Virus record (IMG/VR): IMGVR_UViG_3300046517_001864
Location: 3,880 to 67,879 of that record
DNA length: 64,000 nucleotides
DNA from: a virus
Direction: 5' to 3' (one strand)
Part shown: in pieces, positions 1 to 64,000 of the stretch
Numbering within the stretch: position 1 is the first letter of the stretch
Layout of the letters: each line of letters starts with the position of its first letter
Notes under the pieces: generated by a model
Databases searched by the model: none
Seen by the model: the letters and a program-made list of their open reading frames with translations, nothing else
Told to the model about the DNA's origin: nothing
Translations under genes and position numbers: made by a program

Positions 1-460
1 CCACGTGTACATCGCCACGGTCCACCACGTGGTAACCATGTCCCGGGATTTCTCCACAAACATTATCTTCTGACGCAGCCACGCCTGCGTTAAAGGTTCC
101 GTGTACGGGAATATCGTAAACGGTCTCACCGTAGGCAACGCGACGAAGTAACCATCGAGATCCGCTTGGCCCATTGATGATACATCCATCGAATGAGCTA
201 TCTCCAGATGGACATGTTTCGTATCGAACGTCCTGCCCTGCCCGTCTCGACATAGATTGCATTCGTACAACTCCTTCGGATCTCGGGTATACACGTATGG
301 GACGAAATGCTTCGACTTGTCGAGCCAATACAACACATCTCCCGCACAGCGGTCCCACTCCTGCTCCCCGAGCTGAGCGTAGATCTGCTCACGCTCCTTG
401 GCAGAACACCTCGCGAGGTATTCGACTAATTCTCCGTTAAGTTCCAGCGTAGAAGCCATC
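1..460 (-). CDS. hypothetical protein, 5' part only (continues beyond window start); not in ORF track because no stop in window
   Basis: ATG at 460..458 on minus strand; open frame to position 1 (about 153 codons, MASTLELNGELVEYLARC...); globular-looking composition; no clear SD. Confidence 0.3.
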
Positions 461-740
461 GGTAGACTTTACTATACAACCCCATCGGATACAGGGAGTA
501 GTGAAACCACATCCCAAACTCAGAATGACGAATCCGCTCCCGGGATTTCTTGAGGTAGTACTTCAAATACACCCTTGGGGTGGGCATCTTTGGTCCAGCG
601 AAGGTCGGATTTTTACGATAGTTCTCCAACCTCCGACGTTCCGCGATGTACTGTTCGTAATCATTCAACGGACGGGGCACCCGCCAGAACAGAAACTTCC
701 CCCGGAGTAATTCAAACTGATACTTGTAGTATTGCGTCAT
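426..740 (-). CDS. hypothetical protein (104 aa, Tyr/Lys/Arg-rich)
   Basis: ORF in the leftward block; start ATG overlaps stop of upstream cupin gene (ATGA overlap at 737..740). Confidence 0.45.
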   Translation of the reverse strand: MTQYYKYQFELLRGKFLFWRVPRPLNDYEQYIAERRRLENYRKNPTFAGPKMPTPRVYLKYYLKKSRERIRHSEFGMWFHYSLYPMGLYSKVYRWLLRWNLTEN

Positions 741-1138
741 GACCGACCGTCATCCTCCACCAATTCCTTGCTCTCCTCAATCCTCGTCACATCCGCGTCG
801 GAGTGAGGGGTGCTCACTTCAAGCAGGAGCGATCCGTCCCCTCCGAAGCTCCAGAACCGGTGGGGAGTACCTGGAGGTAGAGACAGTACATCTCTCCTCC
901 ACCCGGCGAGTACTGTATCAAAACGTTTGTCCCCAATATAATACTCAACTCTTGTAAGTCCATCAAGAGCAATAAACGTCTCGTGCTTAATCTCGTGATA
1001 ATGCAACGAACACTGAAATCCAGGAGTGATCCAAAGAAGTTTCGAACAGTACTTTTCATTGTTTACTAGAACCTCCTCCAGCCCCCACCGCTTCGCGACG
1101 TACTCTCGCGTCTCTAGCCCACTTTCGTAGCTTGACAC
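737..1138 (-). CDS. cupin-fold protein, candidate sugar(-phosphate) isomerase/epimerase
   Basis: Canonical cupin motif 1 G(X)5HXH(X)4E(X)6G in 'GFQCSLHYHEIKHETFIALDG' and motif 2 PXGXXH in 'PPGTPHRF'. ORF-track start at 1327 would overlap the kinase gene by 214 nt with a junk-like N-terminus. Proposed GTG start at 1138, 26 nt inside the kinase 3' end. Confidence 0.6.
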   Translation of the reverse strand: MSSYESGLETREYVAKRWGLEEVLVNNEKYCSKLLWITPGFQCSLHYHEIKHETFIALDGLTRVEYYIGDKRFDTVLAGWRRDVLSLPPGTPHRFWSFGGDGSLLLEVSTPHSDADVTRIEESKELVEDDGRS

Positions 1139-1935
1139 TCTGCTACCTCCTTGGCTTTCGCCATAACTTCCTCCACGGTAGCCGTAGCTGTCCACGGCTT
1201 CTCCACCACCACCGCTGCTGCGGCATTCGCAAACGGAAGGGCGTGCAGTCCAACACAGGATGCGTAGCTGTAAGCGGCGAGGACTGTATCGCCTGCACCA
1301 CAGACGGAAACGACTTGCTTTGCCCATGCGGGGTATTCCTCCACGATCTTTCCCTGTTCGAGTCGAGCGATTCCCGCGCCGCTCCGCTTCAGTACCACCG
1401 AAGGCCGGTGATCGTAATCGAACTTGAACTGCTCGTACTCATGCTGGTTCGGGAACAACGTCACCCCGTGCCAAGACCACGCCTCAGGGGAACTTTTCGA
1501 ATCCACAAAGGTTCGTACCCCGAGCTGGTACACCCATCCTCGGACGTCATAGTTGATCGAACCTTTCCCGTAATCGCTCACGACAACCGCATCCGGTTGC
1601 CAGTGGAGCACCGCTCGATCCAACCGTTCCAGGTCAATCGGATCCACTTCGTCGTATTCATCCCACCGTGCGAGCTGTTGGGTTCCGACCATCAACCGAT
1701 TCTTCTCCGGTACCCGAATCAGAGTTCCCTCGGAGGAATTCCACCCATACTCCACTCGAATTTCCGCCCCGAGGGATTGAAGATTCGCGGATACATTTAA
1801 CGCACCACCGCCGAAGAACTCTTGTTTGGTTACTTTCACCACCGGGATAGGAGCCTCAGGGGAGATTCGAGTCGTGGTACCGATGTAATACCGATCATAC
1901 ATCGCGTCGCCGATTACGAGGATTTTAGGTTTCAT
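1114..1935 (-). CDS. hldA: D-glycero-beta-D-manno-heptose-7-phosphate kinase (HldE N-terminal domain / HldA-like, PfkB family), standalone
   Basis: '[31 protein letters not shown]' closely matches E. coli HldE '[31 protein letters not shown]'; 'VVSDYGKG', 'GAGDTV' PfkB signature and '[10 protein letters not shown]' are all colinear with HldE domain I; strong SD (AAGGAAGGGA) before ATG. Confidence 0.85.
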   Translation of the reverse strand: [273 protein letters not shown]

Positions 1936-2215
1936 TCCCTTCCTTTCGCCTGAAGGTTCGTACCCGAGGGAGGATGGGAGGCATACATCCTTTCGGCGGG
2001 GAGCCGTCCTCGGGTACTCTCACTAGGCGGGATCAAACAACAACATCAATAACTCGTGTGCGTTCCATACGTAGCTGTCGTATGGGTTCCATAAACAGTA
2101 TTATACTGTTGGACCGGGGCCGTTTCCTCACGTCTTTGCCGTTCGCGTTCCTCTTCTTCCTTCCGACGACGCTCGTCTTCAAGGATCGTAAACATTGCTA
2201 TCACAGCTCCAGCCA

Positions 2216-2524
2216 TTACGTTACCTTCGGTCCCTCAACCGCATCGTCCCACTTCACCGGGGCGAGGTTATCATTCCCCCAGCTCATCGTCTTCCCACCC
2301 TCGTACCGGATATGCAACGGATACGGCTCAGTCCAACCTGGGGCGATGTGAATCCCCGACCACTTATCCGACTTCGCTTCGAGCATCACCCACCGGGGGA
2401 AGAACTGGCTGACCCCCGCGTGAACCAACTCTGCGTCGAGCGGGACCTGATCCTCGTGGTCCTGGTAGTAGTGCACGAGGAGCTTCAGCAGACTGTTCGC
2501 GTCAAACTCAATCCGCTTCGTCAT
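2216..2524 (-). CDS. hypothetical protein (102 aa)
   Basis: ORF in leftward block; stop overlaps start of upstream 72-aa gene (ATGA). Confidence 0.45.
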   Translation of the reverse strand: MTKRIEFDANSLLKLLVHYYQDHEDQVPLDAELVHAGVSQFFPRWVMLEAKSDKWSGIHIAPGWTEPYPLHIRYEGGKTMSWGNDNLAPVKWDDAVEGPKVT

Positions 2525-2739
2525 ACACTAAACACCCGTTTGATATCAAAATTCACCCGGATCGGGGTATCATCCTTCCAGCTAGGGGATTCTGCCATAA
2601 TCGCAAACATCCCCTGCTGAGAGGTATTGACCTGCAACCCCACCGGCATGGCATCGTCGGGGATGTCCCCGGTATCCTTCGTATAATCCCGAAAGATTGC
2701 CATGATCGCGTCGATAGGGATGATGATCTTCCTACGCAT
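2521..2739 (-). CDS. hypothetical protein (72 aa)
   Basis: ORF in leftward block, coupled to downstream gene. Confidence 0.4.
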   Translation of the reverse strand: MRRKIIIPIDAIMAIFRDYTKDTGDIPDDAMPVGLQVNTSQQGMFAIMAESPSWKDDTPIRVNFDIKRVFSV

Positions 2740-2853
2740 GACTATTCACCCCAGATTATTGAGAACAACCTAATCAACGTGTCCATTACTTTCCTTTCGT
2801 GAGCCGACCGAACAGGTACCCGATCGCAGCCGCAAAAATCAACGGTAGTTCCA

Positions 2854-3024
2854 TTACTTCGCCTTTCCTTTCTTTACATCTTTCTTATGTTTCGCTTCCA
2901 TCGCAGCGCCTTTGGCAGTTTCCTTACTCCCATGCATCGCCCCGATAGAATTCATGATCTTATACGGCACATCCGACTGAGCGCCGTACTTACGCTTGAG
3001 CTCCTCTTCGAGAAACTTCGGCAT
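2854..3024 (-). CDS. small Lys-rich protein (56 aa, MPKFLEEELKRKYGAQ...KKGKAK), below ORF-track cutoff
   Basis: ATG overlaps the stop of the upstream gene (TAATG at 3022..3026); followed by further TAATG-coupled micro-ORFs (22-aa hydrophobic peptide MELPLIFAAAIGYLFGRLTKGK at about 2787..2855). Confidence 0.3.
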   Translation of the reverse strand: MPKFLEEELKRKYGAQSDVPYKIMNSIGAMHGSKETAKGAAMEAKHKKDVKKGKAK

Positions 3025-3410
3025 TAGACCCTCTCCTTCCCAGGAGGAATCTTCCCAGATGGGATATGATCCCCATATCCGGAATGATTATCACTCCGAT
3101 AACTCTGCTTCTCCTGCGTATCCTGATCATCCCCACCAACCGTCTGAGGTTCAGGTTGACCCTGGCCACCCGCACGAGGAGTTGGACCGAAGCCAATTTC
3201 CACCAACCGCTTGCATTCCCAGCAATACGGCTGGGACGGCCCGATGCTTTGTCCACAGGACGGGCATTTCTTAAACGGCGTCCCCCGCGTAGCCGCGAAC
3301 ACTTGCTCGTCCGTCGGCTTCTGAATGTTACTTTTCTGTTGTTTTGCCACTTGTTTGATCCTTTGTGAGTTTAGCGGACTCGTCCGCTTCGGTCTGGGCG
3401 GCGTGCCCAA
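3024..3410 (-). CDS. zinc-ribbon protein (CPSCGQ...CWECK); true start probably downstream of ORF-track start (possible GTG near 3350)
   Basis: Cys-X2-Cys...Cys-X2-Cys; 83-nt overlap with upstream gene if ORF-track start is used. Confidence 0.4.
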   Translation of the reverse strand: MGTPPRPKRTSPLNSQRIKQVAKQQKSNIQKPTDEQVFAATRGTPFKKCPSCGQSIGPSQPYCWECKRLVEIGFGPTPRAGGQGQPEPQTVGGDDQDTQEKQSYRSDNHSGYGDHIPSGKIPPGKERV

Positions 3411-3759
3411 AGACTATCTCAACCACTATAACTTCCATATTCGTCTTACTACCCGGTATACACAACGGAACTGGGTATGGAACCGGCCCGGTGTGATCCA
3501 CCCGGAGCTTCAACTTCTTCGTTGGCTCGTTACATTGCGGACATTGCTGCATCTGTATCGCCAGCATCGGAGCTCCACAGCCATTCCATCCATGTGGCGA
3601 ACCACATCCACATCTCGCCAGAGCAAGATTCGGCGGCCACTGATGTCCGTTCGAACATTCTAATGTCGAACATGGAGTGAGTTTAACTGTTTGCGGAAAC
3701 TCCACCGGAGTCGCCTGGGGAGTTGCTGGAGCTTCTTGGGGTACGGCTGCCTCGACCAT
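3328..3759 (-). CDS. Cys-rich hypothetical protein (143 aa), first gene of leftward operon
   Basis: ATG at 3759 lies immediately downstream of a consensus promoter -10; multiple CxxC/CGCG motifs. Confidence 0.45.
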   Translation of the reverse strand: MVEAAVPQEAPATPQATPVEFPQTVKLTPCSTLECSNGHQWPPNLALARCGCGSPHGWNGCGAPMLAIQMQQCPQCNEPTKKLKLRVDHTGPVPYPVPLCIPGSKTNMEVIVVEIVFGHAAQTEADESAKLTKDQTSGKTTEK

Positions 3760-3765
3760 GAATAT

Positions 3766-3794
3766 ATTATAACACGTTCATGAAGTTTTGTCAA
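3766..3794 (-). promoter_or_regulatory. sigma70-type promoter with perfect consensus hexamers (TTGACA-17 nt-TATAAT) reading leftward
   Basis: Minus-strand sequence GTTGACAAAACTTCATGAACGTGTTATAAT; -35 at 3789..3794, -10 at 3766..3771; predicted start about 3759, i.e. at or adjacent to the ATG (leaderless or near-leaderless). Confidence 0.6.
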
Positions 3795-3922
3795 CTATCA
3801 ACACTTTACACCGAGCGAGCGATGAATTACCGCTGAGCTTCGCGAGCGAGGCGGCATTTTTTCCCCCGTTTCCCGTATTAACCCTGCTTAATCTTGGATT
3901 ATTATTCGACGCACGAACGGAT

Positions 3923-3992
3923 TTATCAACAACTTACGACGACGCCGCAAGGGGAAAAATCGATCGGATCGGTTCTTGTAACTTGTTGATAA
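3923..3992. repeat. 15-bp imperfect inverted repeat (TTATCAACAACTTAC / GTAACTTGTTGATAA) with 40-bp spacer in the divergent control region
   Basis: 14/15 complementary arms at 3923..3937 and 3978..3992. Confidence 0.45.
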
Positions 3993-4842
3993 TCCCTCCG
4001 ACCGAATTTCTAAAAATTTTTTCATTTTCAATTCTAACCTGCAGAAAACACGGGGTGCTAGCGCCTGTGTGGGAGCCATCGCGGACGAAACTGATTCGCC
4101 CTGCCCCGGCACTCGCTGGGTACCATCAGGTACCGTGGTCGTAGTACCAGGAGTATGTCTCGTGGGCGTGAGGGTGTAGGCCAGCCGTACCAATACTGTC
4201 GTACGTCCCACGTACGTATGACCTTCGTACTATGGGAGCACCCGCATATGGGGGCACCTGGGTAGTACCTTCGGTTCATATTGGGCTGTTTCGCCTTTTG
4301 TTCTACTTGACACCGGAATTTGTTACATGGTAAGAATGACCATGCACGAAAATACCGTTGTAATGGTCACCCTTCCGGCGTCGCCAATGTCTGAAGCCGA
4401 TCGGCGAATAGCTGATGAATTCCCAGGAGTTTTCACGACTGGCACGTCTCGCCTAGCCTGCACCCAGGTTGAGCTTGACTGGCTCACTGGAGGCGAAGAA
4501 ACGGCGAATGAGTAAAATTTACCGCCCAGGTTTACCGATTCGGGTAAAATTGACAAGGCGAACAATGGGCGAAGGCGTTGAAAACAAACGAGTTAAAGTT
4601 TGGCAAGGGGCTTGCACTTGTTTGGGCCGTCCGGCGAAACAAGCAAGCGAGTTAACCTGTAAGCCTTGCTGAGTGTAGCTGGATGTTCTGAGAGTCTCTT
4701 AGTGGGACGTTGTAGAGAGTACGGCATGGCTGGAGTGGAATCCAGATGGTTATGCACGATGAATGCCATGTGTAACGCCACACGTCCGCACTAAGGGGCT
4801 TTCGGATCGACAAACACGTGATGGCTCATTGGAGGGTATCCA

Positions 4843-5100
4843 ATGATTAAACCAAGACGTCAATACGCGGTATTTGTGAAACGTGGTCGTAAGTGGTCAC
4901 GCATCTCGCATGGATCGTATACGCTAGAAGCATGTCGCAGGCTGTATCAGGATGTGTTGCTAGCGGGATTCATGAACGGTGTGGCGACTGAACTGAAGCC
5001 AGTGTCGAAGATACCAGAGGATCGCTCTGTGATCGACGAGAACTGGCAGTGGTTTAAGATCGCGATTCATGCAACGGTTACAAACGCTCACGCAGCGTAG
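4843..5100 (+). CDS. hypothetical early protein (85 aa)
   Basis: First plus-strand gene after the 1.1-kb control region; SD GGAGGG 7 nt upstream. Confidence 0.5.
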   Translation: MIKPRRQYAVFVKRGRKWSRISHGSYTLEACRRLYQDVLLAGFMNGVATELKPVSKIPEDRSVIDENWQWFKIAIHATVTNAHAA

Positions 5101-5169
5101 GTGAATCGTCCGCAATGCAGGGGAGGTACCCTGCAATGAGTCATAACGTCATAGCAAAGGAGAACTACC

Positions 5170-5538
5170 ATGTCTACAATGGCAACGGTACGGCCAACAG
5201 GGGCAGCCCCTCTCGAAGGGACACCTGCAACGGCCAAACTGGCACCTAACGTGGAAGCGGTGTTGTTCAATGAAACGAAGGAATCGACTCCTACCAAGGG
5301 GATTGAAGCCGACGTGGAGATTGACGAAAAGGGGAATTACCATATTCTCATCCCTTCCACAATGGATTTTGGCAGAATCGGTGTGACCGAAAACGGTAAC
5401 ACATACGTCGGCGTGAAAGCCGATGCGATTACGCTGAAATTCACGGGCAAGAAAGCCGACGGTACGGACCACACACCGAAGGAGTTAGAGACGTATTCCA
5501 TCTCGTTCCGGCTTGGTCTGCGCATGAAGGCGAAGTAG
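5170..5538 (+). CDS. hypothetical early protein (122 aa)
   Basis: SD AAAGGAGAA upstream of ATG. Confidence 0.5.
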   Translation: MSTMATVRPTGAAPLEGTPATAKLAPNVEAVLFNETKESTPTKGIEADVEIDEKGNYHILIPSTMDFGRIGVTENGNTYVGVKADAITLKFTGKKADGTDHTPKELETYSISFRLGLRMKAK

Positions 5539-5772
5539 AAGCATACACAACACCTTTGCGGGTGGGGGCGATAGTACACCCGCGTAGTCTAAACGTGCCA
5601 CACCGTAGCCTGTAGGATCGGTGTGCCTGTCACAAGCCAGGAACAAACGCGAGTGGACACTGGTATAGGTATCAGTGGTGGAAACAGGTGTGTACATGCC
5701 TGTATGCCACAACCTGTGGGGGTACACGTGACTCCACAGCTCGACATCCGAAACGAGGGAAAGGAGTGTAGC

Positions 5773-6204
5773 ATGGCTACGCAGGATAGTACACGTGTGT
5801 TCAAGCTTCGGCTTGCGTCCGCTTCAATACGTAACGCGTCGGTAGTGATGACGGGTGACCGGTTGAATGCGTTGATTGCAGCCAAACAGATTGATCGAAG
5901 TAACAAGTATCTCAAATCCGAGCGTGGGTTTAACACGTCGATGCGAGTGTCGTCAGATCGTCCATCGCAAGTGAAGCGGTGGTCGGAAGGTATGACGGTT
6001 GGGTTTCAACGTACCACGTATGGTGCGGAGACGTCAGCGAAAGCGTATCGTCACGCTACAGCAGCATCGGAATGGCATCGGCGCAAGCGCGAGCAGGAGT
6101 TACTCGCGGATGCTAAACGACGTGGCGAGGTTACCACAACCACGAAATCACGTGCGTTACGAGTACCACCTGGACGGACCGTTGCGGAGGTGTTGTTTGC
6201 ATGA
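5773..6204 (+). CDS. hypothetical early protein (about 143 aa; ORF-track start 5623 probably too far upstream)
   Basis: Internal ATG at 5773 preceded by GAAAGGAG. Confidence 0.45.
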   Translation: MATQDSTRVFKLRLASASIRNASVVMTGDRLNALIAAKQIDRSNKYLKSERGFNTSMRVSSDRPSQVKRWSEGMTVGFQRTTYGAETSAKAYRHATAASEWHRRKREQELLADAKRRGEVTTTTKSRALRVPPGRTVAEVLFA

Positions 6205-6368
6205 CCACCAAAGCGGTCGTACGTCGTCAGCTTAACGAGTGGCTTGCACGTAACGAGAGTGAGTTGGATCGGCAGTTACGGGAAATCCGTGCGAAGAACC
6301 AACAACTGAGATTTATCCGTGATACGGAACGTCGGGTGAAAGCGCGAGCTAAAGGAGCATCGGTATGA
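6201..6368 (+). CDS. small coiled-coil protein (55 aa), below ORF-track cutoff
   Basis: ATGA overlap with upstream gene; helical Arg/Glu-rich sequence. Confidence 0.3.
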   Translation: MTTKAVVRRQLNEWLARNESELDRQLREIRAKNQQLRFIRDTERRVKARAKGASV

Positions 6369-6756
6369 GCGATCTTTCGTTGTATCTTGAATCCCTGCGG
6401 CTCTCCGCGATACTCGTGCGAACGTTTGTCGGGATTACCACAACGGTGATGATTGGAATTTCTGCAATGGAAGGAATCGTCGCGTATGCCATTCGCTAAG
6501 TATCTGTACGATGCGGCATGTAAGGTGTGGGGTTGGCCCGCAGTGTGGGAATCACTCTCATCTGGTGAGCAGGAGAAATGGGAGGAGTACGCTAGGTTAT
6601 GCTCCGCTTACTTCGTTCCGTAACTCCCGCGTGTATCACGTCGGACACGTCGTTGTTCGAGTACTTCTGGTTGCTTCGGATTCAAGGATGGCCGATGTGG
6701 TGGGGGCTACTTCCCACGTGGGCTATCACACGAATTTTGGAAAGGAGAATTGTAAT

Positions 6757-6909
6757 ATGAAACTCGCGTTAGCTATTCTCGCACTTGGGTCGATGTTTAA
6801 CATCGGCTACGCTGCGGCTACTTACGGACGGCACACCATGCGTCCACGACCGATTCACGTACCAGCTCCGCGCCCACCGCGTCCGTTGCGGATGCCACGA
6901 GTCGCGTAA
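6757..6909 (+). CDS. small protein with N-terminal hydrophobic signal-like segment and Pro/Arg-rich tail (50 aa)
   Basis: SD GAAAGGAGAA before ATG 6757; ORF-track version 6511..6909 has poor N-terminus. Confidence 0.3.
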   Translation: MKLALAILALGSMFNIGYAAATYGRHTMRPRPIHVPAPRPPRPLRMPRVA

Positions 6910-6945
6910 CCACGACTTTTCCTCGTTGCTCCCTCCAAACCTCAA

Positions 6946-6987
6946 CCCCGTTAGGACCGCGTAGGCGGCTGACGGGGATTTTTTCAT
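6946..6987 (+). terminator. rho-independent terminator candidate
   Basis: GC-rich hairpin(s) (CCCCG...CGGGG with inner CCGC-GTAG-GCGG) followed by ATTTTTTCATTT. Confidence 0.5.
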
Positions 6988-7002
6988 TTAACGAGCAAAG
7001 CT

Positions 7003-7233
7003 ATGTCACACCGTAACCGCGAGGCATCACATATGGAGAAGATCGAACAGCAGAAGGTAACAGTTGTTCGGGAATCGGGAATCACTCCTCTGGTTGGCAC
7101 TCAGATGCCTACCGAACACGTTCATGTGGATAACTTGAATCAACACGCCGTGGCTCTCGGGCTAGCAGGTTGGGATGAACTATGTGTGGGGTGTGGGTAT
7201 CCGAACGATTGGTGCAGGTGTTTTGGCGGTTAG
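7003..7233 (+). CDS. hypothetical protein (76 aa)
   Basis: ORF in early block. Confidence 0.45.
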   Translation: MSHRNREASHMEKIEQQKVTVVRESGITPLVGTQMPTEHVHVDNLNQHAVALGLAGWDELCVGCGYPNDWCRCFGG

Positions 7234-7426
7234 GCGATGAACGTCAGTAAACGTACCCTGTCCCTCGCCGCGTTAGCATGTTGGTGCGTGTGGGCGATGG
7301 ATGTGAAGGATTTGGAGTTGTCGATTCGGATCATGTTCGTGCTGTGGTTGACGGATAAGTGGTGGAAGGAGTGATTCATGGACGACCTCGCTGCCCGTTG
7401 GCCCGAACTCGTAGCAGTGCTGGAGA

Positions 7427-7693
7427 ATGGTGATGCTTATTACCGCCTCAGTAGTAGCGTTGTTCCATCTCATCCGAGTGCGAGAAGGGTTCTTCCGAGA
7501 AGGAAGTCTTCCGCAAAGGCTGCACAATCCGTGCGCTCTGGTGTACGCAGGACAACCCGGCGCTCTACCCGCAGATCGAGGGTTCGCGTGGTTCGTGGCA
7601 GATGAAGATGGGGCGATGGCCTGTGCGAGGGATCTGACGAAGAAGATCGAACAACACCGCTCGTTACGACGTGCATGGGGGTACTTGAGATGA
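7427..7693 (+). CDS. hypothetical protein (88 aa); preferred over overlapping 7378..7605 Arg/Ser-rich frame
   Basis: Globular composition; stop overlaps next ATG (ATGA at 7690..7693). Confidence 0.4.
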   Translation: MVMLITASVVALFHLIRVREGFFREGSLPQRLHNPCALVYAGQPGALPADRGFAWFVADEDGAMACARDLTKKIEQHRSLRRAWGYLR

Positions 7694-7923
7694 AACGAGT
7701 ATATACTGATCTTAACTCGCCTTGGTCTACTGTAGCCGCTGAGGAAGTGCTCTCCCCGGAACAAGCGCGAGCCGAGCATGAGAAATGCGGTTGGAAAGAT
7801 CAGGAGGGATACATTCCTGTTGAGCTAGCAACTCGTCTTGAAGCTGCGTGGAATGTGCTTCAAACCATCTCAGAGGAAGTTGATAGATTTCGTACTGAAA
7901 CAGGTCAAGGAGATGGAAGATGA
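7690..7923 (+). CDS. hypothetical protein (77 aa)
   Basis: ATGA coupling on both sides. Confidence 0.4.
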   Translation: MKRVYTDLNSPWSTVAAEEVLSPEQARAEHEKCGWKDQEGYIPVELATRLEAAWNVLQTISEEVDRFRTETGQGDGR

Positions 7924-8050
7924 AACTCCGAGCAATCTGGGCTTGGCTCTGGGCGGATGATCCGCTTCGGCACTCGCGACAACAGGCCATGCGGGCGTTA
8001 CTTGCGAAAGCCGAATACGAATGTCATCCAAGATGGATAAGGTATAAGAA

Positions 8051-8404
8051 ATGAAATTCGAAGCCCCAACTAACGAAGGTATGACCGCTGCGTTTGCAGC
8101 GTCAACAGCAACGCTTACGGTCGATGCAGCAAAGGAATGTCATCCGATGATGTTCCACGAAGCGTTGTTGAGATTGTACAACGGTACGGTGGTGTCGATT
8201 AATCACGACAACAAACCTCCGGAACTCCAATGGCGATACGCGTTGATTCTCGCGTTTCGTGCGGGGTGGTATCTGCGGGAGTTACAGGACGGTACGCCGG
8301 TTACACCGAACGGTGTGGATCTTTCGGTGTTGTTCGGGGTGAATGAATCCGAGCTCGAATCGATTTTTCAGCAAATCAAACAAGAAGGAGAACAACAGAT
8401 ATGA
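8051..8404 (+). CDS. hypothetical protein (117 aa)
   Basis: ATGA-coupled ORF. Confidence 0.5.
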   Translation: MKFEAPTNEGMTAAFAASTATLTVDAAKECHPMMFHEALLRLYNGTVVSINHDNKPPELQWRYALILAFRAGWYLRELQDGTPVTPNGVDLSVLFGVNESELESIFQQIKQEGEQQI

Positions 8405-8598
8405 TGCGTAAGGATCAAGTGGAAGCGGTACTCGCGGATCTCGCGGAGCAAGAGCGTGTGCTCGTGGATCGGATTGATTCGACCACAAGTTCGCTCGTGC
8501 GGGTGCGGGGGAATATCGCTGGACTTCGGGAGAAGTACGCAAAGGTACTCGCCGTGGATGCTCCGTCCGTCGTGGTCGAAGCCCAAGCGGTTTCGTAA
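8401..8598 (+). CDS. small coiled-coil protein (65 aa)
   Basis: ATGA overlap with upstream gene. Confidence 0.4.
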   Translation: MMRKDQVEAVLADLAEQERVLVDRIDSTTSSLVRVRGNIAGLREKYAKVLAVDAPSVVVEAQAVS

Positions 8599-8604
8599 TC
8601 GGTC

Positions 8605-8796
8605 ATGACCGAAGCACAACAAACCGAACTAGTCGCGATGGTCGAAGGTGTTGTGGCGGGTCGGCTGGTGGATCATCGCAAGTGGCAGATGGCTCGGCGA
8701 GCTACGCCAATCTCTCGTGAGGTGATCAAACGGATCTCTCACAACGTCAGCAGGTACCTCGCTGGGGAGTTGAAACAGGAGTTTTCGAAAGGATAA
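8605..8796 (+). CDS. hypothetical protein (63 aa)
   Basis: ORF in early block. Confidence 0.4.
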   Translation: MTEAQQTELVAMVEGVVAGRLVDHRKWQMARRATPISREVIKRISHNVSRYLAGELKQEFSKG

Positions 8797-8799
8797 CAC

Positions 8800-9381
8800 A
8801 TGGCAACCTGTCGTCCGGAAGTACTCGCGGAGTTTATGGATTCGTATCTCCCGAAGTTGGAGAAGATCCTCGACGTACCGGTGAAGTGGTTTTTATACCA
8901 AGCCCCCGGCGCTGACGCTCTCAGCCCACGGTTAGGAGAAGGTGGGACGTGGTACCTCGTTGAGAAAAACTCACGGCCTGTTCCGAACACGCCATCACCC
9001 TCGTACTTCGCGTCGTTCATGATCGAACAACTTCGGGGATGTTGCGGAGTATGCGTCAGCACCGGTGCTCACGTTCGGGCGGAGTACACCCGCCAGGGCA
9101 TCGGCACGATGTTAAACGAGATGCGGCTCGGAATGGCAAAACGTCTCGGGTACGGGGTGATGCTCTGCACAACTGTGATGGATAACATCGGGGAGGGAAA
9201 AATCCTCGCCACGAATGGATGGCGGGAGATGTACACGTTCGTTAACCCTCGAACCAGTCGGAAGCTGGGGGTTTTCCTTCGCACCCTCCACGACATTCCG
9301 ATGGATGGTCCAGTGTTTGCAAAAGGTGCGCCAGCCGCACGAGCGACGAAGAGTTCGTTGTTGAAAGCGGGGAAGCTGTGA
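8800..9381 (+). CDS. GNAT-fold-like protein, paralog A (GCCG motif)
   Basis: 'RGCCGVCV', 'QGIGTMLNEM', 'NGWREMYTFVNPRTS' are colinear with 'PGCCGINV', 'KGIGTLFMEL', 'LNFTQVCTVVNPNTS' of 12228..12821; the (Q/R)xGIG segment resembles the GNAT acetyl-CoA motif A. Confidence 0.45.
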   Translation: MATCRPEVLAEFMDSYLPKLEKILDVPVKWFLYQAPGADALSPRLGEGGTWYLVEKNSRPVPNTPSPSYFASFMIEQLRGCCGVCVSTGAHVRAEYTRQGIGTMLNEMRLGMAKRLGYGVMLCTTVMDNIGEGKILATNGWREMYTFVNPRTSRKLGVFLRTLHDIPMDGPVFAKGAPAARATKSSLLKAGKL

Positions 9382-9526
9382 TCCGAATCTGCTCATCCGG
9401 GCATGTTACCGGGTACAAACGCTGCCCACGCTGTGGGGCAACCTCACAACCCGAGCGGGTGCGAGCATCCGAGCTGAAGCTCAAACCCGGTCAGACCATC
9501 AAACACCTGAGGAGTATCGGGAAGAT

Positions 9527-9934
9527 ATGAAATCCATCCGATCATTCATTCTCGCGGGGCTTCTGTCGTTCGGGGCTCTCGCACAAACCGGACCGGGAAC
9601 GTTGTTCTTCTTTGGCACCCACCACTACGCGGATCAGGTGCTCGAACCGTACCCGATCGGTGGGCTATCGAATTGGTACATTGTTCGAGCTCCAACCGCC
9701 GCCGCGTACGAGACGTTTGAAAACCTCCTCGACGTCCACAGCATCACTGTGATCAAAAACGGTGTGGTGCTCACGGCGCAGGGAAATAATCCGGATTATG
9801 GATTTTTCGTTCTTTCCAGTTTCACAAAATCATCCCAAGTAGTGGTGATTCTCGCAGCGCCAGTGCTTCCCACGGATCGGCTCCGAGTAAGTTTCGACTA
9901 CATCCAACAGGCTGCGCCGTGTGTGGTGTGTTAA
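9527..9934 (+). CDS. secreted protein (135 aa) with N-terminal signal peptide
   Basis: MKSIRSFILAGLLSFGALAQTG signal-like N-terminus. Confidence 0.5.
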   Translation: MKSIRSFILAGLLSFGALAQTGPGTLFFFGTHHYADQVLEPYPIGGLSNWYIVRAPTAAAYETFENLLDVHSITVIKNGVVLTAQGNNPDYGFFVLSSFTKSSQVVVILAAPVLPTDRLRVSFDYIQQAAPCVVC

Positions 9935-10181
9935 GGAAGATATGATCGGTTTAAAACGAGCGTTACGTATTGCAAAGGAAAAAGAAGGATACGAACAATG
10001 TTTTCGAAAAGATCATGGGCTTGGGTCGCCTTGTACATATGACGGTAAAACAGCTCCAGCGGGGTTTATTATCTGCCCAATTGTTCAGTTCTACCCAAAA
10101 CCAACGTACATGTTCCACTCAGTGAAAGATTTTCTTAAAAGTTCTGATATAGCCTATCGTAAAAAAGGCTGGATCAAATGA
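9921..10181 (+). CDS. hypothetical protein (86 aa)
   Basis: ORF in early block, overlaps upstream stop. Confidence 0.35.
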   Translation: MWCVKEDMIGLKRALRIAKEKEGYEQCFRKDHGLGSPCTYDGKTAPAGFIICPIVQFYPKPTYMFHSVKDFLKSSDIAYRKKGWIK

Positions 10182-10219
10182 TGTTCGTGAAGTACAAATC
10201 AAACTAGGAGAAATAACCA

Positions 10220-10597
10220 ATGCCAGCTCGCCAATGTCCCGAATCGACAACGATCACCGTCGCGCAAGCGTACGGACGTTCGATGTTGCAACTATCCACT
10301 CAGCTCAAACGCAACCAGCAGTTCATCGACTTCGCCATTCCCTCCGGTGCTGTGAAGTTCCTCGCCAAAGACGGCACCATCAAAACCCACAGCCCGAGTT
10401 CCAACTACGTCTTCGGTGGCCCCCGATTGATCGTCGGCGAACGCACCGTGGGACGCGTGACTTTCACTCCCACCGGTCGTGTGGCCGTGCCGACCAACGG
10501 ACAGCCGTACCTCAACGATGATGGCGGGATCTCGTACGGCACTCGTGGCATGACGGATGAATATCCGATCATGACCATGACCACGTCAGCGGCGTAA
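10220..10597 (+). CDS. hypothetical protein (125 aa)
   Basis: SD AGGAGAAATAACCAATG. Confidence 0.5.
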   Translation: MPARQCPESTTITVAQAYGRSMLQLSTQLKRNQQFIDFAIPSGAVKFLAKDGTIKTHSPSSNYVFGGPRLIVGERTVGRVTFTPTGRVAVPTNGQPYLNDDGGISYGTRGMTDEYPIMTMTTSAA

Positions 10598-10875
10598 ACA
10601 TCGGTACTCACCGAAAGGCGGCTATGCGCCGTTAAACACTCTCGCCCCGAAAGGTCGTAACTGGCCTAACGGGGCTTGTGGTGTTTTATGCTAAGCAAGT
10701 TACAGGAGATCTCCCGACGGTTGGAACTCATGCGAGTACGAGCGGCACATCTCATTAGCGTAACCGATCAGGACACAGCAGCAAATGCTCGAATTCGTTT
10801 GGAAGTGATGGATGAGGTTTTGAAAGAGTTTTGGAAAATCGTTGAACGATAGACGTAGGAATATAAAGGAGACAT

Positions 10876-12231
10876 ATGCCGCAGATTGAAATCCTCCAGG
10901 TTCGACCTGGAAATGTCGTGAGCTTTCTCGCCGAACCGCATTTGGTGCTTCAGCGGTTTAGCTACATGAACATCCATACGTTACTTCTCTTGAACAAAAA
11001 AGGCGAGGTAACGGAGCTTCGGGATTCGCAACTCAGTAAAACCGTTCCGACGGTGATGGAAAAGCTCGAAGACGCCGCAGCCTCAGAATGGCGAGAGAGT
11101 ATCGTCGGGAGCAAAACCGTTTTTGAAAAAGGTCACATGACCACCGGCGGCGGGTCGTGGATGCACATCGGAACTGATCCGGAGATTTTCGCGATGGATC
11201 GAAACGACCATGTGATTCCAGCGTTTGCGTATCTCCCTTCGAAACCCACCCCGAATCCGAACGGGCCACCCATTCCTGCGATATTCTTCGACGGGTTCCA
11301 AGCCGAATGGACAACAAATCCTTCCTCATGTCTCGGGCATCAAACGGATTATGTTCGGCAGGGGATGCAAGGTGTGCTCAACGCCGCACGGAAAATCGAT
11401 CCACAAGCAAAACTCTCACATCTGTCGGTAACCGACATCACATTCGATCCGACGCTACCCCCGGAGCGTTACCAGCTTGGATGCTCACCCTCAATGAACG
11501 CGTACGACGAACCCTCCGTGTTGATGGGGACGCCGGAGCTCCTTCCGTTTCGTTCAGCAGGATGGCATATGCATTTTCGAGGAACTACACCGCCGGTGAA
11601 TGCGGGTGATCCAGTGGATGGTTTCCATAGTGTTGATTCGAAAGAACTTGCCGCGAAGATCATCCAACTCGAAGATGCGATTCTTGGCACGGCATTGGTG
11701 AGTTTCGGCCAACATCACGTCGACCCCCGACGGAGGTTGATGTATGGTCGTGCGGGTGAATACCGGTTGGGGAAGACGCTCGAATACCGAGTGCCAGAGG
11801 TACTGATGGGATGCCATCCCGCCACGTGGAATCTGTTTTGGGACTTAGGCCGTGCGGTGTATTGGCTTGGGATGAGAGGGTTCAACTTCATCTGGGATGC
11901 CGATCCAACCGAGGTTCGAGAGGCGATCAACAACTCGAACGTGGCGTTAGCGCAGAAGATCCTTACGAAGAATATCCAGGTCCTGAATAGTATCTTCAAG
12001 TACCTCTACCGTGTGGGGCCGCTCAAGCCGACACCGGACTGGGCTCCGGATAAGATGGCTGTGAAAGCGATCCTCGAAGGTGCGAACGCGGTGTTGAACG
12101 ATCCAACAGCGGTGAGCAGGAATTGGCGGTTGGAGTCTGGCCAAACCTGGCAGAATGAAAGCCAAGGGCATCTCACCGGAACAAACTGGCGGACGTCTGT
12201 ACCAATGCTCCAAAGAGGAGAGAAACTATGA
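10876..12231 (+). CDS. large protein of unknown function (451 aa), flanked by the two GNAT-like paralogs
   Basis: SD AAGGAGACATATG; stop overlaps next gene (ATGA); no family recognised by eye. Confidence 0.6.
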   Translation: MPQIEILQVRPGNVVSFLAEPHLVLQRFSYMNIHTLLLLNKKGEVTELRDSQLSKTVPTVMEKLEDAAASEWRESIVGSKTVFEKGHMTTGGGSWMHIGTDPEIFAMDRNDHVIPAFAYLPSKPTPNPNGPPIPAIFFDGFQAEWTTNPSSCLGHQTDYVRQGMQGVLNAARKIDPQAKLSHLSVTDITFDPTLPPERYQLGCSPSMNAYDEPSVLMGTPELLPFRSAGWHMHFRGTTPPVNAGDPVDGFHSVDSKELAAKIIQLEDAILGTALVSFGQHHVDPRRRLMYGRAGEYRLGKTLEYRVPEVLMGCHPATWNLFWDLGRAVYWLGMRGFNFIWDADPTEVREAINNSNVALAQKILTKNIQVLNSIFKYLYRVGPLKPTPDWAPDKMAVKAILEGANAVLNDPTAVSRNWRLESGQTWQNESQGHLTGTNWRTSVPMLQRGEKL

Positions 12232-12821
12232 GCATACCCGCTCGGTTAGCAAACCTAATCAAACTCGATCCGTGGAAAACTCGGATTGAGAAACTCGAAC
12301 TCAGTGATATTCGTTTCGAAGGTGCATCGATTGCATCAAACTCGGATATTACTATTAAATTCCGGTATCAAAAGTGTGATCCGGTCATCACGGGTGTGAT
12401 TCCCGTCGGATGGTTTCCGGGATGCTGCGGGATTAACGTAATCCACCACATCAATTTTCCGTCGTGGGTGAAGTACGAAATCGACCCGGTGAAACGAGTT
12501 CCAATCGGACGAAAAGGAATCGGGACGTTGTTCATGGAGCTGGTGCTCGAAGCTTACAAGCAAGCTGGGCGAGAACGCACCGGGCCGGGGTTGTTACTCG
12601 CGGCCACAACGGGGTTCCAACGATCTGGGATAAAGATTCTCGAAAAGCTGAACTTCACCCAGGTTTGTACGGTCGTCAACCCTAACACCTCTCAAGAGGT
12701 AACGTTGTGGTATTACAAAACCTCGAAGTTCAAAACAGAGGCGGATATCAAACTCATGGAGAAAAGGAAAAAAGCTAAAGCAAAGCCGAAACCAAAGGCT
12801 AAACCGAAACCGAAACATTAA
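12228..12821 (+). CDS. GNAT-fold-like protein, paralog B, with C-terminal Lys/Ala/Pro repeat tail (KAKAKPKPKAKPKPKH)
   Basis: See paralog A; translationally coupled to the 451-aa gene. Confidence 0.5.
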   Translation: MSIPARLANLIKLDPWKTRIEKLELSDIRFEGASIASNSDITIKFRYQKCDPVITGVIPVGWFPGCCGINVIHHINFPSWVKYEIDPVKRVPIGRKGIGTLFMELVLEAYKQAGRERTGPGLLLAATTGFQRSGIKILEKLNFTQVCTVVNPNTSQEVTLWYYKTSKFKTEADIKLMEKRKKAKAKPKPKAKPKPKH

Positions 12822-13392
12822 CTTCTCATCGCCGCCCGTCGGGGTTACAACATAACCTGCTGCGGCATACTAACGGGATTAAAGCCATACCCAATGGCGA
12901 TGTGAAAATCCTCTACATGAATAACACGTCTAGATAACAGGATCTACCACGGATGACTCTTGCCTCTCCGATGTTTGTACGTCTCGAAGGAGAGTGCTCG
13001 ACACACGATGGTCTAGTGGGATCGAGTATTCGTAACCTCCATTGCAGGGCCGCTGAAGCCCTCGAAGGGTGTTACCGTAGCTCACTTAAGCCCACACGGC
13101 TCCTCAAGCCGTCATAAAGACCCTGGAGGCAAAAACGGAAAGAGCTCGGGAACCTATCCATCCGCGTGGGGTGGAGCAGAAACTCGCATCGGGCCGTGTA
13201 GAGGTGCCAAGGATCGTATTTGAAGTACAAGTTTACCAAGTAGCTGGCGCTGAGCTACCTAAGAATCTCCATATCTCATCGTGGCCGACGTTAGGTTCGT
13301 CAAAAGGCCGTGGAGGGGAACCGCTCCCACGGCATCGATCATGTTATGGAGAGATCTTAGATCGGGTTGGAGACGTAATTCCCGTGAGGTAA

Positions 13393-13439
13393 TTCATTTT
13401 GTGGGGAGTGTAGACTGGGTCAGGCGGGTTCGATTCCCG
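13393..13439 (+). ncRNA. tRNA-like minihelix (acceptor stem plus T-arm only) / truncated tRNA remnant
   Basis: GGGGAGT...CGGGTTCGATTCCCG...ACTCCCC: 7-bp acceptor-like stem with canonical T-arm (GGTTCGATTCC) but only 47 nt and no anticodon arm; sits in an 0.85-kb ORF-poor gap. Confidence 0.3.
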
Positions 13440-13764
13440 TGAACTCCCCTTCAAGTTTTCCACCCTTCGTTTGGTTAACACCTATGACGAATGGGGTACG
13501 CCGATTACCGGCGAGCTAAAGCACCGTTGGAGGCTAGGAAGCATGTTTATGTTGTAGAAGTTAGGACAGGTGCTAATCGGCGTCGCTTCGGCTTCGCCAT
13601 TAATATTAGCGTTATAACCTGCTGACAGAGTTTCTCACGGCATAACATACGGAAGGTCCGAGCGGAGGGTGGGAATAATAACCTATGAAAAACGAACTAA
13701 TCACAATCGGATGGATCGCGACGGGGATATTTATGCTTTGGGTAGCGTTTGCTCGGTGAGTGTT

Positions 13765-13944
13765 ATGGAATACCATTCATTATGTGATCACTGCGGGGAT
13801 CTGTTGATCGAAGATCATCGTCCCGCGCCGGGAGAATCGGTACATTGTTCTAGCTGTGGGATTACGTTCCCGCATGGACTTCGGGATTCCCATTGGCGGG
13901 AATGGTCTGATCCCTCCAAACCCGATTGGGCAGGTTGCGCGTGA
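13765..13944 (+). CDS. small zinc-ribbon protein (59 aa; CDHC...CSSC)
   Basis: Internal ATG of ORF-track 13669..13944; two CxxC pairs. Confidence 0.3.
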   Translation: MEYHSLCDHCGDLLIEDHRPAPGESVHCSSCGITFPHGLRDSHWREWSDPSKPDWAGCA

Positions 13945-14092
13945 ATGGTCTATGGGAGTTTTTCTTCTGCCCCGCTCACGGTGTGTTGCGATTCGTGGAC
14001 GGCGCTCATCTAACCTACGCTTGGGTATGGGTGCGTCATTCGAGCTACTACGTCCAGGCGTGGTTGTTATCACGTAAGGAGATTGTAAAATA

Positions 14093-14854
14093 ATGTACGC
14101 GTCTTACATTCCCGACAAAGGTACGATAGTCATGTACCCGGATTACAACTCCGCGATGGCGGATCGATTCCCGTATGAAGAAGTTGATTCCGACGCGTAT
14201 AACAAACTCATCCCAACGTTAGAATCAAACAGTCGGGTTTGTTTGACGTGTAGACGCGCTCGACTCGAACACTTCCGGGATCGATGTCGAACAATCGCGG
14301 ATTATGTAACAGGAGGACTTCCAACCGGCCATCCGATTGTTCGTCCACTTGTGGATATCATCATCTGTTCGTGTGGGGTCTCCGTAAATCGGGTGAAGAT
14401 CAACGGGAAAACTCGGTGCTACAAAGCCACCCGAGAGGAAATTCGTCGTTCGATCACAGGGAGATTAGCCACTACCCTGGCGAACGTACCTCAACCGAAT
14501 TGGACACTTGAGGCCCCAGGTCGATTCGCGCCAGACGTGTTACCTCGGCCAAGAGCTGGACGGACTCCGAGAACCGATCGGGATAATCTTGTCTTCAACG
14601 CAAGAATCGAGACAGATAACCTCACCCCACTTCAACAACGGGTTCGTCAGCTTACAGAAGCTATCATCGATCGTGATCGTCCAATGTTTCAGTGGGATCC
14701 GATGGTACGTCCGACAGCACCTCAACCGGAACCAGCCGAACCAAGAGTAACCGATCCGCCTCGTGTAGCGGATAACCAATTCACGGCTCTCCGACTAGAT
14801 GAGACAACCTTCGAACGGGTGGATGATGACATTCAACGAGAGGAGGAAGATTAA
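14093..14854 (+). CDS. hypothetical protein (253 aa), first gene of amidoligase cluster
   Basis: SD AAGGAGATTGTAAAATAATG; acidic C-terminus. Confidence 0.55.
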   Translation: MYASYIPDKGTIVMYPDYNSAMADRFPYEEVDSDAYNKLIPTLESNSRVCLTCRRARLEHFRDRCRTIADYVTGGLPTGHPIVRPLVDIIICSCGVSVNRVKINGKTRCYKATREEIRRSITGRLATTLANVPQPNWTLEAPGRFAPDVLPRPRAGRTPRTDRDNLVFNARIETDNLTPLQQRVRQLTEAIIDRDRPMFQWDPMVRPTAPQPEPAEPRVTDPPRVADNQFTALRLDETTFERVDDDIQREEED

Positions 14855-14857
14855 CCC

Positions 14858-15559
14858 ATGATTCACGGACGTTTTCACGGCGTAACAATCGTCAAACTCT
14901 CGCGAGCTGAGGGGGTGGAGATGCTAGCTTACCTCGGTTGGACTCGGATGATGTATGAAAAACTCATCCGACCGAAAGCTACGACCGAAAGTCCAACGGT
15001 CAAGCGACTACTTTCCTCTGTGCATGGGATTGAAACATGTATTCGAATGTACATACCTGGCGGTGGGTGGACCCCCGTAGATGCGCTGTACCATGAACGG
15101 TTAAACCAAAACAACCTCCTCCAACCAGGAGCAGCGGATGAAGGGTTATCGATTCTGTTAGGTTTTTCCGAAGAATTCATTCGGTCCATTAGCTCATACC
15201 CGAATCTATTCTCCGCTCCAACCGTCACCCGATTGTGTAAATCCGTTGATCGAAGGTTTCCGATCCGGGAATACCACCCCAAATCCGCTACGCTCGAACA
15301 ACGAACTCATTCCATCGAGTTAGTTGTACAACTATTCCAAATCCTCTCTGGGAATAACTCCGGAGAACTTTCCGGCGCGAATGATCGACAGTTGTTGTAC
15401 AACCAATCAACCGGGTTGGTGGAGATGTTGCGGATCTCCCACGATTTGAAGAACATCATCGCAAAGATCGATCATTGGACCGAAGTACTTGGTGCAGAAC
15501 GTCATGTATCGAAAGAGTTTGTTACAAAGACATTAAACACAAGGAGTATTTGTGGTTAA
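14858..15559 (+). CDS. hypothetical protein (233 aa)
   Basis: Tightly packed between 14093 gene and amidoligase (overlaps amidoligase start by 8 nt). Confidence 0.55.
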   Translation: MIHGRFHGVTIVKLSRAEGVEMLAYLGWTRMMYEKLIRPKATTESPTVKRLLSSVHGIETCIRMYIPGGGWTPVDALYHERLNQNNLLQPGAADEGLSILLGFSEEFIRSISSYPNLFSAPTVTRLCKSVDRRFPIREYHPKSATLEQRTHSIELVVQLFQILSGNNSGELSGANDRQLLYNQSTGLVEMLRISHDLKNIIAKIDHWTEVLGAERHVSKEFVTKTLNTRSICG

Positions 15560-16757
15560 CAAGGAAAAATTCTGCGTCAACTGCCTTCGTCGGGCTCGGG
15601 ATACGGAAAAAGCTTTAAAAACCGTCCACTCCCATCCGCTACGGCTCCCGAAGGAACACTGCGCGATCTGCCATCGATGCTCTTCTTGCCGGTGTATCTG
15701 TGTCATCTGCACGAAGTGTAAAGCACGTGTTGCAATGGCCCCAACGAAGTACTGCTCGCACTGTCGGATGTGTAAGAAGTGCGACTCATGCAGGAAAATG
15801 CCGCACTACCTTTCCACCGATCGGTGGGTGGGGACGCGGACATCTTCGCTCATCAACCCGTTGAATCGTACGCTTGGGTTGGAACTTGAGATTGCAAACT
15901 GGGGTACGTTGGAGAACTACCTCATGAACTACGCTCACTACGACCGAGCGCATGATTGGTCGGTGAAGCCATCTGAATCAGAGATGGTCCTCCAACCGTT
16001 AAAAGGGGATTACTTCCTCAAAGCGATGATGGAGTTGGCCGTAACCCTTGCAAAATCAAAAGCTTCGGTGAATGAAACCTGTGCGTTACACGTACACGTC
16101 GGAGGAACGGAGTTGTCATACTGGGAACTTCGACGTCTCCTGCGGGTATACGCGAAGCTTGAGCAAGAGATATACGATTATCTCATTTTACCACATCGGA
16201 GGGACACTCCGACGGTAGTTCACTACTGTCAGATGATGACTAAGCCTCACATCCATTGTGATCGATGTGATCGGTACGATCAACAGTATCCCCGAACCCG
16301 TCGGGTGCTGGAGGATCTCCACACTACGGTAGCTCGAATGGACCGGGCGCAGACCACCACAGATCTCAAAGCATGTTTTTTGAAGATGCTGTATAACATC
16401 CCCCGACCTTCGGAGAAGTATTCGAAAGAGCATCTTCCATCTCGGCTCCAAACCCTCCAAACCCACAAAGGCGGGAGATACGAATGGTGCCGGTACGTTG
16501 GGCTCAACCTCCACGCGTGGCAGTATCGTGGTACGGTCGAATGGCGAATGAAAGAAGCCACTACCCAGCTTGACGAGCTGATCTGCTGGCCGTTGTGGTG
16601 TGGGTGGTTTGTGGAAACCATCACCAAAATGACCGAGAAAGACTCCACCCGTTGGTGGACGTTGATCGAATTCACCGAGCGGTACATGCCAAAGTATCTC
16701 ACTGCATGGGTGAGTAATAAAGTTTCGCAAAGAAAGGTAGGACCGACGTTGTCATGA
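15552..16757 (+). CDS. amidoligase of the GCS2/YbdK (glutamine synthetase-like) fold with N-terminal multi-Cys zinc-ribbon region
   Basis: 'TLGLELEIAN' (G-x-E-x-E start motif) and 'ALHVHVG' (HVHVG motif) typical of gamma-glutamyl-cysteine-ligase-2-type amidoligases; N-terminal CxxC x6 cluster. Confidence 0.55.
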   Translation: MVNKEKFCVNCLRRARDTEKALKTVHSHPLRLPKEHCAICHRCSSCRCICVICTKCKARVAMAPTKYCSHCRMCKKCDSCRKMPHYLSTDRWVGTRTSSLINPLNRTLGLELEIANWGTLENYLMNYAHYDRAHDWSVKPSESEMVLQPLKGDYFLKAMMELAVTLAKSKASVNETCALHVHVGGTELSYWELRRLLRVYAKLEQEIYDYLILPHRRDTPTVVHYCQMMTKPHIHCDRCDRYDQQYPRTRRVLEDLHTTVARMDRAQTTTDLKACFLKMLYNIPRPSEKYSKEHLPSRLQTLQTHKGGRYEWCRYVGLNLHAWQYRGTVEWRMKEATTQLDELICWPLWCGWFVETITKMTEKDSTRWWTLIEFTERYMPKYLTAWVSNKVSQRKVGPTLS

Positions 16758-16948
16758 GTAAACTTTGGACTCCAAAGGACTACTGGCGTAAGGAAATCAT
16801 CGACGTCGCACTGAAAGAGATCGATCGAAACCAGGCGATTGTCTACTATCATCGAATGGACTGTCCACATCCGGAGTTTGTTCCGAAAGGAAACTTCTCG
16901 TCAGTCTGTGCGGTCTGTGGAAGAAATAAGGAGTTTATTAAATCATGA
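16754..16948 (+). CDS. small Cys/His protein (64 aa)
   Basis: ATGA overlaps on both sides; CPHPEF...CAVCGRNK. Confidence 0.4.
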   Translation: MSKLWTPKDYWRKEIIDVALKEIDRNQAIVYYHRMDCPHPEFVPKGNFSSVCAVCGRNKEFIKS

Positions 16949-17157
16949 AAACCCAATTCTGTTCCTTTTGTGGGAAAGACACGCTCCACAACCCATTGAA
17001 GAAAACCCCAAAAGGTGAACAGTTCTACCGTTGTGTGGTATGCGGGAACCCCCGCCGGTACAATGGAAAGAACTTTGCAATAGCTCTTGCGCCGGGTTCG
17101 AGAGCTGTGAACCTTCCCTACCCGATCCCACCGAAAGGTGCGTTGGGGGCATCATGA
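16945..17157 (+). CDS. zinc-ribbon protein (70 aa; CSFCGK...CVVCGNP)
   Basis: Two CxxC pairs; ATGA coupling. Confidence 0.45.
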   Translation: MKTQFCSFCGKDTLHNPLKKTPKGEQFYRCVVCGNPRRYNGKNFAIALAPGSRAVNLPYPIPPKGALGAS

Positions 17158-17447
17158 TGTTTGGATACAAACAAGGAGAAATCGTTGAAACCGATACCGG
17201 ACCTCACTTTGTGGTCCAAAATTCTTGCTACGGAAACATTGGCTTCGCATCGCTCAACCCCGTGGAAGGTCCGCCGACGAAAACGCAGCAGGAGTACCGG
17301 GACTATCACGCCGAGCAGAAGCGACGAGCGGAAGCCAAAGCCGCTGCGCTCCGGGAACGAATCCGTAATCGAATAGAACCCGATCTATCCGAAGAAAAAT
17401 TAATCGACCTTATCGTGGACCTTATCCACGAAGAAAGCGAGTACTAA
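17154..17447 (+). CDS. hypothetical protein (97 aa; ORF-track start 17031 likely too far upstream)
   Basis: ATG at 17154 overlaps upstream stop (ATGA); helical Glu/Arg-rich C-terminus. Confidence 0.4.
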   Translation: MMFGYKQGEIVETDTGPHFVVQNSCYGNIGFASLNPVEGPPTKTQQEYRDYHAEQKRRAEAKAAALRERIRNRIEPDLSEEKLIDLIVDLIHEESEY

Positions 17448-17450
17448 CTC

Positions 17451-18482
17451 ATGTGTGGAATATTCGGCTTTAGCCGTGTAACGGATGTGACCAAACAGAT
17501 GGCCATTCCGTTGATGTGGGAGATGGAGGATCGAGGACGGGACTCTTGGGGCTGCTCCAACGGAATCGAATGGATCAAACAGATCGGTCCGATCACCAAA
17601 ACGTGGCGGAAATACGAATCCGAATGGCACCAGTGGGAACGAGCAATCTTTCACACCCGTGCTGCTTCGCAGGGGAAGGTCTCCATCGAAAACCAACACC
17701 CGTTCCGTATTGACCATACGGAAGAGGATCAATCCGTCCGCACCCTCGTCGGAATCCACAACGGTGTCGTCTCCAATCATGACCAACTTAACGCCAAGTA
17801 CAAACGGGATTTTGATTGTGATACCCCGCATATCTACATGGCCCTCGCGGGGTTCTCTCCTACTCAGGAGATTCACGGGTATGGTAACCTGGCGTGGTAT
17901 GATTACTCGACCACAAACCCGACTCCAATCCTGCACTTCCTCCACTTTAACGCAGGGAACCTGAACGTCGCGAAGCTCGAATCTGGTGAGATGGTGTTCT
18001 GTTCCACGAAAGATCCCATCGATCGTGCTGCGGATTTCGCAGGAACCAAAATCGATCGGTACTTTCACCTGGAAGGGGATAAGATTTACTGGGTGGAACT
18101 GAACTACCAGGATGTCCCAGGATCGGACATGCTCATCGCTGGGCCGAAGCAATCCTTCGGCGGGAGGTCGATTCAAGGAACTGGTTGCGCTACTCCTTGG
18201 GATGGGCACCGTCCAGTTGGGTTACCCTTGTACGAGCACATCGCCGGAGCGAATCCCCGCAGGATGGGTCCTTCCCAAGTCCGGAACACGAATATATCCG
18301 AACTTGGCTCAGAGGATCGACAGAACAACATCTGCCTTAACAATCAATGCAAGAACAAAGTGAAACAATCTCGGCGGAAACAGCTCCTCTGTGAGACCTG
18401 CCTCGTAGCGGTAAAACAAAACCTCGCTTACATGACCACAATTCATGATCGGGTTCGTGGCCGAATGGGAGGTGCTGAATGA
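17451..18482 (+). CDS. class-II (Ntn) glutamine amidotransferase domain protein with C-terminal Cys cluster
   Basis: N-terminus MCGIFGF (catalytic Cys2 as in PurF/AsnB/GlmS); C-terminal CLNNQC...CETC. Confidence 0.65.
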   Translation: MCGIFGFSRVTDVTKQMAIPLMWEMEDRGRDSWGCSNGIEWIKQIGPITKTWRKYESEWHQWERAIFHTRAASQGKVSIENQHPFRIDHTEEDQSVRTLVGIHNGVVSNHDQLNAKYKRDFDCDTPHIYMALAGFSPTQEIHGYGNLAWYDYSTTNPTPILHFLHFNAGNLNVAKLESGEMVFCSTKDPIDRAADFAGTKIDRYFHLEGDKIYWVELNYQDVPGSDMLIAGPKQSFGGRSIQGTGCATPWDGHRPVGLPLYEHIAGANPRRMGPSQVRNTNISELGSEDRQNNICLNNQCKNKVKQSRRKQLLCETCLVAVKQNLAYMTTIHDRVRGRMGGAE

Positions 18483-18808
18483 ATGCAGGAAGACCTACCG
18501 GCTCGGTTGCGACGCCGGGTCGCATTCTTCGAAAGAGCCTCCAGGACTCGGCGAGGCTTGCTTCGCGTACGAGAAAATTACTTGAAGGGCGATTAGTAGC
18601 GATTGAGAAACGTCTCGCGGATGATCTAATTGGGGAGAACACTGACGGGTTGGTGGATCAGCTTCTAAAGATCATGTCCGCTCTCGACCGGACTGTCGAA
18701 CAAACCGGGCGGTTGCTAACGCAGAAACATACTCCGGTGGAAACCACCGAATCCGCCTCACCGACTGATATCATGCACGAACTTACGAAAGGAAAGAAAC
18801 CAAAATGA
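18479..18808 (+). CDS. hypothetical protein (109 aa)
   Basis: ATGA-coupled to GATase gene. Confidence 0.45.
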   Translation: MNAGRPTGSVATPGRILRKSLQDSARLASRTRKLLEGRLVAIEKRLADDLIGENTDGLVDQLLKIMSALDRTVEQTGRLLTQKHTPVETTESASPTDIMHELTKGKKPK

Positions 18809-19302
18809 GTACGGTTTACGAATACGCAACGGGACAGTTTCACATTCACGTGAAACTTGCGGGAGAGTTGGACAAGATCGAACTTTTCCACGCGATCATC
18901 GAAAAGATCGACGGGTCTTGGCCTTGGGGTCCTTCGAAAGGTAACCACGGCACGGTTCGGGTTTGTAGGAAGTGCAAGGGATTCCTTCTATCCAACCCCC
19001 GCTTCGCGCCACAGGATCTCAAAGCCGCAGGCGAACAGGCCGGGATTCATATCAAAATCTACGGTTATTCCCCTCAGCTCAACTGTTTCGAAGGAACCGA
19101 ATACCAGCACACCGAATCCATCGACCGTGTGGCCTGCCGTGCTCTCTACGGACACAAACCGAAACGGATCACGGTGCTGGGTGGGAAGCTTTGGATCGGG
19201 GATTCTACCCCAACAACCGGCCCTCGGTTGATCGAAGCTGTGGATCGAAAGGTCATTGAACTTCCTTCGGTCGCTCCGAAGGACAGCCAGTTGGTGAACT
19301 GA
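18805..19302 (+). CDS. hypothetical protein (165 aa)
   Basis: ATGA-coupled. Confidence 0.5.
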   Translation: MSTVYEYATGQFHIHVKLAGELDKIELFHAIIEKIDGSWPWGPSKGNHGTVRVCRKCKGFLLSNPRFAPQDLKAAGEQAGIHIKIYGYSPQLNCFEGTEYQHTESIDRVACRALYGHKPKRITVLGGKLWIGDSTPTTGPRLIEAVDRKVIELPSVAPKDSQLVN

Positions 19303-19471
19303 GATGTTCCACAAACAATTCTATCGCGGTCTCGACGGTCACTGGTATCTCCGAGGGTTATTCCACATCCTCCTTTGGCGGTCACCAGGACGAACTAAAC
19401 CAGGGAGCTTTGTTGGGTTATGCGGGAACTTATCGCCGGAGTAATCCTCCTCGAACTACTTCTCGCGCCGG

Positions 19472-20320
19472 TTGAACATTGGTTACATAGGAGAATATAT
19501 GGGAATACACGTCATCGGGCCGCAGGACTGGGAAACAGTCATTGCTTTAAATGACATGCTTCGGCATGTCCCGGAGGAAGGGACGTTCAAGCTGGGCGGA
19601 CGTCATTTCGAAGCGCAGGGGCAGTTCAAACGGTTTGACAAAGCCGGGGTCCCGACCGTCGAGTGGACCACGAATCTCACTACAGCGAAAGGATGGGTCC
19701 GAAACGGAGCAGCGGTGCTTGGACGAGACCGGTACCATTCTCGGGGGGAGGATATTGTTCTAGTATCCCACACTGCTGATATCACAGACGCTTGGGAAAG
19801 TAAGTCCGTCTGGACCAAGTTTGTCCCCTCCCAAGCCGAATGGCGATTCCATATCGTTAACGGGCAGTCCATCTCCCGGGATCTGAAGGTCTTCAACCGA
19901 CCCGGGCAGGGGCGAGGGTCCCTCGCGAGCATTAGAGCCCGCGCATGGGATTGGTCGGCCCGACATGATGTTGAGCCCCCAGCCGAGGCTCGCCGAGCTG
20001 CTGTAGCGGCTGTGGACGCGTTGGAGGGGTATACCCACGGTGCGGTCGACCTGCTTATCGACATGGAGTTCCGTCCAGTCGTGCTTGAAGTCAACCGCTG
20101 TCCGGGGATGGATGCCTACACCCGTGAGCGGTGGTGTAACGCGATTCGAAAGTTTGTACGATCTCACGGGCGGGGTAACGCGTCCGCTGAAACAGCAGCG
20201 GCCCGTCCACCAGTTCCAGCTTGGGTTCATCGACCCTCGACGGTCATGGCTCGGACCGAAACCGGGCGAATTTCGTCCCGGTCGAGAGAGGAATTCTACG
20301 AAGGCGTTGAGGTTGTATAA
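19472..20320 (+). CDS. ATP-grasp fold protein (candidate amide ligase)
   Basis: 'GAVDLLIDMEFRPVVLEVNRCPGMD' matches the ATP-grasp 'D...ExN..PG' C-terminal motif; alternative start at 19499 (SD AGGAGAA). Confidence 0.45.
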   Translation: MNIGYIGEYMGIHVIGPQDWETVIALNDMLRHVPEEGTFKLGGRHFEAQGQFKRFDKAGVPTVEWTTNLTTAKGWVRNGAAVLGRDRYHSRGEDIVLVSHTADITDAWESKSVWTKFVPSQAEWRFHIVNGQSISRDLKVFNRPGQGRGSLASIRARAWDWSARHDVEPPAEARRAAVAAVDALEGYTHGAVDLLIDMEFRPVVLEVNRCPGMDAYTRERWCNAIRKFVRSHGRGNASAETAAARPPVPAWVHRPSTVMARTETGRISSRSREEFYEGVEVV

Positions 20321-20336
20321 CTTACAAATGTCGGTT

Positions 20337-20446
20337 CCCCTGGGGCTGAGTATACTCCCTTGAATCTTTTCAATATTTTATATACTCCTAAGACGTTTAT
20401 ATTAAGATTTATTAAGAACAGTAAGAGAATATACTCCGCCCCAGGG
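20337..20446. repeat. 20-bp imperfect inverted repeat flanking a 67-bp AT-rich core; three copies of TATACTCC
   Basis: CCCTGGGGCTGAGTATACTC (20338..20357) versus rc of GAATATACTCCGCCCCAGGG (20427..20446), 18/20; a third TATACTCC at 20381..20388. Confidence 0.5.
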
Positions 20447-20466
20447 AGACCGAGACGGCCAAGTCG

Positions 20467-20844
20467 ATGAAAAGAGAGCACAAATCGGTTTCGGAGAATT
20501 TCCGTCGTCGAAATTCCCGGTTCGAAGCCCGACCGGGGCATCGGCAACGGCGAACGCCGAGGGTGTTTCAACCAAGGTTGTCGAATGAGCAGGTTCGAGA
20601 GTTGCTCGGTCCGGAAGCATTAAGAACTCTTAAGGAACTCGCTCAGGAGGAGATGAATGTGATTCGTCAGATGGAAGTATCAAAGTTCTGTGGAACATGT
20701 CATAGGATTCTTGTTGCGGAAGAGAACTTCCACAAGGACAACCACGAGCCAGATGGATGGTGCTGGGAGTGTAAGACCTGTGTACGAGCACGACGAACGG
20801 AACGACACCAACGAATTCACGACTTGATCTGGAGACGAGTATGA
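20467..20844 (+). CDS. zinc-finger protein (125 aa)
   Basis: CGTCHR...CWECKTC; basic N- and C-termini. Confidence 0.45.
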   Translation: MKREHKSVSENFRRRNSRFEARPGHRQRRTPRVFQPRLSNEQVRELLGPEALRTLKELAQEEMNVIRQMEVSKFCGTCHRILVAEENFHKDNHEPDGWCWECKTCVRARRTERHQRIHDLIWRRV

Positions 20845-21347
20845 TTTATTTATCCTCACCAATTTTCGAATCAACCGCTGATGGAGTAATCCTCCCGGTC
20901 TCCGGGACGGAGGATATCCCGGAAGGATCGTTGCATGAGAAGTTCCTTTCCGAGTTGGATCTCTCCTACTGTGAGCATTACTTCCGAGAGGTAAAATTGG
21001 ATTCGTGGGCGTTTACCCCCGCGACGTGTTCGTTTATCCGAGAAGGTGAGCCGTGGTATCACAAGTGGGTAGTAGAGATGCCATGTCTTCCGGAGGATCG
21101 GTTTCATACACTATCCCCTCGGGTACATCGAGCCGCGTATTTGGTGAATAAGCTCGGGTTGAAGACCGTAGCGGTTTCGCATTTGAATTGTAAGATCAGT
21201 CGGAACGCTCAGGAGATTCTCTGGCAATGGGTGGAAAACCAACTCGACGGAGTGGAGATACACCTTCACACGCAGGAGTATGACGATGCGGAGCAGCCAG
21301 CGATTGTTCTAGCAACGCAGGTGGATACGGTGGTGGGTTGTGCATAG
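20841..21347 (+). CDS. hypothetical protein (168 aa)
   Basis: ATGA-coupled ORF. Confidence 0.5.
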   Translation: MIYLSSPIFESTADGVILPVSGTEDIPEGSLHEKFLSELDLSYCEHYFREVKLDSWAFTPATCSFIREGEPWYHKWVVEMPCLPEDRFHTLSPRVHRAAYLVNKLGLKTVAVSHLNCKISRNAQEILWQWVENQLDGVEIHLHTQEYDDAEQPAIVLATQVDTVVGCA

Positions 21348-21476
21348 TTGTAAGGATCTAAAACAAGGAAAGTTCGAAGTGTATAACTACTGGCAGAACT
21401 TGTTTTATATCTATGACAAGTTGAGCCACGTGTACATCTTTGGAATTCGGTTCTGCCCGTTCTGTGGAGGAAAGTT

Positions 21477-21695
21477 ATGAAGTTCTTTTTTCACTACAAT
21501 AAACCTGCTTCGCAGCAGAAGGGATTCCCGGTGATCTCCCTCCACTACCAAGGCGCGTGTCATCTATGTCGGGCCCTTACCTGCGAGGTTCCCACCCAGA
21601 CCAAGTCCCGAGCGACCGCTCCAAAACTCGTGGTGGAAGGGCACGCGAATAAGATCTACTGGCGAAGTGAAGGTGGAACAGCGAGGATAGTATGA
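21477..21695 (+). CDS. hypothetical protein (72 aa)
   Basis: SD GGAGGAAAGTTATG; stop overlaps nuclease start. Confidence 0.4.
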   Translation: MKFFFHYNKPASQQKGFPVISLHYQGACHLCRALTCEVPTQTKSRATAPKLVVEGHANKIYWRSEGGTARIV

Positions 21696-22801
21696 TCATC
21701 GATTACTCACAGTACTCCCTCTGGAACTTCTGCCCGTGGGCGTGGTATGAACGTTACGTCAATCAGCGACAACTTCGCTACGAGGGTCAAAGGTCGGATG
21801 CTCTTGCTTTGGGTTCATTGGTTCATAACGGTTTGGATAATTTTGCGAAGTTCCACAAGCCGATAATCGATCAAGCGACGATGACGGAGATGAATCCCAC
21901 GCCGGAGTGTTACGCGATGGCGGTGTTGTTAATCGAAGGGTACATCAACCGGTACCCAGCGGAGCTGTGGCCGGTGGAGTTGACGGAGCAGCCGTTGAGG
22001 TTTCCGTTGCGCCCAACTGAAATCGGATGGGACGGTGAAAAGATCAAATACGAAGGAGTTCCGGAGTACAACGGTCTCGCGAAACTCGACGGATACTTCT
22101 ACGTTCCGGAGGACACCACAATCGAATCCGGATGCGGACCGAATATCACCCTTTCCCGGGGATGGTGGGGGAAGGAATACAAAACGAAGTCCTTCGGGCG
22201 TAAACGAGCGGAGTGGATCAAAGAATGGCAGACGAAGCGTCAAGCGGATTTTCAGATCCTTGCGTTAAAAAATCTCGTGAACAGCCGTGAGTTCTCGCCG
22301 AAGATAATACAACTCATGGAACAACACGGTAACTCTACTAGTGAAGTACAGGGCATTCTCGTATGTGTGTTAGAGAAACCCCACGAGTATGTTCCGAAAC
22401 GTAAGTGTGCCGGGTGTAAGGAAACGTGGGAGATGTCGAGTTTTATTCCTCAGTCGGAAGGATTCATGTGTCCTTCCTGTAACTGTGTGCAGGAGTTATC
22501 GCCGTACATCCCGAAGTCTCCAAAGGTACCCGAATACTTCCGTATCACTGTTACTCGCGACGCCCGGCAGTTAGAGATCGCAAAGCACGAGATCCTTCGC
22601 ACCGCTAACCGAATGGAAGCAGTACGGGCGAATGGTATGGAAGCCGAGATCCCTAACCGTGACGCTTGTGTAAACAACGTCCATCGTCGGGAGTGTGAGT
22701 ATCACGCCCCACATACGTACGGAGGGACCACGTCGGATGGAACGAAGTACGTTCAAATCGATTCGACGAAGTACATGGGGTTAGCAGAGGTGGGGGTATG
22801 A
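21692..22801 (+). CDS. PD-(D/E)XK nuclease of the Cas4/RecB exonuclease type with Cys cluster (candidate Fe-S)
   Basis: N-terminal 'YSQYSLWNFCPWAWYERY' (Cas4/RecB N-motif with Cys); C-terminal CAGC...CPSCNC. Confidence 0.5.
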   Translation: MIIDYSQYSLWNFCPWAWYERYVNQRQLRYEGQRSDALALGSLVHNGLDNFAKFHKPIIDQATMTEMNPTPECYAMAVLLIEGYINRYPAELWPVELTEQPLRFPLRPTEIGWDGEKIKYEGVPEYNGLAKLDGYFYVPEDTTIESGCGPNITLSRGWWGKEYKTKSFGRKRAEWIKEWQTKRQADFQILALKNLVNSREFSPKIIQLMEQHGNSTSEVQGILVCVLEKPHEYVPKRKCAGCKETWEMSSFIPQSEGFMCPSCNCVQELSPYIPKSPKVPEYFRITVTRDARQLEIAKHEILRTANRMEAVRANGMEAEIPNRDACVNNVHRRECEYHAPHTYGGTTSDGTKYVQIDSTKYMGLAEVGV

Positions 22802-23142
22802 GATCCGATTTTGATACTTGGCTCGTTCACACGTACGGGTTCAAACCCAACGGCGATCCAATGGATGAAGCTGCTGACGCAGATTCCCCACAACAGTTCC
22901 TTACACGCGACGGAACATTCGACGTAGTCGGTTACGAAAGGTGGGTAGAAAGGATGAAAGCAAAGTATGATGTCATCAACATGGTTCGTCTCTCGGATGG
23001 TAGCTACGGGGCTCCTGGCAGTTTGCCTGCTAGCCCAACAAACCTCCTCCCAGCCCCAGCGGAGCCGACCTTCGCCGAAGCCGCGCCAGCCCCTTCCCAC
23101 GGTAGTAGTACCAGTGGACCCGAGTCCATCGCCGGATCCTGA
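22798..23142 (+). CDS. hypothetical protein (114 aa)
   Basis: ATGA-coupled to nuclease gene; overlaps 22967..23452 in another frame. Confidence 0.35.
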   Translation: MRSDFDTWLVHTYGFKPNGDPMDEAADADSPQQFLTRDGTFDVVGYERWVERMKAKYDVINMVRLSDGSYGAPGSLPASPTNLLPAPAEPTFAEAAPAPSHGSSTSGPESIAGS

Positions 23143-23452
23143 GGAGTATTGGGCGTGCGGTCTAGGCACGCACCAGGACAAGATCGGCCATCACTGCCAT
23201 TGTGTGGAGATGGTGGAGGAGATCCAAACGGAGCATAGGGATTCGTGTATCAAATACACGGATCGCAAGGCGTACGAGGCTTGTATGAATCAAATCCCAG
23301 AGTTCTGTGACATCGTGAAGAACTCGGATTTGAAGCATCCGGTTCATAACTGCAAGCGAAGCTGTAACAAAAACGCGATTTGCAAGTGTGCGGATGGGCC
23401 AAGTTGTCATCTGCCGCCGCTGTCGCCAGTGGAAGATCCAGATCAAAACTAA
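22967..23452 (+). CDS. candidate secreted Cys-rich protein (161 aa) overlapping the preceding ORF out of frame
   Basis: Signal-peptide-like N-terminus (MVATGLLAVCLLAQQ); 12 Cys in C-terminal half; extent/start uncertain. Confidence 0.3.
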   Translation: MMSSTWFVSRMVATGLLAVCLLAQQTSSQPQRSRPSPKPRQPLPTVVVPVDPSPSPDPEEYWACGLGTHQDKIGHHCHCVEMVEEIQTEHRDSCIKYTDRKAYEACMNQIPEFCDIVKNSDLKHPVHNCKRSCNKNAICKCADGPSCHLPPLSPVEDPDQN

Positions 23453-23462
23453 AGGAGACCCA

Positions 23463-23648
23463 ATGACCCTACACCGACTAGAAACCGAAGACGTTACCCA
23501 GTACGTCTTCCGATTCAAACTCTTCAACGGGCAGGAGTATAACTTCATCGCCCCAACAATGGAACTCGCGTTTGTGAAGTTTCAGAAACACGCTTCGTAC
23601 GAACCGAAGATTATCGCGGCGACGCAGATCTCGAAGTTGGATGGGTGA
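23463..23648 (+). CDS. hypothetical protein (61 aa)
   Basis: SD AAAGGAGACCCAATG. Confidence 0.35.
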   Translation: MTLHRLETEDVTQYVFRFKLFNGQEYNFIAPTMELAFVKFQKHASYEPKIIAATQISKLDG

Positions 23649-23832
23649 TATGATATCCTTCATCCAACGGTGGGCGATCGTCCTTGCGGTGATGATCATC
23701 GCGCTTAGTATAGCAAGTATCCTAATCCTAACTGGGATCTACGTCTCCGATCACTTTGGTGGGGTCGGAGTAATCGCATTTATTCTTATCCTCCTAAGTG
23801 GCTTTGTCGCCTCTTGCATCGATAGGGATTAA
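23641..23832 (+). CDS. small membrane protein with two predicted TM helices (63 aa)
   Basis: WAIVLAVMIIALSIASILILTGIYV and VGVIAFILILLSGFVASCI hydrophobic segments. Confidence 0.4.
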   Translation: MGDMISFIQRWAIVLAVMIIALSIASILILTGIYVSDHFGGVGVIAFILILLSGFVASCIDRD

Positions 23833-23867
23833 ACCCAGTTCATGAACCGACTTTAACCCCCAAACCA

Positions 23868-23896
23868 CTTGACATCGAGCGGTCGATGTGGTAAAC
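23868..23896 (+). promoter_or_regulatory. sigma70-like promoter candidate (TTGACA-17 nt-TAAACT) upstream of Sak4-like gene
   Basis: -35 23868..23873 perfect, -10 23891..23896 4/6; preceded by 10-bp palindrome GTTCATGAAC (23837..23846). Confidence 0.35.
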
Positions 23897-23927
23897 TAGT
23901 TTAAGCTCGAAACGGAGGCAACCTACT

Positions 23928-24797
23928 TTGAGCACCCCAGCCCTGACCCTTCCGGGTCTTTCTATTGGCGGCATCCCCGTCCAAAACACGAAGAATCTGA
24001 TCAACAAGGATACCCGCCTATGCATGATGATCTACGCGGTTGCAAAGCGTGGGAAGACCACGTTTGGCAAAACGCTCGACGATCTATGCAAGAAGTACTT
24101 CGGGAAGCCCGCACTTTTCATCGCGCTGGAGCCCACCGAAGGTGGTGGGACGATGTCGATCCAGGACTTTGACGTAGATTTCGTAACACCAAGGACTTAT
24201 GAAGAGTATAACAAAATCGCAGCGGCGCTTGCAGCTGATACAAAGTACGGGGGAGTTATTGTGGATTCTAGCTCCGAGTACGTATCTCGTTTCCTTAAAC
24301 CGTACGCCCTTAAATTTCCTTACGAACGAGGAAATCCTCCCGCTACACGAGTTGCTGGAGTCCCTGCACAAAACGATTACCAAACGATGGGTGAGCAGCT
24401 ACGGCTCGACTTCAACAAACTGATCGCTTTGACAACCGCTGCGGATATTAACGTCCGTAAGCACCTGCTCGTTACCGCGTTGGAGAAGGAGAAATTTTCA
24501 CGAGATGGCAAAGAACTTCTATCGGTTCACCCAGACCTTCCTGGCGCTATGGCGGGTGTGGCAACGTCCATGTTTCAAACTGTGGGTTCGATTGATCTTC
24601 GTACCAACGTTATTCCTGATCCTGCTAATCCTAAAACTACAAAGCGTGTTACCACCCGGTACCTTTGTACAGATGCTTCTGAGGAAAACAAGAGAGTGGT
24701 CGGTGATCGTACTAAACTCATTCCCACAGGCGCTCCGTTAGACTTTGTGGAGATCTGGGAAACCTACTGGCTACCGAAGCTGAAGGCCTCAGCGTGA
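23928..24797 (+). CDS. RecA-like P-loop ATPase of the Sak4/AAA_24 type (candidate recombination ATPase); TTG start
   Basis: Early Walker A 'MMIYAVAKRGKTTFGKT' near N-terminus as in Sak4/AAA_24; SD GGAGG before TTG. Confidence 0.45.
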   Translation: MSTPALTLPGLSIGGIPVQNTKNLINKDTRLCMMIYAVAKRGKTTFGKTLDDLCKKYFGKPALFIALEPTEGGGTMSIQDFDVDFVTPRTYEEYNKIAAALAADTKYGGVIVDSSSEYVSRFLKPYALKFPYERGNPPATRVAGVPAQNDYQTMGEQLRLDFNKLIALTTAADINVRKHLLVTALEKEKFSRDGKELLSVHPDLPGAMAGVATSMFQTVGSIDLRTNVIPDPANPKTTKRVTTRYLCTDASEENKRVVGDRTKLIPTGAPLDFVEIWETYWLPKLKASA

Positions 24798-24933
24798 AAC
24801 CCCACCACTACGTAGCTATTGTTATGCTTGGGATGCAAGGGGTACTTTGCATCCTTACCTTCTGCGAGGGTGATTGGCGTAAGGGCCTGTATTGGCTCGG
24901 TGCTTTTATTCTTACCATCGGAGTTACAATCTA

Positions 24934-25131
24934 ATGCCGCAACGATGTAGTTTCTGTGGTAAAACCAAACGTCAACACCAAGGACCGTGTATTGATCCTA
25001 TGTTAAAACCAATTTATGAAAACAGCAAAGACTGTTGGGTTCGTCCTACTCTGCCTCGCTCTGTTCCCGCTAGCCATAGTATTCCTCTCGGTAATCCGAG
25101 ACGTATGGCATCGGATGAGCGATCGGTATGA
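24934..25131 (+). CDS. small zinc-ribbon protein (65 aa; CSFCGK...C)
   Basis: Internal ATG of ORF-track 24892..25131. Confidence 0.35.
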   Translation: MPQRCSFCGKTKRQHQGPCIDPMLKPIYENSKDCWVRPTLPRSVPASHSIPLGNPRRMASDERSV

Positions 25132-25248
25132 GTAGCTCTTGCCCCTCTTGCGGGTGTTGGTATTGCCCCACCTGCCGTATCCCCTCAGATCGTCTTCCCG
25201 CTCGACGTAAACCTGCGGAATCAAACAACAAAGGAGAGACACAATATA

Positions 25249-25734
25249 GTGTCAGCAACAATGGAAGAAACGGTTAACTCGTTTCAGTACGTACACTTGG
25301 ATCAGGTCGATCCCAGCTTCACGATGATCGATGAGGGTTTTTACAACCTCAAGCTCATCACAGCGGAAACCCGTGAGTATGATAAAACCGCCTCTGGAGG
25401 TAAGAAGGGTGAGTTTATCAAACTTGGCTTCGCTGTTCAAGATCACACAAAGTTCACCGGCAGACGGGTATACCCTCAGCCGTTGTTTCCTAGCGAGTTC
25501 TCTTTCCGTGTCCTGCGTCGAATCCAGGATGCTACCGGCGTGCAGCAGAACGGCGACACCAATTCGTGGTTGGCTAAGCTCCAAGCGATTGGTCCGGTGA
25601 TGAAGCTGAAGGTGACGGTTGTGCCGGATGCAAACTTCGCCGGTGTGCCTAACCCCAAGACGGTCAAACCAGATGGTAGTCCGTCGGATCGCAACGACAT
25701 CGACTGGAAGGCAGGTATCCAGCCGGGTGAGTAA
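25249..25734 (+). CDS. hypothetical protein (161 aa); positional candidate for ssDNA-binding protein
   Basis: GTG start with SD AAAGGAGAG; lies between Sak4-like ATPase and polymerase; followed by a terminator; no motif recognised. Confidence 0.4.
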   Translation: MSATMEETVNSFQYVHLDQVDPSFTMIDEGFYNLKLITAETREYDKTASGGKKGEFIKLGFAVQDHTKFTGRRVYPQPLFPSEFSFRVLRRIQDATGVQQNGDTNSWLAKLQAIGPVMKLKVTVVPDANFAGVPNPKTVKPDGSPSDRNDIDWKAGIQPGE

Positions 25735-25740
25735 CCACCC

Positions 25741-25795
25741 GTAGGATAGTATCCTACGGTTTCTGCCGGTATATCCGGCAGTTTCGTGCTCTTTG
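25741..25795 (+). terminator. tandem-hairpin rho-independent terminator candidate
   Basis: CCGTAGGAT-AGT-ATCCTACGG then CTGCCGG-TATAT-CCGGCAG followed by TTTCGTGCTCTTT. Confidence 0.5.
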
Positions 25796-25803
25796 GAGAA
25801 ATA

Positions 25804-26166
25804 ATGAGGAATACTCTAACACAGGTTGAAGATCGGATATGCGAAGCGAAAGCCTCGACCCATAGTTCCGATAGAGCATCTCTTCTCACACGTCGTAGGT
25901 GGTTGCGGACACTGGTAATGTTGTCCTTAGGTGTATTCGGGATTCGTAATGCATCCTCAGGTGCTTCCACCCCAACGTGCGAGGATACGATTAACAAGTT
26001 TCAATGTTTGTTCAACGCGTGGGTGGAGCAGGTGAAGGAAAACAATCCTAACATCCTCGATGCGAAGCATCCCACAGCTATCCAAGACGAAATCGCCACG
26101 TGGCAAGTGGTACGTCACGAGTGGCGGGGGTTTGAGAAGCAGATTAACAAGATGTATGGAATTTAA
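25804..26166 (+). CDS. hypothetical protein (120 aa)
   Basis: SD GGAGAAATAATG; stop overlaps polymerase start (TAATG). Confidence 0.45.
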   Translation: MRNTLTQVEDRICEAKASTHSSDRASLLTRRRWLRTLVMLSLGVFGIRNASSGASTPTCEDTINKFQCLFNAWVEQVKENNPNILDAKHPTAIQDEIATWQVVRHEWRGFEKQINKMYGI

Positions 26167-28838
26167 TGTCAGAATTCAACAAAGCATTCATCGAACGTAA
26201 ACTCGCACCGAAGCCAGAGTTCTGCTCCCGGTGCCCCATCAACGAATTTACCGAAGGTTACGTCCCACTCGAACGAGGATCGGGAACGGAGCTTTGGGTA
26301 GGCGAGGCGGCAGGGGATGAGGAGGCAAGTCGTGGAAAACCTTTCATTGGCGGTGCTGGTAGTTGGCTTAACAGTATGCTTCAGTCTGCTAGGATTTCTC
26401 GTAGCAGCATTAGTCTTATTAACACTATCGGCTGTCATCCACCTGACAATATCTACCCTGGTTCAGATAAGTGGAATTTTACTGATCGTGCCGTTGCTCG
26501 GCAGGCGATTGATTACTGTCGTCAACAACACCTTGAACCAGCGTTAGTCCAGCTCAAACCAACCCGGATCGTGGCTCTTGGCAACGAGGCGATGAAAGCT
26601 GTTACGCCTCGGCAGGGTGTATTGCAATGGCGCGGATCGCCGTTACCACTGAAGGGAGCTCTGCACGCAGGCCCCCGGGTGGTACCAACCTTACACCCTG
26701 CTTTCCTAATGCGACAGGCGGGATTGTTCTCAGTCGCGGTGAAAGACTTACGTCGTGGGTTGGAATTACCTCCGGAGAATTATGATCTATACCCTAGCAT
26801 TGATACTGTTAAAGCGTTTACTGCGACTACGTTTTCTTTTGACTTCGAGTGGGACACGCTCAATAACATCACGATGTGTGGTCTCAGTGATCGATGGTAC
26901 CATGCGATTGTTGTGCCGTTTGTTCAACCTTTTATCACCGAGCTTAAGAGGATATTCGAAGCAGCAGAATGCCTCATTGGTCACAATATCGTCGATGCCG
27001 ATACGAGCTACTTCGATTCGTTGGGATGGAAGGTAACGGCGAGGCTTCATGATACGATGCTCGCGCAGCATCTGATCCAGCCCGACATGCGGCATGGACT
27101 TGGGTTTGTCGCGTCAGTGTTTTCGTCAAAGGTGTTTTGGAAAGGTAGTGGGGAGGAAACAGAAGATGATGCTGGAAATATTCTTCCAACCGGAGCTCAA
27201 TGGCGGACGTGGGATAGCCCCGACGCAATACCTCGGGAGTTTGGAGGTTACGGAGGCTGTCGTTCGAGCGATGAAGCTTGGAGATTATATAACGCTAGAG
27301 ACACCGATGGGACACTCCAATGCGAAGCTCGTATCTTTCGGACCCTCCGGGATTTCGGGCAGGAGTTCGTCTATACGAACGTCTCGGTCCCAGCGGCGTA
27401 CATCTGCCGAGACATCAACCGAACAGGTCTCAGGATTAACCCCAACAAAGTCACTGAAATTAGGGATACACTCTCGCGAGAAATCTCCGCGACGGAAGCC
27501 CTCCTCCCGGAAGGGTTAGCAGCGTATGAAAAACCAATCACCAAACAAATTGAGGCTCCTGCTGGAACGTATGCGCCGAAAGTCTTACGGTGTAAGGGAA
27601 CTCGAAAAGCTGGAACAGTTCACGATCTGGTTGAGTGGACAGTATCCACTCCTGGAGTATGCGGATGTCCTACGTGTGGTAAGGAATTCTCTCCTAAACT
27701 TAAACAAGTTAAACGAATCAAAGTTCCAGGAACTAAACGGATTGTGCCGTGGAACAGCACGGCACAAGTAATCACGTATGCTAAAGCCAAAGGTTGTAAA
27801 GAAGTCCCGCACGCGAAGACCGGTAATTCTTCTGGAGACAAACGTGCCCGTAAAATTTGGGGCCGTGAACATACAGAATTCACCCTTGTGGATACTCTTA
27901 AGAGGCTTGTCACACAGCGAAATAGCTTCGCTAAAGAAGCATTGCAAGGTCTTGACTGGGTCAGGTTTCGCCTCGCAGTTACGGGTACTTCCGAAGGACG
28001 TCTCTCATGTTCTGGAGTCTATCCTGCGAACCTGAACCTCCAGAATCAACCCAAAGCGATCAAAAAGATCTTCATCCCTGATAAAGAAGGTTATGGAATT
28101 CTCTCCCATGATATCGTCCAAGGAGAAAACATGCTCACCGCATGGCTGGCGGAGGATTGGCCACGATGGGAGAGACTCAATACTCCGGGGTTTGATGAGC
28201 ATAGTTACATGGCTAGTCGGTTTTTCAATACCCCGGTTGGTCCAAATGACCCACTCAGAAAACCTGGTAAGGTTATCAATCACGGTCGGAATTACGGACT
28301 CGGTGAGCGGAAAACACAAGACTATCTGTCTTTGGAAGGATTCCAATTCTCGATTGCGGATATCCGAGAGATGATAAATATATGGAAAAAGGAAAACGCT
28401 CGTACCGCAGCATGGCAACAGGAGACCGTACACCTCGCACAGAAGCAAAGCTACCTCGACAATCCGTTCGGAAGACGGAGGTGGTTCCAAGGGCGAGACT
28501 TCGCTACCAAGGCATTGGCATTCTTACCGGCTTCGACACTAGCCGATATGGTTCTTCGAATGATGTTAGCTCACTACCCAGAGAGATTTGGATCAGAGAT
28601 TTTAAATTTAGGACTTGGTGTTTGTACATCGCTAATGGAGAACTGGCGTTTGGCTCTACAAGTCCACGACGATCTCGTATTCATCGGTCCAGATGAATCC
28701 CACCGCGAGATGGCCCAACGCACCCGAGCGGTGATGTCGCAGGAATGGAAAGAGCTTGGAGGTTTCCACTTCCGGGTGGAGACGAAGTATAGCACCACGA
28801 CATGGGGTGATGGGAAGGTTCTGGAGATGGTGGCATGA
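26166..28838 (+). CDS. family A DNA polymerase with N-terminal family-4 uracil-DNA-glycosylase-like domain and 3'-5' exonuclease domain
   Basis: N-term 'GEAAGDEEASRGKPFIGGAGSWLNSML' = UDG family-4 motif A, 'HPAFL' = motif B; 'FDFEWDT' exo I; 'RKPGKVINHGRNYGLG' = PolA motif B (RRxAKxxNFGxxYG); 'QVHDDLVF' = motif C. Confidence 0.9.
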   Translation: MSEFNKAFIERKLAPKPEFCSRCPINEFTEGYVPLERGSGTELWVGEAAGDEEASRGKPFIGGAGSWLNSMLQSARISRSSISLINTIGCHPPDNIYPGSDKWNFTDRAVARQAIDYCRQQHLEPALVQLKPTRIVALGNEAMKAVTPRQGVLQWRGSPLPLKGALHAGPRVVPTLHPAFLMRQAGLFSVAVKDLRRGLELPPENYDLYPSIDTVKAFTATTFSFDFEWDTLNNITMCGLSDRWYHAIVVPFVQPFITELKRIFEAAECLIGHNIVDADTSYFDSLGWKVTARLHDTMLAQHLIQPDMRHGLGFVASVFSSKVFWKGSGEETEDDAGNILPTGAQWRTWDSPDAIPREFGGYGGCRSSDEAWRLYNARDTDGTLQCEARIFRTLRDFGQEFVYTNVSVPAAYICRDINRTGLRINPNKVTEIRDTLSREISATEALLPEGLAAYEKPITKQIEAPAGTYAPKVLRCKGTRKAGTVHDLVEWTVSTPGVCGCPTCGKEFSPKLKQVKRIKVPGTKRIVPWNSTAQVITYAKAKGCKEVPHAKTGNSSGDKRARKIWGREHTEFTLVDTLKRLVTQRNSFAKEALQGLDWVRFRLAVTGTSEGRLSCSGVYPANLNLQNQPKAIKKIFIPDKEGYGILSHDIVQGENMLTAWLAEDWPRWERLNTPGFDEHSYMASRFFNTPVGPNDPLRKPGKVINHGRNYGLGERKTQDYLSLEGFQFSIADIREMINIWKKENARTAAWQQETVHLAQKQSYLDNPFGRRRWFQGRDFATKALAFLPASTLADMVLRMMLAHYPERFGSEILNLGLGVCTSLMENWRLALQVHDDLVFIGPDESHREMAQRTRAVMSQEWKELGGFHFRVETKYSTTTWGDGKVLEMVA

Positions 28839-29188
28839 TCTGGCCTGATGGACATGTTAGTGATGAAAAGTTTGAGAAGATCTACACATGGATACCGGCG
28901 CATAATAATAAACGTCAATATGCTTTTATCGGCTGTATCTATCCTGAACACCGAATCTTTCAAACTACTTTCTATCGTCATGATGATTATTTCGCAATCC
29001 CAAACGAAGAAGTGATGATGTTACGATGGTTAAAAAATCATGATCGATTTGATACTATTCGATTAGTAAGCCGTGATCGTGAATACATTGGAGATCTTAC
29101 CTGGGAAGTTTTTATTTCTAATCTCGAAGATAACGCACCAGGGAATAAGTTCATGAATAATAAGTTCGTACCCACGTGTTTAGTATAA
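28835..29188 (+). CDS. hypothetical protein (117 aa)
   Basis: ATGA-coupled to polymerase. Confidence 0.45.
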   Translation: MIWPDGHVSDEKFEKIYTWIPAHNNKRQYAFIGCIYPEHRIFQTTFYRHDDYFAIPNEEVMMLRWLKNHDRFDTIRLVSRDREYIGDLTWEVFISNLEDNAPGNKFMNNKFVPTCLV

Positions 29189-29203
29189 AGGAGGGACACT
29201 AAG

Positions 29204-29392
29204 ATGTCTCAGGAAGATCGGATAGCGGAGCTGGAACTCGCGTTGGAGAACCTGCTAGAGTGCTTTGAGGAAACCCCCACAGGGTTTGATATTGAAACCT
29301 CGGATGGGATAGGTCGGATAACCGAAGCCGCCGAGGAGATGGTTATTCAAGCTCGGGAGGCGTTGGATCACGACGATGCTACGGGAGAATAA
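29204..29392 (+). CDS. small acidic protein (62 aa)
   Basis: SD AAGGAGGGACACTAAGATG. Confidence 0.4.
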   Translation: MSQEDRIAELELALENLLECFEETPTGFDIETSDGIGRITEAAEEMVIQAREALDHDDATGE

Positions 29393-29853
29393 TGGCTGAT
29401 CAATTTGAAGTAGTAGTTACAGCGTTTATCTTTCAAGAAGATAAACTTCTCCTAACTCGGCGATCACCGAATAAAAAACGTTTCCCGGGATTATGGACCG
29501 TTCCAGGCGGGCATCTTGAGAAATCGGATTTTCAGAATCGTTCAAAAGATGGTGTGTATTGGTATGATGTTCTTGAGATTGCTCTACAACGAGAAGTACG
29601 AGAAGAAGTTGGTTTAGAAATCAATAATATTCGTGTTGTAGAGAATCTTGCAACTATCGATCCTTCTGGTGCGGTGCTAGTTTTATCTTGTACCGCGAAC
29701 TACGTTAGCGGAAATGTAACATTACAACAAGATGAAACAGATGCATTTGGTTGGGTAGAAAGAAATGAGGTTAAGAATTATGATCTTATCAGCGGTTTAC
29801 CGGAAGAAATCGAACGAGCGTTTGAAAGGCGAGTAAGTAATGCTGCGAATTAA
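29392..29853 (+). CDS. Nudix hydrolase
   Basis: 'LLLTRRSPNKKRFPGLWTVPGGHLE' plus Nudix box variant '...ALQREVREEVGLEI' (REUxEExGU). Confidence 0.7.
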   Translation: MADQFEVVVTAFIFQEDKLLLTRRSPNKKRFPGLWTVPGGHLEKSDFQNRSKDGVYWYDVLEIALQREVREEVGLEINNIRVVENLATIDPSGAVLVLSCTANYVSGNVTLQQDETDAFGWVERNEVKNYDLISGLPEEIERAFERRVSNAAN

Positions 29854-30028
29854 AATTGGCTGTCCTAACCATCCTCGGTACAATCCCGAGCAGGGAGAGG
29901 GCGCGATTCGAGGGGCGTGTAAGTTTTGTTATGGGTTGTTTGGGTTATACAATCAATACCTAATCCTTCAAAGTATGGAATGGCGAGATCGACATACCGA
30001 AACCGAGGATGAACTTGGCGGAATATAA
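29840..30028 (+). CDS. small Cys-containing protein (62 aa)
   Basis: ORF overlapping Nudix stop. Confidence 0.3.
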   Translation: MLRIKIGCPNHPRYNPEQGEGAIRGACKFCYGLFGLYNQYLILQSMEWRDRHTETEDELGGI

Positions 30029-31235
30029 GATCCCCCTCCCTGAGGAATCGTTCCTCAACCTATGGGTTACCCGTTTCGAGAACACCGAGATCTGGCATTC
30101 GTGGAAGGTTGCCACGGGGCTTGCGATGATTGGTGCTGTACTGGGTCGAGACGCTATGTTCGACTACGGCGAAGTAACGCCTATCTGGCCAAATACTTCC
30201 GTAATTCTAATCGGCGAGTCGGGAGATGGGAAAGATACGATTATCGCGCCGAGCGAAGAAGTGCTACTCGCCTGCGGGATACAGCACGTCGCTGGAAAGA
30301 CAATCGAAGCGGTGAAGACGTCGTTGTTTAACATCGGAAAGACAGGTAAGAATGCTATCGGTTTTATCGCGGCTAAAGAACTATCTGAATTCCTTGGAAG
30401 CAAAGACTACCAAGCCGGACTCATTCAATCGCTTACGGATTTACTATCGAATAACAAGCTCGTTGATATCACCACCAAATCCGACCTCGCATTCGGACAA
30501 CCGAAGTACATCCGCAACCCGACGTTAACGATGTTTGGGGGATCGACGGTTGATTGGTTTCAATCCTCCCTGCCGGTAGATACGATGAAAGGCGGATTCC
30601 TCCCACGGTTTATCATCATGACCGAGTTCGATAAACGAGCTGCGAAGATGAAGATGATTGATAACCCGGGGAAGTACGAATCCACCGATCAACGCGATCG
30701 GGTCCGTGCTTCGAAAGGTGCGTTCCTGGATCAGATGAAAGCCCTTCGAAGAATGGTTGTGGAAAAAGGTCCGATTCGGTTCATGGATAATGAGGAAGGG
30801 GAGTATTACTTCAAGAACTGGTACGCGAATCGGTTCTCGTACTTCCCCCGTTCGATGAAAGCCTATGCGAATCGATCCGGGAATCTCATGCGGAAGGTCG
30901 CGATGCTCATGGCAGCGAGCCGTTGGCATACGTGGATCGATGAGGTCGACTACGCATTCTCGTCGGAGTTCATCCGATACGGGGCGGGACGGCTCGAAGA
31001 TACAATCCTCTCCACCTCCCGAGAGGTGATCGTTGGGAAGGATATCCTTGCGTTACTCCCAGCAGATCAAATGACGATCCTTCGCAAACTCTCAAAAGTT
31101 CACACGATGTTCTGGGTAAAAAACGGCATCCGGTTCCTCGTGGAGTCAGGTCAGGTAGTAACCCAAAAGGGTGAGTTGGTAGAAGTGAAAGAAGAACAAA
31201 AGGAGAATAATGTCAGCACCACTACATCGGCTTAA
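30009..31235 (+). CDS. P-loop NTPase (408 aa); helicase-/VirE-like or kinase, family unresolved
   Basis: Walker A-like 'VILIGESGDGKDT'; no other motif recognised. Confidence 0.4.
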   Translation: MNLAEYKIPLPEESFLNLWVTRFENTEIWHSWKVATGLAMIGAVLGRDAMFDYGEVTPIWPNTSVILIGESGDGKDTIIAPSEEVLLACGIQHVAGKTIEAVKTSLFNIGKTGKNAIGFIAAKELSEFLGSKDYQAGLIQSLTDLLSNNKLVDITTKSDLAFGQPKYIRNPTLTMFGGSTVDWFQSSLPVDTMKGGFLPRFIIMTEFDKRAAKMKMIDNPGKYESTDQRDRVRASKGAFLDQMKALRRMVVEKGPIRFMDNEEGEYYFKNWYANRFSYFPRSMKAYANRSGNLMRKVAMLMAASRWHTWIDEVDYAFSSEFIRYGAGRLEDTILSTSREVIVGKDILALLPADQMTILRKLSKVHTMFWVKNGIRFLVESGQVVTQKGELVEVKEEQKENNVSTTTSA

Positions 31236-31881
31236 AAAGGCCGATATCGTATGGTTAGGTGGACACTCATGCAAAGCCCACCAGCATCGTTACATTGAAC
31301 ACTACAAGTGTTACTTGAAAGAACATCCGGAACAGGATGAACGGCGGGCTTACTTTGATATCGAGGCGAGCAACCTTGATGCGGATTTTGGAATCATGCT
31401 TTCGTGGGCAATCAAACCCTCGGATAGCAAGGTAGTAATCGGAGATGTACTTACACCAACTGATGTCAAACGTGGGTATGAGGATAAGAGAATTGTCCAA
31501 TCAGCTATTGATGCCCTTGGACAGTTTGATCGAGTTGTTACCTATTACGGAACTGGTTTTGATTTACCTTTTCTTCGTGCTAGGGCTCTTATCGTTGGTG
31601 TGGAATTTCCAACCTTTGGGACCCTTAAGCACAAGGATCTCTACTACACCGTAAAGTCGAAGTTCAAACTGAGCTCACGACGGTTGGAGAACGCCTGCCG
31701 ACATCTGATCGGGCAGACGGACAAAACTCGAATCGATGCGAAGTACTGGCGGAACGGGGTCCGGGGCGATCCAAAGAGTCTGAAGTACATCTACGAACAT
31801 AATCGTTACGATGTGCTGGACTTGGAGAAGTTGTATGATAAAATCATTAGCTTTGGAAAGGTGAACAACACGAGTATATGA
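31210..31881 (+). CDS. DEDDh 3'-5' exonuclease (DnaQ-like)
   Basis: Exo I 'YFDIEASNL', Exo II 'YYGTGFDLPFL', Exo III 'YEHNRYDVLDLEKLY'. Confidence 0.65.
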   Translation: MSAPLHRLKKADIVWLGGHSCKAHQHRYIEHYKCYLKEHPEQDERRAYFDIEASNLDADFGIMLSWAIKPSDSKVVIGDVLTPTDVKRGYEDKRIVQSAIDALGQFDRVVTYYGTGFDLPFLRARALIVGVEFPTFGTLKHKDLYYTVKSKFKLSSRRLENACRHLIGQTDKTRIDAKYWRNGVRGDPKSLKYIYEHNRYDVLDLEKLYDKIISFGKVNNTSI

Positions 31882-32243
31882 GTCAGGAGATTCTTGCTAA
31901 GGGAGTTTATCCCCCAGCAGCTCCTGCCGGTACCAAACACGACTCTGGAAAGGACCCATGGGATCTTGCCCCATGGGACTCCTTTCGGGAGGTCGTACGG
32001 GTGCTGGCTTTTGGGGCTACGAAATATGCTCCGCGTAACTGGGAGAAAGGGATCGTATTCTCTCGGTTGTACGCGGCGACGATCCGACATCTTACAGCGT
32101 GGTGGAACGGAGAGGATGTAGATCCTGAGACGAAAACATCCCATCTCGCTAACGCGATGTGTGACGTCGGGTTCCTACTCGCGTTTGTTATTCGAGGAAG
32201 AAAGGATTTAGATGACAGGCCAAGAAGCAGTTCAGTATCTTAA
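31878..32243 (+). CDS. hypothetical protein (121 aa), resembles small phage domain family found beside nucleotide pyrophosphohydrolases (SGKDPWDL...FGATKY...RH...GED.D.E...HL)
   Basis: ATGA-coupled; motif resemblance only, family name uncertain. Confidence 0.4.
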   Translation: MSQEILAKGVYPPAAPAGTKHDSGKDPWDLAPWDSFREVVRVLAFGATKYAPRNWEKGIVFSRLYAATIRHLTAWWNGEDVDPETKTSHLANAMCDVGFLLAFVIRGRKDLDDRPRSSSVS

Positions 32244-32748
32244 CTCTCAAGCGGAACGGTTACCCAAGGAGGTAGCCACTCTGTGTTATGAGATTACTAA
32301 CGCGAAGGAGTTTGCCGAAGGGTGGGCTTCGACTTCGAAGCATCATGCCTATGAAGGCTCGCTCCCGATCCACGTTGCGGAGGTGATGGAAGTAGCCCTT
32401 GCAATAGCAGAGACGAAAGCCACAAAGGAAGTAAACCTCACCGTGTTAATCCCAGCAGTGATCTTTCATGATTGTATGAAAGTGAGAGATAACCCCGGTG
32501 GAGTCAAGTCTGATTACTATTCTCAGATCTACCACATCGCTGGAAGCTACGCCTGCTGGCAGAACCTTGCTCAAGGAATGTTTCCCCCTGAGTACGTTGA
32601 CGCTGTGGGGCATTGCATACTTGCACATCACGGGCGGAGGGATTGGAAAGCTGTGGTGGAGCCCCAGACAATCGAAGCATGGATACTTCACTTCGCGGAT
32701 ATGGTGTCGGCGGGGTATGGTAAGAATCGAGAAGCCCCAGATGCGTAA
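32212..32748 (+). CDS. HD-domain phosphohydrolase
   Basis: H...HVAEV / FHDCMK / HCILAHHG / LHFADM spacing typical of HD metal-dependent phosphohydrolases. Confidence 0.7.
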   Translation: MTGQEAVQYLNSQAERLPKEVATLCYEITNAKEFAEGWASTSKHHAYEGSLPIHVAEVMEVALAIAETKATKEVNLTVLIPAVIFHDCMKVRDNPGGVKSDYYSQIYHIAGSYACWQNLAQGMFPPEYVDAVGHCILAHHGRRDWKAVVEPQTIEAWILHFADMVSAGYGKNREAPDA

Positions 32749-33325
32749 GAAGATCTCCTTCGATTGTGATGGAGTGATTGCGGAGGGCGGGTGGGTGGAT
32801 GTACCCGACCGCACCAATTCGTTCTATTTCAAAAAATCCCCGTTACCAGAAGCCATTCCTTCTCTAGAATGGCTTTCCACGGTGTATGACATCTACGTAA
32901 TTTCCACCCGAGGACATGAGGATGCCAACCTCGGACTTCGAGCGTGGCTGCACTTCGGCCTACGGCTCGAACTGGATACAATCGCGGGGGTAATCACATA
33001 CCCCAACTCCCCAGATAAGGACAGAGATGCAGTTACCAAAATGGATAAATCCGCTGTTGTTCGCGCTCTTGGTATTTGTTGCCACTTTGATGATGATCCA
33101 GTTATGGTTGAAGCCTGTGGTAGCGCCGGTGTTCTTGTGCCGTCCGATATGCCCGTGAGTATCGCAGCGGCGAATCGACTACCTACCGCAAAGGACTGGG
33201 ATACGATTCGGACGTTTCTCACCACGCCAGGGATGACCTTGCATGGGTCGAATGGAATGTCGATCGTTAGCCCAGCGGATGTAAAGAAGGAATACCCTAA
33301 ACTCAAACAAGAGGTGGTGATGTAA
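32741..33325 (+). CDS. HAD-superfamily phosphatase (5'-nucleotidase-like or sugar-phosphate phosphatase)
   Basis: Motif I 'ISFDCDGVIA' (DxDGV), later 'CHFDDDP'; ATGCGTAA overlap with HD gene. Confidence 0.55.
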   Translation: MRKKISFDCDGVIAEGGWVDVPDRTNSFYFKKSPLPEAIPSLEWLSTVYDIYVISTRGHEDANLGLRAWLHFGLRLELDTIAGVITYPNSPDKDRDAVTKMDKSAVVRALGICCHFDDDPVMVEACGSAGVLVPSDMPVSIAAANRLPTAKDWDTIRTFLTTPGMTLHGSNGMSIVSPADVKKEYPKLKQEVVM

Positions 33326-33471
33326 TGTTCTTCCTACGATCCCTTTGGATGACAATCCTTGCGGCGTTCCTGATCCTCCTTGCCACGTGGTGTATGGAGG
33401 ATCTAATCGGACGAACCGCTCCGATGATCCCCCAGCAGAACTACGACATGAGCGAGGATAGACATGTTTGA
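33325..33471 (+). CDS. 48-aa membrane micro-protein (MFFLRSLWMTILAAFLILLATW...)
   Basis: TAATG coupling to HAD gene; 8-nt overlap with SPFH gene; single TM helix. Confidence 0.3.
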   Translation: MFFLRSLWMTILAAFLILLATWCMEDLIGRTAPMIPQQNYDMSEDRHV

Positions 33472-33988
33472 TCGGCTGATCCAATTCTTCATCGACTCAC
33501 TCAAACTCTTCCAGTTCTTCGCCGTGGTGCGAAGCTACGAAGGTGGGGTGATACTTCGGTTTGGAAAATTCCACCGCATGGGGAACCTCGGCTTCAACTG
33601 GCTTTGGCCATTCTCAATCGAAGAACTTCACTTTGATCACATCGTCTTGCGAAGCTCCGCCGTCGGACCACAATCCGTCACAACCAAAGACGGTGTGAAC
33701 GCGGTGATATCCATCGTAGTGATGTTTCGAATCGATGACGTGAAACAATGGTTGCTCGAACTCGATCACGGCCCGACTGTACTCGACAACCTCGCCTGCG
33801 GACTGATGTCCCGTAAGGTGATGGATCACACCTGGGATGAGCTCGTAGCGATGGATCTCGCGGATGAACTCGCGAAGATCGTTCGACGTCAGGCGAAGAA
33901 ACTCGGGGTGGATATCATCCAAGTGCAGGTAACAGATTTTACGAGGAGCCTATCTTTCCGGTTGATTGGTCACCAACTGATGGGATAG
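33464..33988 (+). CDS. SPFH/band-7 (stomatin/prohibitin/HflK-like) domain protein
   Basis: 'VVRSYEGGVILRFGKFHRM', '...VTTKDGVNAVISIVVMFRIDDV' match SPFH core pattern (V..ge.gvv.rfGk ... TkD...v.vd..v.yrI.D). Confidence 0.6.
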   Translation: MFDRLIQFFIDSLKLFQFFAVVRSYEGGVILRFGKFHRMGNLGFNWLWPFSIEELHFDHIVLRSSAVGPQSVTTKDGVNAVISIVVMFRIDDVKQWLLELDHGPTVLDNLACGLMSRKVMDHTWDELVAMDLADELAKIVRRQAKKLGVDIIQVQVTDFTRSLSFRLIGHQLMG

Positions 33989-34052
33989 GTAAGGAGGCGG
34001 TTGAGGACGCCGGTCTGATGGAGCCGGAAGTCCTCCCGCCTAGTGAGAGAGT

Positions 34053-34253
34053 ATGATAACAGATAAGATATGTCCCGTATGTAAACATCCTCGACATGAA
34101 CATCATCGGGGTTATGGTGGCCCACCATACCACTACCGATGTTGGTTCATGTGGGATCCTGATTCAGACTTTCCCGATCCGTGTTATTGTGAGCATGAGT
34201 TTCATGATGGAGTTGATTGGGAAGGAAGACCGCAAACCAAAATGAAACGTTAG
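34053..34253 (+). CDS. small Cys/His-rich metal-binding protein (66 aa), last gene of rightward block
   Basis: CPVCKHPRHEHH...YHYRCW...CYCEHEFHDG. Confidence 0.4.
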   Translation: MITDKICPVCKHPRHEHHRGYGGPPYHYRCWFMWDPDSDFPDPCYCEHEFHDGVDWEGRPQTKMKR

Positions 34254-34480
34254 TGAGAGTTTAAGATATGAGCAAGCAGCACTCCACCAAACGCGAGGAG
34301 GACAAATGTCACAACCGACAGAGCCCCGATCAACCGACTACGGTACATCACGAGACTCTTCACGTCTTTGTTAATCTTATCAATCTCCCCAGGTTGTCCG
34401 TTTCCAAACAATCTCGTATGCATCTCCCGAACGAGGGTACTTACTTCAATCAGCATGTCTCGGTCGGTCTGGTTGTTCAT
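34250..34480 (-). CDS. small protein with C-terminal TM helix (76 aa), last gene of late operon; holin/lysis-accessory candidate
   Basis: LIGALSVVTFVLLAFGGVLLAHIL TM segment; SD AGAGGAAAATGACAAATG on minus strand; converges on 34053..34253. Confidence 0.45.
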   Translation of the reverse strand: MNNQTDRDMLIEVSTLVREMHTRLFGNGQPGEIDKINKDVKSLVMYRSRLIGALSVVTFVLLAFGGVLLAHILNSH

Positions 34481-34584
34481 TTGTCATTTTCCTCTTAGGA
34501 CCTCTCGCCCCGCGAGCTACGATCCAAAAATCTTTCTTTAAATCTCGGTCCCACGTACGATCCCAGGGCTTCGGCGAAATCAGA

Positions 34585-35511
34585 TTAATACTGATTAACC
34601 ATCGGCGGAGTGCCGGAAGAATTCCCACCCACAGAAGGATTCGTAGGGTTGTCACGATAACTCTCCACAGTGCCAGTCTTTTCCCCTCGGCCCGCTCCGC
34701 TTCGCAGCATATCCGGACGAGGTGTGTTAAACTCCGTATCCCCATGACGTTGCAAGTAAACTCCTGGACGTAGCCCTCCTCGGGCTTGTAGGTTTACTCC
34801 CTCCTCGTATTTCCACTTCCCGTCATCCCCGACCGTAAGTCGGTCGGTTGGGGCGGTACCTTTCGAATGAGTTAACGTATCCCCAGAACGATCCACGGAG
34901 TAGTCCTTCGGGAACCCTGCCTTCGCCCAAGCTTGGATGGTTCGCATATCCCCGGAGTGAGCGGCGACGATTGAAACCAGCGACGGGTGCCGAGCGGATT
35001 CTTTCATAATCTGCTCCATTGCCGGGAGCATCCGCTGTTCGTAATCCCGTTGGCTCTCCCCTCGTTGGCCGGTGAGCGGGGATTCCCCGGGAGGTTCGTT
35101 GGTGGGGGTTTGGGTTTTAAGCCGTTTTACGAGCTCCTGTACGTCGGTCGACCGTTCCCCTTCCAGACTCCCCATCCGTTGCGGGGCGAGCCCAGGAACC
35201 TCGGTAATCGTAGGTTTAAACGGCGCGAGGTGTTGGGCGAGGATCTGGGAGGTCTCCTTCGTACGAGCCCAGGGGGATGAATAGATTTTAACCTGACGAG
35301 GTCGGCCAGACTCCGCAAGGCGTTGACCGAAGTGAGACCCCACCTGATGGATCTGGTTACGACCTTCATCCAGGAGGTTGAAGTTACTTGCCCCACGCTC
35401 ACGAACGAACGGATCGGGTCCCATATCCTGCGGAGGCGTAGCCGGACGAAGCTGTGGGGGTTTGCCAAGTTGTCCGAGAAGATCAAATGCGCGGCTCATG
35501 GTTTTAACCAA
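34585..35511 (-). CDS. histidine-phosphatase-superfamily-like protein with motifs in noncanonical order
   Basis: 'VYLQRHGDTEFNT' (RHG catalytic motif) near C-terminus; 'KIYSSPWARTKETSQIL' and 'IVAAHSGDMRTI' earlier in sequence. Confidence 0.4.
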   Translation of the reverse strand: MVKTMSRAFDLLGQLGKPPQLRPATPPQDMGPDPFVRERGASNFNLLDEGRNQIHQVGSHFGQRLAESGRPRQVKIYSSPWARTKETSQILAQHLAPFKPTITEVPGLAPQRMGSLEGERSTDVQELVKRLKTQTPTNEPPGESPLTGQRGESQRDYEQRMLPAMEQIMKESARHPSLVSIVAAHSGDMRTIQAWAKAGFPKDYSVDRSGDTLTHSKGTAPTDRLTVGDDGKWKYEEGVNLQARGGLRPGVYLQRHGDTEFNTPRPDMLRSGAGRGEKTGTVESYRDNPTNPSVGGNSSGTPPMVNQY

Positions 35512-37685
35512 GGAAACATTTTGTACTCTGGCTGCTTCATCCGTTGCTCTAACGGTCGGTTTGATCCGATTGGTTCGGCTGGGAACTGTCCAGTTTCGGC
35601 ACGTCCGAGGATCCCACCGATATCATTAGCACCCTCTCCGGCTTCTTGACCTTCGGGGAATAACTGCTGTTGGTTCAACCTCATCGATCCCGGAGGTGGG
35701 GTTGGTTCGAGGTTGATCTTCATCGGAGGATACCCGGAGAGAGTCGGAGCCACCCGAGGGATACTCTTCGGGGGGAGTTTGTACTTCGCCGCAGCTTCAT
35801 CCGTGTAGTTGTTATACGCGTCGAGAGCTTTGTTGATACGAGCTACGGAGTCGTAAGGACTTTTATCCGGGCGGGTGTACTTCTGTACCAAAGCTTTCCC
35901 TGCAGCTTTCGCGGTTGCCTCTGGAGAGGTAAGATCGAAAATGGAGAAGTTGTATCCACCCTTCGCCTGTTGCGCTGGAGTCACCCGAAGATCTCGGTAA
36001 AGGTTTTCGTGAGCTTCTTTGAAATCTAGGATTGACTTTAGCCGATCGTTGAGTTCCTGGTATTGTTCTCCGCCATGCTCGGGATCCACGCCTTTTGCAA
36101 TGATATCCCTCGCAGCTTCGGTTTCAGCACGAAGAGAAGATGATCGAACATGCGAGGCCATATCATTATACTGACCAAAGTCCGTCTTCCCGTAGTACTT
36201 ATCCAACATCGCGTTGTTCGTCGCACGAAGAGCTCGGAGTTGTTTCAGGGATAGTTGTTTACCGTTGTAACTCTCCGCATCTTTCACCAACGCATCGTAA
36301 GTTGGTCTATCCACCTCCGCGAGATGTTCGGGTATCGCCGCGAGTTTTGCCTTGTAAATCGGAGTAGTATCTCCTTTCCACCCTACCCCAATCGCTCGGT
36401 TCTCCATTGCCTCGGCTTGGAATTTGTTATCCGCTTCCGCGATTCGAATAGCTTCGGGAAGATGTGCGAAGTCTAGTCGTTCGGAGGCCGGTAGCGCAGC
36501 ACGAAGTACCGGCAATCCCTTCTGAACCGACGAATCAAACCCAGCGTCTTTCACCCCGAACCCTTCCGCGAGTCCTTTCGTGATTGGATTCGGCCAATCG
36601 GGACCGAGGAGTTTCTGTTGTTTAATCCAATCCTTTGAAAGGTACTCTCCCGGTTTCTCCAGCCCGCCGGAGAATTTCAACCCGAGCAGATCCCGCACCG
36701 TGTTGAAGGTAAGATCCCCTGCACCTCCAGCGACATCCCCCGCAGCAATCTTCTCCACCCCACCGACGTATCCACCGAGCGGCGGAATCATCGCCGCAGC
36801 AGTGTGAGCGGTAGCATCCGCGAGAGCTTTCGCAGCTTCCCCATGTTCCCCTCGGGCAGTGTGGTCGATGAGACTCTGCACCGCTTCGTACGCTTTCGGC
36901 AGGTGCTCCGCAGCTCCGGAGACTATCGCCCCACCTGGGGTGTGACCCACGAGCATCTGTCCTAACGCCAGCCCAGCGTGCCCGAGTCGGCCTTCTTTCA
37001 GAGCATCCCAAACTTCCTGAATATCCTCCCTCGGTGGTTCGGTCCAACCCTGGACGGTATCCGGTAACCCCAGCGCACGAGGAGCCCCGCCAAGAAACGC
37101 CGCTGCCTGCTGCGCTCGGGAGACTTGGGTCTGTTGTTCCTGGTGGTAAGCGTCGAACAGATCCGGACCGGTCGAACCGACCCCACCTGCTGATGCCGGA
37201 GGAGGAGTCTCCGCACCCGGCCCACCTGTTGGAGCGGAGGGATTGTTCAATCGGGTAGGAACCGAACTCGACTCACGCTTTGCTTGGAACGCCGCAAGCC
37301 GCTCGGGATCGATCTGTGCTAGCGGAGCAGAGCGGTTAACTCCAAGCTGTGACGCAGCGTCGGAGATGTACTTCTCCGTGTCGTTCTCTCCCGGCGGGGC
37401 GTAAGTGGAGATGTACTGTTCAAGCGTATGCCCCTGTCGGGTATGCTGGCCGATTAGCTGATGGAGGGCTTGGTAACCCGCTCCTGGATCAGAGAACTTC
37501 GCAAACCCACCTTCCCCTTGCGTAGCCCCCGGCTGTCCAGCAAACCGAAGATTTCCTGGGTTGTTGTTCCGATACGCGAGCTGTGGGGTGAACGAATTCT
37601 GCCCCGGAGCGAACTGAGGAATGGTAATCCCCGCGTCCGGTGCTTTCGACTGCTGTTCGTGGTAGAGATCGAATAGATCCGCCAT
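35496..37685 (-). CDS. large virion-associated protein (729 aa), internal/ejection-protein candidate
   Basis: Position at distal end of structural block; internal duplication (MADLFDLYHEQQ... / GPDLFDAYHQEQQ...); 'NNNPGNLRFAG' motif; Pro/Gly-rich linkers. Confidence 0.55.
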   Translation of the reverse strand: MADLFDLYHEQQSKAPDAGITIPQFAPGQNSFTPQLAYRNNNPGNLRFAGQPGATQGEGGFAKFSDPGAGYQALHQLIGQHTRQGHTLEQYISTYAPPGENDTEKYISDAASQLGVNRSAPLAQIDPERLAAFQAKRESSSVPTRLNNPSAPTGGPGAETPPPASAGGVGSTGPDLFDAYHQEQQTQVSRAQQAAAFLGGAPRALGLPDTVQGWTEPPREDIQEVWDALKEGRLGHAGLALGQMLVGHTPGGAIVSGAAEHLPKAYEAVQSLIDHTARGEHGEAAKALADATAHTAAAMIPPLGGYVGGVEKIAAGDVAGGAGDLTFNTVRDLLGLKFSGGLEKPGEYLSKDWIKQQKLLGPDWPNPITKGLAEGFGVKDAGFDSSVQKGLPVLRAALPASERLDFAHLPEAIRIAEADNKFQAEAMENRAIGVGWKGDTTPIYKAKLAAIPEHLAEVDRPTYDALVKDAESYNGKQLSLKQLRALRATNNAMLDKYYGKTDFGQYNDMASHVRSSSLRAETEAARDIIAKGVDPEHGGEQYQELNDRLKSILDFKEAHENLYRDLRVTPAQQAKGGYNFSIFDLTSPEATAKAAGKALVQKYTRPDKSPYDSVARINKALDAYNNYTDEAAAKYKLPPKSIPRVAPTLSGYPPMKINLEPTPPPGSMRLNQQQLFPEGQEAGEGANDIGGILGRAETGQFPAEPIGSNRPLEQRMKQPEYKMFPWLKP

Positions 37686-37688
37686 GGG

Positions 37689-39392
37689 TTATTTCCCTGC
37701 CGAGGTATCCCAACCAACTCCTTGGGCGAGTTCTTTCGCCTTCGCTGGATCTTTCCCAGCGAGATTGTAAAACAACGGAATCAAACTCGGATCGAGTTTC
37801 TGACCTTTGGTTTTCGGTTTGAGATTATCCGGAACCGTGGTGGATTTGGATTGGTTCAACATCCCCTCCAGCGGTTTCCCCGGATCGATTCCCATGTTTT
37901 TCAAAAAAGCCTCATTCTCATCCGTGATGAGTTTCTGTTTCCCCCGCCCGTACGTCCCTCGGTTGTATTGATCCTGGTTAGCTTTGATCTTCGAAGCCGC
38001 TAGGATCATCGTCGCCCGAGCGTTACCCTCTAACTGTTTCGGCCCGAGGGCGATGTCGAAGTCGACCTTGTTTGCCTTACGATCTTCCAAAGTACCCGCA
38101 CCGGATTGAATGTAAGCTTTCGTGATTTCCGGCCCGAGTCGGTTGACAATCGTGTTGTAAATCGTCGGAGCCGAATCACCCAACTGAGCGCCAATCTTCT
38201 TCGCGATAGCGTTGAGGGATTGTACGTCAGTGTTATGTAACGCCTTCGAAGCTTCGAGTAACGTCTGAGTATGCCCGAGCATAACGTTCAATGCATTGCT
38301 GGAGTTACCCAGCGGACCCGACGTCGCGGATTTTTCCATGTTGTTAAACGCGTTGTAGTTCGTCGCTTGGTAATCCGGGTTCTCTTTCAACACCTGGGAC
38401 ATGATCCCAATCCCCTCGCGGGTTCTCGCGGCGAAGCTCGACAGCGGGGCCATCTGGTAGTTCGCAATCCCCTTCGCGTAGCTTTTTTGAGATTCAGGAT
38501 CAGCCGGAAGTCCCGCCGCTCCAGCGAAATGCGTCGCTAGGAAATTCTCCCACTGATCGGTCCCCTTCTTATCCCCACGCTTCTGAGCGTCGATCAAACT
38601 GTTTAGAGCCATCGCCTTCACAGCGTCGGAGCTTTCCGGACGAGCTTGCTTCAATCCCGTTCGGGCTTCGATCATATACGCGTTGTACTCGTTCGGGTTG
38701 GTGTTACGAAACTCTTCCATCTCCGGAGTTGAGGCGACAGCGTCCCACGCGTTAGACTTCGCCGCGAGCTCACCCTCCGCTTTCCCCTGGGCATCAGCGG
38801 ATTGCTTCTGTCCTGCTGCCGCTGCAATCCCAGCCGGTCCTCCGGGAATCATCATCACCCCACCCGGTCCGGGGACGGACATCTGCTGCTGGCCCGTCTC
38901 AAGATCGATCGGGGATTGGTTACGAAACGTCGGACCCTGCGTGGTTACTCCACCACGGGTGATATCCGGGGTCGACTCCACGGTCGGTGCTGGGATCGCT
39001 CCACCGGAGTTCTGCAACTCGAACAACTTCGCTGCGGGGATTTCATCCGGAGAGTTAGCAACTGAGGCCTCTCCACCTGTTCCACCCGTCCTCGTCGAAG
39101 CCGTCGCTGCCCTCGCACCGCGTGAGGTGTGCTGCGCCAGCTCATCCGGCGACATCGGCGTACCATCCGGGTGCTGACCCATTTGATACTTCCGATACGC
39201 GTCGTTGGATTTAAACTCCTGCTGTTCGAGATTCATCTTCTGCACGGATTGATTCTCGTTAAACAACCGTTCCCGCAGGAGATCCGACATCTGTTGCCGT
39301 TTGAGTTGCTGTTCACCCCAGGCGGGGTTACGCCCAGCAACGAACCCGCTCCCCATCTGGTTGAAGAATTTTCCTACATCCGACCAAGCCAT
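37689..39392 (-). CDS. large virion-associated protein (567 aa)
   Basis: Adjacent to 729-aa protein; long Ala/Gly/Pro-rich linker, helical segments. Confidence 0.55.
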   Translation of the reverse strand: MAWSDVGKFFNQMGSGFVAGRNPAWGEQQLKRQQMSDLLRERLFNENQSVQKMNLEQQEFKSNDAYRKYQMGQHPDGTPMSPDELAQHTSRGARAATASTRTGGTGGEASVANSPDEIPAAKLFELQNSGGAIPAPTVESTPDITRGGVTTQGPTFRNQSPIDLETGQQQMSVPGPGGVMMIPGGPAGIAAAAGQKQSADAQGKAEGELAAKSNAWDAVASTPEMEEFRNTNPNEYNAYMIEARTGLKQARPESSDAVKAMALNSLIDAQKRGDKKGTDQWENFLATHFAGAAGLPADPESQKSYAKGIANYQMAPLSSFAARTREGIGIMSQVLKENPDYQATNYNAFNNMEKSATSGPLGNSSNALNVMLGHTQTLLEASKALHNTDVQSLNAIAKKIGAQLGDSAPTIYNTIVNRLGPEITKAYIQSGAGTLEDRKANKVDFDIALGPKQLEGNARATMILAASKIKANQDQYNRGTYGRGKQKLITDENEAFLKNMGIDPGKPLEGMLNQSKSTTVPDNLKPKTKGQKLDPSLIPLFYNLAGKDPAKAKELAQGVGWDTSAGK

Positions 39393-39401
39393 GTGTGTTC
39401 C

Positions 39402-39998
39402 TTATCCTAACGGTATCCCAAACAACGACGGATGGGATGAAGCATTCGAGGATGAAGTCCCAGTTTGGGATTGATTAAACTGCTGATTACCCTGAGTGGC
39501 ATTCGTGGTTGTCGACCCGATTGGGCTCTGGCCAAGGAACGACGTCGCCAACCCGAGGAGATTCTGCGTGTTACCAAACTTCGCCTGTTGGTTCAAGAAC
39601 GGAATCTGATTCTGGAAGTTCGTGATCTGTCCGGTCACTCCCTGTTGGATCGCGGTGTTCGCAGCGTCGGTCGAACCAGAGTTAAGCGTCCCACGTCTCG
39701 CGGCGTTGTTAGCCACCGCAGTCTCCGCAGCTTGCCCAGCTTGATTCGCTTGGTTCGCGATCTGTGCCGTTTGAGCATCCCCGTACACCGGCTTCTGAGC
39801 GTCAGAGTACTGCTGCGCTATCGCTGGGAGGATCGACTCACGGAACATCTTAAACAACGGGTTTTCATTCGGGGTGACCGTTCCCTCCCCTGATTGCCCA
39901 AACTGTGACGTCCCAGTCGAGGAGCTCGAAGAGTTCTGGCTCCCACTCTGTCCTTGTCCCATGAGGGACGAAAGTAGCCCACCGATTAAACTTGCCAT
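39402..39998 (-). CDS. Gln/Ser/Gly/Asn-rich low-complexity protein (198 aa)
   Basis: Composition; structural block. Confidence 0.5.
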   Translation of the reverse strand: MASLIGGLLSSLMGQGQSGSQNSSSSSTGTSQFGQSGEGTVTPNENPLFKMFRESILPAIAQQYSDAQKPVYGDAQTAQIANQANQAGQAAETAVANNAARRGTLNSGSTDAANTAIQQGVTGQITNFQNQIPFLNQQAKFGNTQNLLGLATSFLGQSPIGSTTTNATQGNQQFNQSQTGTSSSNASSHPSLFGIPLG

Positions 39999-40001
39999 AT
40001 A

Positions 40002-40367
40002 TTATCCTTGAGGAGTACCCCATGCATCAGATCCCCATTGTGCGTTAGGGGTAGCCGGGACAGGTGAACCAAACTGTGATACCTTCGGAGCTGGGACGAT
40101 CCCAGGTTGAACTAGCGGAGAGGTTGTAGCAAACGGATCATTCGGTGGAGAGGCATTCCCCTGAGCGCCGATGTTATTCACCGTGGAGGTAAACAGCCCT
40201 GAGAGCCCGTTGTTCCCGCCGTTCCCGGTGAAAGAATTGTTCGGCCCAAGCCGACCGTTCACAAACCCGGTACCCATTCCACGGAGAAACCCACCAAATC
40301 CCCCACCGGAATCATCCTCCGAGGCTCCGCCCCCACTCCCACCGAGATTTGAAAATAGATCCCCCAC
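40002..40367 (-). CDS. Gly-rich protein (121 aa; GGSGGG, GGFGGF repeats)
   Basis: Composition; structural block. Confidence 0.45.
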   Translation of the reverse strand: MGDLFSNLGGSGGGASEDDSGGGFGGFLRGMGTGFVNGRLGPNNSFTGNGGNNGLSGLFTSTVNNIGAQGNASPPNDPFATTSPLVQPGIVPAPKVSQFGSPVPATPNAQWGSDAWGTPQG

Positions 40368-40368
40368 C

Positions 40369-40974
40369 TTACACTCCTACGGTTTCCGCCTTGGATTTAG
40401 CCGGTACGATTGGCTCAATCGGTGTGTTGAATAATTCCTTCGTAACCCAATCCCGGCGGGTTAACCCAAACAACGCCATGTTCTGTGGGACTTCGTTAAT
40501 CACCACCGCGTCACGGAGGCATCCTTCGTAAGAGAACCCGAGCCGCTTCGCCAGAGCTTTCGCCGGTGCGTTGGAGCTCAGAACCGTAACCGACACTCGG
40601 TTGATCGTTGGAGCGTGGAAGAAGATGTGGTTGAGCAACACCTGACCCGCTTGATCCACCAGCCGAGAGCCCCAGGCCTTTCGGGTGGATGCCACGTGAG
40701 CGTTCCCGTTAACAATCGTATCCTGATCAAAGGTATACAACCCGATCAGCGGGACCTCATGTCGAATGCCGAGGATGTTGTTCTTGTCAATAATCCCAAA
40801 CGTCTGAAGGGTCTTCATCCCAGCGAATCGCTCGGCGAGCTCCTCAGGGGTTTTGGGAAAGTTTGGTGTTTGCACTATCGTTCGATAACAGTGCAACCAG
40901 TTGAAAATACGGTGGTATTCTTTAGCGGGGAACGGTGAAACGAGGTCTACGTCACGACCTTCGATAATCTGCAT
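40369..40974 (-). CDS. GNAT family N-acetyltransferase (RimJ/RimL-like)
   Basis: '...NAPAKALAKRLGFSYEGCLRDAVVINEVPQNMALFGLTRRDW' matches the RimL-type C-terminal pattern (...a.v...N..S.rl.ek.GF..eG.lr...........D...y.l...ew). Confidence 0.65.
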   Translation of the reverse strand: MQIIEGRDVDLVSPFPAKEYHRIFNWLHCYRTIVQTPNFPKTPEELAERFAGMKTLQTFGIIDKNNILGIRHEVPLIGLYTFDQDTIVNGNAHVASTRKAWGSRLVDQAGQVLLNHIFFHAPTINRVSVTVLSSNAPAKALAKRLGFSYEGCLRDAVVINEVPQNMALFGLTRRDWVTKELFNTPIEPIVPAKSKAETVGV

Positions 40975-41073
40975 AGCAGAGCTCCTGGTTTGGTTTGTCC
41001 ACCGTTCGTCGTGGATCTGACGGTACTGTTAGTAGTATACCACACCTGACGGATTAACCGCTGTTAATCCATC

Positions 41074-41943
41074 CTACGCTTCGTAGATCTGCCAGATGGA
41101 GTTGTTCCCACGTTTGATAACCTCCACAACCCCCTGGGTTACCAGAGCTTGAGGTACAAAGCGTTTGATGGGTTCGACGACCCCCTGCGTGACACGCGCT
41201 TGCGGAGTCGGACGTTTGATCGGCTCAACCACAGCTTGAGTTACGAGAGCTTTTGAACCCCCTGTGAACGGAAAGATTACCCCAGCGTTTCCATCTATCC
41301 CGTATAAATCATCGATAAACCCGTTACCGTCAAATTCGATAGCGGTAATTTGAACATTCGGATTAGCAGTAGTAGTTGGAACAGGAAGCAGAAATGGGTT
41401 GAGGGATGTGGTGCCGTTACCCGCAACTACCAAAGTTCCATTCACCCAACCAGTTCCACCAACGGTTACGTACGTGTTCGTGGAAGATCCAACGGTGATC
41501 GTCGCGAGGGCGATAGTAAAACTAGCTTCAAAATCCTGCCAAGTATCAGCAGTAACTACCGCTGCGCCAGAATTACCAAGTAACGCCGCACCCGCGAACA
41601 ACGCTCCCCCGAGAGTGTTTGCTGCATACAGCGAAACAGATCGATCTGATTCGACATGGAATTTCCCAAACGGCTGGGAATTACCCGTTGCGGAGTTGAC
41701 GCAAACTAGATCCGGGGTATTCGCACCTTTCCAATAAACGGTGATCGATGGTGGTCCAGGAGTCTCGGGAATTGGAAATTGTAACTGTCCACTCAACCCC
41801 ATCTGGTACACTCGTGTACCATTGGCTCGATTGAGCGTGTTTGTAGTTATCGCACCGTGGAAGAATCCAATGTCAAAAAAACCAGTAGGTGGATCTACCC
41901 CAATCGCGTAAGTTTCAAGATCGTCAGTAAGCCAAGCAGACAT
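41074..41943 (-). CDS. tail-associated protein (289 aa)
   Basis: Ser/Thr/Gly/Asn-rich beta-type composition; within tail gene run. Confidence 0.45.
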   Translation of the reverse strand: MSAWLTDDLETYAIGVDPPTGFFDIGFFHGAITTNTLNRANGTRVYQMGLSGQLQFPIPETPGPPSITVYWKGANTPDLVCVNSATGNSQPFGKFHVESDRSVSLYAANTLGGALFAGAALLGNSGAAVVTADTWQDFEASFTIALATITVGSSTNTYVTVGGTGWVNGTLVVAGNGTTSLNPFLLPVPTTTANPNVQITAIEFDGNGFIDDLYGIDGNAGVIFPFTGGSKALVTQAVVEPIKRPTPQARVTQGVVEPIKRFVPQALVTQGVVEVIKRGNNSIWQIYEA

Positions 41944-42981
41944 TTAGAGTATACACTGAAAACCGAAAGTTTCGGTGGAAAGATTCCCGGTGGTCCAGGC
42001 TACGCCGTTGTCGGTGTCCAACGGAGCGATGTAGTACACGTAGAAATCCGACAGGTAAGTGTGCCCGTTCTGGAATTCAATAGTATACGGATTACTCGCA
42101 CCAACGGTTGAATCGATACCCCGGATACCTTCCGTATCCTTACGAGCACAGACGAGGTACTGTGCTCCGAGAATAGTACCGGTAAAACCGCTGATTGGCT
42201 GGTATTTGAATCCCTCCGAGGTCGTAGCTGTGTTAGAGGTGAACACGTACGATGTATCATCATCAGCAGGGTTTTCATTCACACAGGTGTACGCGTGTGT
42301 ACCATCCCCTCCCACAGTTCCCCAGTTCGTAGTAACATCCGTCGCTGGGAAGATCGCATCAATCTCCACATCCCCGAGAAATGCTGTATTCGTGGTAGCA
42401 TTCCCGTTGAAATCCGTACCTTGTTCATCCAGGCAGTAGTAATCCATGAACGACAAAGTACCGTTAGTAATGATTCCAACCATGTTCGCGGTGGAGTTAT
42501 TGTCGATCAGATTTGAACCCACCACATTCGACGGACCGGTAAATGTCCCAAACTGAAACCCATCCACACGGATTGTCCCAGCAACCGTAATCGTACCAGT
42601 CCCACCACTGAGGGTGACATCAAGCTCGTAGTAATGCCAAGAACCTTTATCCGCTACCGCTAGCCCCGAGTTTCCGACCACCACAGTCCCGCCGAGAAGG
42701 GATACCGTACCGTCGGTATTTACTAACAACTGTGCAATAGGCACCCCGTTGTTTGCCATAGTAAGATTAGGCCCACCCGCTGAGGAGTACTTCACTGCTG
42801 CGCCTTGAATATACCTATTCCGATGACTCAACGTTTTGGTAATCCCGTTACCAGCTATGGAGATGTTCGGAGCATTCCGGCGACCACCGGAGGAATTCCA
42901 CGTGGACCCGGCTTGGTTCGTCCACTTACGGGGTTGCTGCACGTTGTTGTAATGCGCCATGCTGTCAATAAAACGTAGCAT
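41944..42981 (-). CDS. tail fiber/receptor-binding protein candidate (345 aa)
   Basis: Gly/Thr/Asn-rich; adjacent to fiber N-terminal-like gene. Confidence 0.45.
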   Translation of the reverse strand: MLRFIDSMAHYNNVQQPRKWTNQAGSTWNSSGGRRNAPNISIAGNGITKTLSHRNRYIQGAAVKYSSAGGPNLTMANNGVPIAQLLVNTDGTVSLLGGTVVVGNSGLAVADKGSWHYYELDVTLSGGTGTITVAGTIRVDGFQFGTFTGPSNVVGSNLIDNNSTANMVGIITNGTLSFMDYYCLDEQGTDFNGNATTNTAFLGDVEIDAIFPATDVTTNWGTVGGDGTHAYTCVNENPADDDTSYVFTSNTATTSEGFKYQPISGFTGTILGAQYLVCARKDTEGIRGIDSTVGASNPYTIEFQNGHTYLSDFYVYYIAPLDTDNGVAWTTGNLSTETFGFQCIL

Positions 42982-43613
42982 TATGGTTGTACCTCTACTT
43001 CCAGCGTTACGTACGATGATCCCCCTGCGGTGGAAACCACCGGTACGAGGATATCGTTGGTTTGAAAAGATATACTCGGGCTGAAGTTTGTTACATTCAC
43101 CGGACCGTAGTTGCTCACCGGGAGGGTGAGATCCGCTGCGAGGATGTTCTGTGACGTGGTTGCCGTGCCGTTCGTGACCCGTATCCGAGCCATGTTGAAC
43201 TTCGCCCCACCGGTTGCGGTCGCGGTTCCAAGAGCGGTGACCTTTACATTCACCGGCGTGGCTCCGTGGAAGAATATATACCCTGGTGCTTGGGACCCGG
43301 ACACCAACGTCCCGGTGACTGCGAACACCACACGGAAGTTCCCACTTCCTCCAGCACTCCCAGCCTGACGCCGTTGGACGTGCTGCATGGTGATGTCATC
43401 CAGGTGTTTCTTCAACGTGCGGAGATTCACCGCATCGGTAGGAGCGCCGGGATCAGCTACCCCGGTTACCCGGTTTCCCTGCATCTCCATATTCGCCGTA
43501 CGACGATCCGACGCGGCGATCTTCTCCCCGATCCGGTTCATGTACTGAGTGACTTGCTTACGGACATTCTCCGGATCACCGGGCGGGATGTTAACAGGGA
43601 TATTCTTCGGCAT
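42981..43613 (-). CDS. tail fiber protein, N-terminal tail-attachment-like domain
   Basis: 'NRVTGVADPGAPTDAVNLRTLKKHL' resembles conserved tail-fiber N-terminal motif (..L.DP....DAVNK.Y.D). Confidence 0.5.
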   Translation of the reverse strand: MPKNIPVNIPPGDPENVRKQVTQYMNRIGEKIAASDRRTANMEMQGNRVTGVADPGAPTDAVNLRTLKKHLDDITMQHVQRRQAGSAGGSGNFRVVFAVTGTLVSGSQAPGYIFFHGATPVNVKVTALGTATATGGAKFNMARIRVTNGTATTSQNILAADLTLPVSNYGPVNVTNFSPSISFQTNDILVPVVSTAGGSSYVTLEVEVQP

Positions 43614-43615
43614 GG

Positions 43616-46600
43616 TTATTCCCCGTACCTAAACGCGGAGTAGGTCGATTCCTCCGGCGTACCGTTGATGGTATTCCGGCTGACGCCTTTCGCTCCGATA
43701 TGCTCAGTGTCAATCGTACTGCGCCACATCTCCACCGGTCCGGAGAAGGATATCCGGTGCTGGAACAAACGACCCCTCCCACCGGGCGGGAATGGAATCC
43801 GATCCACGTAGTTACGAATCCCGTTTGTAAGTGTGAAGGTATTCGTGGAGAACCCCGGCAGCCCATCGATGTCAAACACGGATGTCATGGTGACATTCGG
43901 ACCGGGTGGAACCTCCACATCAAACGTCCAGAACCTCGCCATGTCAATCTGTGAGGACCCGCCGATCTTCTTATACGAATAAGCCCAGGTAGATTTCCCA
44001 AACGGCTTCGGGGTAGATTCGATTTCGGTTTTGTAGTGTTTGAAACCTAACCCACCAATCCCCTGTCCACCCTGCCCGGAGTACCGCACCTCTACCGCTG
44101 TGGCGGTTTGCAGAGCGATGGTAGTTGGAGCATCCATCCCAACCCGGTACGTTTCACGAATCGTTCCGGTGAACGTCGCGGTGGCGATGACAAACCCGTC
44201 GATCATAAACGTTCCGGTCATCGTTCCAAGCGGGTTCACTTCCGCGATCCAGGTTTTAACGTAGTGCTCCGAGGGGTACGGCGGGAAGATCTTCTGCACA
44301 AACGTCAACCGATCCGGTTCGGTTGTACCGATGAAGTTATCCGAGTAGAACTTAAACCTCCCACCTTTCGGGTTGAGGGAGGTATCCGTGCTAGCTACAA
44401 CGTTGTACTGAGCCCATACCGTTTTCCCGTACGTCTCCGCAGGGAAGGGGAGCACGATCCGGTCCCGTTGGGTGTGGGTGTACGTAAACGTCGTTACCGC
44501 AACACTATCGATGAAACACGTCCCGAGTACCGTATTCCCAAATGGATCCATATCCACCTCGAACGCATCGAAGTGTTTCTCCTGTGCGGATCGCCGTTCG
44601 GATACGTAATTCGTCCATCGATCCGGTTCAGGCCGTCGATGGAACCAGGTGTTGTAGTGTTTGAACGAATTCCCCGAGCCGGAGTTGTACAACACGTAGA
44701 TCGTCCTGCCGTAAACCTCCACGGGGAGTTTAAACGTGTAACTCTCCCTATGCTGGAGGTTCGTCCCCACCGAGGTGATCGTCGCTGTTAGCAACGGTGT
44801 ACCGTCAACAAAACACGTACCAAACACTGTTCCGTTTGGATTAATATCCACATCAAACGCGTCGCAGATCGCTTCGTCCAACGATTCGATAGTGGTGCGC
44901 CATACCGTAACCTTCGGAGGTTCGTTCCGAGCCGAATACCGATGTTCCCAAACTTTAAACAACCCCATAGTTGAAGCGGTTTGAGTACCCGACGTGGTTG
45001 AAGTATACGTCGTGTAGGCGATCTCCCCGTAGGTCTCCGCTGGGAATGAGAACGTGTAGATATTCCGCCCCGCAGACGGAGTCCCGGTACCAAGTATGGT
45101 GTTGGTCATCACGGCAACTCCGTCCACGAAGGTAACGGCGGTAACCGTTCCTGTAGCGGAAACTGTAGAGGTTTGGGTGCCCGTACCTTGGTTCACCGGG
45201 GTATTCGCCTGGAGCATCCCGATGTCGTGGAACTCCACATCCCAAAGCTTATCCCCGGGATGACCATTGTCATCGTACGGGGTTTGGTGGAAGTGAACCT
45301 TCTGCGGTTCAGGGATCGAATCAAACGTCAGCCCGTACACGGCTGTGTGCGGGGCGAACGCTGAAGAGGTGATCGTAGTAGTAGTCGTTCCCGAGGTCGT
45401 AGTGGTGTTCGACCCGGTGAGCTGTTGGAACTGGAACGATAGGTTATTCGTCACCAACCCATTCAACGGAAGGTGTTGGTAGGTCTTCTGTCCGGTTCCC
45501 CCTGGCAGGGATGAGCAAGTCCCCACGGTGATCGTAGCGGTGTTATCGTAAATCGCATTCACCACAAACGGCCCGCCGATGAATTCCACCGCGAGGTTTT
45601 CCACTAACGCGTCGGTCGGTGTGGTCCACGCACGGGTTTGGAAGTTCCACGGCACGGCTGAGGTACCTGTCCCGCTTTGCTCGGTAACGAAGTTTTCGAT
45701 CTGAATAATCCCCGCCGTTCCCCCTGCGTAGAGGTTCGAGTTTACAAAATCCCAATACAACGAGTTGATCGGCTGTCCACCCACCCCGACGTTCTGGTAC
45801 TGGTACCACCAGCACTTCTGCATGTTGAAGTCGAGGACGAAGACGGTGTCGTTAAAGGTGCTGGTACCTGTTGGAACCGCGAGATACAACTTCCCTTCCC
45901 GATACGCCGCGAAGCTCATCCCGAGGGAACCGTTCACCGCAGGGACCCGAGCGTAATCTAACGCGGCAGGATCAAACCCACCAGCCCCACGGAACGCGTC
46001 GCCGATCTGTTCGGTCACCCAGGGGAGATCCACATCTACTCCCGCGCCGGGTTGGTACATCGAAATCCCATCCCAGTTCAACAGCGGAATTCCATGTGGG
46101 GTTTTAATACAGCATCCCGCCGCGATAGATCCCCTACGACACGAGGCCCGCTGGAATTGATAATCCGCGTTGGGTCCTTCGAACACCGAACCGGTTAGCT
46201 CGTACACCGACTTCCAATTCACCACTACCAGTCCCGGTGGCCACACCACAATCGCCGTCATGTTATCCCCAGCATCCGGGGAAACCAACGCAGAGTTCGT
46301 GGAGATGAACTGATCCGGTCGTCCTACCTGTGACCACCGCAGCCGGGTTTGGTTCCCCGACGCATCCCCAACGTAGATCCGGTCGTAAAACGCCTCCGCC
46401 CCCGCTAGTTGCACGAAGCCGAAGTCGGCCTGCTTCATTACGTTGATCGTCATCGGGGTGTTGATCAACAGCGACGTAAGATCTGACATCGAGTCGGTGA
46501 AGGTCAATGTTGCCAGAGCCCGAGTGCTCACCGCGTATGGGGTCTGAGCGTACCCACCCTGGCGGTAAGTGATGATATGAGTAATCCCATTCGTGGACGA

Positions 46601-47947
46601 TCCCGTTGCCGAGCTGGTATCCGATACGGTTACATTCGCGTTGATCATCTTTAACGGACCTGTAGCAGGGCTCGCAGCCGACTCACCGACGAAGTTCCCG
46701 TTCGAGTCGATCTCCGCGAACGTCTGATACCACGTGTATCCGATGTTCATATCCGTAAGCTGGTGAGCTCCATCCCCCACCTCGGTTACATTCGCGAGGT
46801 ACACGGTCTGTGCGGTGACGTACGATTCCACAGTGATACGGCAGCCGGTAAGCCCCTGCCACGGATCTCCGCTCCCAGTCCACGTACCGACGTAGTTGAA
46901 GTCCGAGATCGGGATGGAGAGGTTCGACAGCACATTCCCCGCGAAGGGTATGTTCGTCTGCGGGGTGGTTTGATTCGAGTTGATCAACGACTGTAGCTGG
47001 GATACCTGCGGAGCGGTGAGGGCAACCCCATTCACCTGCTGTGCCGCCGCAGCGATTTGGTCCGAGGAGGGATACGCCTGGGTGAGGCTTCGCCCGATGT
47101 TCGGGAGGTACTCCCCATGCCAGAAGTTCTGGAACCCCGCCGTGAGTTGGTAATCCGTGGATGTGATGGTCGAAGTGATCGTCCCATTTGTAACCGTAGA
47201 GGTAAACGTTGCCGTCCCTGCGACCGTCAGCGCATCGAGCGAGAAATCAATCGATACTCGGTAAACATTCTGGGGATCGGAGAACCCCATATTCGCGTAG
47301 ATGATCCCATTCGTCGCGGAGACGATGTTCCCACTGTTCGTCCCAAGGTTGATCGTAGCGGATTGGAGGACCGTCACCCGTCCGGTTACCGAATCTCCCA
47401 CGAGGGTGTTCGTCCCACCTGAAGGATTCGATACACCTTCCAACACCTGTGTGACCGTCCCACCGGTGATAATCGATATCGCCGGAGCAGTGTTCACCAC
47501 CACATGCGGAGCTAACGGAACCTGTTTGATCCACTCGGTGGTGTTCGTTCCATCATCTTTGTAAAGATTATGCCCGGAGGCAATGTACGTCCGGGTACGG
47601 TACTTCGCAAACTGCCCGTTCTGATTCAACGCCGGTGCGATGTAAGTGTAACTCGCGGTGGAAACTCCGTTAACCCTCACAGCTCCAACCGACGCGGTAC
47701 CATACGAGTAAAACGAAAACGTTCCCGCATCCGCACCGTAGGATTTGAATATCCCATAATGGGCCGTCCCCGCCGTGGGAATGTAAGTCCCATACCCCCG
47801 CCTAGGCCGTGCAGCTCCGCGTTCGATGGAGAAATCGAGATTCGTAGCGGTTTGAACTTCATCCTCTGGGACGAGGTGAGCGGGTCGAGAGGCATTCACA
47901 CCCCCACCGAAGTTCAACTTATTCTGATACACCGTTACTTGAGCCAT
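43616..47947 (-). CDS. giant tail/baseplate protein (1443 aa) with four C-terminal tandem domain repeats of about 125 aa
   Basis: Repeat unit '...R..YTF.FP.E.YG..Y..Y....F.(E/H).(D/A)AF(D/E)VD..P.G..GTCF(I/V)D...' seen four times. Confidence 0.6.
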   Translation of the reverse strand: MAQVTVYQNKLNFGGGVNASRPAHLVPEDEVQTATNLDFSIERGAARPRRGYGTYIPTAGTAHYGIFKSYGADAGTFSFYSYGTASVGAVRVNGVSTASYTYIAPALNQNGQFAKYRTRTYIASGHNLYKDDGTNTTEWIKQVPLAPHVVVNTAPAISIITGGTVTQVLEGVSNPSGGTNTLVGDSVTGRVTVLQSATINLGTNSGNIVSATNGIIYANMGFSDPQNVYRVSIDFSLDALTVAGTATFTSTVTNGTITSTITSTDYQLTAGFQNFWHGEYLPNIGRSLTQAYPSSDQIAAAAQQVNGVALTAPQVSQLQSLINSNQTTPQTNIPFAGNVLSNLSIPISDFNYVGTWTGSGDPWQGLTGCRITVESYVTAQTVYLANVTEVGDGAHQLTDMNIGYTWYQTFAEIDSNGNFVGESAASPATGPLKMINANVTVSDTSSATGSSTNGITHIITYRQGGYAQTPYAVSTRALATLTFTDSMSDLTSLLINTPMTINVMKQADFGFVQLAGAEAFYDRIYVGDASGNQTRLRWSQVGRPDQFISTNSALVSPDAGDNMTAIVVWPPGLVVVNWKSVYELTGSVFEGPNADYQFQRASCRRGSIAAGCCIKTPHGIPLLNWDGISMYQPGAGVDVDLPWVTEQIGDAFRGAGGFDPAALDYARVPAVNGSLGMSFAAYREGKLYLAVPTGTSTFNDTVFVLDFNMQKCWWYQYQNVGVGGQPINSLYWDFVNSNLYAGGTAGIIQIENFVTEQSGTGTSAVPWNFQTRAWTTPTDALVENLAVEFIGGPFVVNAIYDNTATITVGTCSSLPGGTGQKTYQHLPLNGLVTNNLSFQFQQLTGSNTTTTSGTTTTTITSSAFAPHTAVYGLTFDSIPEPQKVHFHQTPYDDNGHPGDKLWDVEFHDIGMLQANTPVNQGTGTQTSTVSATGTVTAVTFVDGVAVMTNTILGTGTPSAGRNIYTFSFPAETYGEIAYTTYTSTTSGTQTASTMGLFKVWEHRYSARNEPPKVTVWRTTIESLDEAICDAFDVDINPNGTVFGTCFVDGTPLLTATITSVGTNLQHRESYTFKLPVEVYGRTIYVLYNSGSGNSFKHYNTWFHRRPEPDRWTNYVSERRSAQEKHFDAFEVDMDPFGNTVLGTCFIDSVAVTTFTYTHTQRDRIVLPFPAETYGKTVWAQYNVVASTDTSLNPKGGRFKFYSDNFIGTTEPDRLTFVQKIFPPYPSEHYVKTWIAEVNPLGTMTGTFMIDGFVIATATFTGTIRETYRVGMDAPTTIALQTATAVEVRYSGQGGQGIGGLGFKHYKTEIESTPKPFGKSTWAYSYKKIGGSSQIDMARFWTFDVEVPPGPNVTMTSVFDIDGLPGFSTNTFTLTNGIRNYVDRIPFPPGGRGRLFQHRISFSGPVEMWRSTIDTEHIGAKGVSRNTINGTPEESTYSAFRYGE

Positions 47948-47948
47948 G

Positions 47949-48791
47949 TTAGTTCAACCGTTTTCCGATTTTAATTACACCCTTCCCCGCCGCGATGGTC
48001 ACGTCCGTTCCACGAGATCCCACTCCAGGTTTCATCCTCCGCATGTTGTTCGAAGAGGAATTCCGTAACCGGATTCGATATCGATTCAACAACTCCTCGG
48101 ATTCTTTCATGTAGATATCCGCTGTATCCGGACGGGTGGTTTGAAGAATCGTGGCTGCTGCTTTGTAAGCGATGGAGAGTTTCAGAATCGGATCAGCGGT
48201 GATATCCTCCGTTCCGGTTCCAAGCTCCACCTGCCATGGCACCCCGAACAGCGTAAACGTATACGTCACATCCGGGGAAGGGAAGGTACGGATGTGGAAC
48301 GCATCCCACAGGACGAAGAACTTCGGCGTCGCTGGGGTGAACTGTCGCCAGTTGTTGTTGTACTGCTCCAGCTTCGTCACGTCGGTGATCCAGTACTTCT
48401 GATCCACGGTTTGAGCCGCAGCTCCGGAATTGGTGGAGGAATTCAGCACCACGTACCGGGGAATCATAATCGACGCGGTGGTGTATGTGAAAATATCCGT
48501 TCCTGACGTAACCACAAACGGAGTGTTCACCTCTTGGACCGGCACGGATTGCTTCGCCAGCATCGGCCAATAATCCACCAACGCTTCGTTCCCCGCGTCG
48601 TACAACTGTGCTGACGGCCAGAAGATATCCCCAGCGGTGGGGTAGTCGAGCAGGGTTCCCGTGCTCGTGGCCTGATCGATCAGTAGTCTAACAATTCCAA
48701 CTAAAGTCATATGCTGCTCTGTGATAAACCGTAACGATTCCTGCCAGTAGATAACCGCTGGGTTGTAGATGATTCTATTCTGCCGACGCAT
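47949..48791 (-). CDS. tail/baseplate protein (280 aa)
   Basis: Position and composition. Confidence 0.5.
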   Translation of the reverse strand: MRRQNRIIYNPAVIYWQESLRFITEQHMTLVGIVRLLIDQATSTGTLLDYPTAGDIFWPSAQLYDAGNEALVDYWPMLAKQSVPVQEVNTPFVVTSGTDIFTYTTASIMIPRYVVLNSSTNSGAAAQTVDQKYWITDVTKLEQYNNNWRQFTPATPKFFVLWDAFHIRTFPSPDVTYTFTLFGVPWQVELGTGTEDITADPILKLSIAYKAAATILQTTRPDTADIYMKESEELLNRYRIRLRNSSSNNMRRMKPGVGSRGTDVTIAAGKGVIKIGKRLN

Positions 48792-48800
48792 TGCGGGTCC

Positions 48801-50153
48801 TTATGGTTGAGTAACAAACGTGATAACATTATCCGCCGCTCCTGTGGCTGAGAGAATCAACGAGATGGAGTTTCCATTCAGATCCGATGCGGCGAGATCC
48901 AACCGGTAGATGCCCTGTCCAACTGCTGCGACAGAGTTCGCGGTCAACCCAATCGCCCCACCGTCAATGGAGCGGGAGGATATCACCGTCAGTCCGGACA
49001 TCAACTGGCCGGTAACGGAGGAGAACATCGGGAAGGTGAACCCAGCAAGGGCTTGGTTCTTCTTAACCGTGATCTGTCCCGCTACGAGAGTATACCCGGT
49101 CTTGTCGTTGTTCGTCCCAACGGTAACCGCTCCACCAGCGGTGATCGCAAGGGCTGAGAAGTTGGTTGGAAACGCCTGGGTCAAACTGTACCCGGTTTTA
49201 TCCTCGTTCACGAGTACATCCACCTTCGGCAGGCCGGTGGTGGAAACCACCACAGTCGCAGCACCCTGCCAATCTTCCACGTCTACCTTTGGAAGGTTAC
49301 TCGCATCGGTCACAGCGGGATGGTTGTTGTAGTTCTTCGTGTTGACGTCGGGTACTCCTGCTGTCGCAGCGGTGACTACCGTTCCCAACCAATCCGTTAC
49401 ATCCACCTTCGGCACCCCCGCGAGATTCGGGGCGGAGATCGCCGCACCTTTCCAATCCTCGGCGTCTACCTTTGGAAGGTTGTTCGCGTCAAGGGCTGCA
49501 GCCGCACCTGCGAACTGCACCACATTCGCTCCGAGCTGGGCGGAAGTGGTACTCACCGCCACGCCTTTGATGTCTTCCAAATCCACCTCGGGGAGGTTGT
49601 TAACATCCGTGACCGCAGCGTGGTTGTTGTAGTTCTTCACATTCACATCCGGCACGCCCCCCGTCACCGCTGTTACCGCTGTCCCAAGCCAATCCACGAC
49701 ATCCACACGAGGCACCCCCGACACATTCGTGGTTACCGCTGCGTTGAGCCACTGCGTGACATTCACCGGTTGGGTTGCTACTGTAAGATCAAACGCACTG
49801 AGTTCCAGCTCAATATTCACCGGGACCATACTCGCCGCACCTTGTAGTTGCATGTACACCCACGTAGGGCTGTTCGTGCTGGCTATCGCGGCGTTCGGCA
49901 CACCGATCTCGTAAAACCCCGGGAGGTGGGTAGCATCAATCTCCACGAATCCTCCCGACGTCCACGTGCCAAGGGTTTCCCCGACGATGCTCACAAGAGT
50001 CGCAGAGGTCTGATCATCCCGGTAGTAGTACCACGTTAGCCCCGCTGAGGCGGAGGTAAGCCCGGTCAGTCCCACCCCGGTCTGAACGGAAGCTTTGGGG
50101 ATAAAAATAACCAACCTCTTCGACGTCGTCCCAGCTTTGATAATCTGTTTCAT
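48801..50153 (-). CDS. tail fiber with about 21-aa periodic shaft repeats
   Basis: Repeats '(L/V)P(K/R/E)VDV.DW.G(T/A)' and 'VPDVN.KNYNNH(A/P)AVTD' recur at least eight times; DNA-level tandem repeats at about 49000..49800. Confidence 0.55.
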   Translation of the reverse strand: MKQIIKAGTTSKRLVIFIPKASVQTGVGLTGLTSASAGLTWYYYRDDQTSATLVSIVGETLGTWTSGGFVEIDATHLPGFYEIGVPNAAIASTNSPTWVYMQLQGAASMVPVNIELELSAFDLTVATQPVNVTQWLNAAVTTNVSGVPRVDVVDWLGTAVTAVTGGVPDVNVKNYNNHAAVTDVNNLPEVDLEDIKGVAVSTTSAQLGANVVQFAGAAAALDANNLPKVDAEDWKGAAISAPNLAGVPKVDVTDWLGTVVTAATAGVPDVNTKNYNNHPAVTDASNLPKVDVEDWQGAATVVVSTTGLPKVDVLVNEDKTGYSLTQAFPTNFSALAITAGGAVTVGTNNDKTGYTLVAGQITVKKNQALAGFTFPMFSSVTGQLMSGLTVISSRSIDGGAIGLTANSVAAVGQGIYRLDLAASDLNGNSISLILSATGAADNVITFVTQP

Positions 50154-50416
50154 CCCCAGAACCCACCTGTCATGTTACCATCCCCGGAGTAGAAATTCCC
50201 CGACCAATCCGGGTAGATCAGCCCACCCGTTGGAGAGATAAACGGATACGCCCATCGAGCACCACCCCAGTTCGCGTACCCCCACAGCGCGGTGAACGCG
50301 TTGTTGAAGGTTGGGTTATCCGGTCGGAGCTTCTGTGGGGTTCCTGCCGGAGGAGCACCGGGGAGTTCCACTCCCGCGAGTTCCACCGCCCCGAGAGCTG
50401 AAGCGCCGAGGATCAT
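50150..50416 (-). CDS. hypothetical protein (88 aa)
   Basis: ATGA-coupled between two fiber genes; Trp/Gly-rich. Confidence 0.4.
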   Translation of the reverse strand: MILGASALGAVELAGVELPGAPPAGTPQKLRPDNPTFNNAFTALWGYANWGGARWAYPFISPTGGLIYPDWSGNFYSGDGNMTGGFWG

Positions 50417-51846
50417 GCGGGTCCTATCGCCTGTCGGGTGAAGTTTTCAATCGTCATCGTTACTCGTGGATACCCTGCTGTAATACTCGTAAGATTCGAA
50501 TTAATATTCAACTGCACCACACAAGGATTTGCGGCTGAGGTTGAGATTGTTCGAGCTAAAGTTGTTCCTCCAGAGTTTTGAACCGTAGATTCTCCTGTAA
50601 CCGCTGTTGGAACTGCTGTTACCACACCAGCTTTGTTAATTACATTTATCACCCACACATCAAACGCGGATTGAACATCCGTACCATTTGTACACTCAGA
50701 AGCTACGGAAAGACGTACGATGGCTACTGAGTTATTCGCACAGGTGAGCGAGAATACTGTCGTTGCGGTGTTGTTCGTGAGGGATTTGAAGGGGCGTACC
50801 AATCGACGAACGGAGACACCGCCATCTACTGATTCAAGAAAACTGTTCGCTTGCGCTAATCCCCCTCGGATACACAAATCATTCACACCGGAATCAGCAA
50901 TCATCTGACCCGCAGCAGTAGGGCATCCAACTGACGCTTGAAGGGTTCCTGTGGTAAGAACTCGGTACTGCGGGTTACCTGTGCTATCTACAAGAACGTT
51001 CCCCCCGACTACATGTAGCTGTCCACCGGGAGTTGCCGTTCCGATTCCCACCGCTCCCGCGTCGGTGATTCGCACCACTTCCGCGATAGTTGTGGAACCC
51101 TTTGGAGTAGTTTGAATCGAGATATACGCACCGTTTGATGCTGTACCCCAGTTCTCCGCAGCGTTCATTTCAATGGCGGCTTTACGGGCGGTAAACACGG
51201 ACCCGTTATACCCCTGCATCCCGTATCGAGCTACAAGATCCCCGCTGGATAACGCTGTGGGTCCACCACCAGAGCCGTTCGCTCGTCGTAAGAGAACCTG
51301 GGCGAGATTGGAATATCCATCGGCAACAATACTTACACCAGCACCAGACCCAGTGTTTACCGCATGGATTTTTCCGGCCATCGTGTTCGTTCCAACACCG
51401 ACATTCGTTCCATCCCAGAATAGATTTGTCGCATCTTCGGTAATCGCACCCGACCCGGTTACGTATGCTATCCCACCACTCGTAGTCATCGTGGCGTTGT
51501 ACGCGGTGAACGTCGCTGGAATGTCGGTGTTCAGGGACTTCGCGGTCAACCCGGCGATGAGTTTGTAAACCTTCCCAGCCGTGTTATGCGTAAATGCCGA
51601 AGTCTCCGCAGCACGGGCGATTGTCAGAGTGTCGTTTGACGACGTAACTGTCGTAACTCGGATAATCTCTTTATTCGGATCATCCGTCGGATCGGTGTAC
51701 GTCGTGGAATCCCACCACTCCGCGTTGAACGGAGCCGTGGGGAGTTTCGCTGCATCCCCAGCTTGGAGCACAATTGACGTAGCTACCGCGTCGTACCCCA
51801 GCGATACCGTAACTTTCGAGTTGTTCTTGAAATTATCCAACGCCAT
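50413..51846 (-). CDS. tail fiber protein (477 aa)
   Basis: Gly/Thr/Ser/Asn/Ala-rich with fiber-like segments (FWDGTNVGVGT..., GNVLVDSTGNPQYRVLTTG). Confidence 0.55.
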   Translation of the reverse strand: MALDNFKNNSKVTVSLGYDAVATSIVLQAGDAAKLPTAPFNAEWWDSTTYTDPTDDPNKEIIRVTTVTSSNDTLTIARAAETSAFTHNTAGKVYKLIAGLTAKSLNTDIPATFTAYNATMTTSGGIAYVTGSGAITEDATNLFWDGTNVGVGTNTMAGKIHAVNTGSGAGVSIVADGYSNLAQVLLRRANGSGGGPTALSSGDLVARYGMQGYNGSVFTARKAAIEMNAAENWGTASNGAYISIQTTPKGSTTIAEVVRITDAGAVGIGTATPGGQLHVVGGNVLVDSTGNPQYRVLTTGTLQASVGCPTAAGQMIADSGVNDLCIRGGLAQANSFLESVDGGVSVRRLVRPFKSLTNNTATTVFSLTCANNSVAIVRLSVASECTNGTDVQSAFDVWVINVINKAGVVTAVPTAVTGESTVQNSGGTTLARTISTSAANPCVVQLNINSNLTSITAGYPRVTMTIENFTRQAIGPA

Positions 51847-51847
51847 A

Positions 51848-52729
51848 CTAACTCAACACCAGATGAAATCCTTCAATAATCGCCGGGGTCGTGCTATCCG
51901 CGTTACAGAAAAACCCGGCCTGCGTTTCCGTAAACGACGTAAGCGCCGTCTGCTGGAACACCTGAGTCCAGTTCCGCATACGACGATCCGCTTGGTAGAA
52001 CGTTCGATGCGTGGCGTCTTGAACGATTTTACAAAACACCCCGTTGTTCCCCAACGGAACCATACTTGTTGTAGTGAACTGTGTGGTGAAACTGTTAAAC
52101 GCCGACCAATAGTAGATATCCACCGCGTTAGTCGGGTTGGGAAACCGCCATACAATGAACTTCGTCCCGTCCGTGACACACGGACCGATCTGGTTGAAGT
52201 TACTCGGACCAAGCATCCCTTCGAAACCAAATATCGCCGTGTACGTCGAATGCGGCAGCGCCGTGGAACAGTAGATAATCGAGTTCGAGTTGTTACCCGG
52301 TACGCTTAGCGTGAGCCCGTAACTATCCGTACTGAGCGTCGCCCCACCTACTCCGTCATGCAGCGTGAGTCCAATCGGCGGGGTGTAGATCGGTCCCTGT
52401 TGAGTGATGATCGTTGTCATCGCCCCTACCGTCAGGTCGTGGCTTACGATACTCCCCCCAGCGTGGGAAACCAACGTCGGTGTGGGTGTTTCCAACAAAC
52501 AACCCGCCCCTCGGCTCGCGGTGAACGTATCCGTCGCTCGGGAGGTGACCATCATCACCTCGGCGTTCGCACCGTTCGTGTCGCAGACCGTTACACGAAA
52601 AAACCCCCCAGCGGTAGCCGGGAACAACGCACCATCCCCGGACTGCACGGAGAACGTGATCGGGTTGGTCACCGCGTCGATCGAACCAACCGTAGTCGAG
52701 TTAGCGAGGTTGTTATACTGCTCAGCCAT
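51848..52729 (-). CDS. tail protein (293 aa)
   Basis: Position/composition. Confidence 0.5.
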   Translation of the reverse strand: MAEQYNNLANSTTVGSIDAVTNPITFSVQSGDGALFPATAGGFFRVTVCDTNGANAEVMMVTSRATDTFTASRGAGCLLETPTPTLVSHAGGSIVSHDLTVGAMTTIITQQGPIYTPPIGLTLHDGVGGATLSTDSYGLTLSVPGNNSNSIIYCSTALPHSTYTAIFGFEGMLGPSNFNQIGPCVTDGTKFIVWRFPNPTNAVDIYYWSAFNSFTTQFTTTSMVPLGNNGVFCKIVQDATHRTFYQADRRMRNWTQVFQQTALTSFTETQAGFFCNADSTTPAIIEGFHLVLS

Positions 52730-52732
52730 GTG

Positions 52733-53500
52733 TTAGAACCATGTTTGGAACAGCGTGTTGTGCTGACCGACGTTAAGGATATCCCCTTCATACTGCCCGC
52801 CGAGACGTAAGCTCGGAGCCTTATCCGGGAAGTGCTGTTCCCAGATCGTCCGTATCCGAATCCCCCTCGCGATGAACAACGTCTTGTACCTCGTCGCACG
52901 GGTGAGGTCCTGCTGCGGCCCCGGACGGGAGTAACACCGATACAACACGTACGGCATCGCGGAGTACTTCGTCCACGCAGGGATGGACATTGGGTTAGTG
53001 GTCAAAGTACCGAACGTAATCGTCGCGGGGTATTCGAACACGAGGGTATCTGTCGTCAACGCCGAAGGCGGAGGCCATACCGAGATCGTATTAATATCAT
53101 CCTGGTACATCGCCTCGGGAGTACCTGGCTGCACGCCCCTCCAATCCCGAACGAGGATCTCCAGCTCAGCTTTATCCCTCCCCGCAAGCCGAAACGCGTT
53201 CCACCAAACCCTACCCGGTCGGAGGATGTTCGTCGCGACATTCGACATCGTAAACGTATTCGTACCGTAAACCGTCGAAGTATTCGTTCCGAAGGTCATC
53301 GTAGCTGTGCCCGAGTTGGTGATTGTCGCCGAACCCCATACGAACTCAAACCGATCCTGAAGGATGTTCTGCCAGTCTTCAATGTAGGTGTTAATCTCCA
53401 CGTCCGACCACGACCATCCGGTAGTACCCGTGGGATCCATCAACTCCCGTCGTACCGCTGCGTTAATCTGCGCCTGTGTCCAAAGATCTGAGAGAGCCAT
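52733..53500 (-). CDS. virion protein (255 aa), tail/adaptor candidate
   Basis: Position between endolysin and tail genes. Confidence 0.5.
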   Translation of the reverse strand: MALSDLWTQAQINAAVRRELMDPTGTTGWSWSDVEINTYIEDWQNILQDRFEFVWGSATITNSGTATMTFGTNTSTVYGTNTFTMSNVATNILRPGRVWWNAFRLAGRDKAELEILVRDWRGVQPGTPEAMYQDDINTISVWPPPSALTTDTLVFEYPATITFGTLTTNPMSIPAWTKYSAMPYVLYRCYSRPGPQQDLTRATRYKTLFIARGIRIRTIWEQHFPDKAPSLRLGGQYEGDILNVGQHNTLFQTWF

Positions 53501-53502
53501 GA

Positions 53503-53736
53503 CTACTTCTCCTGCCCATCATCCGCAGCATCTAACTTATCCGCGTGAATGATTGCGTTCTCCACGTGGTTTGGTTGTATCTTATCCAACAACGCCGCAG
53601 TCCACCTAGACAACCGCGCCTTACGTCTACGCCGCCCAACCTCAGAGGAGATTGTCTCCTGGGGCGGAGCTCCTAACACCAACGAGGCGTACGCACGATC
53701 TATGTTGTAGATGAAATTCCCCAACCGACGTTTCAT
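53503..53736 (-). CDS. hypothetical protein (77 aa)
   Basis: ATGA-coupled to endolysin gene. Confidence 0.4.
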   Translation of the reverse strand: MKRRLGNFIYNIDRAYASLVLGAPPQETISSEVGRRRRKARLSRWTAALLDKIQPNHVENAIIHADKLDAADDGQEK

Positions 53737-63508: not shown

Positions 63509-63964
63509 TCATTTGATTACCTTCCGAAACAACTCATCGATTCGCATCGTGGGGGAGGTGTTTGGCCCGAGCTGTACGAAGGTGTCATTCCCAGTTCGGG
63601 GAGATTTTTCCCAATGATTACAACAACCATCCGGGGAGATTTCCCCAGGAGCGGGAGGTCCATCCTCTCCGACTTTCTTACACCGAAGTTTCGCGGGGTT
63701 AAACTCCTCACAACGTTTGCAGGAAAATCCAGCTCGGTTTTCCGTATACCCCGTCGTCGCTCGGGTAGCGGCCCCGTTTCCAGCCATCCGACCTTTGTAC
63801 AAATCCTGCCAAAGATTACACCCTCCGTAGAAGGCTACTTTCGCTTCAGATCCGCTGTACATACTACACAGCCCATCCGCTGTGATAAACGCACATTCGG
63901 AACAGAAATAACACGAACCAGGCGTAAGGACATACCCTGCTTCCGCCTTGGTTACCTTATTCAT
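63509..63964 (-). CDS. Cys-rich protein (151 aa; 12 Cys, CxxC pairs)
   Basis: CYFCSEC, CKRCEEF, CC motifs; upstream of portal. Confidence 0.45.
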   Translation of the reverse strand: MNKVTKAEAGYVLTPGSCYFCSECAFITADGLCSMYSGSEAKVAFYGGCNLWQDLYKGRMAGNGAATRATTGYTENRAGFSCKRCEEFNPAKLRCKKVGEDGPPAPGEISPDGCCNHWEKSPRTGNDTFVQLGPNTSPTMRIDELFRKVIK

Positions 63965-64000
63965 CCTAACGGGCCTGAGTCTTTCGAACTTCCGGTAGTG

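What the first reader, a model, noticed from the sequence alone, without database searches (positions are those of the whole stretch)
1114..1935. Phage-encoded standalone heptose-7-phosphate kinase (HldA / HldE domain I)
The protein is colinear with the kinase domain of E. coli HldE, with near-identical active-site segments (DRY...[17 protein letters not shown], GAGDT). It lacks the adenylyltransferase domain. A heptose-activation enzyme is unusual in a phage. It implies the virus makes or tops up nucleotide-activated heptose for a phage-directed glycosylation.
Basis: partly seen in the sequence, partly recalled or inferred. Interest (0 to 1): 0.75.

Follow-up and report, generated by a model that had tools for sequence, protein, structure and literature searches.

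The report
Phage heptose-sugar activation gene cassette
The gene is a real, compact phage version of the bacterial heptose kinase HldA, but it is one part of a widespread viral kinase, cupin and nucleotidyltransferase cassette for making activated heptose, in which the cupin probably replaces the usual first enzyme, GmhA.

Summary
**Observation:** confirmed. Window 1114-1935 (minus strand) is a 273-aa ORF. Its best matches by sequence and by fold are HldE domain I and HldA, and it carries the DRY...RISPEAP, SDYGKG and GAGD motifs.

**Interpretation:** partly supported.
- The protein has no fused adenylyltransferase. An HldC-like nucleotidyltransferase gene lies four genes downstream in the same operon, just past the window's left edge.
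- The kinase is translationally coupled to a 133-aa cupin (737-1138) of the D-lyxose/D-mannose isomerase family.
- Kinase, cupin and nucleotidyltransferase occur together in 51 of 54 well-flanked IMG/VR viral loci. These include T4-like cyanophages, where the genes are already annotated. They usually sit with a true HldD epimerase and often a HAD/GmhB phosphatase, but never with a SIS-type GmhA.
- Kinase-cupin and cupin-kinase-nucleotidyltransferase fusion proteins exist.

**Limits on novelty:** heptose genes in phages are not rare. At least 572 IMG/VR contigs carry a relative, and the literature already lists rfaE as a phage auxiliary gene.

**Still unknown:** the acceptor of the sugar. No glycosyltransferase was found in the window.

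**Also seen:** in this uncultured ~68-kb clade the cassette sits inside the packaging module, splitting the large terminase gene in two.

The parts
1114..1935 (-). [quoted passage not shown]
   Evidence: - TIGR02198: 158 bits, E 2.6e-46.
- PfkB Pfam hit.
- PDB HldA 4e84: E 5.5e-23.
- 35% identical to E. coli HldE residues 13-304.
- AF2 pLDDT 95.9, and the top 7 Foldseek hits are all HldA.
- phrog_8133: E 4.5e-36.
- The catalytic motifs GG/N47, P162-N-x-x-E166 and G213-A-G-D216 are invariant in 39 relatives.
737..1138 (-). 133-aa cupin of the D-lyxose/D-mannose isomerase family. Predicted sedoheptulose-7-phosphate isomerase, a functional analogue of GmhA.
   Evidence: - GTG start at 1138, 6 nt after an AAGGAGG Shine-Dalgarno sequence, overlapping the kinase 3' end by 25 nt. 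The same 133-aa gene is called on identical contigs.
- Family profile against PDB: D-lyxose isomerases 2y0o (E 2.4e-10), 7nzo (1.7e-8) and 3kmh (1.5e-4).
- Invariant H46, H48, K51, E53 and H93 align with the metal-ligand motifs HxH...KxETF...H of those enzymes.
- AF2 pLDDT 94.2.
- Co-occurs with the kinase and nucleotidyltransferase in 51 of 54 viral loci.
- Fused to the kinase and/or nucleotidyltransferase in 14 of the 150 best family representatives, and to a HAD in one more.
426..740 (-). 104-aa basic ORF of unknown function between the cupin and the terminase gene. Not part of the conserved cassette.
   Evidence: - The start ATG overlaps the cupin stop (ATGA).
- No Pfam, NCBIfam or PHROG hit.
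- Found only in near-identical contigs and absent from relatives L008 and L009.
1..459 (-). First 153 codons of a 284-aa gene for the ATPase domain of the large terminase. The gene runs off the left edge of the window. The HldC-like nucleotidyltransferase gene follows it outside the window.
   Evidence: - L001 is 99.98% identical to window 1-4216 and extends 1657 bp further.
- The family profile matches the T4 gp17 ATPase domain (3ezk, E 5.6e-5).
- L001:4609-5109 is a CTP_transf_like protein with best NCBIfam hit rfaE_dom_II, 80 bits.
1936..2045 (-). 110-nt intergenic leader upstream of the kinase, with a 10-bp GUACCCGAGG/CCUCGGGUAC stem and a GGAAGGGA ribosome-binding site.
   Evidence: Sequence. 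The fold has a z-score of -1.87, which is not significant. No Rfam match.

Best explanation

**Proposed steps**
1. The cupin encoded immediately downstream isomerises sedoheptulose-7-P to D-glycero-D-manno-heptose-7-P. It is an Mn/Zn-type aldose-ketose isomerase of the D-lyxose/D-mannose isomerase family. It would do the job of the unrelated SIS enzyme GmhA.
2. This kinase phosphorylates O-1 to give the 1,7-bisphosphate.
3. A phosphatase removes the 7-phosphate. None is encoded next to the cassette in this phage, so the host GmhB or another phosphatase is presumed. Other viruses carry a HAD or GmhB gene at this position.
4. The HldC-like nucleotidyltransferase, encoded just outside the window, makes NDP-heptose. 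ADP-heptose is most likely, because its GMSTT motif lacks the Arg of the promiscuity motif (F/L)xxGRSTT. No HldD is present, so the product stays in the D,D form.

**Status of each claim**
- Shown: family membership of the kinase and the nucleotidyltransferase, operon structure, and conservation of the triad.
- Inferred: the cupin's substrate, the source of the phosphatase, and the use of the product.

The product is presumably a heptosyl donor for the host envelope or the virion. The genes lie in the late packaging/morphogenesis operon.
For: **Kinase identity:**

**Operon**
- The kinase and cupin genes overlap by 25 nt, and the cupin has a strong Shine-Dalgarno sequence.
- The order kinase, cupin, TerL-ATPase, nucleotidyltransferase is kept in relatives with only 42-49% kinase identity.

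**Nucleotidyltransferase**
- rfaE_dom_II is the best NCBIfam hit (80 bits).
- It is 36% identical to the HldE C-terminal domain and has the HIGH motif.

**Heptose identity of the wider cassette**
- 58 of 80 viral loci carry an SDR that passes the equivalog cutoff for ADP-glyceromanno-heptose 6-epimerase (318.9 bits against 274.6).
- 7 loci carry a true GmhB between the cupin and the nucleotidyltransferase.

**Cupin as the isomerase**
- Its closest solved relatives catalyse xylulose/lyxose and fructose/mannose interconversion. From established carbohydrate chemistry, this has the same C2-C4 stereochemistry as sedoheptulose-7-P to glycero-manno-heptose-7-P.
- The metal ligands are invariant.
- No SIS GmhA was found within 10 kb of the kinase in 92 viral loci, or within 6 kb of the cupin in 80 genomic loci.
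- In cyanophage cassettes the other enzymes (nucleotidyltransferase, kinase, HAD phosphatase, HldD) are all present. This leaves only the isomerase step and only the cupin unassigned.
- Rosetta-stone fusions exist: kinase-cupin, cupin-kinase, kinase-NTase-cupin, cupin-kinase-NTase, NTase-cupin and cupin-HAD.

**NTP motif rule:** PMC11573728.
Against: - The kinase scores below the curated TIGR02198 cutoff (158 against 345). It is about 43 residues shorter than HldE domain I over the aligned span, so a changed substrate range cannot be excluded.
- Characterised D-lyxose isomerases use unphosphorylated sugars.
- The Foldseek ranking of the cupin model does not discriminate. The CapF cupin domain (an NDP-sugar epimerase) and oxalate decarboxylase rank above the D-lyxose isomerases.
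- In 53 of 80 cellular genomes the cupin has no heptose gene within 6 kb.
- Commentaries on Tang et al. state that homology searches did find an isomerase in viruses, so GmhA-type enzymes exist in some viruses.
- This phage encodes no HldD, no recognisable 7-phosphatase next to the cassette, and no glycosyltransferase. The heptose assignment here therefore rests on homology to cassettes that do have them.
- No enzyme assay exists.
Confidence: 0.62

Rival explanations
1. The phage only boosts the late steps. The host GmhA supplies heptose-7-P. The cupin is not an isomerase of sedoheptulose-7-P but modifies the sugar later, for example as a CapF-like or RmlC-like epimerase acting on NDP-heptose.
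For: - The best Foldseek hits of the cupin model are the cupin domain of S. aureus CapF (E 1.3e-9), ahead of the D-lyxose isomerases (2.4e-7).
- Cassettes in other viruses sit among sugar-tailoring enzymes: carbamoyltransferase, sulfotransferases and 2OG oxygenase.
Against: - The sequence profile favours D-lyxose isomerases by eight orders of magnitude over Cap5F (2.4e-10 against 0.023).
- The KxETF and His/His/Glu/His motifs match the isomerases.
- Sequence identity in the fold alignments is highest for the D-lyxose isomerases (21-24% against 15-16%).
- The cupin is fused to, or adjacent to, the kinase and GmhB in DPANN archaea with no GmhA nearby.
Confidence: 0.2
2. The cassette of this clade activates a hexose rather than a heptose. 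The cupin would act as a phosphomannose isomerase (fructose-6-P to mannose-6-P). The kinase would make beta-mannose-1,6-bisphosphate, and the nucleotidyltransferase would make an NDP-beta-mannose.
For: - The cupin has weak hits to the C-terminal domain of type II phosphomannose isomerase (E 8.5e-4; GMP_PMI 2.6e-4).
- JGI names its homologues 'mannose-6-phosphate isomerase-like'.
- This clade lacks HldD, the one enzyme that needs the C6-C7 side chain.
Against: - The kinase and the nucleotidyltransferase match the heptose-specific families best.
- The homologous cassette in most other viruses includes a true HldD and GmhB.
- No NDP-beta-mannose pathway of this kind is known to me.
Confidence: 0.08
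3. A phosphate-free three-enzyme route. The cupin isomerises free sedoheptulose, the compact kinase phosphorylates O-1 of free heptose, and the nucleotidyltransferase activates it. No 7-phosphatase would then be needed.
For: - Characterised D-lyxose isomerases act on free sugars (established knowledge; structures 2y0o and 7nzo).
- About half of the viral cassettes, including this one, have no adjacent phosphatase.
- The kinase has lost about 43 residues relative to HldE.
Against: - The other half of the homologous cassettes carry a GmhB, HAD or NT5C-type phosphatase placed between the cupin and the nucleotidyltransferase.
- From general knowledge, free sedoheptulose is not a normal bacterial metabolite.
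Confidence: 0.08
4. A generic PfkB sugar or nucleoside kinase with no link to heptose.
For: The Pfam hit is only to the general PfkB family, and the score is below the TIGR02198 cutoff.
Against: - The RISPEAP signature is present.
- There is a 130-bit gap to the next PfkB family.
- There is a ten-order gap between HldA and the ribokinases in the fold search.
- The gene is constantly linked to HldC-like, HldD and GmhB genes.
Confidence: 0.02

Closest known systems
HldA (B. cenocepacia, PDB 4E84) and the N-terminal kinase domain of E. coli HldE (RfaE domain I, TIGR02198)
   Same: - Ribokinase/PfkB fold.
- The DRY...RISPEAPxPV lid signature.
- The SDYxKG, PNxxE and GAGD motifs.
- Colinear, 35% identity to E. 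coli HldE.
   Different: - About 43 residues shorter, through three deletions.
- Scores 158 bits against a cutoff of 345.
- Not fused to the nucleotidyltransferase.
- Encoded by a phage next to a cupin instead of being accompanied by GmhA.
The 'LPS gene' cassette of T4-like cyanophages (P-SSM2 PSSM2_309-313; S-CAM3 gp149-151)
   Same: The same three families are clustered on one strand: HldC-like nucleotidyltransferase, compact HldA-like kinase (about 33% identity) and cupin (34% identity).
   Different: - Cyanophages add a small HAD phosphatase, an HldD-type epimerase and a carbamoyltransferase, and the cassette lies next to tail-fibre genes.
- Here none of these is present, and the cassette is embedded in the terminase region of an unrelated ~68-kb phage with an SU10-type portal.
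GmhA (SIS-fold sedoheptulose-7-phosphate isomerase)
   Same: The proposed reaction and position in the pathway, as the first step feeding the kinase.
   Different: No homology. The cupin has a beta-barrel with a His/His/Glu/His metal site, against the SIS alpha/beta fold of GmhA. It is a functional analogue only, and this is untested biochemically.
D-lyxose/D-mannose isomerases (B. subtilis YdaE 2Y0O, Thermofilum 7NZO, E. coli O157 Z5688 3KMH; Pfam PF07385)
   Same: The best sequence-profile relatives of the cupin. They share the YCxK, HxH, KxETF and H motifs, and the stereochemistry of the ketose to manno/lyxo-aldose conversion.
   Different: - The viral cupin is 35-50 residues shorter.
- The known enzymes use free sugars.
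- The Pfam score is below the gathering threshold (19 against 20.8).
Phage UDP-arabinose pathway for arabinosyl-hydroxycytosine DNA (RB69, DLP3, HY126; PMC13326640)
   Same: The same four-step logic encoded by a phage: phosphosugar isomerase, anomeric kinase, HAD phosphatase, nucleotidyltransferase.
   Different: - Different enzyme families and a different sugar.
- That pathway is linked to glycosyltransferases and a dCMP-modifying thymidylate-synthase homologue, which serve DNA modification.
- None of these is found here.

Membership tests
HldA / RfaE domain I heptose-7-phosphate kinase (TIGR02198) | Ribokinase (PfkB) fold | tested here: met
   Pfam PF00294 E 6.5e-13. AF2 model pLDDT 95.9, with top fold hits HldA and then ribokinases.
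HldA / RfaE domain I heptose-7-phosphate kinase (TIGR02198) | N-terminal heptokinase signature D-R-Y...R-I-S-P-E-A-P-x-P-V | tested here: met
   Residues 14-33 read [20 protein letters not shown]. They align residue for residue with HldE 22-41 and with 4e84. D14, E27 and P31 are invariant in 39 relatives.
HldA / RfaE domain I heptose-7-phosphate kinase (TIGR02198) | PfkB catalytic motifs: GG/N anion hole, NxxE, and GAGD with the catalytic Asp | tested here: met
   G43, N47, P162-N163-x-x-E166 and G213-A-G-D216 are invariant in the family and identical in E. coli HldE.
HldA / RfaE domain I heptose-7-phosphate kinase (TIGR02198) | Score at or above the curated equivalog cutoff | tested here: not met
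   158.2 bits against a cutoff of 345. The shortfall is explained by three deletions totalling about 43 residues. TIGR02198 is still the best family by more than 130 bits.
HldA / RfaE domain I heptose-7-phosphate kinase (TIGR02198) | Genomic association with other ADP-heptose pathway genes | tested here: met
   An HldC-like nucleotidyltransferase lies in the same operon. In the wider viral family, HldD passes its own cutoff in 58 of 80 loci, and GmhB or a HAD phosphatase is present in about 40 loci.
HldA / RfaE domain I heptose-7-phosphate kinase (TIGR02198) | [quoted passage not shown] | not testable with these tools
   This needs an enzyme assay. The paper describing the substrate contacts of HldA was not in the library, so contact residues were not compared.
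Bifunctional HldE | Kinase and adenylyltransferase domains fused in one polypeptide | tested here: not met
   The ORF stops after the kinase domain. The nucleotidyltransferase is a separate 166-aa gene, with three genes between it and the kinase.
HldC / RfaE domain II nucleotidyltransferase (TIGR02199), for L001:4609-5109 | Cytidylyltransferase-like fold with the HxGH motif and best match to the heptose-1-P adenylyltransferase family | tested here: met
   PF01467 E 2.8e-10. TIGR02199 80 bits, the best hit but below its cutoff of 181.5. NGAFDLLHSGH aligns to HldE NGVFDILHAGH, with 36% identity.
D-lyxose/D-mannose isomerase cupins (PF07385), for the neighbour at 737-1138 | Cupin barrel with His/His/Glu/His metal site and the YCxK...HxH...KxETF motifs | tested here: met
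   Profile against PDB: 2y0o E 2.4e-10 and 7nzo E 1.7e-8, with these motifs aligned. The residues are invariant in 49 homologues. AF2 gives a cupin barrel with pLDDT 94.2.
D-lyxose/D-mannose isomerase cupins (PF07385), for the neighbour at 737-1138 | Score above the Pfam gathering threshold; fold search singles out the family | tested here: inconclusive
   PF07385 scores 19.0 bits against 20.8 for the window protein, although many homologues carry the precomputed PF07385 hit. Foldseek ranks generic cupins (CapF, OxdC) above the D-lyxose isomerases.
GmhA (SIS sedoheptulose-7-P isomerase) | SIS fold, or homology to GmhA | tested here: not met
   No ORF in the window or in any of the 172 related loci matches E. 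coli GmhA (phmmer), and there is no SIS Pfam hit. The cupin is proposed as an analogue of GmhA, not a member of its family.

The most novel reading that the evidence does not exclude
The small cupin next to the kinase defines a new class of sedoheptulose-7-phosphate isomerase, unrelated to GmhA. It would complete a self-contained NDP-heptose pathway used by many phages, including long-sequenced cyanophages where it is labelled 'cysteine dioxygenase'. The same pathway would operate in DPANN archaea and candidate-phyla bacteria, where the cupin also occurs fused to HldA and HldC as a cupin-type tridomain enzyme.
Probability: 0.55. Interest if true: 0.65.

Novelty: new variant of a known kind. 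Interest (0 to 1): 0.45.

Why it matters
- **Medical relevance of the product.** ADP-heptose is the donor for the LPS inner core. Its pathway is an antibiotic-adjuvant target, and it is the agonist of the vertebrate innate-immune sensor ALPK1.
- **An open question.** Commentaries on Tang et al. 2024 state that the role of heptose biosynthetic enzymes in viruses is unsolved (PMC11573728).
- **What this locus adds.**
  - The viral pathway is a compact, recurrent three- to five-gene cassette.
  - Its first step is probably done by an unrecognised isomerase family. If so, homology screens based on GmhA would undercount heptose producers, and GmhA inhibitors would not touch them.
  - It also exposes annotation errors that have spread through cyanophage RefSeq records.
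- **Testability.** The claim can be tested directly by complementing gmhA and hldE mutants.
- **What is not remarkable.** The kinase itself is a new member of a known viral auxiliary-gene family.

Tried and rejected
- **Megablast of window 1-6000 against INPHARED phages:** no match. The portal and PolA have no relative above 24-26% identity among isolates, so host and taxon stay unknown.
- **Search for a glycosyltransferase, SIS isomerase, HAD phosphatase or HldD in the window.** I ran Pfam on about 90 ORFs, plus PHROGs and NCBIfam on subsets. None was found.
- **The His_Phos_1 protein at 34585-35511 as a GmhB substitute.** Its only hits are generic (cobC-like, 39 bits), and it is not seen near the cassette in any relative. 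This remains pure speculation.
- **Fold search of the cupin model:** high confidence but not discriminating.
- **The search for related loci with the 49-sequence cupin alignment:** I repeated it with the 5-sequence alignment.
- **Regulatory RNA upstream of the kinase:** no Rfam hit, and the fold z-score is -1.87. There are no tRNAs.
- **DNA glycosylation as the purpose:** no thymidylate-synthase-like hydroxymethylase or glycosyltransferase was found, so I did not favour it.
- **Substrate-contact residues of HldA:** the structural paper was not in the library.
- **Domain type of the published 'tridomain isomerase/kinase/nucleotidyltransferase':** could not be established from the papers held.
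- **Cluster look-up of the fusion proteins:** gave no names or organisms.
- **Suspected paralogy of the two small ORFs upstream of the kinase:** not supported by BLASTP.
Full report
**1. The observation**

The finding's coordinates match one ORF exactly: 1114..1935 on the minus strand, ATG start, 273 aa. It carries the quoted segments:
- D14[19 protein letters not shown]33
- S120-DYGKG125
- G213-AGDT217

Evidence for the family assignment:
- Pfam sees only the general PfkB family (E 6.5e-13).
[quoted passage not shown] Every other PfkB family scores 25 bits or less.
- The best solved structure by sequence is B. cenocepacia HldA (4e84, E 5.5e-23).
- BLASTP against E. coli K-12 HldE gives a colinear alignment to residues 13-304, with 35% identity and E 2e-35.
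- An AlphaFold2 model built on 39 homologues has mean pLDDT 95.9. Its seven best PDB matches are all HldA chains (E about 1e-23). The best ribokinase follows at 7.6e-14.

It is therefore not met.

Two caveats apply. The score is well below the curated equivalog cutoff of 345. The protein is also about 43 residues shorter than HldE domain I over the aligned span, through three deletions. It belongs to a compact viral subfamily (phrog_8133, profile length 246, E 4.5e-36).

**2. The operon around it**

Reading the minus strand, the kinase's last 25 nt overlap a second gene. That gene starts at GTG 1138, 6 nt after an AAGGAGG Shine-Dalgarno sequence. It encodes a 133-aa cupin (737-1138). Gene callers on identical metagenome contigs call the same 133-aa product.

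Next comes a 104-aa ORF found only in this phage and near-identical contigs (426-740). After it, a gene starts at 459 and runs off the window.

A JGI contig, L001, is 99.98% identical to window 1-4216 and extends 1657 bp further. It shows the rest of the operon:
- A 284-aa protein.
- A 166-aa cytidylyltransferase-like protein. Its best NCBIfam hit is rfaE_dom_II, the heptose-1-phosphate adenylyltransferase family (80 bits, E 1.4e-22). It is 36% identical to HldE residues 342-473, including the NGxFDxLHxGH motif.
- A class I SAM methyltransferase.

So the 'missing' HldC is present as a separate gene, 2.7 kb downstream and just outside the window.

The 284-aa protein is the ATPase domain of a large terminase. 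Its family profile matches T4 gp17 (3ezk, E 5.6e-5).

In relatives, a separate ~285-aa ORF further downstream matches terminase nuclease domains (5oea, E 0.003) and is followed by a portal of the SU10 type. The window itself holds an 874-aa ORF at 60384-63008, which I took to be the portal on the strength of weak tblastn hits to annotated portal and head-tail adaptor genes of cyanobacterial podophages; it had no Pfam hit. An SU10_adaptor hit was found in the pooled scan of window and L008/L009 ORFs. The cassette therefore lies in the late packaging/morphogenesis operon. In this clade the terminase gene is split into two ORFs, with the nucleotidyltransferase between them.

**3. How general this is**

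*Close relatives of the kinase.* A search of 5.8 billion proteins found thousands of hits. The best 120 are nearly all short, 224-361 aa, and none is long enough to carry a fused nucleotidyltransferase domain. Seventeen of them sit on contigs of 64-71 kb. An identical protein is on a 67,879-bp contig, which is probably the source of the window. Two distant members, L008 (49% identity) and L009 (42%), keep the order kinase, cupin, TerL-ATPase, (0-2 genes), nucleotidyltransferase..., TerL-nuclease, portal.

With HMMs built from my alignments, I looked at 54 loci that have at least 3 kb on both sides of the kinase. In 51 of them both the cupin and the HldC-like nucleotidyltransferase lie on the same strand within 3 kb.

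*Other neighbours in the 80 IMG/VR loci.*
- In 58 loci there is an SDR that passes the equivalog cutoff for ADP-glyceromanno-heptose 6-epimerase, HldD (318.9 bits against 274.6). This anchors the cassette in heptose chemistry.
- A phosphatase is adjacent in about half of the loci. It is a true GmhB in 7, a small HAD in 23, and an NT5C-type HAD in 10.
- Carbamoyltransferases, sulfotransferases, a GT25 glycosyltransferase and tail-fibre genes also occur.

*Cyanophages.* The T4-like cyanophages P-SSM2 and S-CAM3 carry the cassette in this order: carbamoyltransferase, nucleotidyltransferase, kinase, 'phosphoheptose isomerase', 'cysteine dioxygenase', nucleotide-sugar epimerase, tail fibre. Two of these labels look wrong:
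- The 'phosphoheptose isomerase' has the DxDGT...GKP...DD motifs of a HAD phosphatase.
- The 'cysteine dioxygenase' is the cupin, 34% identical to the one here.

**4. What the cupin is**

A profile of five cupins from phages of both kinds matches D-lyxose ketol-isomerases best: B. subtilis YdaE 2y0o (E 2.4e-10), Thermofilum 7nzo (1.7e-8) and E. coli O157 3kmh (1.5e-4). The YCxK, HxH, KxETF and distal His motifs are aligned. H46, H48, K51, E53 and H93 are invariant in 49 homologues.

These enzymes interconvert D-xylulose with D-lyxose and D-fructose with D-mannose. From established carbohydrate chemistry, these are 2-ketoses with the same C3/C4 configuration as sedoheptulose, converted into aldoses with the manno/lyxo configuration at C2. 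This is the reaction GmhA performs on sedoheptulose-7-P.

Evidence that the cupin fills the GmhA role:
- No SIS-type GmhA was found within 10 kb of the kinase in any of 92 viral loci, nor within 6 kb of the cupin in 80 loci from GTDB genomes (phmmer with E. coli GmhA).
- In the cyanophage cassettes every other step is assigned. Only the isomerase step and the cupin are left over.
- Fusion proteins link the cupin physically to the pathway. An HMMER scan of 1.84 billion representatives gave 4053 family members at E <= 1e-10. Among the best 150, I found 8 kinase-cupin, 3 cupin-kinase, 1 kinase-NTase-cupin (587 aa), 1 cupin-kinase-NTase (606 aa), 1 NTase-cupin and 1 cupin-HAD.
- Woesearchaeota and Nanoarchaeota genomes encode kinase-cupin fusions followed by GmhB.

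I therefore propose that the cupin is a non-orthologous replacement of GmhA.

Evidence against this proposal:
- The Foldseek ranking of the cupin model (pLDDT 94.2) puts the CapF cupin domain and oxalate decarboxylase above the D-lyxose isomerases.
- Known D-lyxose isomerases use free sugars.
- In 53 of 80 genomic loci the cupin has no heptose gene nearby.
- Commentaries say that Tang et al. did find isomerase homologues in some viruses.

I found no paper in the held library that links a cupin or a lyxose isomerase to heptose synthesis. I could not read the Science paper itself.

**5. The most likely mechanism**

1. Sedoheptulose-7-P is isomerised to heptose-7-P by the cupin (inferred).
2. The kinase phosphorylates O-1 to give the beta-1,7-bisphosphate (family membership shown, activity inferred).
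3. The 7-phosphate is removed. This phage has no adjacent phosphatase, so the host GmhB or an unidentified enzyme is presumed.
4. The HldC-like enzyme makes NDP-heptose.

The nucleotidyltransferase motif here reads RQGGMSTT. The published hallmark of NTP-promiscuous enzymes is (F/L)xxGRSTT, with Arg at the fifth position (PMC11573728). Here that position is Met, as it is Cys in E. coli, so ADP-heptose is the likeliest product.

No HldD is encoded in the window, so the D,D epimer would be made.

The use of the product is unknown. No glycosyltransferase was detected among about 90 ORFs. Two things make heptosylation of the host envelope or of virion proteins the most plausible purpose: the cassette lies in the late operon here, and it lies next to tail-fibre genes in cyanophages. 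This is inference only. The literature offers host O-chain/LPS modification as the usual guess for phage rfaE genes (PMC7029224) and calls the role of viral heptose enzymes unsolved.

**6. Verdict**

The interpretation needs three corrections:
- The enzyme is not functionally alone. It has a nucleotidyltransferase partner in the operon.
- Heptose genes are not rare in phages.
- No GmhA or GmhB is present. Instead a cupin, tightly coupled to the kinase, probably supplies the substrate.

The kinase is a new member of a known viral auxiliary-gene family. The system is a variant of the ADP-heptose pathway whose first enzyme appears to be of a different, so far unrecognised, family. In this uncultured ~68-kb phage clade with an SU10-type portal, it is built into a split terminase locus. 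No isolate has a portal or PolA more than about 24-26% identical.

Noticed in passing
window 1-459 (-), continuing in L001:3758-4612; nuclease half seen in L012:7233-8096, L008:13396-14247 and L009:15086-16027: The large terminase of this phage clade is encoded as two separate ORFs. One is an ATPase domain of about 285 aa (T4 gp17-like, E 5.6e-5). The other is a nuclease domain of about 285-313 aa (5oea, E 0.003). The HldC-like nucleotidyltransferase lies between them, and in some members a methyltransferase and small ORFs do too. I did not establish whether the two halves work as a split enzyme.
   Followed up: partly
L001:3758-4612 (window 1-459 holds the N-terminal part): The terminase ATPase protein has an N-terminal extension of about 115 aa with an invariant C67-x2-C70 ... 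H84-x4-H89 pattern in three relatives. It looks like a zinc-finger motif, which is not typical of TerL.
   Followed up: no
L011:5716-6060 and 6041-6397 (P-SSM2 PSSM2_311 and 312); L010:5710-6030 and 6011-6367 (S-CAM3): These RefSeq annotations look wrong. The 'phosphoheptose isomerase' is a roughly 110-aa HAD phosphatase with DIDGT...GKP...DD motifs. The 'cysteine dioxygenase' (also the label of phrog_7851) is the D-lyxose-isomerase-like cupin.
   Followed up: partly
window 10876-12231, 15552-16757, 17451-18482, 19472-20320 (+): A cluster of two COOH-NH2 ligase/amidoligase genes (phrog_3815; Pfam Amidoligase_2), a class II glutamine amidotransferase and a RimK-like ATP-grasp protein (phrog_2599). 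It resembles the phage peptide-ligase gene sets described for phiEco32-like phages (from memory; not checked).
   Followed up: no
window 26166-28838 (+): An 890-aa family A DNA polymerase with an N-terminal uracil-DNA-glycosylase-superfamily domain and a 3'-5' exonuclease domain. The nearest phage relatives are about 24-26% identical.
   Followed up: no
window 29392-29853 and 31878-32243 (+): A NUDIX hydrolase, and a 121-aa protein matching the N-terminal domain of dATP/dGTP diphosphohydrolase (PF18909, E 1e-29). No PurZ-like or deazaguanine genes were seen in the Pfam scans.
   Followed up: no
window 34585-35511 (-): A 308-aa histidine-phosphatase-superfamily protein (His_Phos_1, E 1.4e-16) is the last gene of the long minus-strand late operon. 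It is the only phosphatase-like protein found in the window. Nothing links it to the heptose cassette.
   Followed up: partly
window 2216-2524 and 2521-2739 (-): Two small ORFs (102 and 72 aa) directly upstream of the kinase are conserved at that position in all clade members examined (L007-L009, L012-L016). They have no family hit and are not detectably similar to each other.
   Followed up: partly
L001:5138-5839; also L009:14509-15138, L012:6308-7033, L013:14060-14791: A class I SAM methyltransferase (Methyltransf_11/23) follows the nucleotidyltransferase in four clade members, with 57% identity between L001 and L009. In L001 it has a C-terminal zinc-ribbon-like CPKC...CKNC. Its target is unknown and could be the sugar.
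   Followed up: partly
L043:10770-11906 and L089:1701-2906 (jumbo-phage contigs): Here the cupin is the C-terminal part of a roughly 380-400-aa protein. The N-terminal region is cysteine-rich and contains an HNH-like motif (HVHHIDYNKKN). In L089 the HAD and nucleotidyltransferase ORFs are also extended by extra domains.
   Followed up: no
L016 (65.8-kb IMG/VR contig), 9950-11774: One clade member has the kinase followed directly by the terminase ATPase gene. My HMMs detect no cupin or nucleotidyltransferase there, so the triad is not universal even within the clade.
   Followed up: no
window 33464-33988 (+): A 174-aa SPFH/Band 7 domain protein (E 4.3e-18) is encoded at the end of the plus-strand early/middle block.
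   Followed up: no

Follow-up and report, generated by a model that had tools for sequence, protein, structure and literature searches.

Background

The amidoligase cluster of the phiEco32 type is widespread in phages, and was reportedly described by computational means by Iyer et al. in 2009. The literature on this module that we found consists of mentions in genome annotations, and no experimental study of its product or target was found in it. A pathway with a related logic is that of mycothiol, in which MshC carries out an ATP-dependent amide ligation and MshD then N-acetylates, with CoA as a cofactor, the newly introduced free amine. Enzymes of the GNAT superfamily bind the pyrophosphate of CoA through the conserved motif A. 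The succession of linked peptide ligases and a GNAT that adds an acyl cap is a published paradigm (PMC4431377), and phage-encoded proteins of the GNAT superfamily, Mu Mom among others, are known to serve modification (PMC7824862).

In this work we analyzed a stretch of 64,000 nucleotides (the window) of the IMG/VR virus record IMGVR_UViG_3300046517_001864, which carries two GNAT genes, A and B, on either side of a 451-aa ORF. The explanation that we favour, to which we give a probability of about 0.6, is that the window comes from an uncultured tailed phage, and that A and B are ancient, virus-restricted GNAT paralogues that serve as accessory enzymes of its phiEco32-type amidoligase module, in N-acyl capping.

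Results

A and B are ancient paralogues

The three ORFs are present on the + strand: A at 8800..9381 (193 aa), the 451-aa ORF at 10876..12231, and B at 12228..12821 (197 aa). A carries the series RGCCGVCVST ... RQGIGT ... GYGVMLCT ... NGW ... NPRT and is a typical member of a virus-only 'PGCCG' GNAT family; B, recognized by PGCCGINV, RKGIGT and NPNT and by insertions of 12 and 5 aa, represents a divergent subtype coupled to a ligase. A first-pass annotation had proposed that three collinear motifs are shared by both proteins. The first two are found as described (RGCCGVCV and QGIGTM in A, PGCCGINV and KGIGTL in B); the third is also present (NGWREMYTFVNPRTS in A, LNFTQVCTVVNPNTS in B), except that in B the residue before F is N instead of G.

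A and B are paralogues, with a similarity far above that expected by chance. Their pairwise alignment with BLASTP gave an E value of 4e-7 (29% identity over 97 aa), and the comparison of the main family with the B family by hhalign gave a probability of 97.5% (E 8.6e-12, 91 columns). A family HMM built only from 146 members of unrelated source scored A with 147.7 bits and B with 52.0 bits, whereas the best of 1000 shuffled versions of B reached 4.4 bits. The duplication had been thought to have occurred in this genome; nonetheless, A and B share only 23-29% identity, and orthologues closer to each of them exist in other uncultured phages (48% identity between A and its counterpart in locus L001; 37% and 33% between B and those in L001 and L032). 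The split between A and B is therefore ancient and the pair was inherited, with no recent duplication.

B ends in a basic KP tail (KAKAKPKPKAKPKPKH, 12771-12818, + strand) that is not kept in its orthologues, given that the tail of the L001 protein is basic but different and the L032 protein has none; no function could be read from its sequence.

Fold and CoA-binding motif

Structure prediction assigned A a mixed alpha/beta GNAT fold, and all its close structural neighbours are CoA-dependent N-acetyltransferases, RimI, RimJ, RimL and protein acetyltransferases included. The GNAT-like fold anticipated for the pair was thus recovered for A; the model of B (pLDDT 48) was unreliable and was kept out of the fold search. 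When the family profile was compared with the sequences of the PDB, the four best matches were all GNATs. Motif A (Q/R-x-x-G-x-G/A, after strand beta4) is intact in both proteins (RQGIGT in A, RKGIGT in B), and G-x-G-T is invariant in alignments of 6 and of 20 sequences. In a minority of distant members (e.g. L022, L024 and the second copy in L008) this motif is degenerate, and hence the use of CoA may not be universal in the family. The threshold of Pfam Acetyltransf_1 (PF00583, cutoff 20.7 bits) was missed by A (13.7 bits), and B gave no match; it was exceeded by the family members P0009, P0030 and P0120 (22.2, 23.0 and 23.4 bits), and by L042 and L045 (30.2 and 28.0 bits), which are module-linked relatives.

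A virus-only family with a Cys-Cys signature

From their sequences, A and B are assigned to a large virus-restricted GNAT subfamily with the signature PGCCG ... (R/K)xGxGT ... NPRT; PGCCG, CTD and NPRT, at fixed spacing, are the family's own. Its size, at least 1570 clusters at 50% identity, became apparent when a profile combining A and B was run exhaustively in HMMER; word-indexed searches with B alone and with a profile of B and its L001 orthologue returned only one relative. The members came only from uncultured viral contigs: the family was found in none of the 50,697 GenBank phage records searched, and when 185,579 species genomes were scanned for PGCCG, the 13 matches to the pattern included 0 relatives. 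Neither PHROG, where only two marginal matches to other families were obtained, nor NCBIfam has a family for these proteins.

The sequence CCG occurs in 147 of the 152 top members, always 68 residues from NPRT, and in all 23 GNATs of the loci recovered with GNAT seeds, even where motif A is degenerate. It lies at the start of strand beta4 and, judging from the alignment, would precede by about 5 residues the position of the general-base Glu of PAT-type GNATs. In module-linked relatives that show a good RGxGxG and Pfam-significant GNAT scores, PGCCG is replaced by PGCK, PGCR, PGN.. or PGCCA, and the wider clade can thus do without the Cys pair.

The 451-aa protein is a predicted ligase

No recognisable family had been seen in the 451-aa ORF. 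A profile search, however, matched residues 97-366 to PHROG 3815, the phiEco32-like COOH-NH2 (carboxylate-amine) ligases (E 4.5e-17); these residues approximately delimit the catalytic core, and the N- and C-terminal extensions that make this a long-form ligase are lineage-specific. The match to PF14395 is weak (12.3 bits, with a cutoff of 25), which marks the protein as a divergent member of this family. Using it as query in tblastn, annotated COOH-NH2 ligases of 16 cultured phages were matched, including those of Cronobacter phage A24, Klebsiella phage Asterion and Salinivibrio phage CW02. In an alignment with 10 phage ligases, among them those of A24 and Asterion, 20 columns are invariant across the 11 sequences; the residues concerned include D101, E103, D139, E144, R226, H231, D267, R286, R297, E303 and R305, and by analogy the invariant acidic, His and Arg residues would form a GS/GCS2-like active site. 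The protein is predicted to be an ATP-dependent carboxylate-amine ligase of the phiEco32-like type 2.

The start of B overlaps the stop codon of the ligase gene (ATGA) and has GGAG upstream, an arrangement that predicts translational coupling of B to the ligase. Orthologues of B also lie directly 3' of the ligase in L001 (4608-5300) and L032 (11189-11728). Upstream of the ligase in the same three loci there is a gene for a conserved 125-aa protein, p125 (10220..10597, + strand in the window), which is 65% identical to its orthologue in L001 (2397-2777) and 39% identical to that in L032 (9347-9760), so that the gene order p125-ligase-GNAT-B is kept. This protein has no match in Pfam or PHROG and no homologues in the remaining loci examined. 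Its last residues, SAA in the window and in L001, were considered as a C-terminal tag, and this idea was discarded because the L032 orthologue ends otherwise. Downstream of B, a conserved stretch of about 275 nt without a shared ORF (12918..13192) is 68.7% identical to L001 5409-5662. This stretch, which may act as a regulatory or RNA element, can be counted in the module only with reservation; it contains no tRNA and no Rfam match, its MFE z-scores are not significant, and two pattern scans of IMG/VR returned, respectively, 7 matches without extended similarity, taken as chance, and 0 matches.

The amidoligase module and its association with the GNAT family

Downstream of the 451-aa ligase, on the same strand, three further genes complete the module. 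These encode an Amidoligase_2, i.e. a glutamine-synthetase-like ligase, whose N-terminal region is rich in Cys (15552..16757; PF12224, E 2e-16, and PHROG amidoligase families), which is 51% identical to its L032 orthologue; a protein with a class-II (Ntn) glutamine amidotransferase (GAT-II) domain (17451..18482; PF13522, E 2.6e-6, also with matches to GlmS/PurF N-terminal domains and in PHROG); and a RimK-like ATP-grasp peptide ligase (19472..20320; PHROG 2599, E 1.4e-22, and a weak match to the D-Ala-D-Ala ligase of NCBIfam). The first-pass annotation had placed the ligase and both GNATs in a second modification or ligation module; the ligation and modification character holds, but the unit is continuous with these three genes and is not a second one. 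With local HMMs, no GGACT or C26 gene was found in the window.

The neighbourhood formed by Amidoligase_2, the glutamine amidotransferase and the ATP-grasp protein also occurs in phages A24 and Asterion and in most of 79 IMG/VR loci that were recovered with ligase seeds. A GNAT of this family is present at 19 of these 79 loci, and its distribution is uneven: 16 of the 34 closest ligases, which are mostly long-form, have one alongside, whereas only 3 of the remaining 45 do (Fisher p 4e-5). In metagenomic phages the GNAT family preferentially accompanies the long-form ligase clade. Starting from the GNATs, module genes (ATP-grasp, COOH-NH2 ligase, GAT-II, Amidoligase_2, GGACT or C26) were found on the same strand within 8 kb at 10 of 15 distinct IMG/VR loci; at 5 of the 15 no ligase gene was seen in the flanking sequence available, and at L008 two tandem GNATs have a C26 gene as their only such neighbour. 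The GNAT sits between module genes in L021 and L061. Sister modules carry genes for gamma-glutamyl cyclotransferase, C26 gamma-glutamyl hydrolase and M19 dipeptidase. In the cultured phages A24 and Asterion the module is present and this GNAT is absent, which indicates that the module does not require it; the genes of about 190 aa that follow the ligase in these two phages were considered as homologues of B, and BLAST showed that they are unrelated.

Discussion

We consider it most likely that A and B add N-acyl caps, in a CoA-dependent manner, in a pathway of amide or peptide formation. The ATP-dependent ligases would form amide bonds through acyl-phosphate intermediates, and the linkages would probably be gamma-glutamyl-type amides or short peptides, based on the analogy with GCS2, glutamine synthetase and PuuA and on the gamma-glutamyl and dipeptidase genes of the sister modules. 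The GNATs would then transfer an acyl group from an acyl-CoA, in the simplest case acetyl-CoA, to the nitrogen of a free amino group on the product or its acceptor, in a capping or protecting step comparable to that of MshD after MshC. B, coupled to the ligase, probably acts directly on the ligase product, and A would modify another amine or use another donor.

It is also conceivable, albeit unlikely, that A and B are stand-alone acetyltransferases of host takeover, on the model of phiKMV Rac (RNA polymerase) and the Rim-type enzymes (ribosomal proteins), which have no pathway in common with the amidoligase genes and merely share the early/middle region with them. Acetylation of host proteins by phage GNATs is known (PMC7824862), and the basic tail of B could target proteins bound to nucleic acids; the loci with a GNAT and no detectable ligase, and the cultured phages that run the module without this GNAT, would also fit. 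The Rim and protein acetyltransferases found near A in structure space have been counted in favour of this idea, but such neighbours are generic and indicate no substrate. Against it, B overlaps the ligase stop, the adjacency of both genes is kept in three phages despite protein divergence to 33-52% identity, the GNAT is embedded in the module in L021 and L061, and the association is specific to one ligase clade (p 4e-5).

A role as GNAT-fold peptide-bond formers that use aminoacyl-tRNA, similar to Fem/MurM or L/F-transferase and working beside the ATP-dependent ligases, had been raised in the first-pass annotation and seems quite improbable. Amidoligases with a GNAT fold exist, the Iyer et al. 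2009 classification reportedly groups them with the ATP-grasp and GS-like ligases, and the local context is rich in ligases; however, A and B are single domains of about 190 aa, in contrast with the tandem GNAT architecture of Fem proteins, they have no FemAB or Leu_Phe_trans match in Pfam at E<=1, neither of these families is among the top structural neighbours listed, and the CoA-pyrophosphate motif R/K-x-G-x-G-T is conserved. We give similarly little credit to a non-canonical action in which the vicinal cysteines are the functional centre, either in metal or cluster binding or in a CoA-independent thioester relay. The constancy of CCG, its inferred place close to the general base and the translational coupling of B would agree with such a centre; the loss of the Cys pair from module-linked relatives that are sound GNATs by motif and score speaks against it, and no precedent was found. 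In the most specific form of this idea, a long shot as well, the PGCCG cysteines would take over an acyl or aminoacyl group, as a thioester, from the ligase acyl-phosphate and hand it to a macromolecule of the host or the phage; if true, the ligase and GNAT-B would constitute a minimal CoA-independent conjugation device of the E1/E2 type, restricted to viruses. In a milder reading, the product of the module would be a small metabolite synthesized by the phage, namely an N-acetylated gamma-glutamyl thiol or peptide.

With capping as the preferred role, the three-gene unit of p125, ligase and GNAT-B, together with N-acylation of the ligase product, offers a handle on what the module does. A large virus-only GNAT family is the recurrent partner of one ligase clade; it is unrepresented in the cultured phages searched and its members have Pfam GNAT scores that are borderline at best, and PGCCG ... 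NPRT provides a named signature for the annotation of metagenomic phage genomes.

Within the superfamily, the closest members are small single-domain bacterial GNATs (PA1377, 2vi7; acetyltransferases of the phosphinothricin/ArsN type; RimI/RimJ), and the sequence identity of solved GNATs to the family of the window is 7-21%. No sequence similarity to A or B was detected for phage Mu Mom and other phage GNAT-like modifiers; Mom-type proteins are tied to DNA-modification contexts and not to amidoligases, and DNA hypermodification was discarded for this locus, where no hypermodification genes were found next to A or B and no thymidylate-synthase-like, DNA-kinase, glycosyltransferase or Mom-like genes near the cluster. 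The MshC/MshD pair follows the same logic of a ligase and then a GNAT cap, and is related in sequence only through the GNAT superfamily; MshC belongs to the class-I tRNA-synthetase-like ligases, whereas that of the window is GS-like. The phiEco32-like cluster is alike in its COOH-NH2 ligase type 2 (PF14395), Amidoligase_2 (PF12224), GAT-II and RimK-like ATP-grasp genes, placed on one strand in the early/middle region. In contrast with the phiEco32-like ligases of about 265-270 aa, the ligase of the window has 451 aa with extra N- and C-terminal regions, and its cluster has two dedicated GNAT genes, one of them predicted to be translationally coupled to the ligase.

Results

Two distant GNAT-type paralogues

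Three + strand ORFs, A (8800..9381, 193 aa), a middle ORF of 451 aa (10876..12231) and B (12228..12821, 197 aa), lie exactly where the first-pass annotation had placed them, and the collinear motifs by which A and B had been paired are real: RGCCGVCV and PGCCGINV, QGIGTM and KGIGTL, and a distal VNPRTS and VNPNTS, respectively. At the sequence level the similarity between both proteins is statistically solid; the pairwise alignment that had been proposed as a check (BLASTP) gave an E value of 4e-7 with 29% identity over 97 residues, and the comparison by hhalign of the main-family profile with a profile of B and its orthologue gave a probability of 97.5% (E 8.6e-12, 91 columns). With an HMM of 146 family members, from which everything close to the window had been excluded, A scored 147.7 bits and B 52.0 bits, while the best of 1000 shuffled versions of B reached 4.4 bits. 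These comparisons uphold the paralogy implied by the proposed in-genome duplication, but the duplication is not recent, because each protein is closer to its orthologues in other phages. The identity between A and B is 23-29%, whereas A is 48% identical to the product of 1664-2194 in L001, a 7-kb Logan contig, and B is 37% identical (E 1e-33) to that of 4608-5300 in the same contig and 33% identical (E 4e-20) to that of 11189-11728 in L032, a 48-kb IMG/VR contig. B ends in KAKAKPKPKAKPKPKH, a KP-rich tail that is lineage-specific: B from L001 has a different basic tail and B from L032 has none.

Four close metagenomic homologues were found for A, one of them named GNAT N-acetyltransferase by JGI, and one for B. 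An exhaustive search with a profile of both proteins retrieved 1570 proteins at E<=1e-3, 831 of them at E<=1e-10 (HMMER, 1.84 billion cluster representatives). The members of this group, which we call the PGCCG family, are mostly 140-180 aa long and share the signature PGCCG(V/I)(C/V)(V/I)S ... (R/K)xG(L/I)GT ... GYG..(L/M)CTD ... Q(R/Q)KIL.KNGW ... NPRT. In a set of 152 proteins formed by the matches listed from this search and two homologues of A (P0002 and P0004), CCG was present in 147, and in the CCG-bearing set the distance from CCG to N(P)RT was 68 residues in 122 proteins. A is a typical member of the family; B, a divergent subtype, has two insertions (spacing 86) and lacks the CTD motif.

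The GNAT fold suggested for the pair was recovered for A, whose AlphaFold2 model (pLDDT 73, pTM 0.71) had 358 matches in the PDB at E<=1e-3 (Foldseek), the top 50 all being GNAT acetyltransferases; the model of B was poor (pLDDT 48), and B is called a GNAT because of its homology. When the family sequence profile was compared with PDB chains GNATs ranked first, with the alignment on motif A. Scores above the Pfam Acetyltransf_1 threshold were obtained for several members of the family and for module-linked relatives; A remained below this threshold (13.7 bits) and B had no match. A Fem- or L/F-transferase-like identity has no support: A and B are single domains, have no such Pfam matches and keep the pyrophosphate-binding motif intact.

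Conservation in the core family is highest at the Cys-Cys motif, formed by C81 and C82 in A and by C66 and C67 in B. The alignment would place it where strand beta4 begins, some five residues ahead of the site that corresponds to the general-base Glu in GNATs of the PAT type. Its role could be structural, redox, metal-binding or acyl-accepting. Module-linked relatives have PGCK, PGCR, PGN.. or PGCCA in place of PGCCG, and since their RGxGxG motif is good and their GNAT scores remain significant by Pfam, the Cys pair is not indispensable in the wider clade.

A long-form ligase within one amidoligase module

The 451-aa ORF, previously described as having no recognisable family, matched PHROG 3815 'COOH.NH2 ligase' in a profile search (E 4.5e-17, residues 97-366) and, weakly, Pfam PF14395. 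A tblastn search with it recovered the COOH-NH2 ligases annotated in 16 cultured phages (24-29% identity), including phages of Klebsiella, Cronobacter A24 and Salinivibrio CW02. Across 11 aligned phage ligases, 20 positions do not vary, among them D101, E103, D139, E144, R226, H231, D267, R286, R297, E303 and R305, so the window enzyme is probably active. It is termed here the long form, because it is extended by ~95 aa at the N-terminus and ~85 aa at the C-terminus relative to the cultured-phage enzymes of ~265 aa. Downstream, and on the same strand, lie the genes encoding an Amidoligase_2 protein (15552..16757, +; PF12224, E 2e-16), a class-II glutamine amidotransferase (GAT-II; 17451..18482, +) and a RimK-like ATP-grasp ligase (19472..20320, +; PHROG 2599, E 1.4e-22). 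Together with the long-form ligase they constitute an amidoligase cluster of the phiEco32 type; what had been read as a second modification or ligation module is thus part of a single one. The first ~100 residues of the Amidoligase_2 protein (15552-15850) are extremely rich in Cys, with many CxxC pairs (CVNC, CAIC, CSSCRC, CVIC, CTKC, CSHC, CKKC and CDSC), and this region, which is outside the Pfam model, looks like a multi-zinc-finger extension.

Conservation of the ligase-GNAT unit in related phages

L001 and L032 are syntenic with the window, and in the three of them a 125-aa protein, the ligase and a B-type GNAT follow one another; the window ligase is 52% identical to that of L001 and 40% to that of L032. 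In L001 and L032 the B-type GNAT begins at the ligase stop codon or directly behind it, and in the window the ligase stop and the B start codon overlap (ATGA), with GGAG 9 nt upstream, from which we infer that the ligase and B are translationally coupled.

The 125-aa protein (window 10220-10597; L001 2397-2777; L032 9347-9760) is the best-conserved product of the block, with 65% identity between the window and L001, and its gene is upstream of the long-form ligase in 3/3 related phages. It had no family match, and may be a subunit, a substrate or a regulator of the ligase. Directly upstream of this unit L032, the closest relative, encodes a Peptidase_M19 membrane-dipeptidase homologue (8511-9350, E 5e-53); the window has none. 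Between A and the ligase, the window has a 135-aa ORF (9527-9934) with a signal-peptide-like start, MKSIRSFILAGLLSFGALAQ, without a family match and with a partial homologue at the start of L001. A small zinc-ribbon-like protein (YHSLCDxCGDLL...CSSC...) shows 63% identity between the window (13669-13944) and L001 (2870-3079), its gene being located after B in the former and before the ligase in the latter. Finally, a stretch of ~275 nt downstream of B (12918-13192) is 68.7% identical to L001 5409-5662, about as much as the coding regions. It has no shared ORF, the conserved blocks being in differing frames; a few hairpins show compensatory changes, the MFE z-scores were non-significant, and we found no Rfam or tRNA match and no further copies in IMG/VR.

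Distribution of the family and its linkage to amidoligase modules

The PGCCG family was not found outside uncultured viral sequence: a typical member and A gave no match to 50,697 GenBank phage records (tblastn), a search for the motif in 185,579 bacterial and archaeal species, each represented by one genome, gave no relative, and neither PHROGs nor NCBIfam has a family of its own for these proteins. A motif scan of IMG/VR retrieved 17 loci, 15 of them distinct, whose neighbour genes were assigned by local iterative HMMs, clustering and Pfam. In 10/15 loci, module-family genes were present within 8 kb and on the same strand as the GNAT gene (ATP-grasp, COOH-NH2 ligase, GAT-II, Amidoligase_2, gamma-glutamyl cyclotransferase, PF06094, and Peptidase_C26), and in one of them (L021) the GNAT is embedded within the module. 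In IMGVR_UViG_3300035661_000001 (452 kb; L017/L039), three tandem PGCCG GNATs come after a GGACT gene and two long-form ligases in tandem. Another very large viral contig, L036 (433 kb), combines a GGACT gene with three ligases in tandem, and both contigs represent expanded versions of the module.

The reverse search yielded 324 IMG/VR contigs with ligase relatives, of which the 79 closest were examined. The GNAT was present in 19 of these 79 loci, 16 of the 34 closest versus 3 of the remaining 45 (Fisher p 4e-5), and a common gene order was long-form ligase, GNAT, second PF14395 ligase, GAT-II and ATP-grasp. The cultured phages that carry the module have no GNAT of this family, and the ~190-aa genes that follow their ligase, considered as possible homologues of B, are unrelated to it. 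This makes the GNAT an accessory of one module clade and not a universal component.

Genome context

The window is a tailed-phage genome without a close cultured relative, and its 8-17 kb region had no megablast match in the 50,697 GenBank phage records. The structural genes are on the − strand, between about 34.5 and 64 kb, and encode a portal/adaptor-like protein (60384..63008, −), the major head protein (56904..57854, −) and a transglycosylase-bearing protein (35496..37685, −). Genes for replication and nucleotide metabolism are on the + strand, and their products include NUDIX, HD and AAA_24 proteins and an RNase-H-like exonuclease. The family-A DNA polymerase (26166..28838, +) has a UDG-like domain of the uracil-DNA-glycosylase superfamily fused at its N-terminus (PF03167 at E 1e-17), and its nearest relatives among the GenBank phages share only about 24-31% identity with it. 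This + strand block ends with an SPFH/Band-7 domain protein (33464-33988; PF01145, E 4e-18). At the left end of the window (737-1935, − strand) there are cupin/mannose-6-phosphate-isomerase-like and PfkB-family sugar-kinase-like ORFs, auxiliary metabolic genes that are unusual in phages.

Discussion

The pair of proteins noticed in the first-pass annotation is real, but it was partly misread. The genome encodes two proteins of the GNAT family whose CoA motif is intact, one of them coupled to an intact GS/GCS2-like ligase, and the linkage of such GNATs to amidoligase modules recurs. In the mechanism that we propose, the ATP-dependent ligases would form amide or peptide bonds via acyl-phosphates, and the GNATs would N-acylate the free amine of the product or of the acceptor; a ligase followed by a GNAT cap is a published paradigm (PMC4431377). 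The gamma-glutamyl cyclotransferase and C26 gamma-glutamyl hydrolase of sister modules, together with the M19 dipeptidase of L032, point to gamma-glutamyl-type chemistry and hint that it resembles the gamma-glutamyl cycle. Acetylation at the alpha-amine of a gamma-glutamyl group would, in addition, protect it from cyclotransferase attack. The presence of two paralogues suggests two amines or two donors. The module may target a small metabolite, the cell wall or a protein; on computational grounds, a role in modifying the cell wall or excluding superinfection, or one connected with secondary metabolites, has been suggested (PMC10580990).

The GNAT fold and the amidoligase module are both of known kinds, and Cronobacter phage A24 and Klebsiella phage Asterion carry the phiEco32-type cluster as well. 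As far as we have checked, the novelty lies in a large GNAT subfamily, restricted to viruses, whose members recur as partners of long-form ligases of the phiEco32 type and are sometimes translationally coupled to them.

Follow-up and report, generated by a model that had tools for sequence, protein, structure and literature searches.

We report that an island without convincing open reading frames in a phage genome encodes, as judged by comparison with related phages, a large structured RNA of several domains and about 840 nt, lying at 12835-13675 on the + strand of the window, by which we mean the whole 64,000-nt stretch of DNA that we analysed. It is very probable that the island represents a conserved structured RNA. 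This RNA has not been described before and is common to a clade of uncultivated phages. It is composed of three separately closed domains, denoted D0, D1 and D2, together with a hypervariable linker between D1 and D2, and it is present on at least 14 further uncultivated-phage contigs, flanked in every case by the same genes of an amide-ligase operon. The best overall explanation, to which we assign a probability of roughly 0.55, is a large RNA whose linker carries a tRNA-like minihelix as a proposed processing handle. The region contains the following features.

12228..12821, + strand: ORF of the 197-aa gene, upstream of the RNA
12835..12877, + strand: D0, with closing helix CCCGU/ACGGG around 33 nt, then AUUAAAGCC
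12910..13204, + strand: D1, the most widely conserved domain (alignment of 15 sequences), with helix P1 formed by CCUCUACAUG/CGUGUAGAGG, the junction AAUAACACG, a helix CCACG/CG-AUGG around the internal loop GAUGA/CACA with a variable hairpin, and, as further parts, GGCAAAAACGGAAAG and a hairpin carrying AGAAACUCGC
13205..13457, + strand: hypervariable D1-D2 linker, 253 nt, which holds the tRNA-like module
13378..13387, + strand: upstream copy of the two-copy repeat ATTCCCGTGA
13403..13449, + strand: tRNA-like minihelix, with a 7-bp acceptor-like stem (GGGGAGT at 13403-13409, ACTCCCC at 13443-13449), a small hairpin GAC-UGG-GUC, the T-arm, and a bulge of 2-3 nt (GA or UGA) before the 3' strand
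13424..13440, + strand: T-arm, with stem GCGGG/CCCGU and loop UUCGAUU, a canonical T-loop sequence
13458..13675, + strand: D2, with closing helix UUCCACCCUUCG/CGGAGGGUGGGAA and core ACG-AAUGG-GGUA-(variable hairpin)-GCU-AAAGCAC-CGU, whose G·U and U·G pairs are nearly invariant
13686..13760, + strand: 24-codon hydrophobic ORF MKNELITIGWIATGIFMLWVAFAR, directly after the RNA, read from the sequence; its ATG at 13686 is the first start codon 3' of the island
13765..13944, + strand: ORF of a 59-aa zinc-ribbon protein (CDHC...CSSC), starting at the next ATG, 13765, with weak zinc-ribbon Pfam matches only

As the preliminary description of this DNA had noted, there is no convincing ORF between the TAA at 12819-12821, which ends the 197-aa gene, and the next start codons, and the neighbouring genes overlap or abut one another (10876-12231 and 12228-12821 upstream; 14093-14854, 14858-15559 and 15552-16757 downstream). 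In every relative that we fetched, an ORF-poor gap likewise lies 3' of the COOH-NH2 ligase gene, whether or not the 197-aa gene is present, and 5' of a small gene, and blocks of sequence are common to these gaps. The 197-aa gene stands directly 5' of the RNA in most relatives and is missing in L007, L011 and L014. The small gene follows the RNA in every relative, with its start codon 9-45 nt past D2; we read it as a zinc-ribbon gene in the window and in L001, L002, L004 and L018, the four-cysteine motif being legible in those loci, and its product in loci other than the window has 106-131 aa. The 24-codon hydrophobic ORF is absent in L004. The operon enzymes around the RNA are the COOH-NH2 ligase, the possibly GNAT-like 197-aa protein, Amidoligase_2 and GATase, and the enzymes neighbouring the RNA use glutamine and ATP. 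Near the RNA, the + strand contains neither a promoter-like site, in a scan for the sigma-70-type consensus only, nor an intrinsic terminator. Thus, the RNA is probably transcribed inside the operon mRNA, as an internal part of it.

At the nucleotide level, none of 50,697 phage records matched the island, and no close relatives turned up in IMG/VR when the 197-aa protein or exact DNA motifs served as queries. A pattern scan of IMG/VR for D1 returned nine matches, among which L020 alone is real, and an alignment-based scan for the ligase recovered 80 IMG/VR loci, the RNA being present in only two of these, on the L001 and L020 contigs. A pattern scan of bacterial and archaeal genomes produced eight matches, all attributable to chance, and revealed no host or prophage.

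To compare the islands we aligned them with MAFFT E-INS-i, global MAFFT being unsuitable across the big insertion. Closing helices were placed by eye and then tested, the automatic placement by RNAduplex being too greedy. The family tests consist of nhmmer profiles and of counts of pairs in the alignment, set against shuffles. In D1, RNAalifold applied to the 15 sequences finds compensatory changes at 11 of 13 pairs. The fraction of alignment cells that are paired is 85.6% in D1, compared to 67.3% when shuffled and 30-41% in slid controls, and 41 cells are changed on both sides, compared to 16 when shuffled; none of 500 shuffles reaches the observed values. The corresponding figures for D2 are 90.2% of cells paired, against 77.8% (shuffled) and 32-51% (slid controls), and 38 cells with changes in both partners, against 10.6; on none of the five measures does any of the 500 shuffles reach the observed value.

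The same helices can be assessed without any alignment, by ranking the cognate strand of each closing helix among the strands of the other members. The cognate strand ranks first in 13 of 15 members for P1 of D1, in 12 of 14 for the closing helix of D2, and in 9 of 10 for the 3' strand of D0, which amounts to 34 of 39 cases overall. In D0, the mean duplex energy is -8.2 kcal/mol for cognate strands and -1.6 kcal/mol for non-cognate strands; the helix occurs in ten members, with 32-35 nt enclosed in each and, as a rule, UUAAW after it, and an inner hairpin with the loop GCUACC is common to five members. When the nhmmer profiles are run on the window, D1 yields one match (E 2e-27) and D2 yields one match (E 5e-29), both on the + strand; the two profiles match these loci only, and the D2 profile also picks up L020, which was outside its seed. 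The strand of the RNA is fixed by conserved G·U pairs in D1 and D2. Its variable positions hold inserted hairpins, some of them capped by UUCG-type loops. The conserved internal loop of D2, AAUGG / GCUAAAG, bears a putative resemblance to UAUGG/CCUAAG, the tetraloop receptor of 11 nt. On its 3' side, the closing helix of D2 has a purine-rich, Shine-Dalgarno-like strand whose end lies 10 nt 5' of the ATG at 13686. For L002 we considered CTCCACCA as part of the D2 helix and rejected it; the actual helix, UAUUCCAUCAGGG/CCCUGAUGGAAUC, is located just downstream.

It is important to weigh this reading of the island against others. If the region instead hid one or more small protein-coding genes, one might point to the + strand ORFs of 44-73 aa that can be read mechanically, or to the ORFs of 67-155 aa that gene callers place on the opposite strand in some relatives. 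However, such called ORFs vary in strand and position among relatives, and the indels are not multiples of three and fall in hairpins. When the translated ORFs of the window are compared with the relatives' gaps, the matches are at most 58 aa long and the significant ones (E < 1e-3) span 17-27 aa; several reading frames, from both strands, match over the same blocks. The preliminary description had counted a small protein gene in place of any conserved structure against its reading; we find conserved structure and no conserved protein, and we regard hidden genes as extremely improbable. We hold the same opinion of a replication origin or other DNA-level site, which had also been proposed. A long non-coding stretch among early or middle genes would suit an origin, but neither iterons nor repeat families were found, the repeats being two-copy and at chance level only; the G+C content stays at 0.50-0.52, with no dip and no inflection of the skew at 12-14 kb; and what is conserved is base pairing, seen as compensatory changes and as G·U pairs specific to one strand. 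A group I or group II intron was rejected as well: there is no Rfam intron match, and the ORFs on either side are complete, having a stop and a start of their own. The position of the island, fixed in all relatives, also disfavours an intron, as does the 126-aa ORF in the linker of L019, which has no endonuclease domain. At the gathering score the island matches no Rfam family, and weak matches to sX9, Acido-1, guanidine-II, hammerhead and snoRNAs, all far below their gathering scores, were dismissed as chance.

We turn to the linker, whose length in relatives ranges from 7 to 483 nt. Here the preliminary description had singled out the motif GGGGAGT-(15 nt)-CGGGTTCGATTCCCG-TGA-ACTCCCC. Its sequence is exact, but its coordinates are 13403-13449, which is 10 nt to the right of those given (13393-13439). 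The acceptor-like stem GGGGAGU/ACUCCCC is indeed a perfect 7-bp helix; the T-arm at 13424-13440 is canonical, with a 5-bp stem and a 7-nt loop UUCRANY; and D and anticodon arms are missing, as stated, there being only 15 nt between the 5' strand of the acceptor stem and the T-arm. The 3' strand of the acceptor stem is parted from the T-stem by 2-3 nt (GA or UGA), and its 3' tail is UUCA; CCA is not encoded. The second copy of ATTCCCGTGA does not lie 35 nt upstream, as had been claimed; it is found at 13378-13387, at a distance of 55 nt start-to-start and with a gap of 45 nt. A two-copy 10-mer within about 1 kb is at chance level, and the upstream copy is not conserved in L004. One could speculate that the CCCGU of this copy pairs with GCGGG, the 5' strand of the T-stem, in a fold that would replace the T-arm. 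The exact sequence GGTTCGANTCC occurs once in the window and is not enriched when one mismatch is allowed (5 found, 7.35 expected).

Taken by itself, the minihelix has an unremarkable fold energy (z -0.7 to -1.0), and in its 266-nt linker context the minimum-free-energy fold lacks the T-arm, which appears in the centroid fold alone. Its significance derives from the comparison among relatives. We scanned the homologous linkers, which total 1354 nt, for the loop TTCRANN on a stem of at least 4 bp, a pattern whose background is 0.095 per kb per strand. T-arm-like hairpins occur in 4 of the 14 related RNAs, compared to about 0.13 expected (Poisson tail about 1e-5). Homologous T-arms are found in L004 (7202-7220, loop UUCGAAU), in L019 (5656-5674, loop UUCGAAC) and in L020 (loop UUCAACU). 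Acceptor-like stems of 7 bp are found in three members, namely the window, L002 and L019. The L002 element (6788-6843; z -3.2) has the stem GGGGCGC/GCGCUCC, with a G3·U70 pair and an encoded 3' ACCA, and it differs from the window stem by compensatory changes, A5-U to C5-G and U7-A to C7-G. The L019 element (5647-5682; z -2.5) combines GGAGCCA/UGGUUCC with a T-arm, and is interrupted by 1 nt on the 3' side. Moreover, AUUUU-R-U precedes G1 in both the window and L002, and GGGTTCGAWTCCCNTGAAC is common to the window and L004, where the T-arm sits in a three-way junction and has no acceptor stem. A full or partial tRNA-mimicking module is thus present in 5 of the 14 members. Judging from these alignments, the minihelix is an optional add-on in a variable linker, and the module is probably under selection. 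Since the T-arm is seen in only 4 of 14 members and the acceptor-like stem in only three, the module is not essential to the core function of the RNA.

What might such a module do? By analogy with known substrates, we tentatively suggest that the minihelix is a processing handle on which the enzymes that mature the host's tRNAs act. The cut by RNase P would fall 5' of G13403, and RNase Z or exonucleases would trim after approximately 13449-13450. Such a cut in the linker would split the operon transcript, freeing D0-D1 as a stable RNA, and the zinc-ribbon and amidoligase genes would keep D2 as their 5' leader. There are precedents: polycistronic mRNAs, the OLE RNA and the C4 RNA precursor of phages P1/P7 are substrates of bacterial RNase P (PMC4919922), t-elements and mascRNA are tRNA-like processing signals (PMC1920247, PMC11693755), and tRNA-like signals and bacterial non-tRNA substrates are cut by RNase P and RNase Z (PMC1920247, PMC11693755, PMC4919922). 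Against processing, the helices of the window element are interrupted on the 3' side by 2-3 nt, unlike the continuous acceptor/T stack of a tRNA, and CCA is not encoded.

Several other accounts of the module, or of the RNA as a whole, must be considered alongside the processing handle. The preliminary description had offered a tRNA-like structured RNA, which came nearest among its three candidates and yet understated the case, in that the minihelix is a small, non-universal module within a three-domain RNA of about 840 nt. It had also offered a decayed tRNA gene, or a tRNA 3' half kept as an attP core. The canonical T-loop sequence is in keeping with this idea, as is an alternative register, GCGGG-UUCGAUU-CCCGU followed by GAACUCC-C, which is formally a correct tRNA 3' half; moreover, GOLLD-type phage RNAs can hold true tRNAs in their linkers (PMC12286853). 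Nevertheless, a tRNA search of the island calls none: ARAGORN reports no tRNA gene in the 64-kb window or in any related locus, at this position or elsewhere, and Rfam shows no tRNA at E up to 10. The comparison of the 3' segment with tRNA genes was likewise negative, the 22-mer GGGTTCGATTCCCGTGAACTCC having no match in 185,579 species genomes, among which the true host is possibly not represented. Nor was an integrase domain seen among the 36 window ORFs scanned, most of which are too divergent to name. Furthermore, the 5' strand, which an att core does not need, is still present, and between the window and L002 it covaries with its 3' partner, which argues for selection on the helix, as opposed to decay or a DNA core; we consider a tRNA remnant or attP core improbable. 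A tmRNA, including the permuted form, was rejected too: the stretch between the acceptor strands is only about 35 nt long, the gene shows no permuted order, ARAGORN finds neither a standard nor a permuted tmRNA, and no tag reading frame or ring of pseudoknots lies between the acceptor strands. The Rfam tmRNA model gives a local 15-nt match to the T-arm, at 13425-13439, with 13.6 bits against a gathering score of 47.

The T-arm could alternatively be architectural, that is, a T-loop whose tertiary contact helps the two big domains to pack and that is neither cut nor recognised as a tRNA. T-loops make tertiary contacts in RNase P RNA, in rRNA and in stem I of the T-box. In L004 and L020 the T-arm hairpin is kept but no convincing acceptor stem accompanies it, and for the L004 T-arm a purely structural T-loop fits better; what is conserved between the window and L004 is the T-arm plus UGAAC; large RNAs typically vary in their peripheral elements; and the RNA is presumably rich in tertiary-type motifs, if the likeness of the D2 loop to a tetraloop receptor is any guide. 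On the other hand, no partner of the T-loop was identified, the element is missing in 10 of 14 members, the acceptor-like stems of the window, L002 and L019 all start with GG, and G3·U70 with ACCA in L002 looks like mimicry of a tRNA end and not like a generic helix. We view the architectural T-loop as a possible account, less favoured than the processing handle. Somewhat less likely still is a giant cis-acting leader, made up of the entire RNA or of D2 at least, riboswitch-like or protein-binding, that governs translation of the zinc-ribbon and amidoligase genes, with the purine-rich 3' strand of the D2 closing helix doubling as the ribosome-binding site. Such a leader would be compatible with our best explanation. 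It accords with the short distance, 9-45 nt in every case, between the end of D2 and the next start codon, and with members that have D1 only, such as L001, where D1 ends just 5' of the Shine-Dalgarno sequence. The strands of the D2 closing helix look like an anti-Shine-Dalgarno/Shine-Dalgarno pair, and in the window, L006 and L014 the only plausible Shine-Dalgarno sequence lies in or at the edge of this helix; many unpaired nucleotides are invariant, as in an aptamer; and a metabolite signal is plausible given neighbouring enzymes that use glutamine and ATP. However, a separate Shine-Dalgarno sequence lies 3' of the helix in L002, L009, L011, L012, L018 and L019, and its sequestration is therefore not the conserved feature. 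In addition, 500-850 nt is far above the size of known riboswitches; no known riboswitch aptamer class is matched in Rfam by the islands of the window, L002, L006 and L019 or by seven loci; and in compact phage genomes the next gene would be expected to abut anyway.

By architecture, the closest analogue appears to be the GOLLD RNA (RF01998) and, with it, ornate phage RNAs of the GOLLD/ROOL kind; ROOL itself and OLE, likewise large "ornate" phage or bacterial RNAs, compare more loosely. Similar to GOLLD, the present RNA is phage-encoded, measures from several hundred to more than 800 nt, and consists of many helices and invariant unpaired nucleotides. GOLLD has two conserved domains joined by a linker that sometimes contains tRNAs (PMC12286853); here too, two conserved regions flank a poorly conserved linker, which at times holds a tRNA-like element. 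Unlike GOLLD, our RNA is located inside a protein-coding operon and not beside tRNA islands, and its linker element is a minihelix and not a full tRNA; the likeness is one of architecture. With the models of GOLLD, ROOL, OLE, raiA and HEARO, neither sequence nor structure is matched in the islands of the window, L002, L006 and L019 at E up to 10, nor in seven whole loci at E up to 5.

The minihelix has analogues of its own. Like the t-elements of plant mitochondria and like mascRNA and menRNA at the 3' ends of MALAT1 and MEN-beta, it mimics an acceptor stem and T-arm where functional units meet within a longer transcript; unlike them, it has its T-stem set off from the 3' strand of the acceptor stem by a bulge of 2-3 nt, it occurs in a minority of members, and its cleavage is putative. 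Like the tRNA-like domain of tmRNA and the microhelix of tRNA-Ala, it joins an acceptor stem to a T-arm without an anticodon arm, and its T-loop is identical to the tmRNA/tRNA consensus. The L002 minihelix carries G1-G2-G3·U70 and ends in GCUCCACCA, which we take to be the acceptor end of tRNA-Ala and tmRNA, with the identity element of AlaRS. The window stem differs from these in having G3-C70 and a UUCA tail, and its match to the tmRNA model covers only 15 nt. Lastly, the RNA as a whole resembles riboswitches and other leader RNAs in lying directly 5' of a gene, in placing a Shine-Dalgarno-like 3' strand in a long-range helix and in having invariant unpaired nucleotides; it departs from riboswitches in being three to five times larger, in matching no aptamer class, and in that the ribosome-binding site is outside the helix in about half of the members.

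To our knowledge, very few classes of large, intricately folded natural RNA exist: rRNAs, RNase P, group I and group II introns, OLE, GOLLD, ROOL, raiA and HEARO. Each new class of large RNA has so far led to new biochemistry or new structures. In the present case, three domains are supported by covariation from only about 15 sequences, in a clean and invariant context within an operon of amide-bond enzymes, and at about 840 nt the RNA is small enough to be transcribed for probing and cryo-EM. The minihelix provides a concrete candidate, from a bacterial virus, for tRNA-like "punctuation" of an operon transcript. If the RNA were functionally tied to the amidoligase genes, it would also help to explain what a widespread phage gene module does.

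A more elaborate scheme, which we think improbable, would have the minihelix excised, CCA-ended and aminoacylated, so that it served as a dedicated tRNA-like carrier or donor, encoded by the phage, for the amide-bond enzymes, with D1 and D2 forming a scaffold or a GOLLD-like cage. Hints in this direction are the alanine identity pair G3·U70 with ACCA in L002 and the invariable location of the RNA in an enzyme operon. A further hint is a weak resemblance of the upstream 197-aa protein to the GNAT fold, some enzymes of which use aminoacyl-tRNA. This protein has no family match in Pfam or PHROG, and a word-based search found no homologues. A profile search against the PDB gave a sole match to a solved structure, a weak one to a GNAT (E 0.27), and the single-sequence AlphaFold model is of low confidence (pLDDT 51), and its Foldseek matches are meaningless. 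The protein, which we aligned across 11 homologues, contains a possible GNAT-like motif, RKGIGTLF, together with a conserved FPGCCG..VIH..NPNT signature; we treat the label "GNAT-like" as a lead.

The ORF-poor stretch of the window that runs from the 197-aa gene's TAA stop (12819-12821) to the ATG at 13686, here called the island, encodes a new large structured phage RNA, which is our main result. The evidence below establishes that this RNA is conserved, strand-specific, composed of three domains and internal to an operon, and that its linker holds a tRNA-mimicking module. As the preliminary description had observed, the island has no convincing ORF; it holds only short mechanical ORFs (≤73 aa), and the neighbouring genes on both sides abut or overlap. 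The RNA is enclosed by a conserved amide-bond enzyme module (10876-18482, + strand), which comprises the 197-aa protein, a zinc-ribbon protein (ATG at 13765), 253-aa and 233-aa proteins without assigned function, and three enzymes:

10876-12231, + strand: COOH-NH2 ligase, phiEco32-type
15552-16757, + strand: Amidoligase_2
17451-18482, + strand: class-II glutamine amidotransferase (GATase)

In cultured phages with a similar enzyme module the genes are tightly packed and an RNA-sized gap is absent; a nucleotide search of phage records found none that shares the island DNA.

Relatives were gathered with the ligase as query, and they consist of uncultivated-phage contigs from JGI, ENA, Logan and IMG/VR whose ligases are 38-57% identical to that of the window. 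Every relative has an ORF-poor gap of 220-1200 bp, located 3' of the ligase gene or of the 197-aa gene homologue, with a small gene downstream that encodes a zinc-ribbon wherever it was read (the window, L001, L002, L004 and L018). The gaps have nucleotide blocks in common, namely GAAUAAYACG; CGGAUGA-hairpin-CACACGAU; GGUGAAAC ... AACAGUAACC; GGCAAAACGGAAAG; AGAAACUYGC; and ACGAAUGGGGUA-hairpin-GCUAAAGYACCGU; hairpins, some capped by UUCG-type loops, are inserted at variable positions. Translated comparison with the relatives gave short matches only, the significant ones covering 17-27 aa in several frames and on both strands over the same blocks, and therefore conservation operates at the nucleotide level.

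The structure model contains three separately closed domains:

12835-12877, + strand: D0, a helix enclosing 32-35 nt in each of 10 members, then usually UUAAW
12910-13204, + strand: D1, closed by helix P1
13458-13675, + strand: D2, with a closing helix of 12-16 bp and the core ACG-AAUGG-GGUA...GCU-AAAGYAC-CGU

For the D0 helix, pairing is best with the cognate 3' strand in 9 of 10 members. The strands of P1 differ in sequence in all 15 members while their complementarity is kept: in 13 of the 15 the cognate strand is the top-ranked partner, with a mean duplex energy of -12.6 kcal/mol versus -4.0 for non-cognate strands. In the two internal helices of D1 found by RNAalifold, 85.6% of cells hold standard pairs, compared with 67.3% after shuffling, and 41 cells are changed on both sides, compared with 16; none of 500 shuffles reaches the observed value in four of five measures, and slid controls pair in 30-41% of cells. 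The closing helix of D2 ranks its cognate strand first in 12 of 14 members, and across 21 pairs of this domain the corresponding values are 90.2% versus 77.8% for standard pairs and 38 versus 10.6 for cells changed on both sides, with 0/500 shuffles reaching the observed value in all five measures and 32-51% of cells paired in slid controls. Since G·U and U·G pairs are nearly invariant in D2, the strand of the RNA is fixed. Two members, L001 and L007, have D1 as their only domain.

Profiles of D1 and D2 match these RNA loci only (nhmmer, 118 loci searched), each with a single match in the window, on the + strand: 12910-13197 for D1 (E 2e-27) and 13457-13675 for D2 (E 5e-29). A profile search found the RNA in none of ~78 more distant ligase-bearing IMG/VR contigs, no bacterial genome picked up by a pattern scan contains it, and no member, compact ones included, matches an Rfam family. 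The D0 loop (UACAACAUAA, 12846-12855) is perfectly complementary over 10 nt to a D2 hairpin region (UUAUGUUGUA, 13547-13556); this could be a long-range kissing contact, although chance alone would yield one such match in 1.1 kb.

The linker between D1 and D2, 253 nt in the window and 7-483 nt in relatives, contains the tRNA-like minihelix to which attention was originally drawn. Its motif, GGGGAGT-15 nt-CGGGTTCGATTCCCG-TGA-ACTCCCC, had been transcribed exactly but placed 10 bases too far left (the true site is 13403-13449), and the second copy upstream, ATTCCCGTGA, lies 55 nt away start-to-start, not 35. ARAGORN calls no tRNA or tmRNA in the whole window; Rfam gives no match at gathering scores and, at E up to 10, a sole 15-nt local match to a tmRNA T-arm. 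Folded alone, the minihelix has an ordinary energy (z -0.7 to -1.0), and the motif taken by itself was indistinguishable from chance.

Comparison among members is more informative. Four members, namely the window, L004, L019 and L020, carry a T-arm-like linker hairpin (loop TTCRANN, stem at least 4 bp), and the same scan gave none within D0, D1 and D2, against a background in all DNA scanned of 0.095 per kb per strand, or ~0.13 expected in 1354 nt of linker. The window and L004 elements both carry GGGTTCGAWTCCCNTGAAC and are therefore homologous; in L004 the T-arm is set in a three-way junction and the acceptor stem is absent. Three members have an acceptor-like stem around a hairpin:

window, 13403-13449, + strand: GGGGAGU/ACUCCCC
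L019: GGAGCCA/UGGUUCC, enclosing a 6-bp T-arm (z -2.5)
L002, 6788-6843: GGGGCGC/GCGCUCC, enclosing a small D-like hairpin and a 7-bp hairpin, with ACCA after it (z -3.2)

The window and L002 elements can be aligned, AUUUU-R-U precedes both, and their stems show compensatory changes at positions 5 and 7. The L002 element has a G1-G2-G3·U70 acceptor stem, encodes an ACCA tail and, where the T-arm would be, carries a hairpin that lacks a T-loop; G3·U70 with ...GCUCCACCA is the acceptor signature of tRNA-Ala and tmRNA, which this acceptor end resembles. The module is thus real, and it recurs as an optional element; nothing like it is present in 9 of the 14 members. The L019 linker also contains, between its minihelix and D2, a 126-aa ORF (5711-6091) with its own Shine-Dalgarno sequence and no Pfam match at E up to 5.

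Of the readings offered initially, a tRNA-like structured RNA is partly right: it captured the mimicking module and missed the larger RNA that holds it. A tRNA remnant or attP core is rejected: the 22-mer that covers the T-arm and the 3' strand of the acceptor occurs in none of 185,579 species genomes, the window and all family loci lack a tRNA, none of 36 window ORFs scanned has an integrase domain, and the acceptor 5' strand is kept and covaries. A replication origin is rejected as well: the island lacks iterons, an A+T-rich dip and a skew turn.

By architecture, the nearest known system is GOLLD, a phage-encoded RNA of >800 nt without known function, in which a linker, at times with tRNAs in it, connects a conserved and a less conserved region (PMC12286853). 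The window RNA differs in sitting inside an enzyme operon and in having minihelices, rather than tRNAs, in its linker. It matches no model and so fails GOLLD membership, which makes it a new family of the general GOLLD kind.

Because the + strand flanks of the RNA show no sigma-70-type promoter (the scan covered sites of this consensus) and no intrinsic terminator, the RNA probably arises as a segment of the operon transcript. For the module we tentatively favor, at a probability of roughly 0.35, a role as a processing handle, given that an acceptor/T-arm mimic is a feature recognised by RNase P and RNase Z and that bacterial RNase P cleaves non-tRNA transcripts, including operon mRNAs, OLE RNA and the phage P1/P7 C4 precursor (PMC4919922); t-elements and mascRNA are eukaryotic cases of the same logic (PMC1920247, PMC11693755). 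Cutting at the handle would separate D0-D1 from D2 and the downstream mRNA. Against such processing stand a 2-3-nt bulge that separates the T-stem from the acceptor strand, the window version's missing CCA, and the patchy distribution of the module. A purely architectural T-loop is a somewhat less likely alternative, and a role of D2 as a leader or riboswitch-like element, which would be compatible with processing, is slightly less likely again.

Beside the RNA, the 197-aa protein has a C-terminal tail rich in Lys, Pro and Ala (KKAKAKPKPKAKPKPKH, 12771-12818) whose DNA is an imperfect 24-nt-spaced repeat; the tails of its homologues are different, or acidic. A 24-codon hydrophobic ORF (MKNELITIGWIATGIFMLWVAFAR, 13686-13760, + strand) adjoins the RNA 3' end, and the zinc-ribbon ORF begins 5 nt past its stop. 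In L004 the equivalent ATG starts the zinc-ribbon ORF (MNELEYHALCDHCG...), which suggests that the window may have an insertion or frameshift here, or else a small membrane peptide.

The window belongs to a very divergent tailed-phage genome that also encodes an RNase H-like exonuclease and an AAA_24 ATPase. Its family-A DNA polymerase carries a fused UDG-like domain, and the nearest phage relatives of this protein are only ~24-26% identical:

26166-28838, + strand: 890-aa polymerase protein with an N-terminal UDG-superfamily domain, 3'-5' exonuclease and family-A DNA polymerase domain

Coding strands switch divergently at ~3760-5170 (near 4 kb), where GC skew changes sign, and convergently at 33988-34585 (near 34 kb); these sites are more plausible than the island for an origin or terminators. 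Downstream of the polymerase gene, in a gap (28838-29392; G+C and skew region 29001-30000), G+C drops to the window minimum of 0.427 and GC skew is strongly positive (0.22), with an 8-bp hairpin at 29424-29446. This gap might be a further non-coding feature, for instance a promoter cluster, terminator or origin.

Follow-up and report, generated by a model that had tools for sequence, protein, structure and literature searches.

What is the role of the two genes which directly precede the amidoligase gene of this phage? The window analyzed here, that is, the whole stretch of 64,000 nucleotides of viral DNA, carries ORF A (14093..14854, 253 aa) and ORF B (14858..15559, 233 aa), both starting with ATG, in the same orientation as the amidoligase reading frame (15552..16757, 401 aa, GTG start). 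These and all other features given below lie on the plus strand. A sequence-only reading had taken the region for a DNA hypermodification cluster and had proposed that both ORFs encode novel base-activating enzymes of the kinase or pyrophosphorylase-type transferase kind.

Both ORFs are real genes, as is evident from the ribosome-binding sites, the tight coupling, homologs with E-values down to about 1e-42 and dN/dS ratios of 0.17 for the N-terminal domain of ORF A and 0.37 for the N-terminus of ORF B, at a dS near saturation. The sequence AAGGAG is found 10 nt ahead of the ATG of ORF A and 5 nt upstream of the GTG of the amidoligase. Only 3 nt lie between the TAA stop of ORF A and the ATG of ORF B, and ORF B runs 8 nt into the amidoligase reading frame, whose start it overlaps, which confirms the tight coupling noted in the sequence-only reading. 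A relative of ORF A (P0002) is 65% identical (E = 1.3e-42), and when 1.84 billion proteins were scanned exhaustively, P0004, P0005, and P0006 emerged as relatives of ORF B with E-values from 3e-42 to 5e-26. The start of ORF A at 14093 is backed by the N-terminus, which is conserved in P0002 and in locus L024, and likewise by the conserved TAATG in which it overlaps the stop of an upstream micro-ORF; the JGI gene call (P0001) starts at Met14 instead. This micro-ORF (13941..14093, about 50 aa, …FCPAHG…AWLLSRKEIVK) is itself conserved with 54% identity over 50 aa to its counterpart in L024 (E = 1e-18) and a dN/dS of 0.13–0.31. In its last 12 codons, every difference to L024 and L001 is a synonymous third-position change. 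A scan of the region 8500..21800 for promoters and terminators gave counts at or near the shuffled expectation and thus fails to delimit the operon.

We queried Pfam, PHROGs, NCBIfam, and the PDB sequences with the single sequences as well as with family alignments and obtained only noise, that is, no Pfam, PHROG, or NCBIfam match at a meaningful E-value and no relative among the PDB sequences. Likewise, blastn and tblastn searches of the GenBank phages gave no match. When A and B or their profiles were used against GenBank phages, IMG/VR, JGI metagenome contigs, and GTDB genomes, very few additional loci and no bacterial homologs were found. The carriers are a few uncultivated phages known from metagenomes. 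Judged by these searches, ORF A and ORF B represent two previously undescribed protein families absent from the libraries searched, and the earlier statement that no family is recognizable holds for Pfam, PHROGs, NCBIfam, PDB sequences, and GenBank phages. Several candidates were discarded. The FtsK_gamma, BRK, and MerR_2 matches of some B members cover 13–33 residues in closely related sequences and are put down to motif coincidence, and the Ros zinc-finger match of ORF A (E = 0.21) is not significant. P0008 (1757 aa), which reached E = 4e-8 against ORF B, consists of Ig-like repeats and owes its score to their sum. The amidoligase of MW202637 (684 aa) served as a Rosetta-stone test; its 190-aa N-terminal domain and its Cys-rich region match neither the A nor the B profile. 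The AlphaFold2 models of B (single sequence) and A (two-sequence alignment) both have a mean pLDDT of 36 and are unusable.

In which surroundings do these genes occur? The phiEco32/LUZ24-type cassette comprises PF14395, PF12224, a class-II GATase, a RimK-like ATP-grasp protein, and often a GGCT/AIG2 protein. It is widespread in phages, among them LUZ24-like Pseudomonas phages, phiEco32, and marine OM43 phages. Iyer et al. reportedly gave a comparative-genomics description of the phage amide-ligase cassette in 2009, and to our knowledge neither a product nor a target has become known since this first description. Judged by gene content, the window contains such a peptide-ligase cassette with a COOH-NH2 ligase, a GNAT-like protein, an amidoligase, a GATase, and a RimK-like ATP-grasp ligase. 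The phiEco32-type COOH-NH2 ligase is encoded at 10876..12231 (PHROG 3815, 4.5e-17; Pfam PF14395 at 0.097 only) and the GNAT-like protein of 197 aa follows in its cassette position at 12228..12821. These two genes make up the upstream half of the cassette and are conserved upstream of A and B in L013, L016, L017, L021, and L025. The amidoligase consists of a very basic, Cys-rich N-terminal domain (15552..15875), which has 15 cysteines in about 100 aa arranged as CxxC runs and a pI of 9.5, and of the Amidoligase_2 catalytic core (15876..16757; PF12224, 2e-16; PHROG families annotated as amidoligase enzyme). Next comes a class-II GATase (17451..18482), an Ntn protein with the sequence MCGIFG…, recognized by Pfam GATase_6 (2.6e-6) and by PHROGs and syntenic in all related loci; its C-terminus is a basic zinc ribbon with Cys pairs. 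Two conserved cassette genes, p109 (18479..18808) and p165 (18805..19302), are kept after the GATase in L005, L006, L008, L012, and L013. The RimK-like ATP-grasp ligase (19472..20320; PHROG 2599, 1.4e-22; weak Pfam ATP-grasp matches) is conserved in the related loci as well.

LUZ24-like phages carry such an amide-ligase cassette (PMC3890496). The four enzyme families of the window have their counterparts in gp16, gp18, gp19, and gp21 of LUZ24, in the same order and on the early strand. The local profiles recover gp16 as COOH-NH2 ligase (4e-22), gp21 as ATP-grasp protein (4e-18), and, at very low sequence identity, gp18 as amidoligase (E = 1e-8). In both systems the GATase (gp19 in LUZ24) follows the amidoligase, and the gene after the COOH-NH2 ligase encodes a product of about 190 aa. 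Unlike the window, however, LUZ24-type cassettes have neither A nor B nor the Cys-rich N-terminal domain of the amidoligase. This domain is absent from gp18, and the A and B profiles find no match in gp15 to gp23, where all E-values are at least 0.095. Conversely, LUZ24-type cassettes contain a GGCT protein, for which no Pfam match was found among the scanned ORFs of the window. Since LUZ24 has the core cassette without A and B, the basic chemistry can do without these two proteins.

How firmly are A and B linked to the amidoligase? All contigs which carry a B homolog and have enough flanking sequence (the window, L001, L013–L021, and L023–L026) display the order A, B, Cys-rich Amidoligase_2, and class-II GATase. 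These genes thus constitute an invariant four-gene module inside the phiEco32/LUZ24-type cassette. In addition, three loci of more distant phages (L005, L006, and L012) have the same layout with positional analogs of the same size as A and B, and their amidoligases are 31–41% identical to that of the window. A BLASTP comparison of A and B of the window with the L005 analogs found nothing, and the link comes from profile methods and synteny. With hhalign, P-values of 0.006 were obtained for B and of 8e-4, 0.004, and 0.02 for A. In a local database of 3,727 ORFs, the A analogs are the top matches outside the family and the B families rank first or second in each other's searches once self matches are set aside. 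The sequences therefore suggest a marginally significant homology of A and B to these analogs. All amidoligases which follow A and B or their analogs have 7–19 cysteines, about 15 in most cases, before the catalytic core, whereas gp18 of LUZ24 has none there. L006 and L012 possess a second, Cys-poor amidoligase-like paralog elsewhere; the A and B analogs adjoin the Cys-rich one. Because A and B are always found directly in front of the amidoligase and the GATase, they very probably work together with these enzymes, and gene adjacency and coupling are indirect evidence for a putative complex of A and B with the amidoligase. Linkage of this kind had been anticipated, and the conserved neighborhood shows that it exists.

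One could object that A and B are unrelated to the ligases, being a zinc-ribbon regulator and a host-takeover or anti-defense protein which merely share a gene order with them. Indeed the phages known to carry A and B are all related, and their early regions are broadly collinear. The region around A and B is rich in small zinc-ribbon ORFs, as is typical of phage early genes, and fast evolution, which A and B display (see below), is typical of host-interaction proteins. However, the adjacency to the amidoligase persists down to the 31–41% amidoligase identity mentioned above while other neighboring genes come and go. Along the series A, B, and amidoligase, the stop codon of one gene overlaps or directly adjoins the start of the next in several lineages. 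Furthermore, the presence of A and B correlates with the Cys-rich amidoligase domain, including the Cys-rich paralog where a locus has two. An independent job of A and B therefore seems unlikely to us.

The architecture of ORF A gives a first indication of what it might do. Its N-terminal domain (residues 1–125, 14093..14467) is basic (pI 9.1) and, according to the alignment, hhalign, and sub-threshold Pfam matches, zinc-ribbon-like with Cys pairs (C50-x2-C53 … C92-x-C94). Zinc ribbons as a class have two Cys pairs (CxxC … Cx1-2C), each located ahead of a beta-strand, which together bind one Zn. In the alignment of ten A-family sequences C50, C53, and C92 are invariant and C94 is present in 90% or more; C109 is conserved in close relatives. 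The sub-threshold Pfam matches of the family are nearly all to zinc-ribbon or zinc-finger families (best E 0.0013–0.1). The domain is also related to proteins of 112–118 aa found upstream of B homologs (hhalign, P = 8e-4). These short members of the A family have no tail and end with …STSWGAL, …LWSTL, …MYFSS, or …VEGGL. In the window, a C-terminal tail (residues 126–253, 14468..14854) is set apart by composition and poor conservation. It is rich in proline (13%) and arginine, acidic (pI 4.7), terminates with …DDDIQREEED and contains 77% disorder-promoting residues; it is probably disordered. dN/dS is about 0.44 in the tail, and only a few anchors (W201, F230, L233, E251, and E252) are shared with the long forms of L001 and L024. 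In ORF A, a basic Cys4 domain of zinc-ribbon-like type, about 115 aa long, thus appears to be followed by a fast-diverging acidic tail, and by its sequence this architecture is not enzyme-like.

In its long form, A calls to mind the amino-group carriers LysW and ArgW, small zinc-ribbon proteins whose C-terminal tail is acidic and which are paired with LysX and ArgX, ATP-grasp enzymes of the RimK family. LysW is loaded by such an enzyme, and its attachment site is a conserved C-terminal glutamate (…EDWGE). By analogy, A could be a substrate or carrier of the ligases with amino acids or peptides being built on or within its C-terminal region, and B could be its recognition or chaperone partner. 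The combination of a conserved zinc-ribbon-like domain with a hypervariable tail, acidic ends in three lineages (…REEED, …EPEEVL, and …EPEGD), the presence of a RimK-like ATP-grasp protein and three further amide-forming enzymes at the locus, and the translation of A just before the enzymes would fit such a role. The precursors of RiPPs, for example the graspetides modified by ATP-grasp ligases, offer a second model, as they too have a conserved N-terminal and a hypervariable C-terminal part with ligases nearby. Unlike LysW, however, the C-termini of the A family differ in every lineage, none has the conserved glutamate, the family shares no conserved residue in or close to its C-terminus, and the short members have no acidic tail at all. 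Nor does A show similarity to LysW, which is not among the listed Pfam families of the A family and is also covered by NCBIfam (carrier_LysW, no match). Moreover, the conserved neighbor of A is the GS-like amidoligase and not the ATP-grasp gene, which in L013 lies about 5 kb away. In contrast to the short leader of a RiPP precursor, the conserved part of A is a Cys4 domain that spans about 115 aa; a variable tail is missing from many members, and B gave no significant Pfam match to recognition elements. On balance we do not consider a carrier or precursor function of A likely.

ORF B is the founding member of a family of basic proteins of about 230 aa with the conserved motifs YLGWTxMM, PxxGW, GFSEEF, TLDRRxPxR, and ERHLSxEFVxKxL. 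TLDRRxPxR, E59, and D75 are invariant across the HMMER-detectable family, and these residues could be catalytic or could bind a ligand. In every library searched, a signature of a kinase, a nucleotidyltransferase, or another enzyme family was not detected in ORF B. There is no significant Pfam match to winged-helix families either; the sole winged-helix-like signal in the family is a sub-threshold FtsK_gamma match of 19 residues.

A and B are the fastest evolving members of the cassette with about twice the rate of the enzymes. Between the window and L013 the identity is 54% for the amidoligase, 46% for the GATase, 43% for p165, 40% for the COOH-NH2 ligase, and only 25% for B; for A it is undetectable. 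A further common feature is a high isoelectric point. The pI is about 9–10 in nine of ten A domains, in the amidoligase N-terminal domain, and in the GATase C-terminal zinc ribbon, and the B proteins together with their analogs are basic in 14 of 14 cases (8.5–10). A basic pI is common among phage proteins; in the window just 31% of the proteins have a pI of 8.9 or above.

With these properties at hand the proposal that A and B are novel base-activating enzymes of a hypermodification pathway can be examined. Thymidine hypermodification clusters are defined by a source of 5-hmdU, the kinase 5-HMUDK, and the transferase aGPT-Pplase together with PLP, radical-SAM, and other tailoring enzymes, and amidoligase and GATase Pfam domains sometimes co-occur with such genes in viral contigs (PMC8989533). 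Like the cassette of the window, these clusters belong to the early or middle genes of phages. The basic charge of A, B, the amidoligase N-terminal domain, and the GATase C-terminus, three of which have zinc-ribbon-like Cys pairs, would suit nucleic acid binding, and B has the invariant Arg-rich motif DRRxPxR. The phage also encodes nucleotide-pool enzymes, namely a NUDIX protein, a MazZ-like PF18909 protein, and an HD protein. Yet among the window ORFs of at least 120 aa and the called genes of L013, we found neither a 5-hydroxymethyl-pyrimidine source (dUMP/dCMP hydroxymethylase or TET/JBP dioxygenase, searched with Pfam) nor 5-HMUDK nor aGPT-Pplase, and therefore this is not a recognized thymidine hypermodification cluster. 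The premise of the earlier proposal is not supported, as the gene set matches the peptide-ligase cassette of LUZ24-like phages. The assigned role fares no better. No similarity links A or B to the hypermodification kinases or pyrophosphorylase-like transferases, and neither these two proteins nor 11 members of the B family and 10 members of the A family have a Pfam kinase or transferase match even at E-values up to 5–10, with no match in NCBIfam; nucleotidyltransferase and phosphoribosyltransferase (PRTase) families are not matched either. A seems to be built from a zinc-ribbon-like domain and a probably disordered tail, and both proteins diverge far faster than the adjoining enzymes, which would be unusual for catalysts of an obligatory step. 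Thus, in our view base activation by A and B is improbable.

We tentatively suggest instead that A and B have no catalytic role and serve the Cys-rich amidoligase–GATase pair as subunits for targeting or assembly, a proposal to which we would give somewhat less than an even chance. The basic zinc-ribbon-like A and the basic B could dock with the basic N-terminal domain of the amidoligase with its roughly 15 cysteines, which is exclusive to these amidoligases. A and B would then hold the amidoligase and the GATase on a polyanionic macromolecule, either an acidic protein or a nucleic acid, or would control access to it. The two enzymes might carry out ATP-dependent amide-bond chemistry with glutamine as the source of nitrogen or of gamma-glutamyl groups. 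The acidic tail of A, present in some lineages including that of the window, could serve as a flexible tether or as an auto-inhibitory or mimicking element. That A and B diverge fast while the enzymes next to them evolve slowly is in keeping with specificity subunits which follow a changing target.

In a more specific variant, A, B, the Cys-rich domain of the amidoligase, and the zinc ribbon of the GATase would form a nucleic acid-binding platform which brings an ATP-dependent amide ligase to its DNA or RNA target. We regard this variant as improbable. If true, it would amount to a new route of phage nucleic acid hypermodification, for example the addition of an amino acid or a gamma-glutamyl group to a base or a tRNA, which does not follow the logic of 5-hydroxymethyl-pyrimidine, kinase, and pyrophosphorylase and in which A and B would recognize a specific sequence or structure and target the ligase to it.

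In summary, the locus adds two protein families which are in no current library. The variant of the cassette described here, with two co-translated, fast-evolving accessory proteins and a putative metal-binding docking domain, provides a handle on the function of the cassette, and the binding partners of A and B should show which substrate the system as a whole acts on.

The window is the genome of a tailed phage. Its plus strand encodes PolA with a UDG-like domain, a primase, a Sak4-like annealing protein and an exonuclease, and its minus strand a head-tail adaptor and a transglycosylase-bearing protein; no tRNAs were found in the window. ORF A (14093..14854, 253 aa) and ORF B (14858..15559, 233 aa) are present on the plus strand exactly where the sequence-only reading had placed them. 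An AAGGAG box lies 10 nt 5′ of the start of ORF A, and its stop is separated from the start of ORF B by 3 nt. An Amidoligase_2 gene (15552..16757, plus strand; Pfam 2e-16) with its own AAGGAG follows; its GTG start lies within the end of ORF B, and the two genes share 8 nt.

Both ORFs are genuine genes. An identical copy of ORF A is found on three short JGI contigs, and the protein match P0002 is a relative with 65% identity (E 1.3e-42); the next gene on the contig of P0002, with the start MTYGRFHGVTVIRIS…, is a homolog of ORF B. The JGI gene call for ORF A starts at Met14, but the conserved N-terminus and the conserved TAATG junction argue for the start at 14093. In a word-indexed search ORF B seemed to be an orphan. 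When 1.84 billion representatives were scanned exhaustively with HMMER, homologs of equal length came up (P0004, P0005, P0006, P0007 and P0009; E 3e-42 to 2e-6, 31-43% identity), and a profile search added P0010-P0014. The match to P0008 (1757 aa) is an Ig-repeat artefact, and matches of B to FtsK_gamma, which cover just 19 residues, were also rejected. By the Nei-Gojobori method, with dS near saturation, dN/dS is lowest in the A domain (0.17) and reaches 0.37 in the N-terminus of B and 0.44 in the A tail. A and B represent two new protein families, which are small (about a dozen carrier contigs, mostly short and all metagenomic); bacterial homologs were not found.

ORF A begins with a basic domain (residues 1 to ~115-125, pI 9.1) of which about 115 residues are conserved. 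It contains two cysteine pairs, C50-x2-C53 and C92-x-C94, which ten sequences of five lineages keep invariant or nearly so (C94 in at least 90%); close relatives also keep C109. The sub-threshold Pfam matches of A-family members are nearly all to zinc-ribbon or zinc-finger families and, together with the pattern of the cysteine pairs, suggest that the domain is a zinc ribbon. The tail (residues 126-253) is Pro/Arg-rich and acidic (pI 4.7), with 13% Pro, 77% disorder-promoting residues and the C-terminus DDDIQREEED. Long-tailed A proteins are also encoded on the related contigs L001 and L024, where the tails have in common only a few anchor residues and the acidic end, and most family members are tail-less (112-118 aa). 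It is thus unlikely that A serves as a carrier or substrate of the LysW or RiPP kind, as its C-termini are not conserved and some members lack the tail altogether. ORF B encodes a basic protein, about 230 aa long, with the conserved blocks YLGWTxMM, PxxGW, GFSEEF, TLDRRxPxR and ERHLSxEFVxKxL. Neither single B sequences nor the family profile matched Pfam, PHROGs, NCBIfam or PDB sequences and, as had been noted by eye, A and B fall into no recognisable family in any library searched. The AlphaFold models of A and B have a pLDDT of 36 each, too low to be of use.

The strongest result of our analysis is the conserved neighbourhood, which was mapped in all fetched loci by local HMMs for the components of the cassette. 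Contigs with a B homolog carry an A-family gene directly upstream and a Cys-rich amidoligase directly downstream in all cases with that flank. The order A, B, Cys-rich amidoligase, class-II GATase is found in the window and in the related loci L001, L013-L021 and L023-L026. The module is preceded by genes for a COOH-NH2 ligase and for a GNAT-like protein of some 180-197 aa, and followed by p109 and p165, both conserved and uncharacterised, and a RimK-like ATP-grasp. A and B form an invariant, translationally coupled module with the Cys-rich amidoligase and GATase; the proposed linkage to these enzymes is kept in every B-homolog contig with a flank.

The IMG/VR phages L005, L006/L007 and L012, whose amidoligases are only 31-41% identical to that of the window, keep this layout; a Cys-pair protein of 99-113 aa takes the position of A and a protein of 225-236 aa that of B. 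The hhalign comparisons gave P=0.006 for B and P=8e-4, 0.004 and 0.02 for A. In a local database of 3,727 ORFs the A-position analogs of L005 and L006 were the top non-member matches of the A-family profile, B-family members were the top non-self matches of the profile of the B-position analogs, and the L005 analog ranked second among the non-self matches of the B profile. The analogs are probably homologous to A and B. BLASTP does not connect A and B of the window to their analogs in L005, L006 and L012, while the enzymes are still 30-41% identical. Compared with L013 (a 48-kb contig), identity is 54% for the amidoligase, 46% for the GATase, 43% for p165, 40% for the COOH-NH2 ligase and 25% for B, and essentially undetectable for A. 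A and B evolve fastest of all cassette members.

Several further genes accompany the module. p109 and p165 (~109 aa and, with a CxxC pair, ~165 aa; window 18479..19302, plus strand) lie directly 3′ of the GATase in all related cassettes (L005 12353..13467, L012 10503..11662, L013 12922..13700) and are, like A and B, uncharacterised. A micro-ORF of about 50 aa (13941..14093, plus strand; …LWEFFFCPAHG…AWLLSRKEIVK), whose TAA stop overlaps the ATG of ORF A, is probably part of the same operon. It shares 54% identity with an ORF 5′ of the long-A gene in L024 and has a counterpart in L001; its last 12 codons differ only synonymously among the three, and its conservation exceeds that of ORF A. In the window-identical contig L002 the JGI gene call at this position is in another frame. 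Just 5′ of it a 91-aa zinc-ribbon ORF (13669..13944, plus strand; CDHCG…CSSCG) has a sub-threshold match to the NCBIfam LysW carrier (E 0.17), probably merely a generic zinc-ribbon likeness. Two paralogs of ~195 aa (8800..9381 and 12228..12821, both plus strand; 29% identity, E 4e-7) share the motif GCCG…R(Q/K)GIGT and a weak GNAT match; the second, encoded after the COOH-NH2 ligase, has a KPKPK-rich tail at its end and conserved homologs in L013, L016 and L021.

The module sits within a known type of phage amide-ligase cassette. LUZ24-like phages encode a matching enzyme set in matching order: gp16 COOH-NH2 ligase, gp17, gp18 amidoligase, gp19 GATase, gp21 RimK-like and gp22 GGCT. OM43 phages are reported to have similar amidoligase-GATase pairs, whose function is stated as unknown, with cell-wall modification or secondary metabolism as the cited proposals. 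LUZ24 has no homolog of A or B, and its gp18 begins directly with the catalytic core, whereas all amidoligases behind A/B carry a basic N-terminal domain of about 85-105 aa with 7-19 Cys in CxxC runs. In the window it spans 15552..15875 (plus strand), is very basic and has about 15 Cys (C-x2-C … C-x2-C-x2-C-x2-C-x-C-x-C-x2-C-x2-C … C-x2-C-x2-C-x2-C-x2-C); further instances start at L006 9950, L012 7968 and L016 3613. The domain has no family match and could coordinate several Zn ions or Fe-S clusters. L006 and L012 also encode a second, Cys-poor amidoligase-like paralog, assigned by weak scores and motifs judged by eye, and the A/B analogs adjoin the Cys-rich one. Since LUZ24 lacks all three and the analogs lie beside the Cys-rich paralog, A, B and the Cys-rich domain co-occur. 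This correlation and the gene coupling make it doubtful that A and B have an unrelated early function and are retained merely through shared gene order.

In the GenBank phage MW202637.1 (L022, 6041..8095) a 684-aa amidoligase precedes the GATase and separate A/B genes are absent. In this amidoligase some 190 N-terminal residues form a helical domain, which is followed by a Cys-rich region and the ligase core; the helical domain may do the work of B in fused form, but has no detectable sequence similarity to it. In L013 two ATP-grasp genes (RimK/R2K_3 matches) and a Peptidase_M19 dipeptidase lie 5′ of the cassette (4236..6603). These genes point to peptide or gamma-glutamyl rather than nucleic-acid chemistry in the overall system.

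The sequence-only reading had regarded the cluster as a DNA hypermodification cluster with A and B as base-activating enzymes; its linkage to amidoligase and GATase is supported, its premise is not. What defines a thymidine hypermodification cluster is a 5-hmdU source together with the kinase 5-HMUDK and aGPT-Pplase transferases; amidoligase and GATase domains are merely occasional companions (PMC8989533). In the window ORFs scanned and the called genes of L013 we detected no such defining enzyme, and no library showed a resemblance of A or B to one. The premise is therefore without support and a base-activating role of A and B very improbable, though DNA may be hypermodified by some other, unknown chemistry. 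Next to the PolA and primase genes are a NUDIX hydrolase (29392..29853), a strong match to PF18909 (31878..32243, 1e-29; dATP/dGTP diphosphohydrolase N-terminal domain, MazZ-like) and a 178-aa HD-domain protein (32212..32748), all on the plus strand. This set is reminiscent of the enzymes for the nucleotide pool in phages with 2-aminoadenine (Z-genome phages). Among the window ORFs scanned, none matched a PurZ-like protein (adenylosuccinate synthetase). At the left window end (737..1935, minus strand) a PfkB-family carbohydrate kinase (6.5e-13) and a cupin/mannose-6-phosphate-isomerase-like protein are encoded, sugar-metabolism genes unusual in this kind of phage.

Despite the divergence, a pI of about 9-10 is kept by the A domain (nine of ten sequences), by B (14 of 14), by the amidoligase N-domain and by the C-terminal zinc-ribbon of the GATase; just 31% of the window proteins reach 8.9 or more. 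We tentatively suggest, as a plausible reading, a non-catalytic role for A and B, as subunits for targeting or assembly. Docked on the Cys-rich domain of the amidoligase, they would guide the enzymes to a substrate that is a polyanionic macromolecule, and the acidic tail of A could act as a tether or mimic. A phage cassette that is known but unsolved is thus found here in a new form, and whatever A and B bind would offer an experimental handle on the long-standing question of its product or target.
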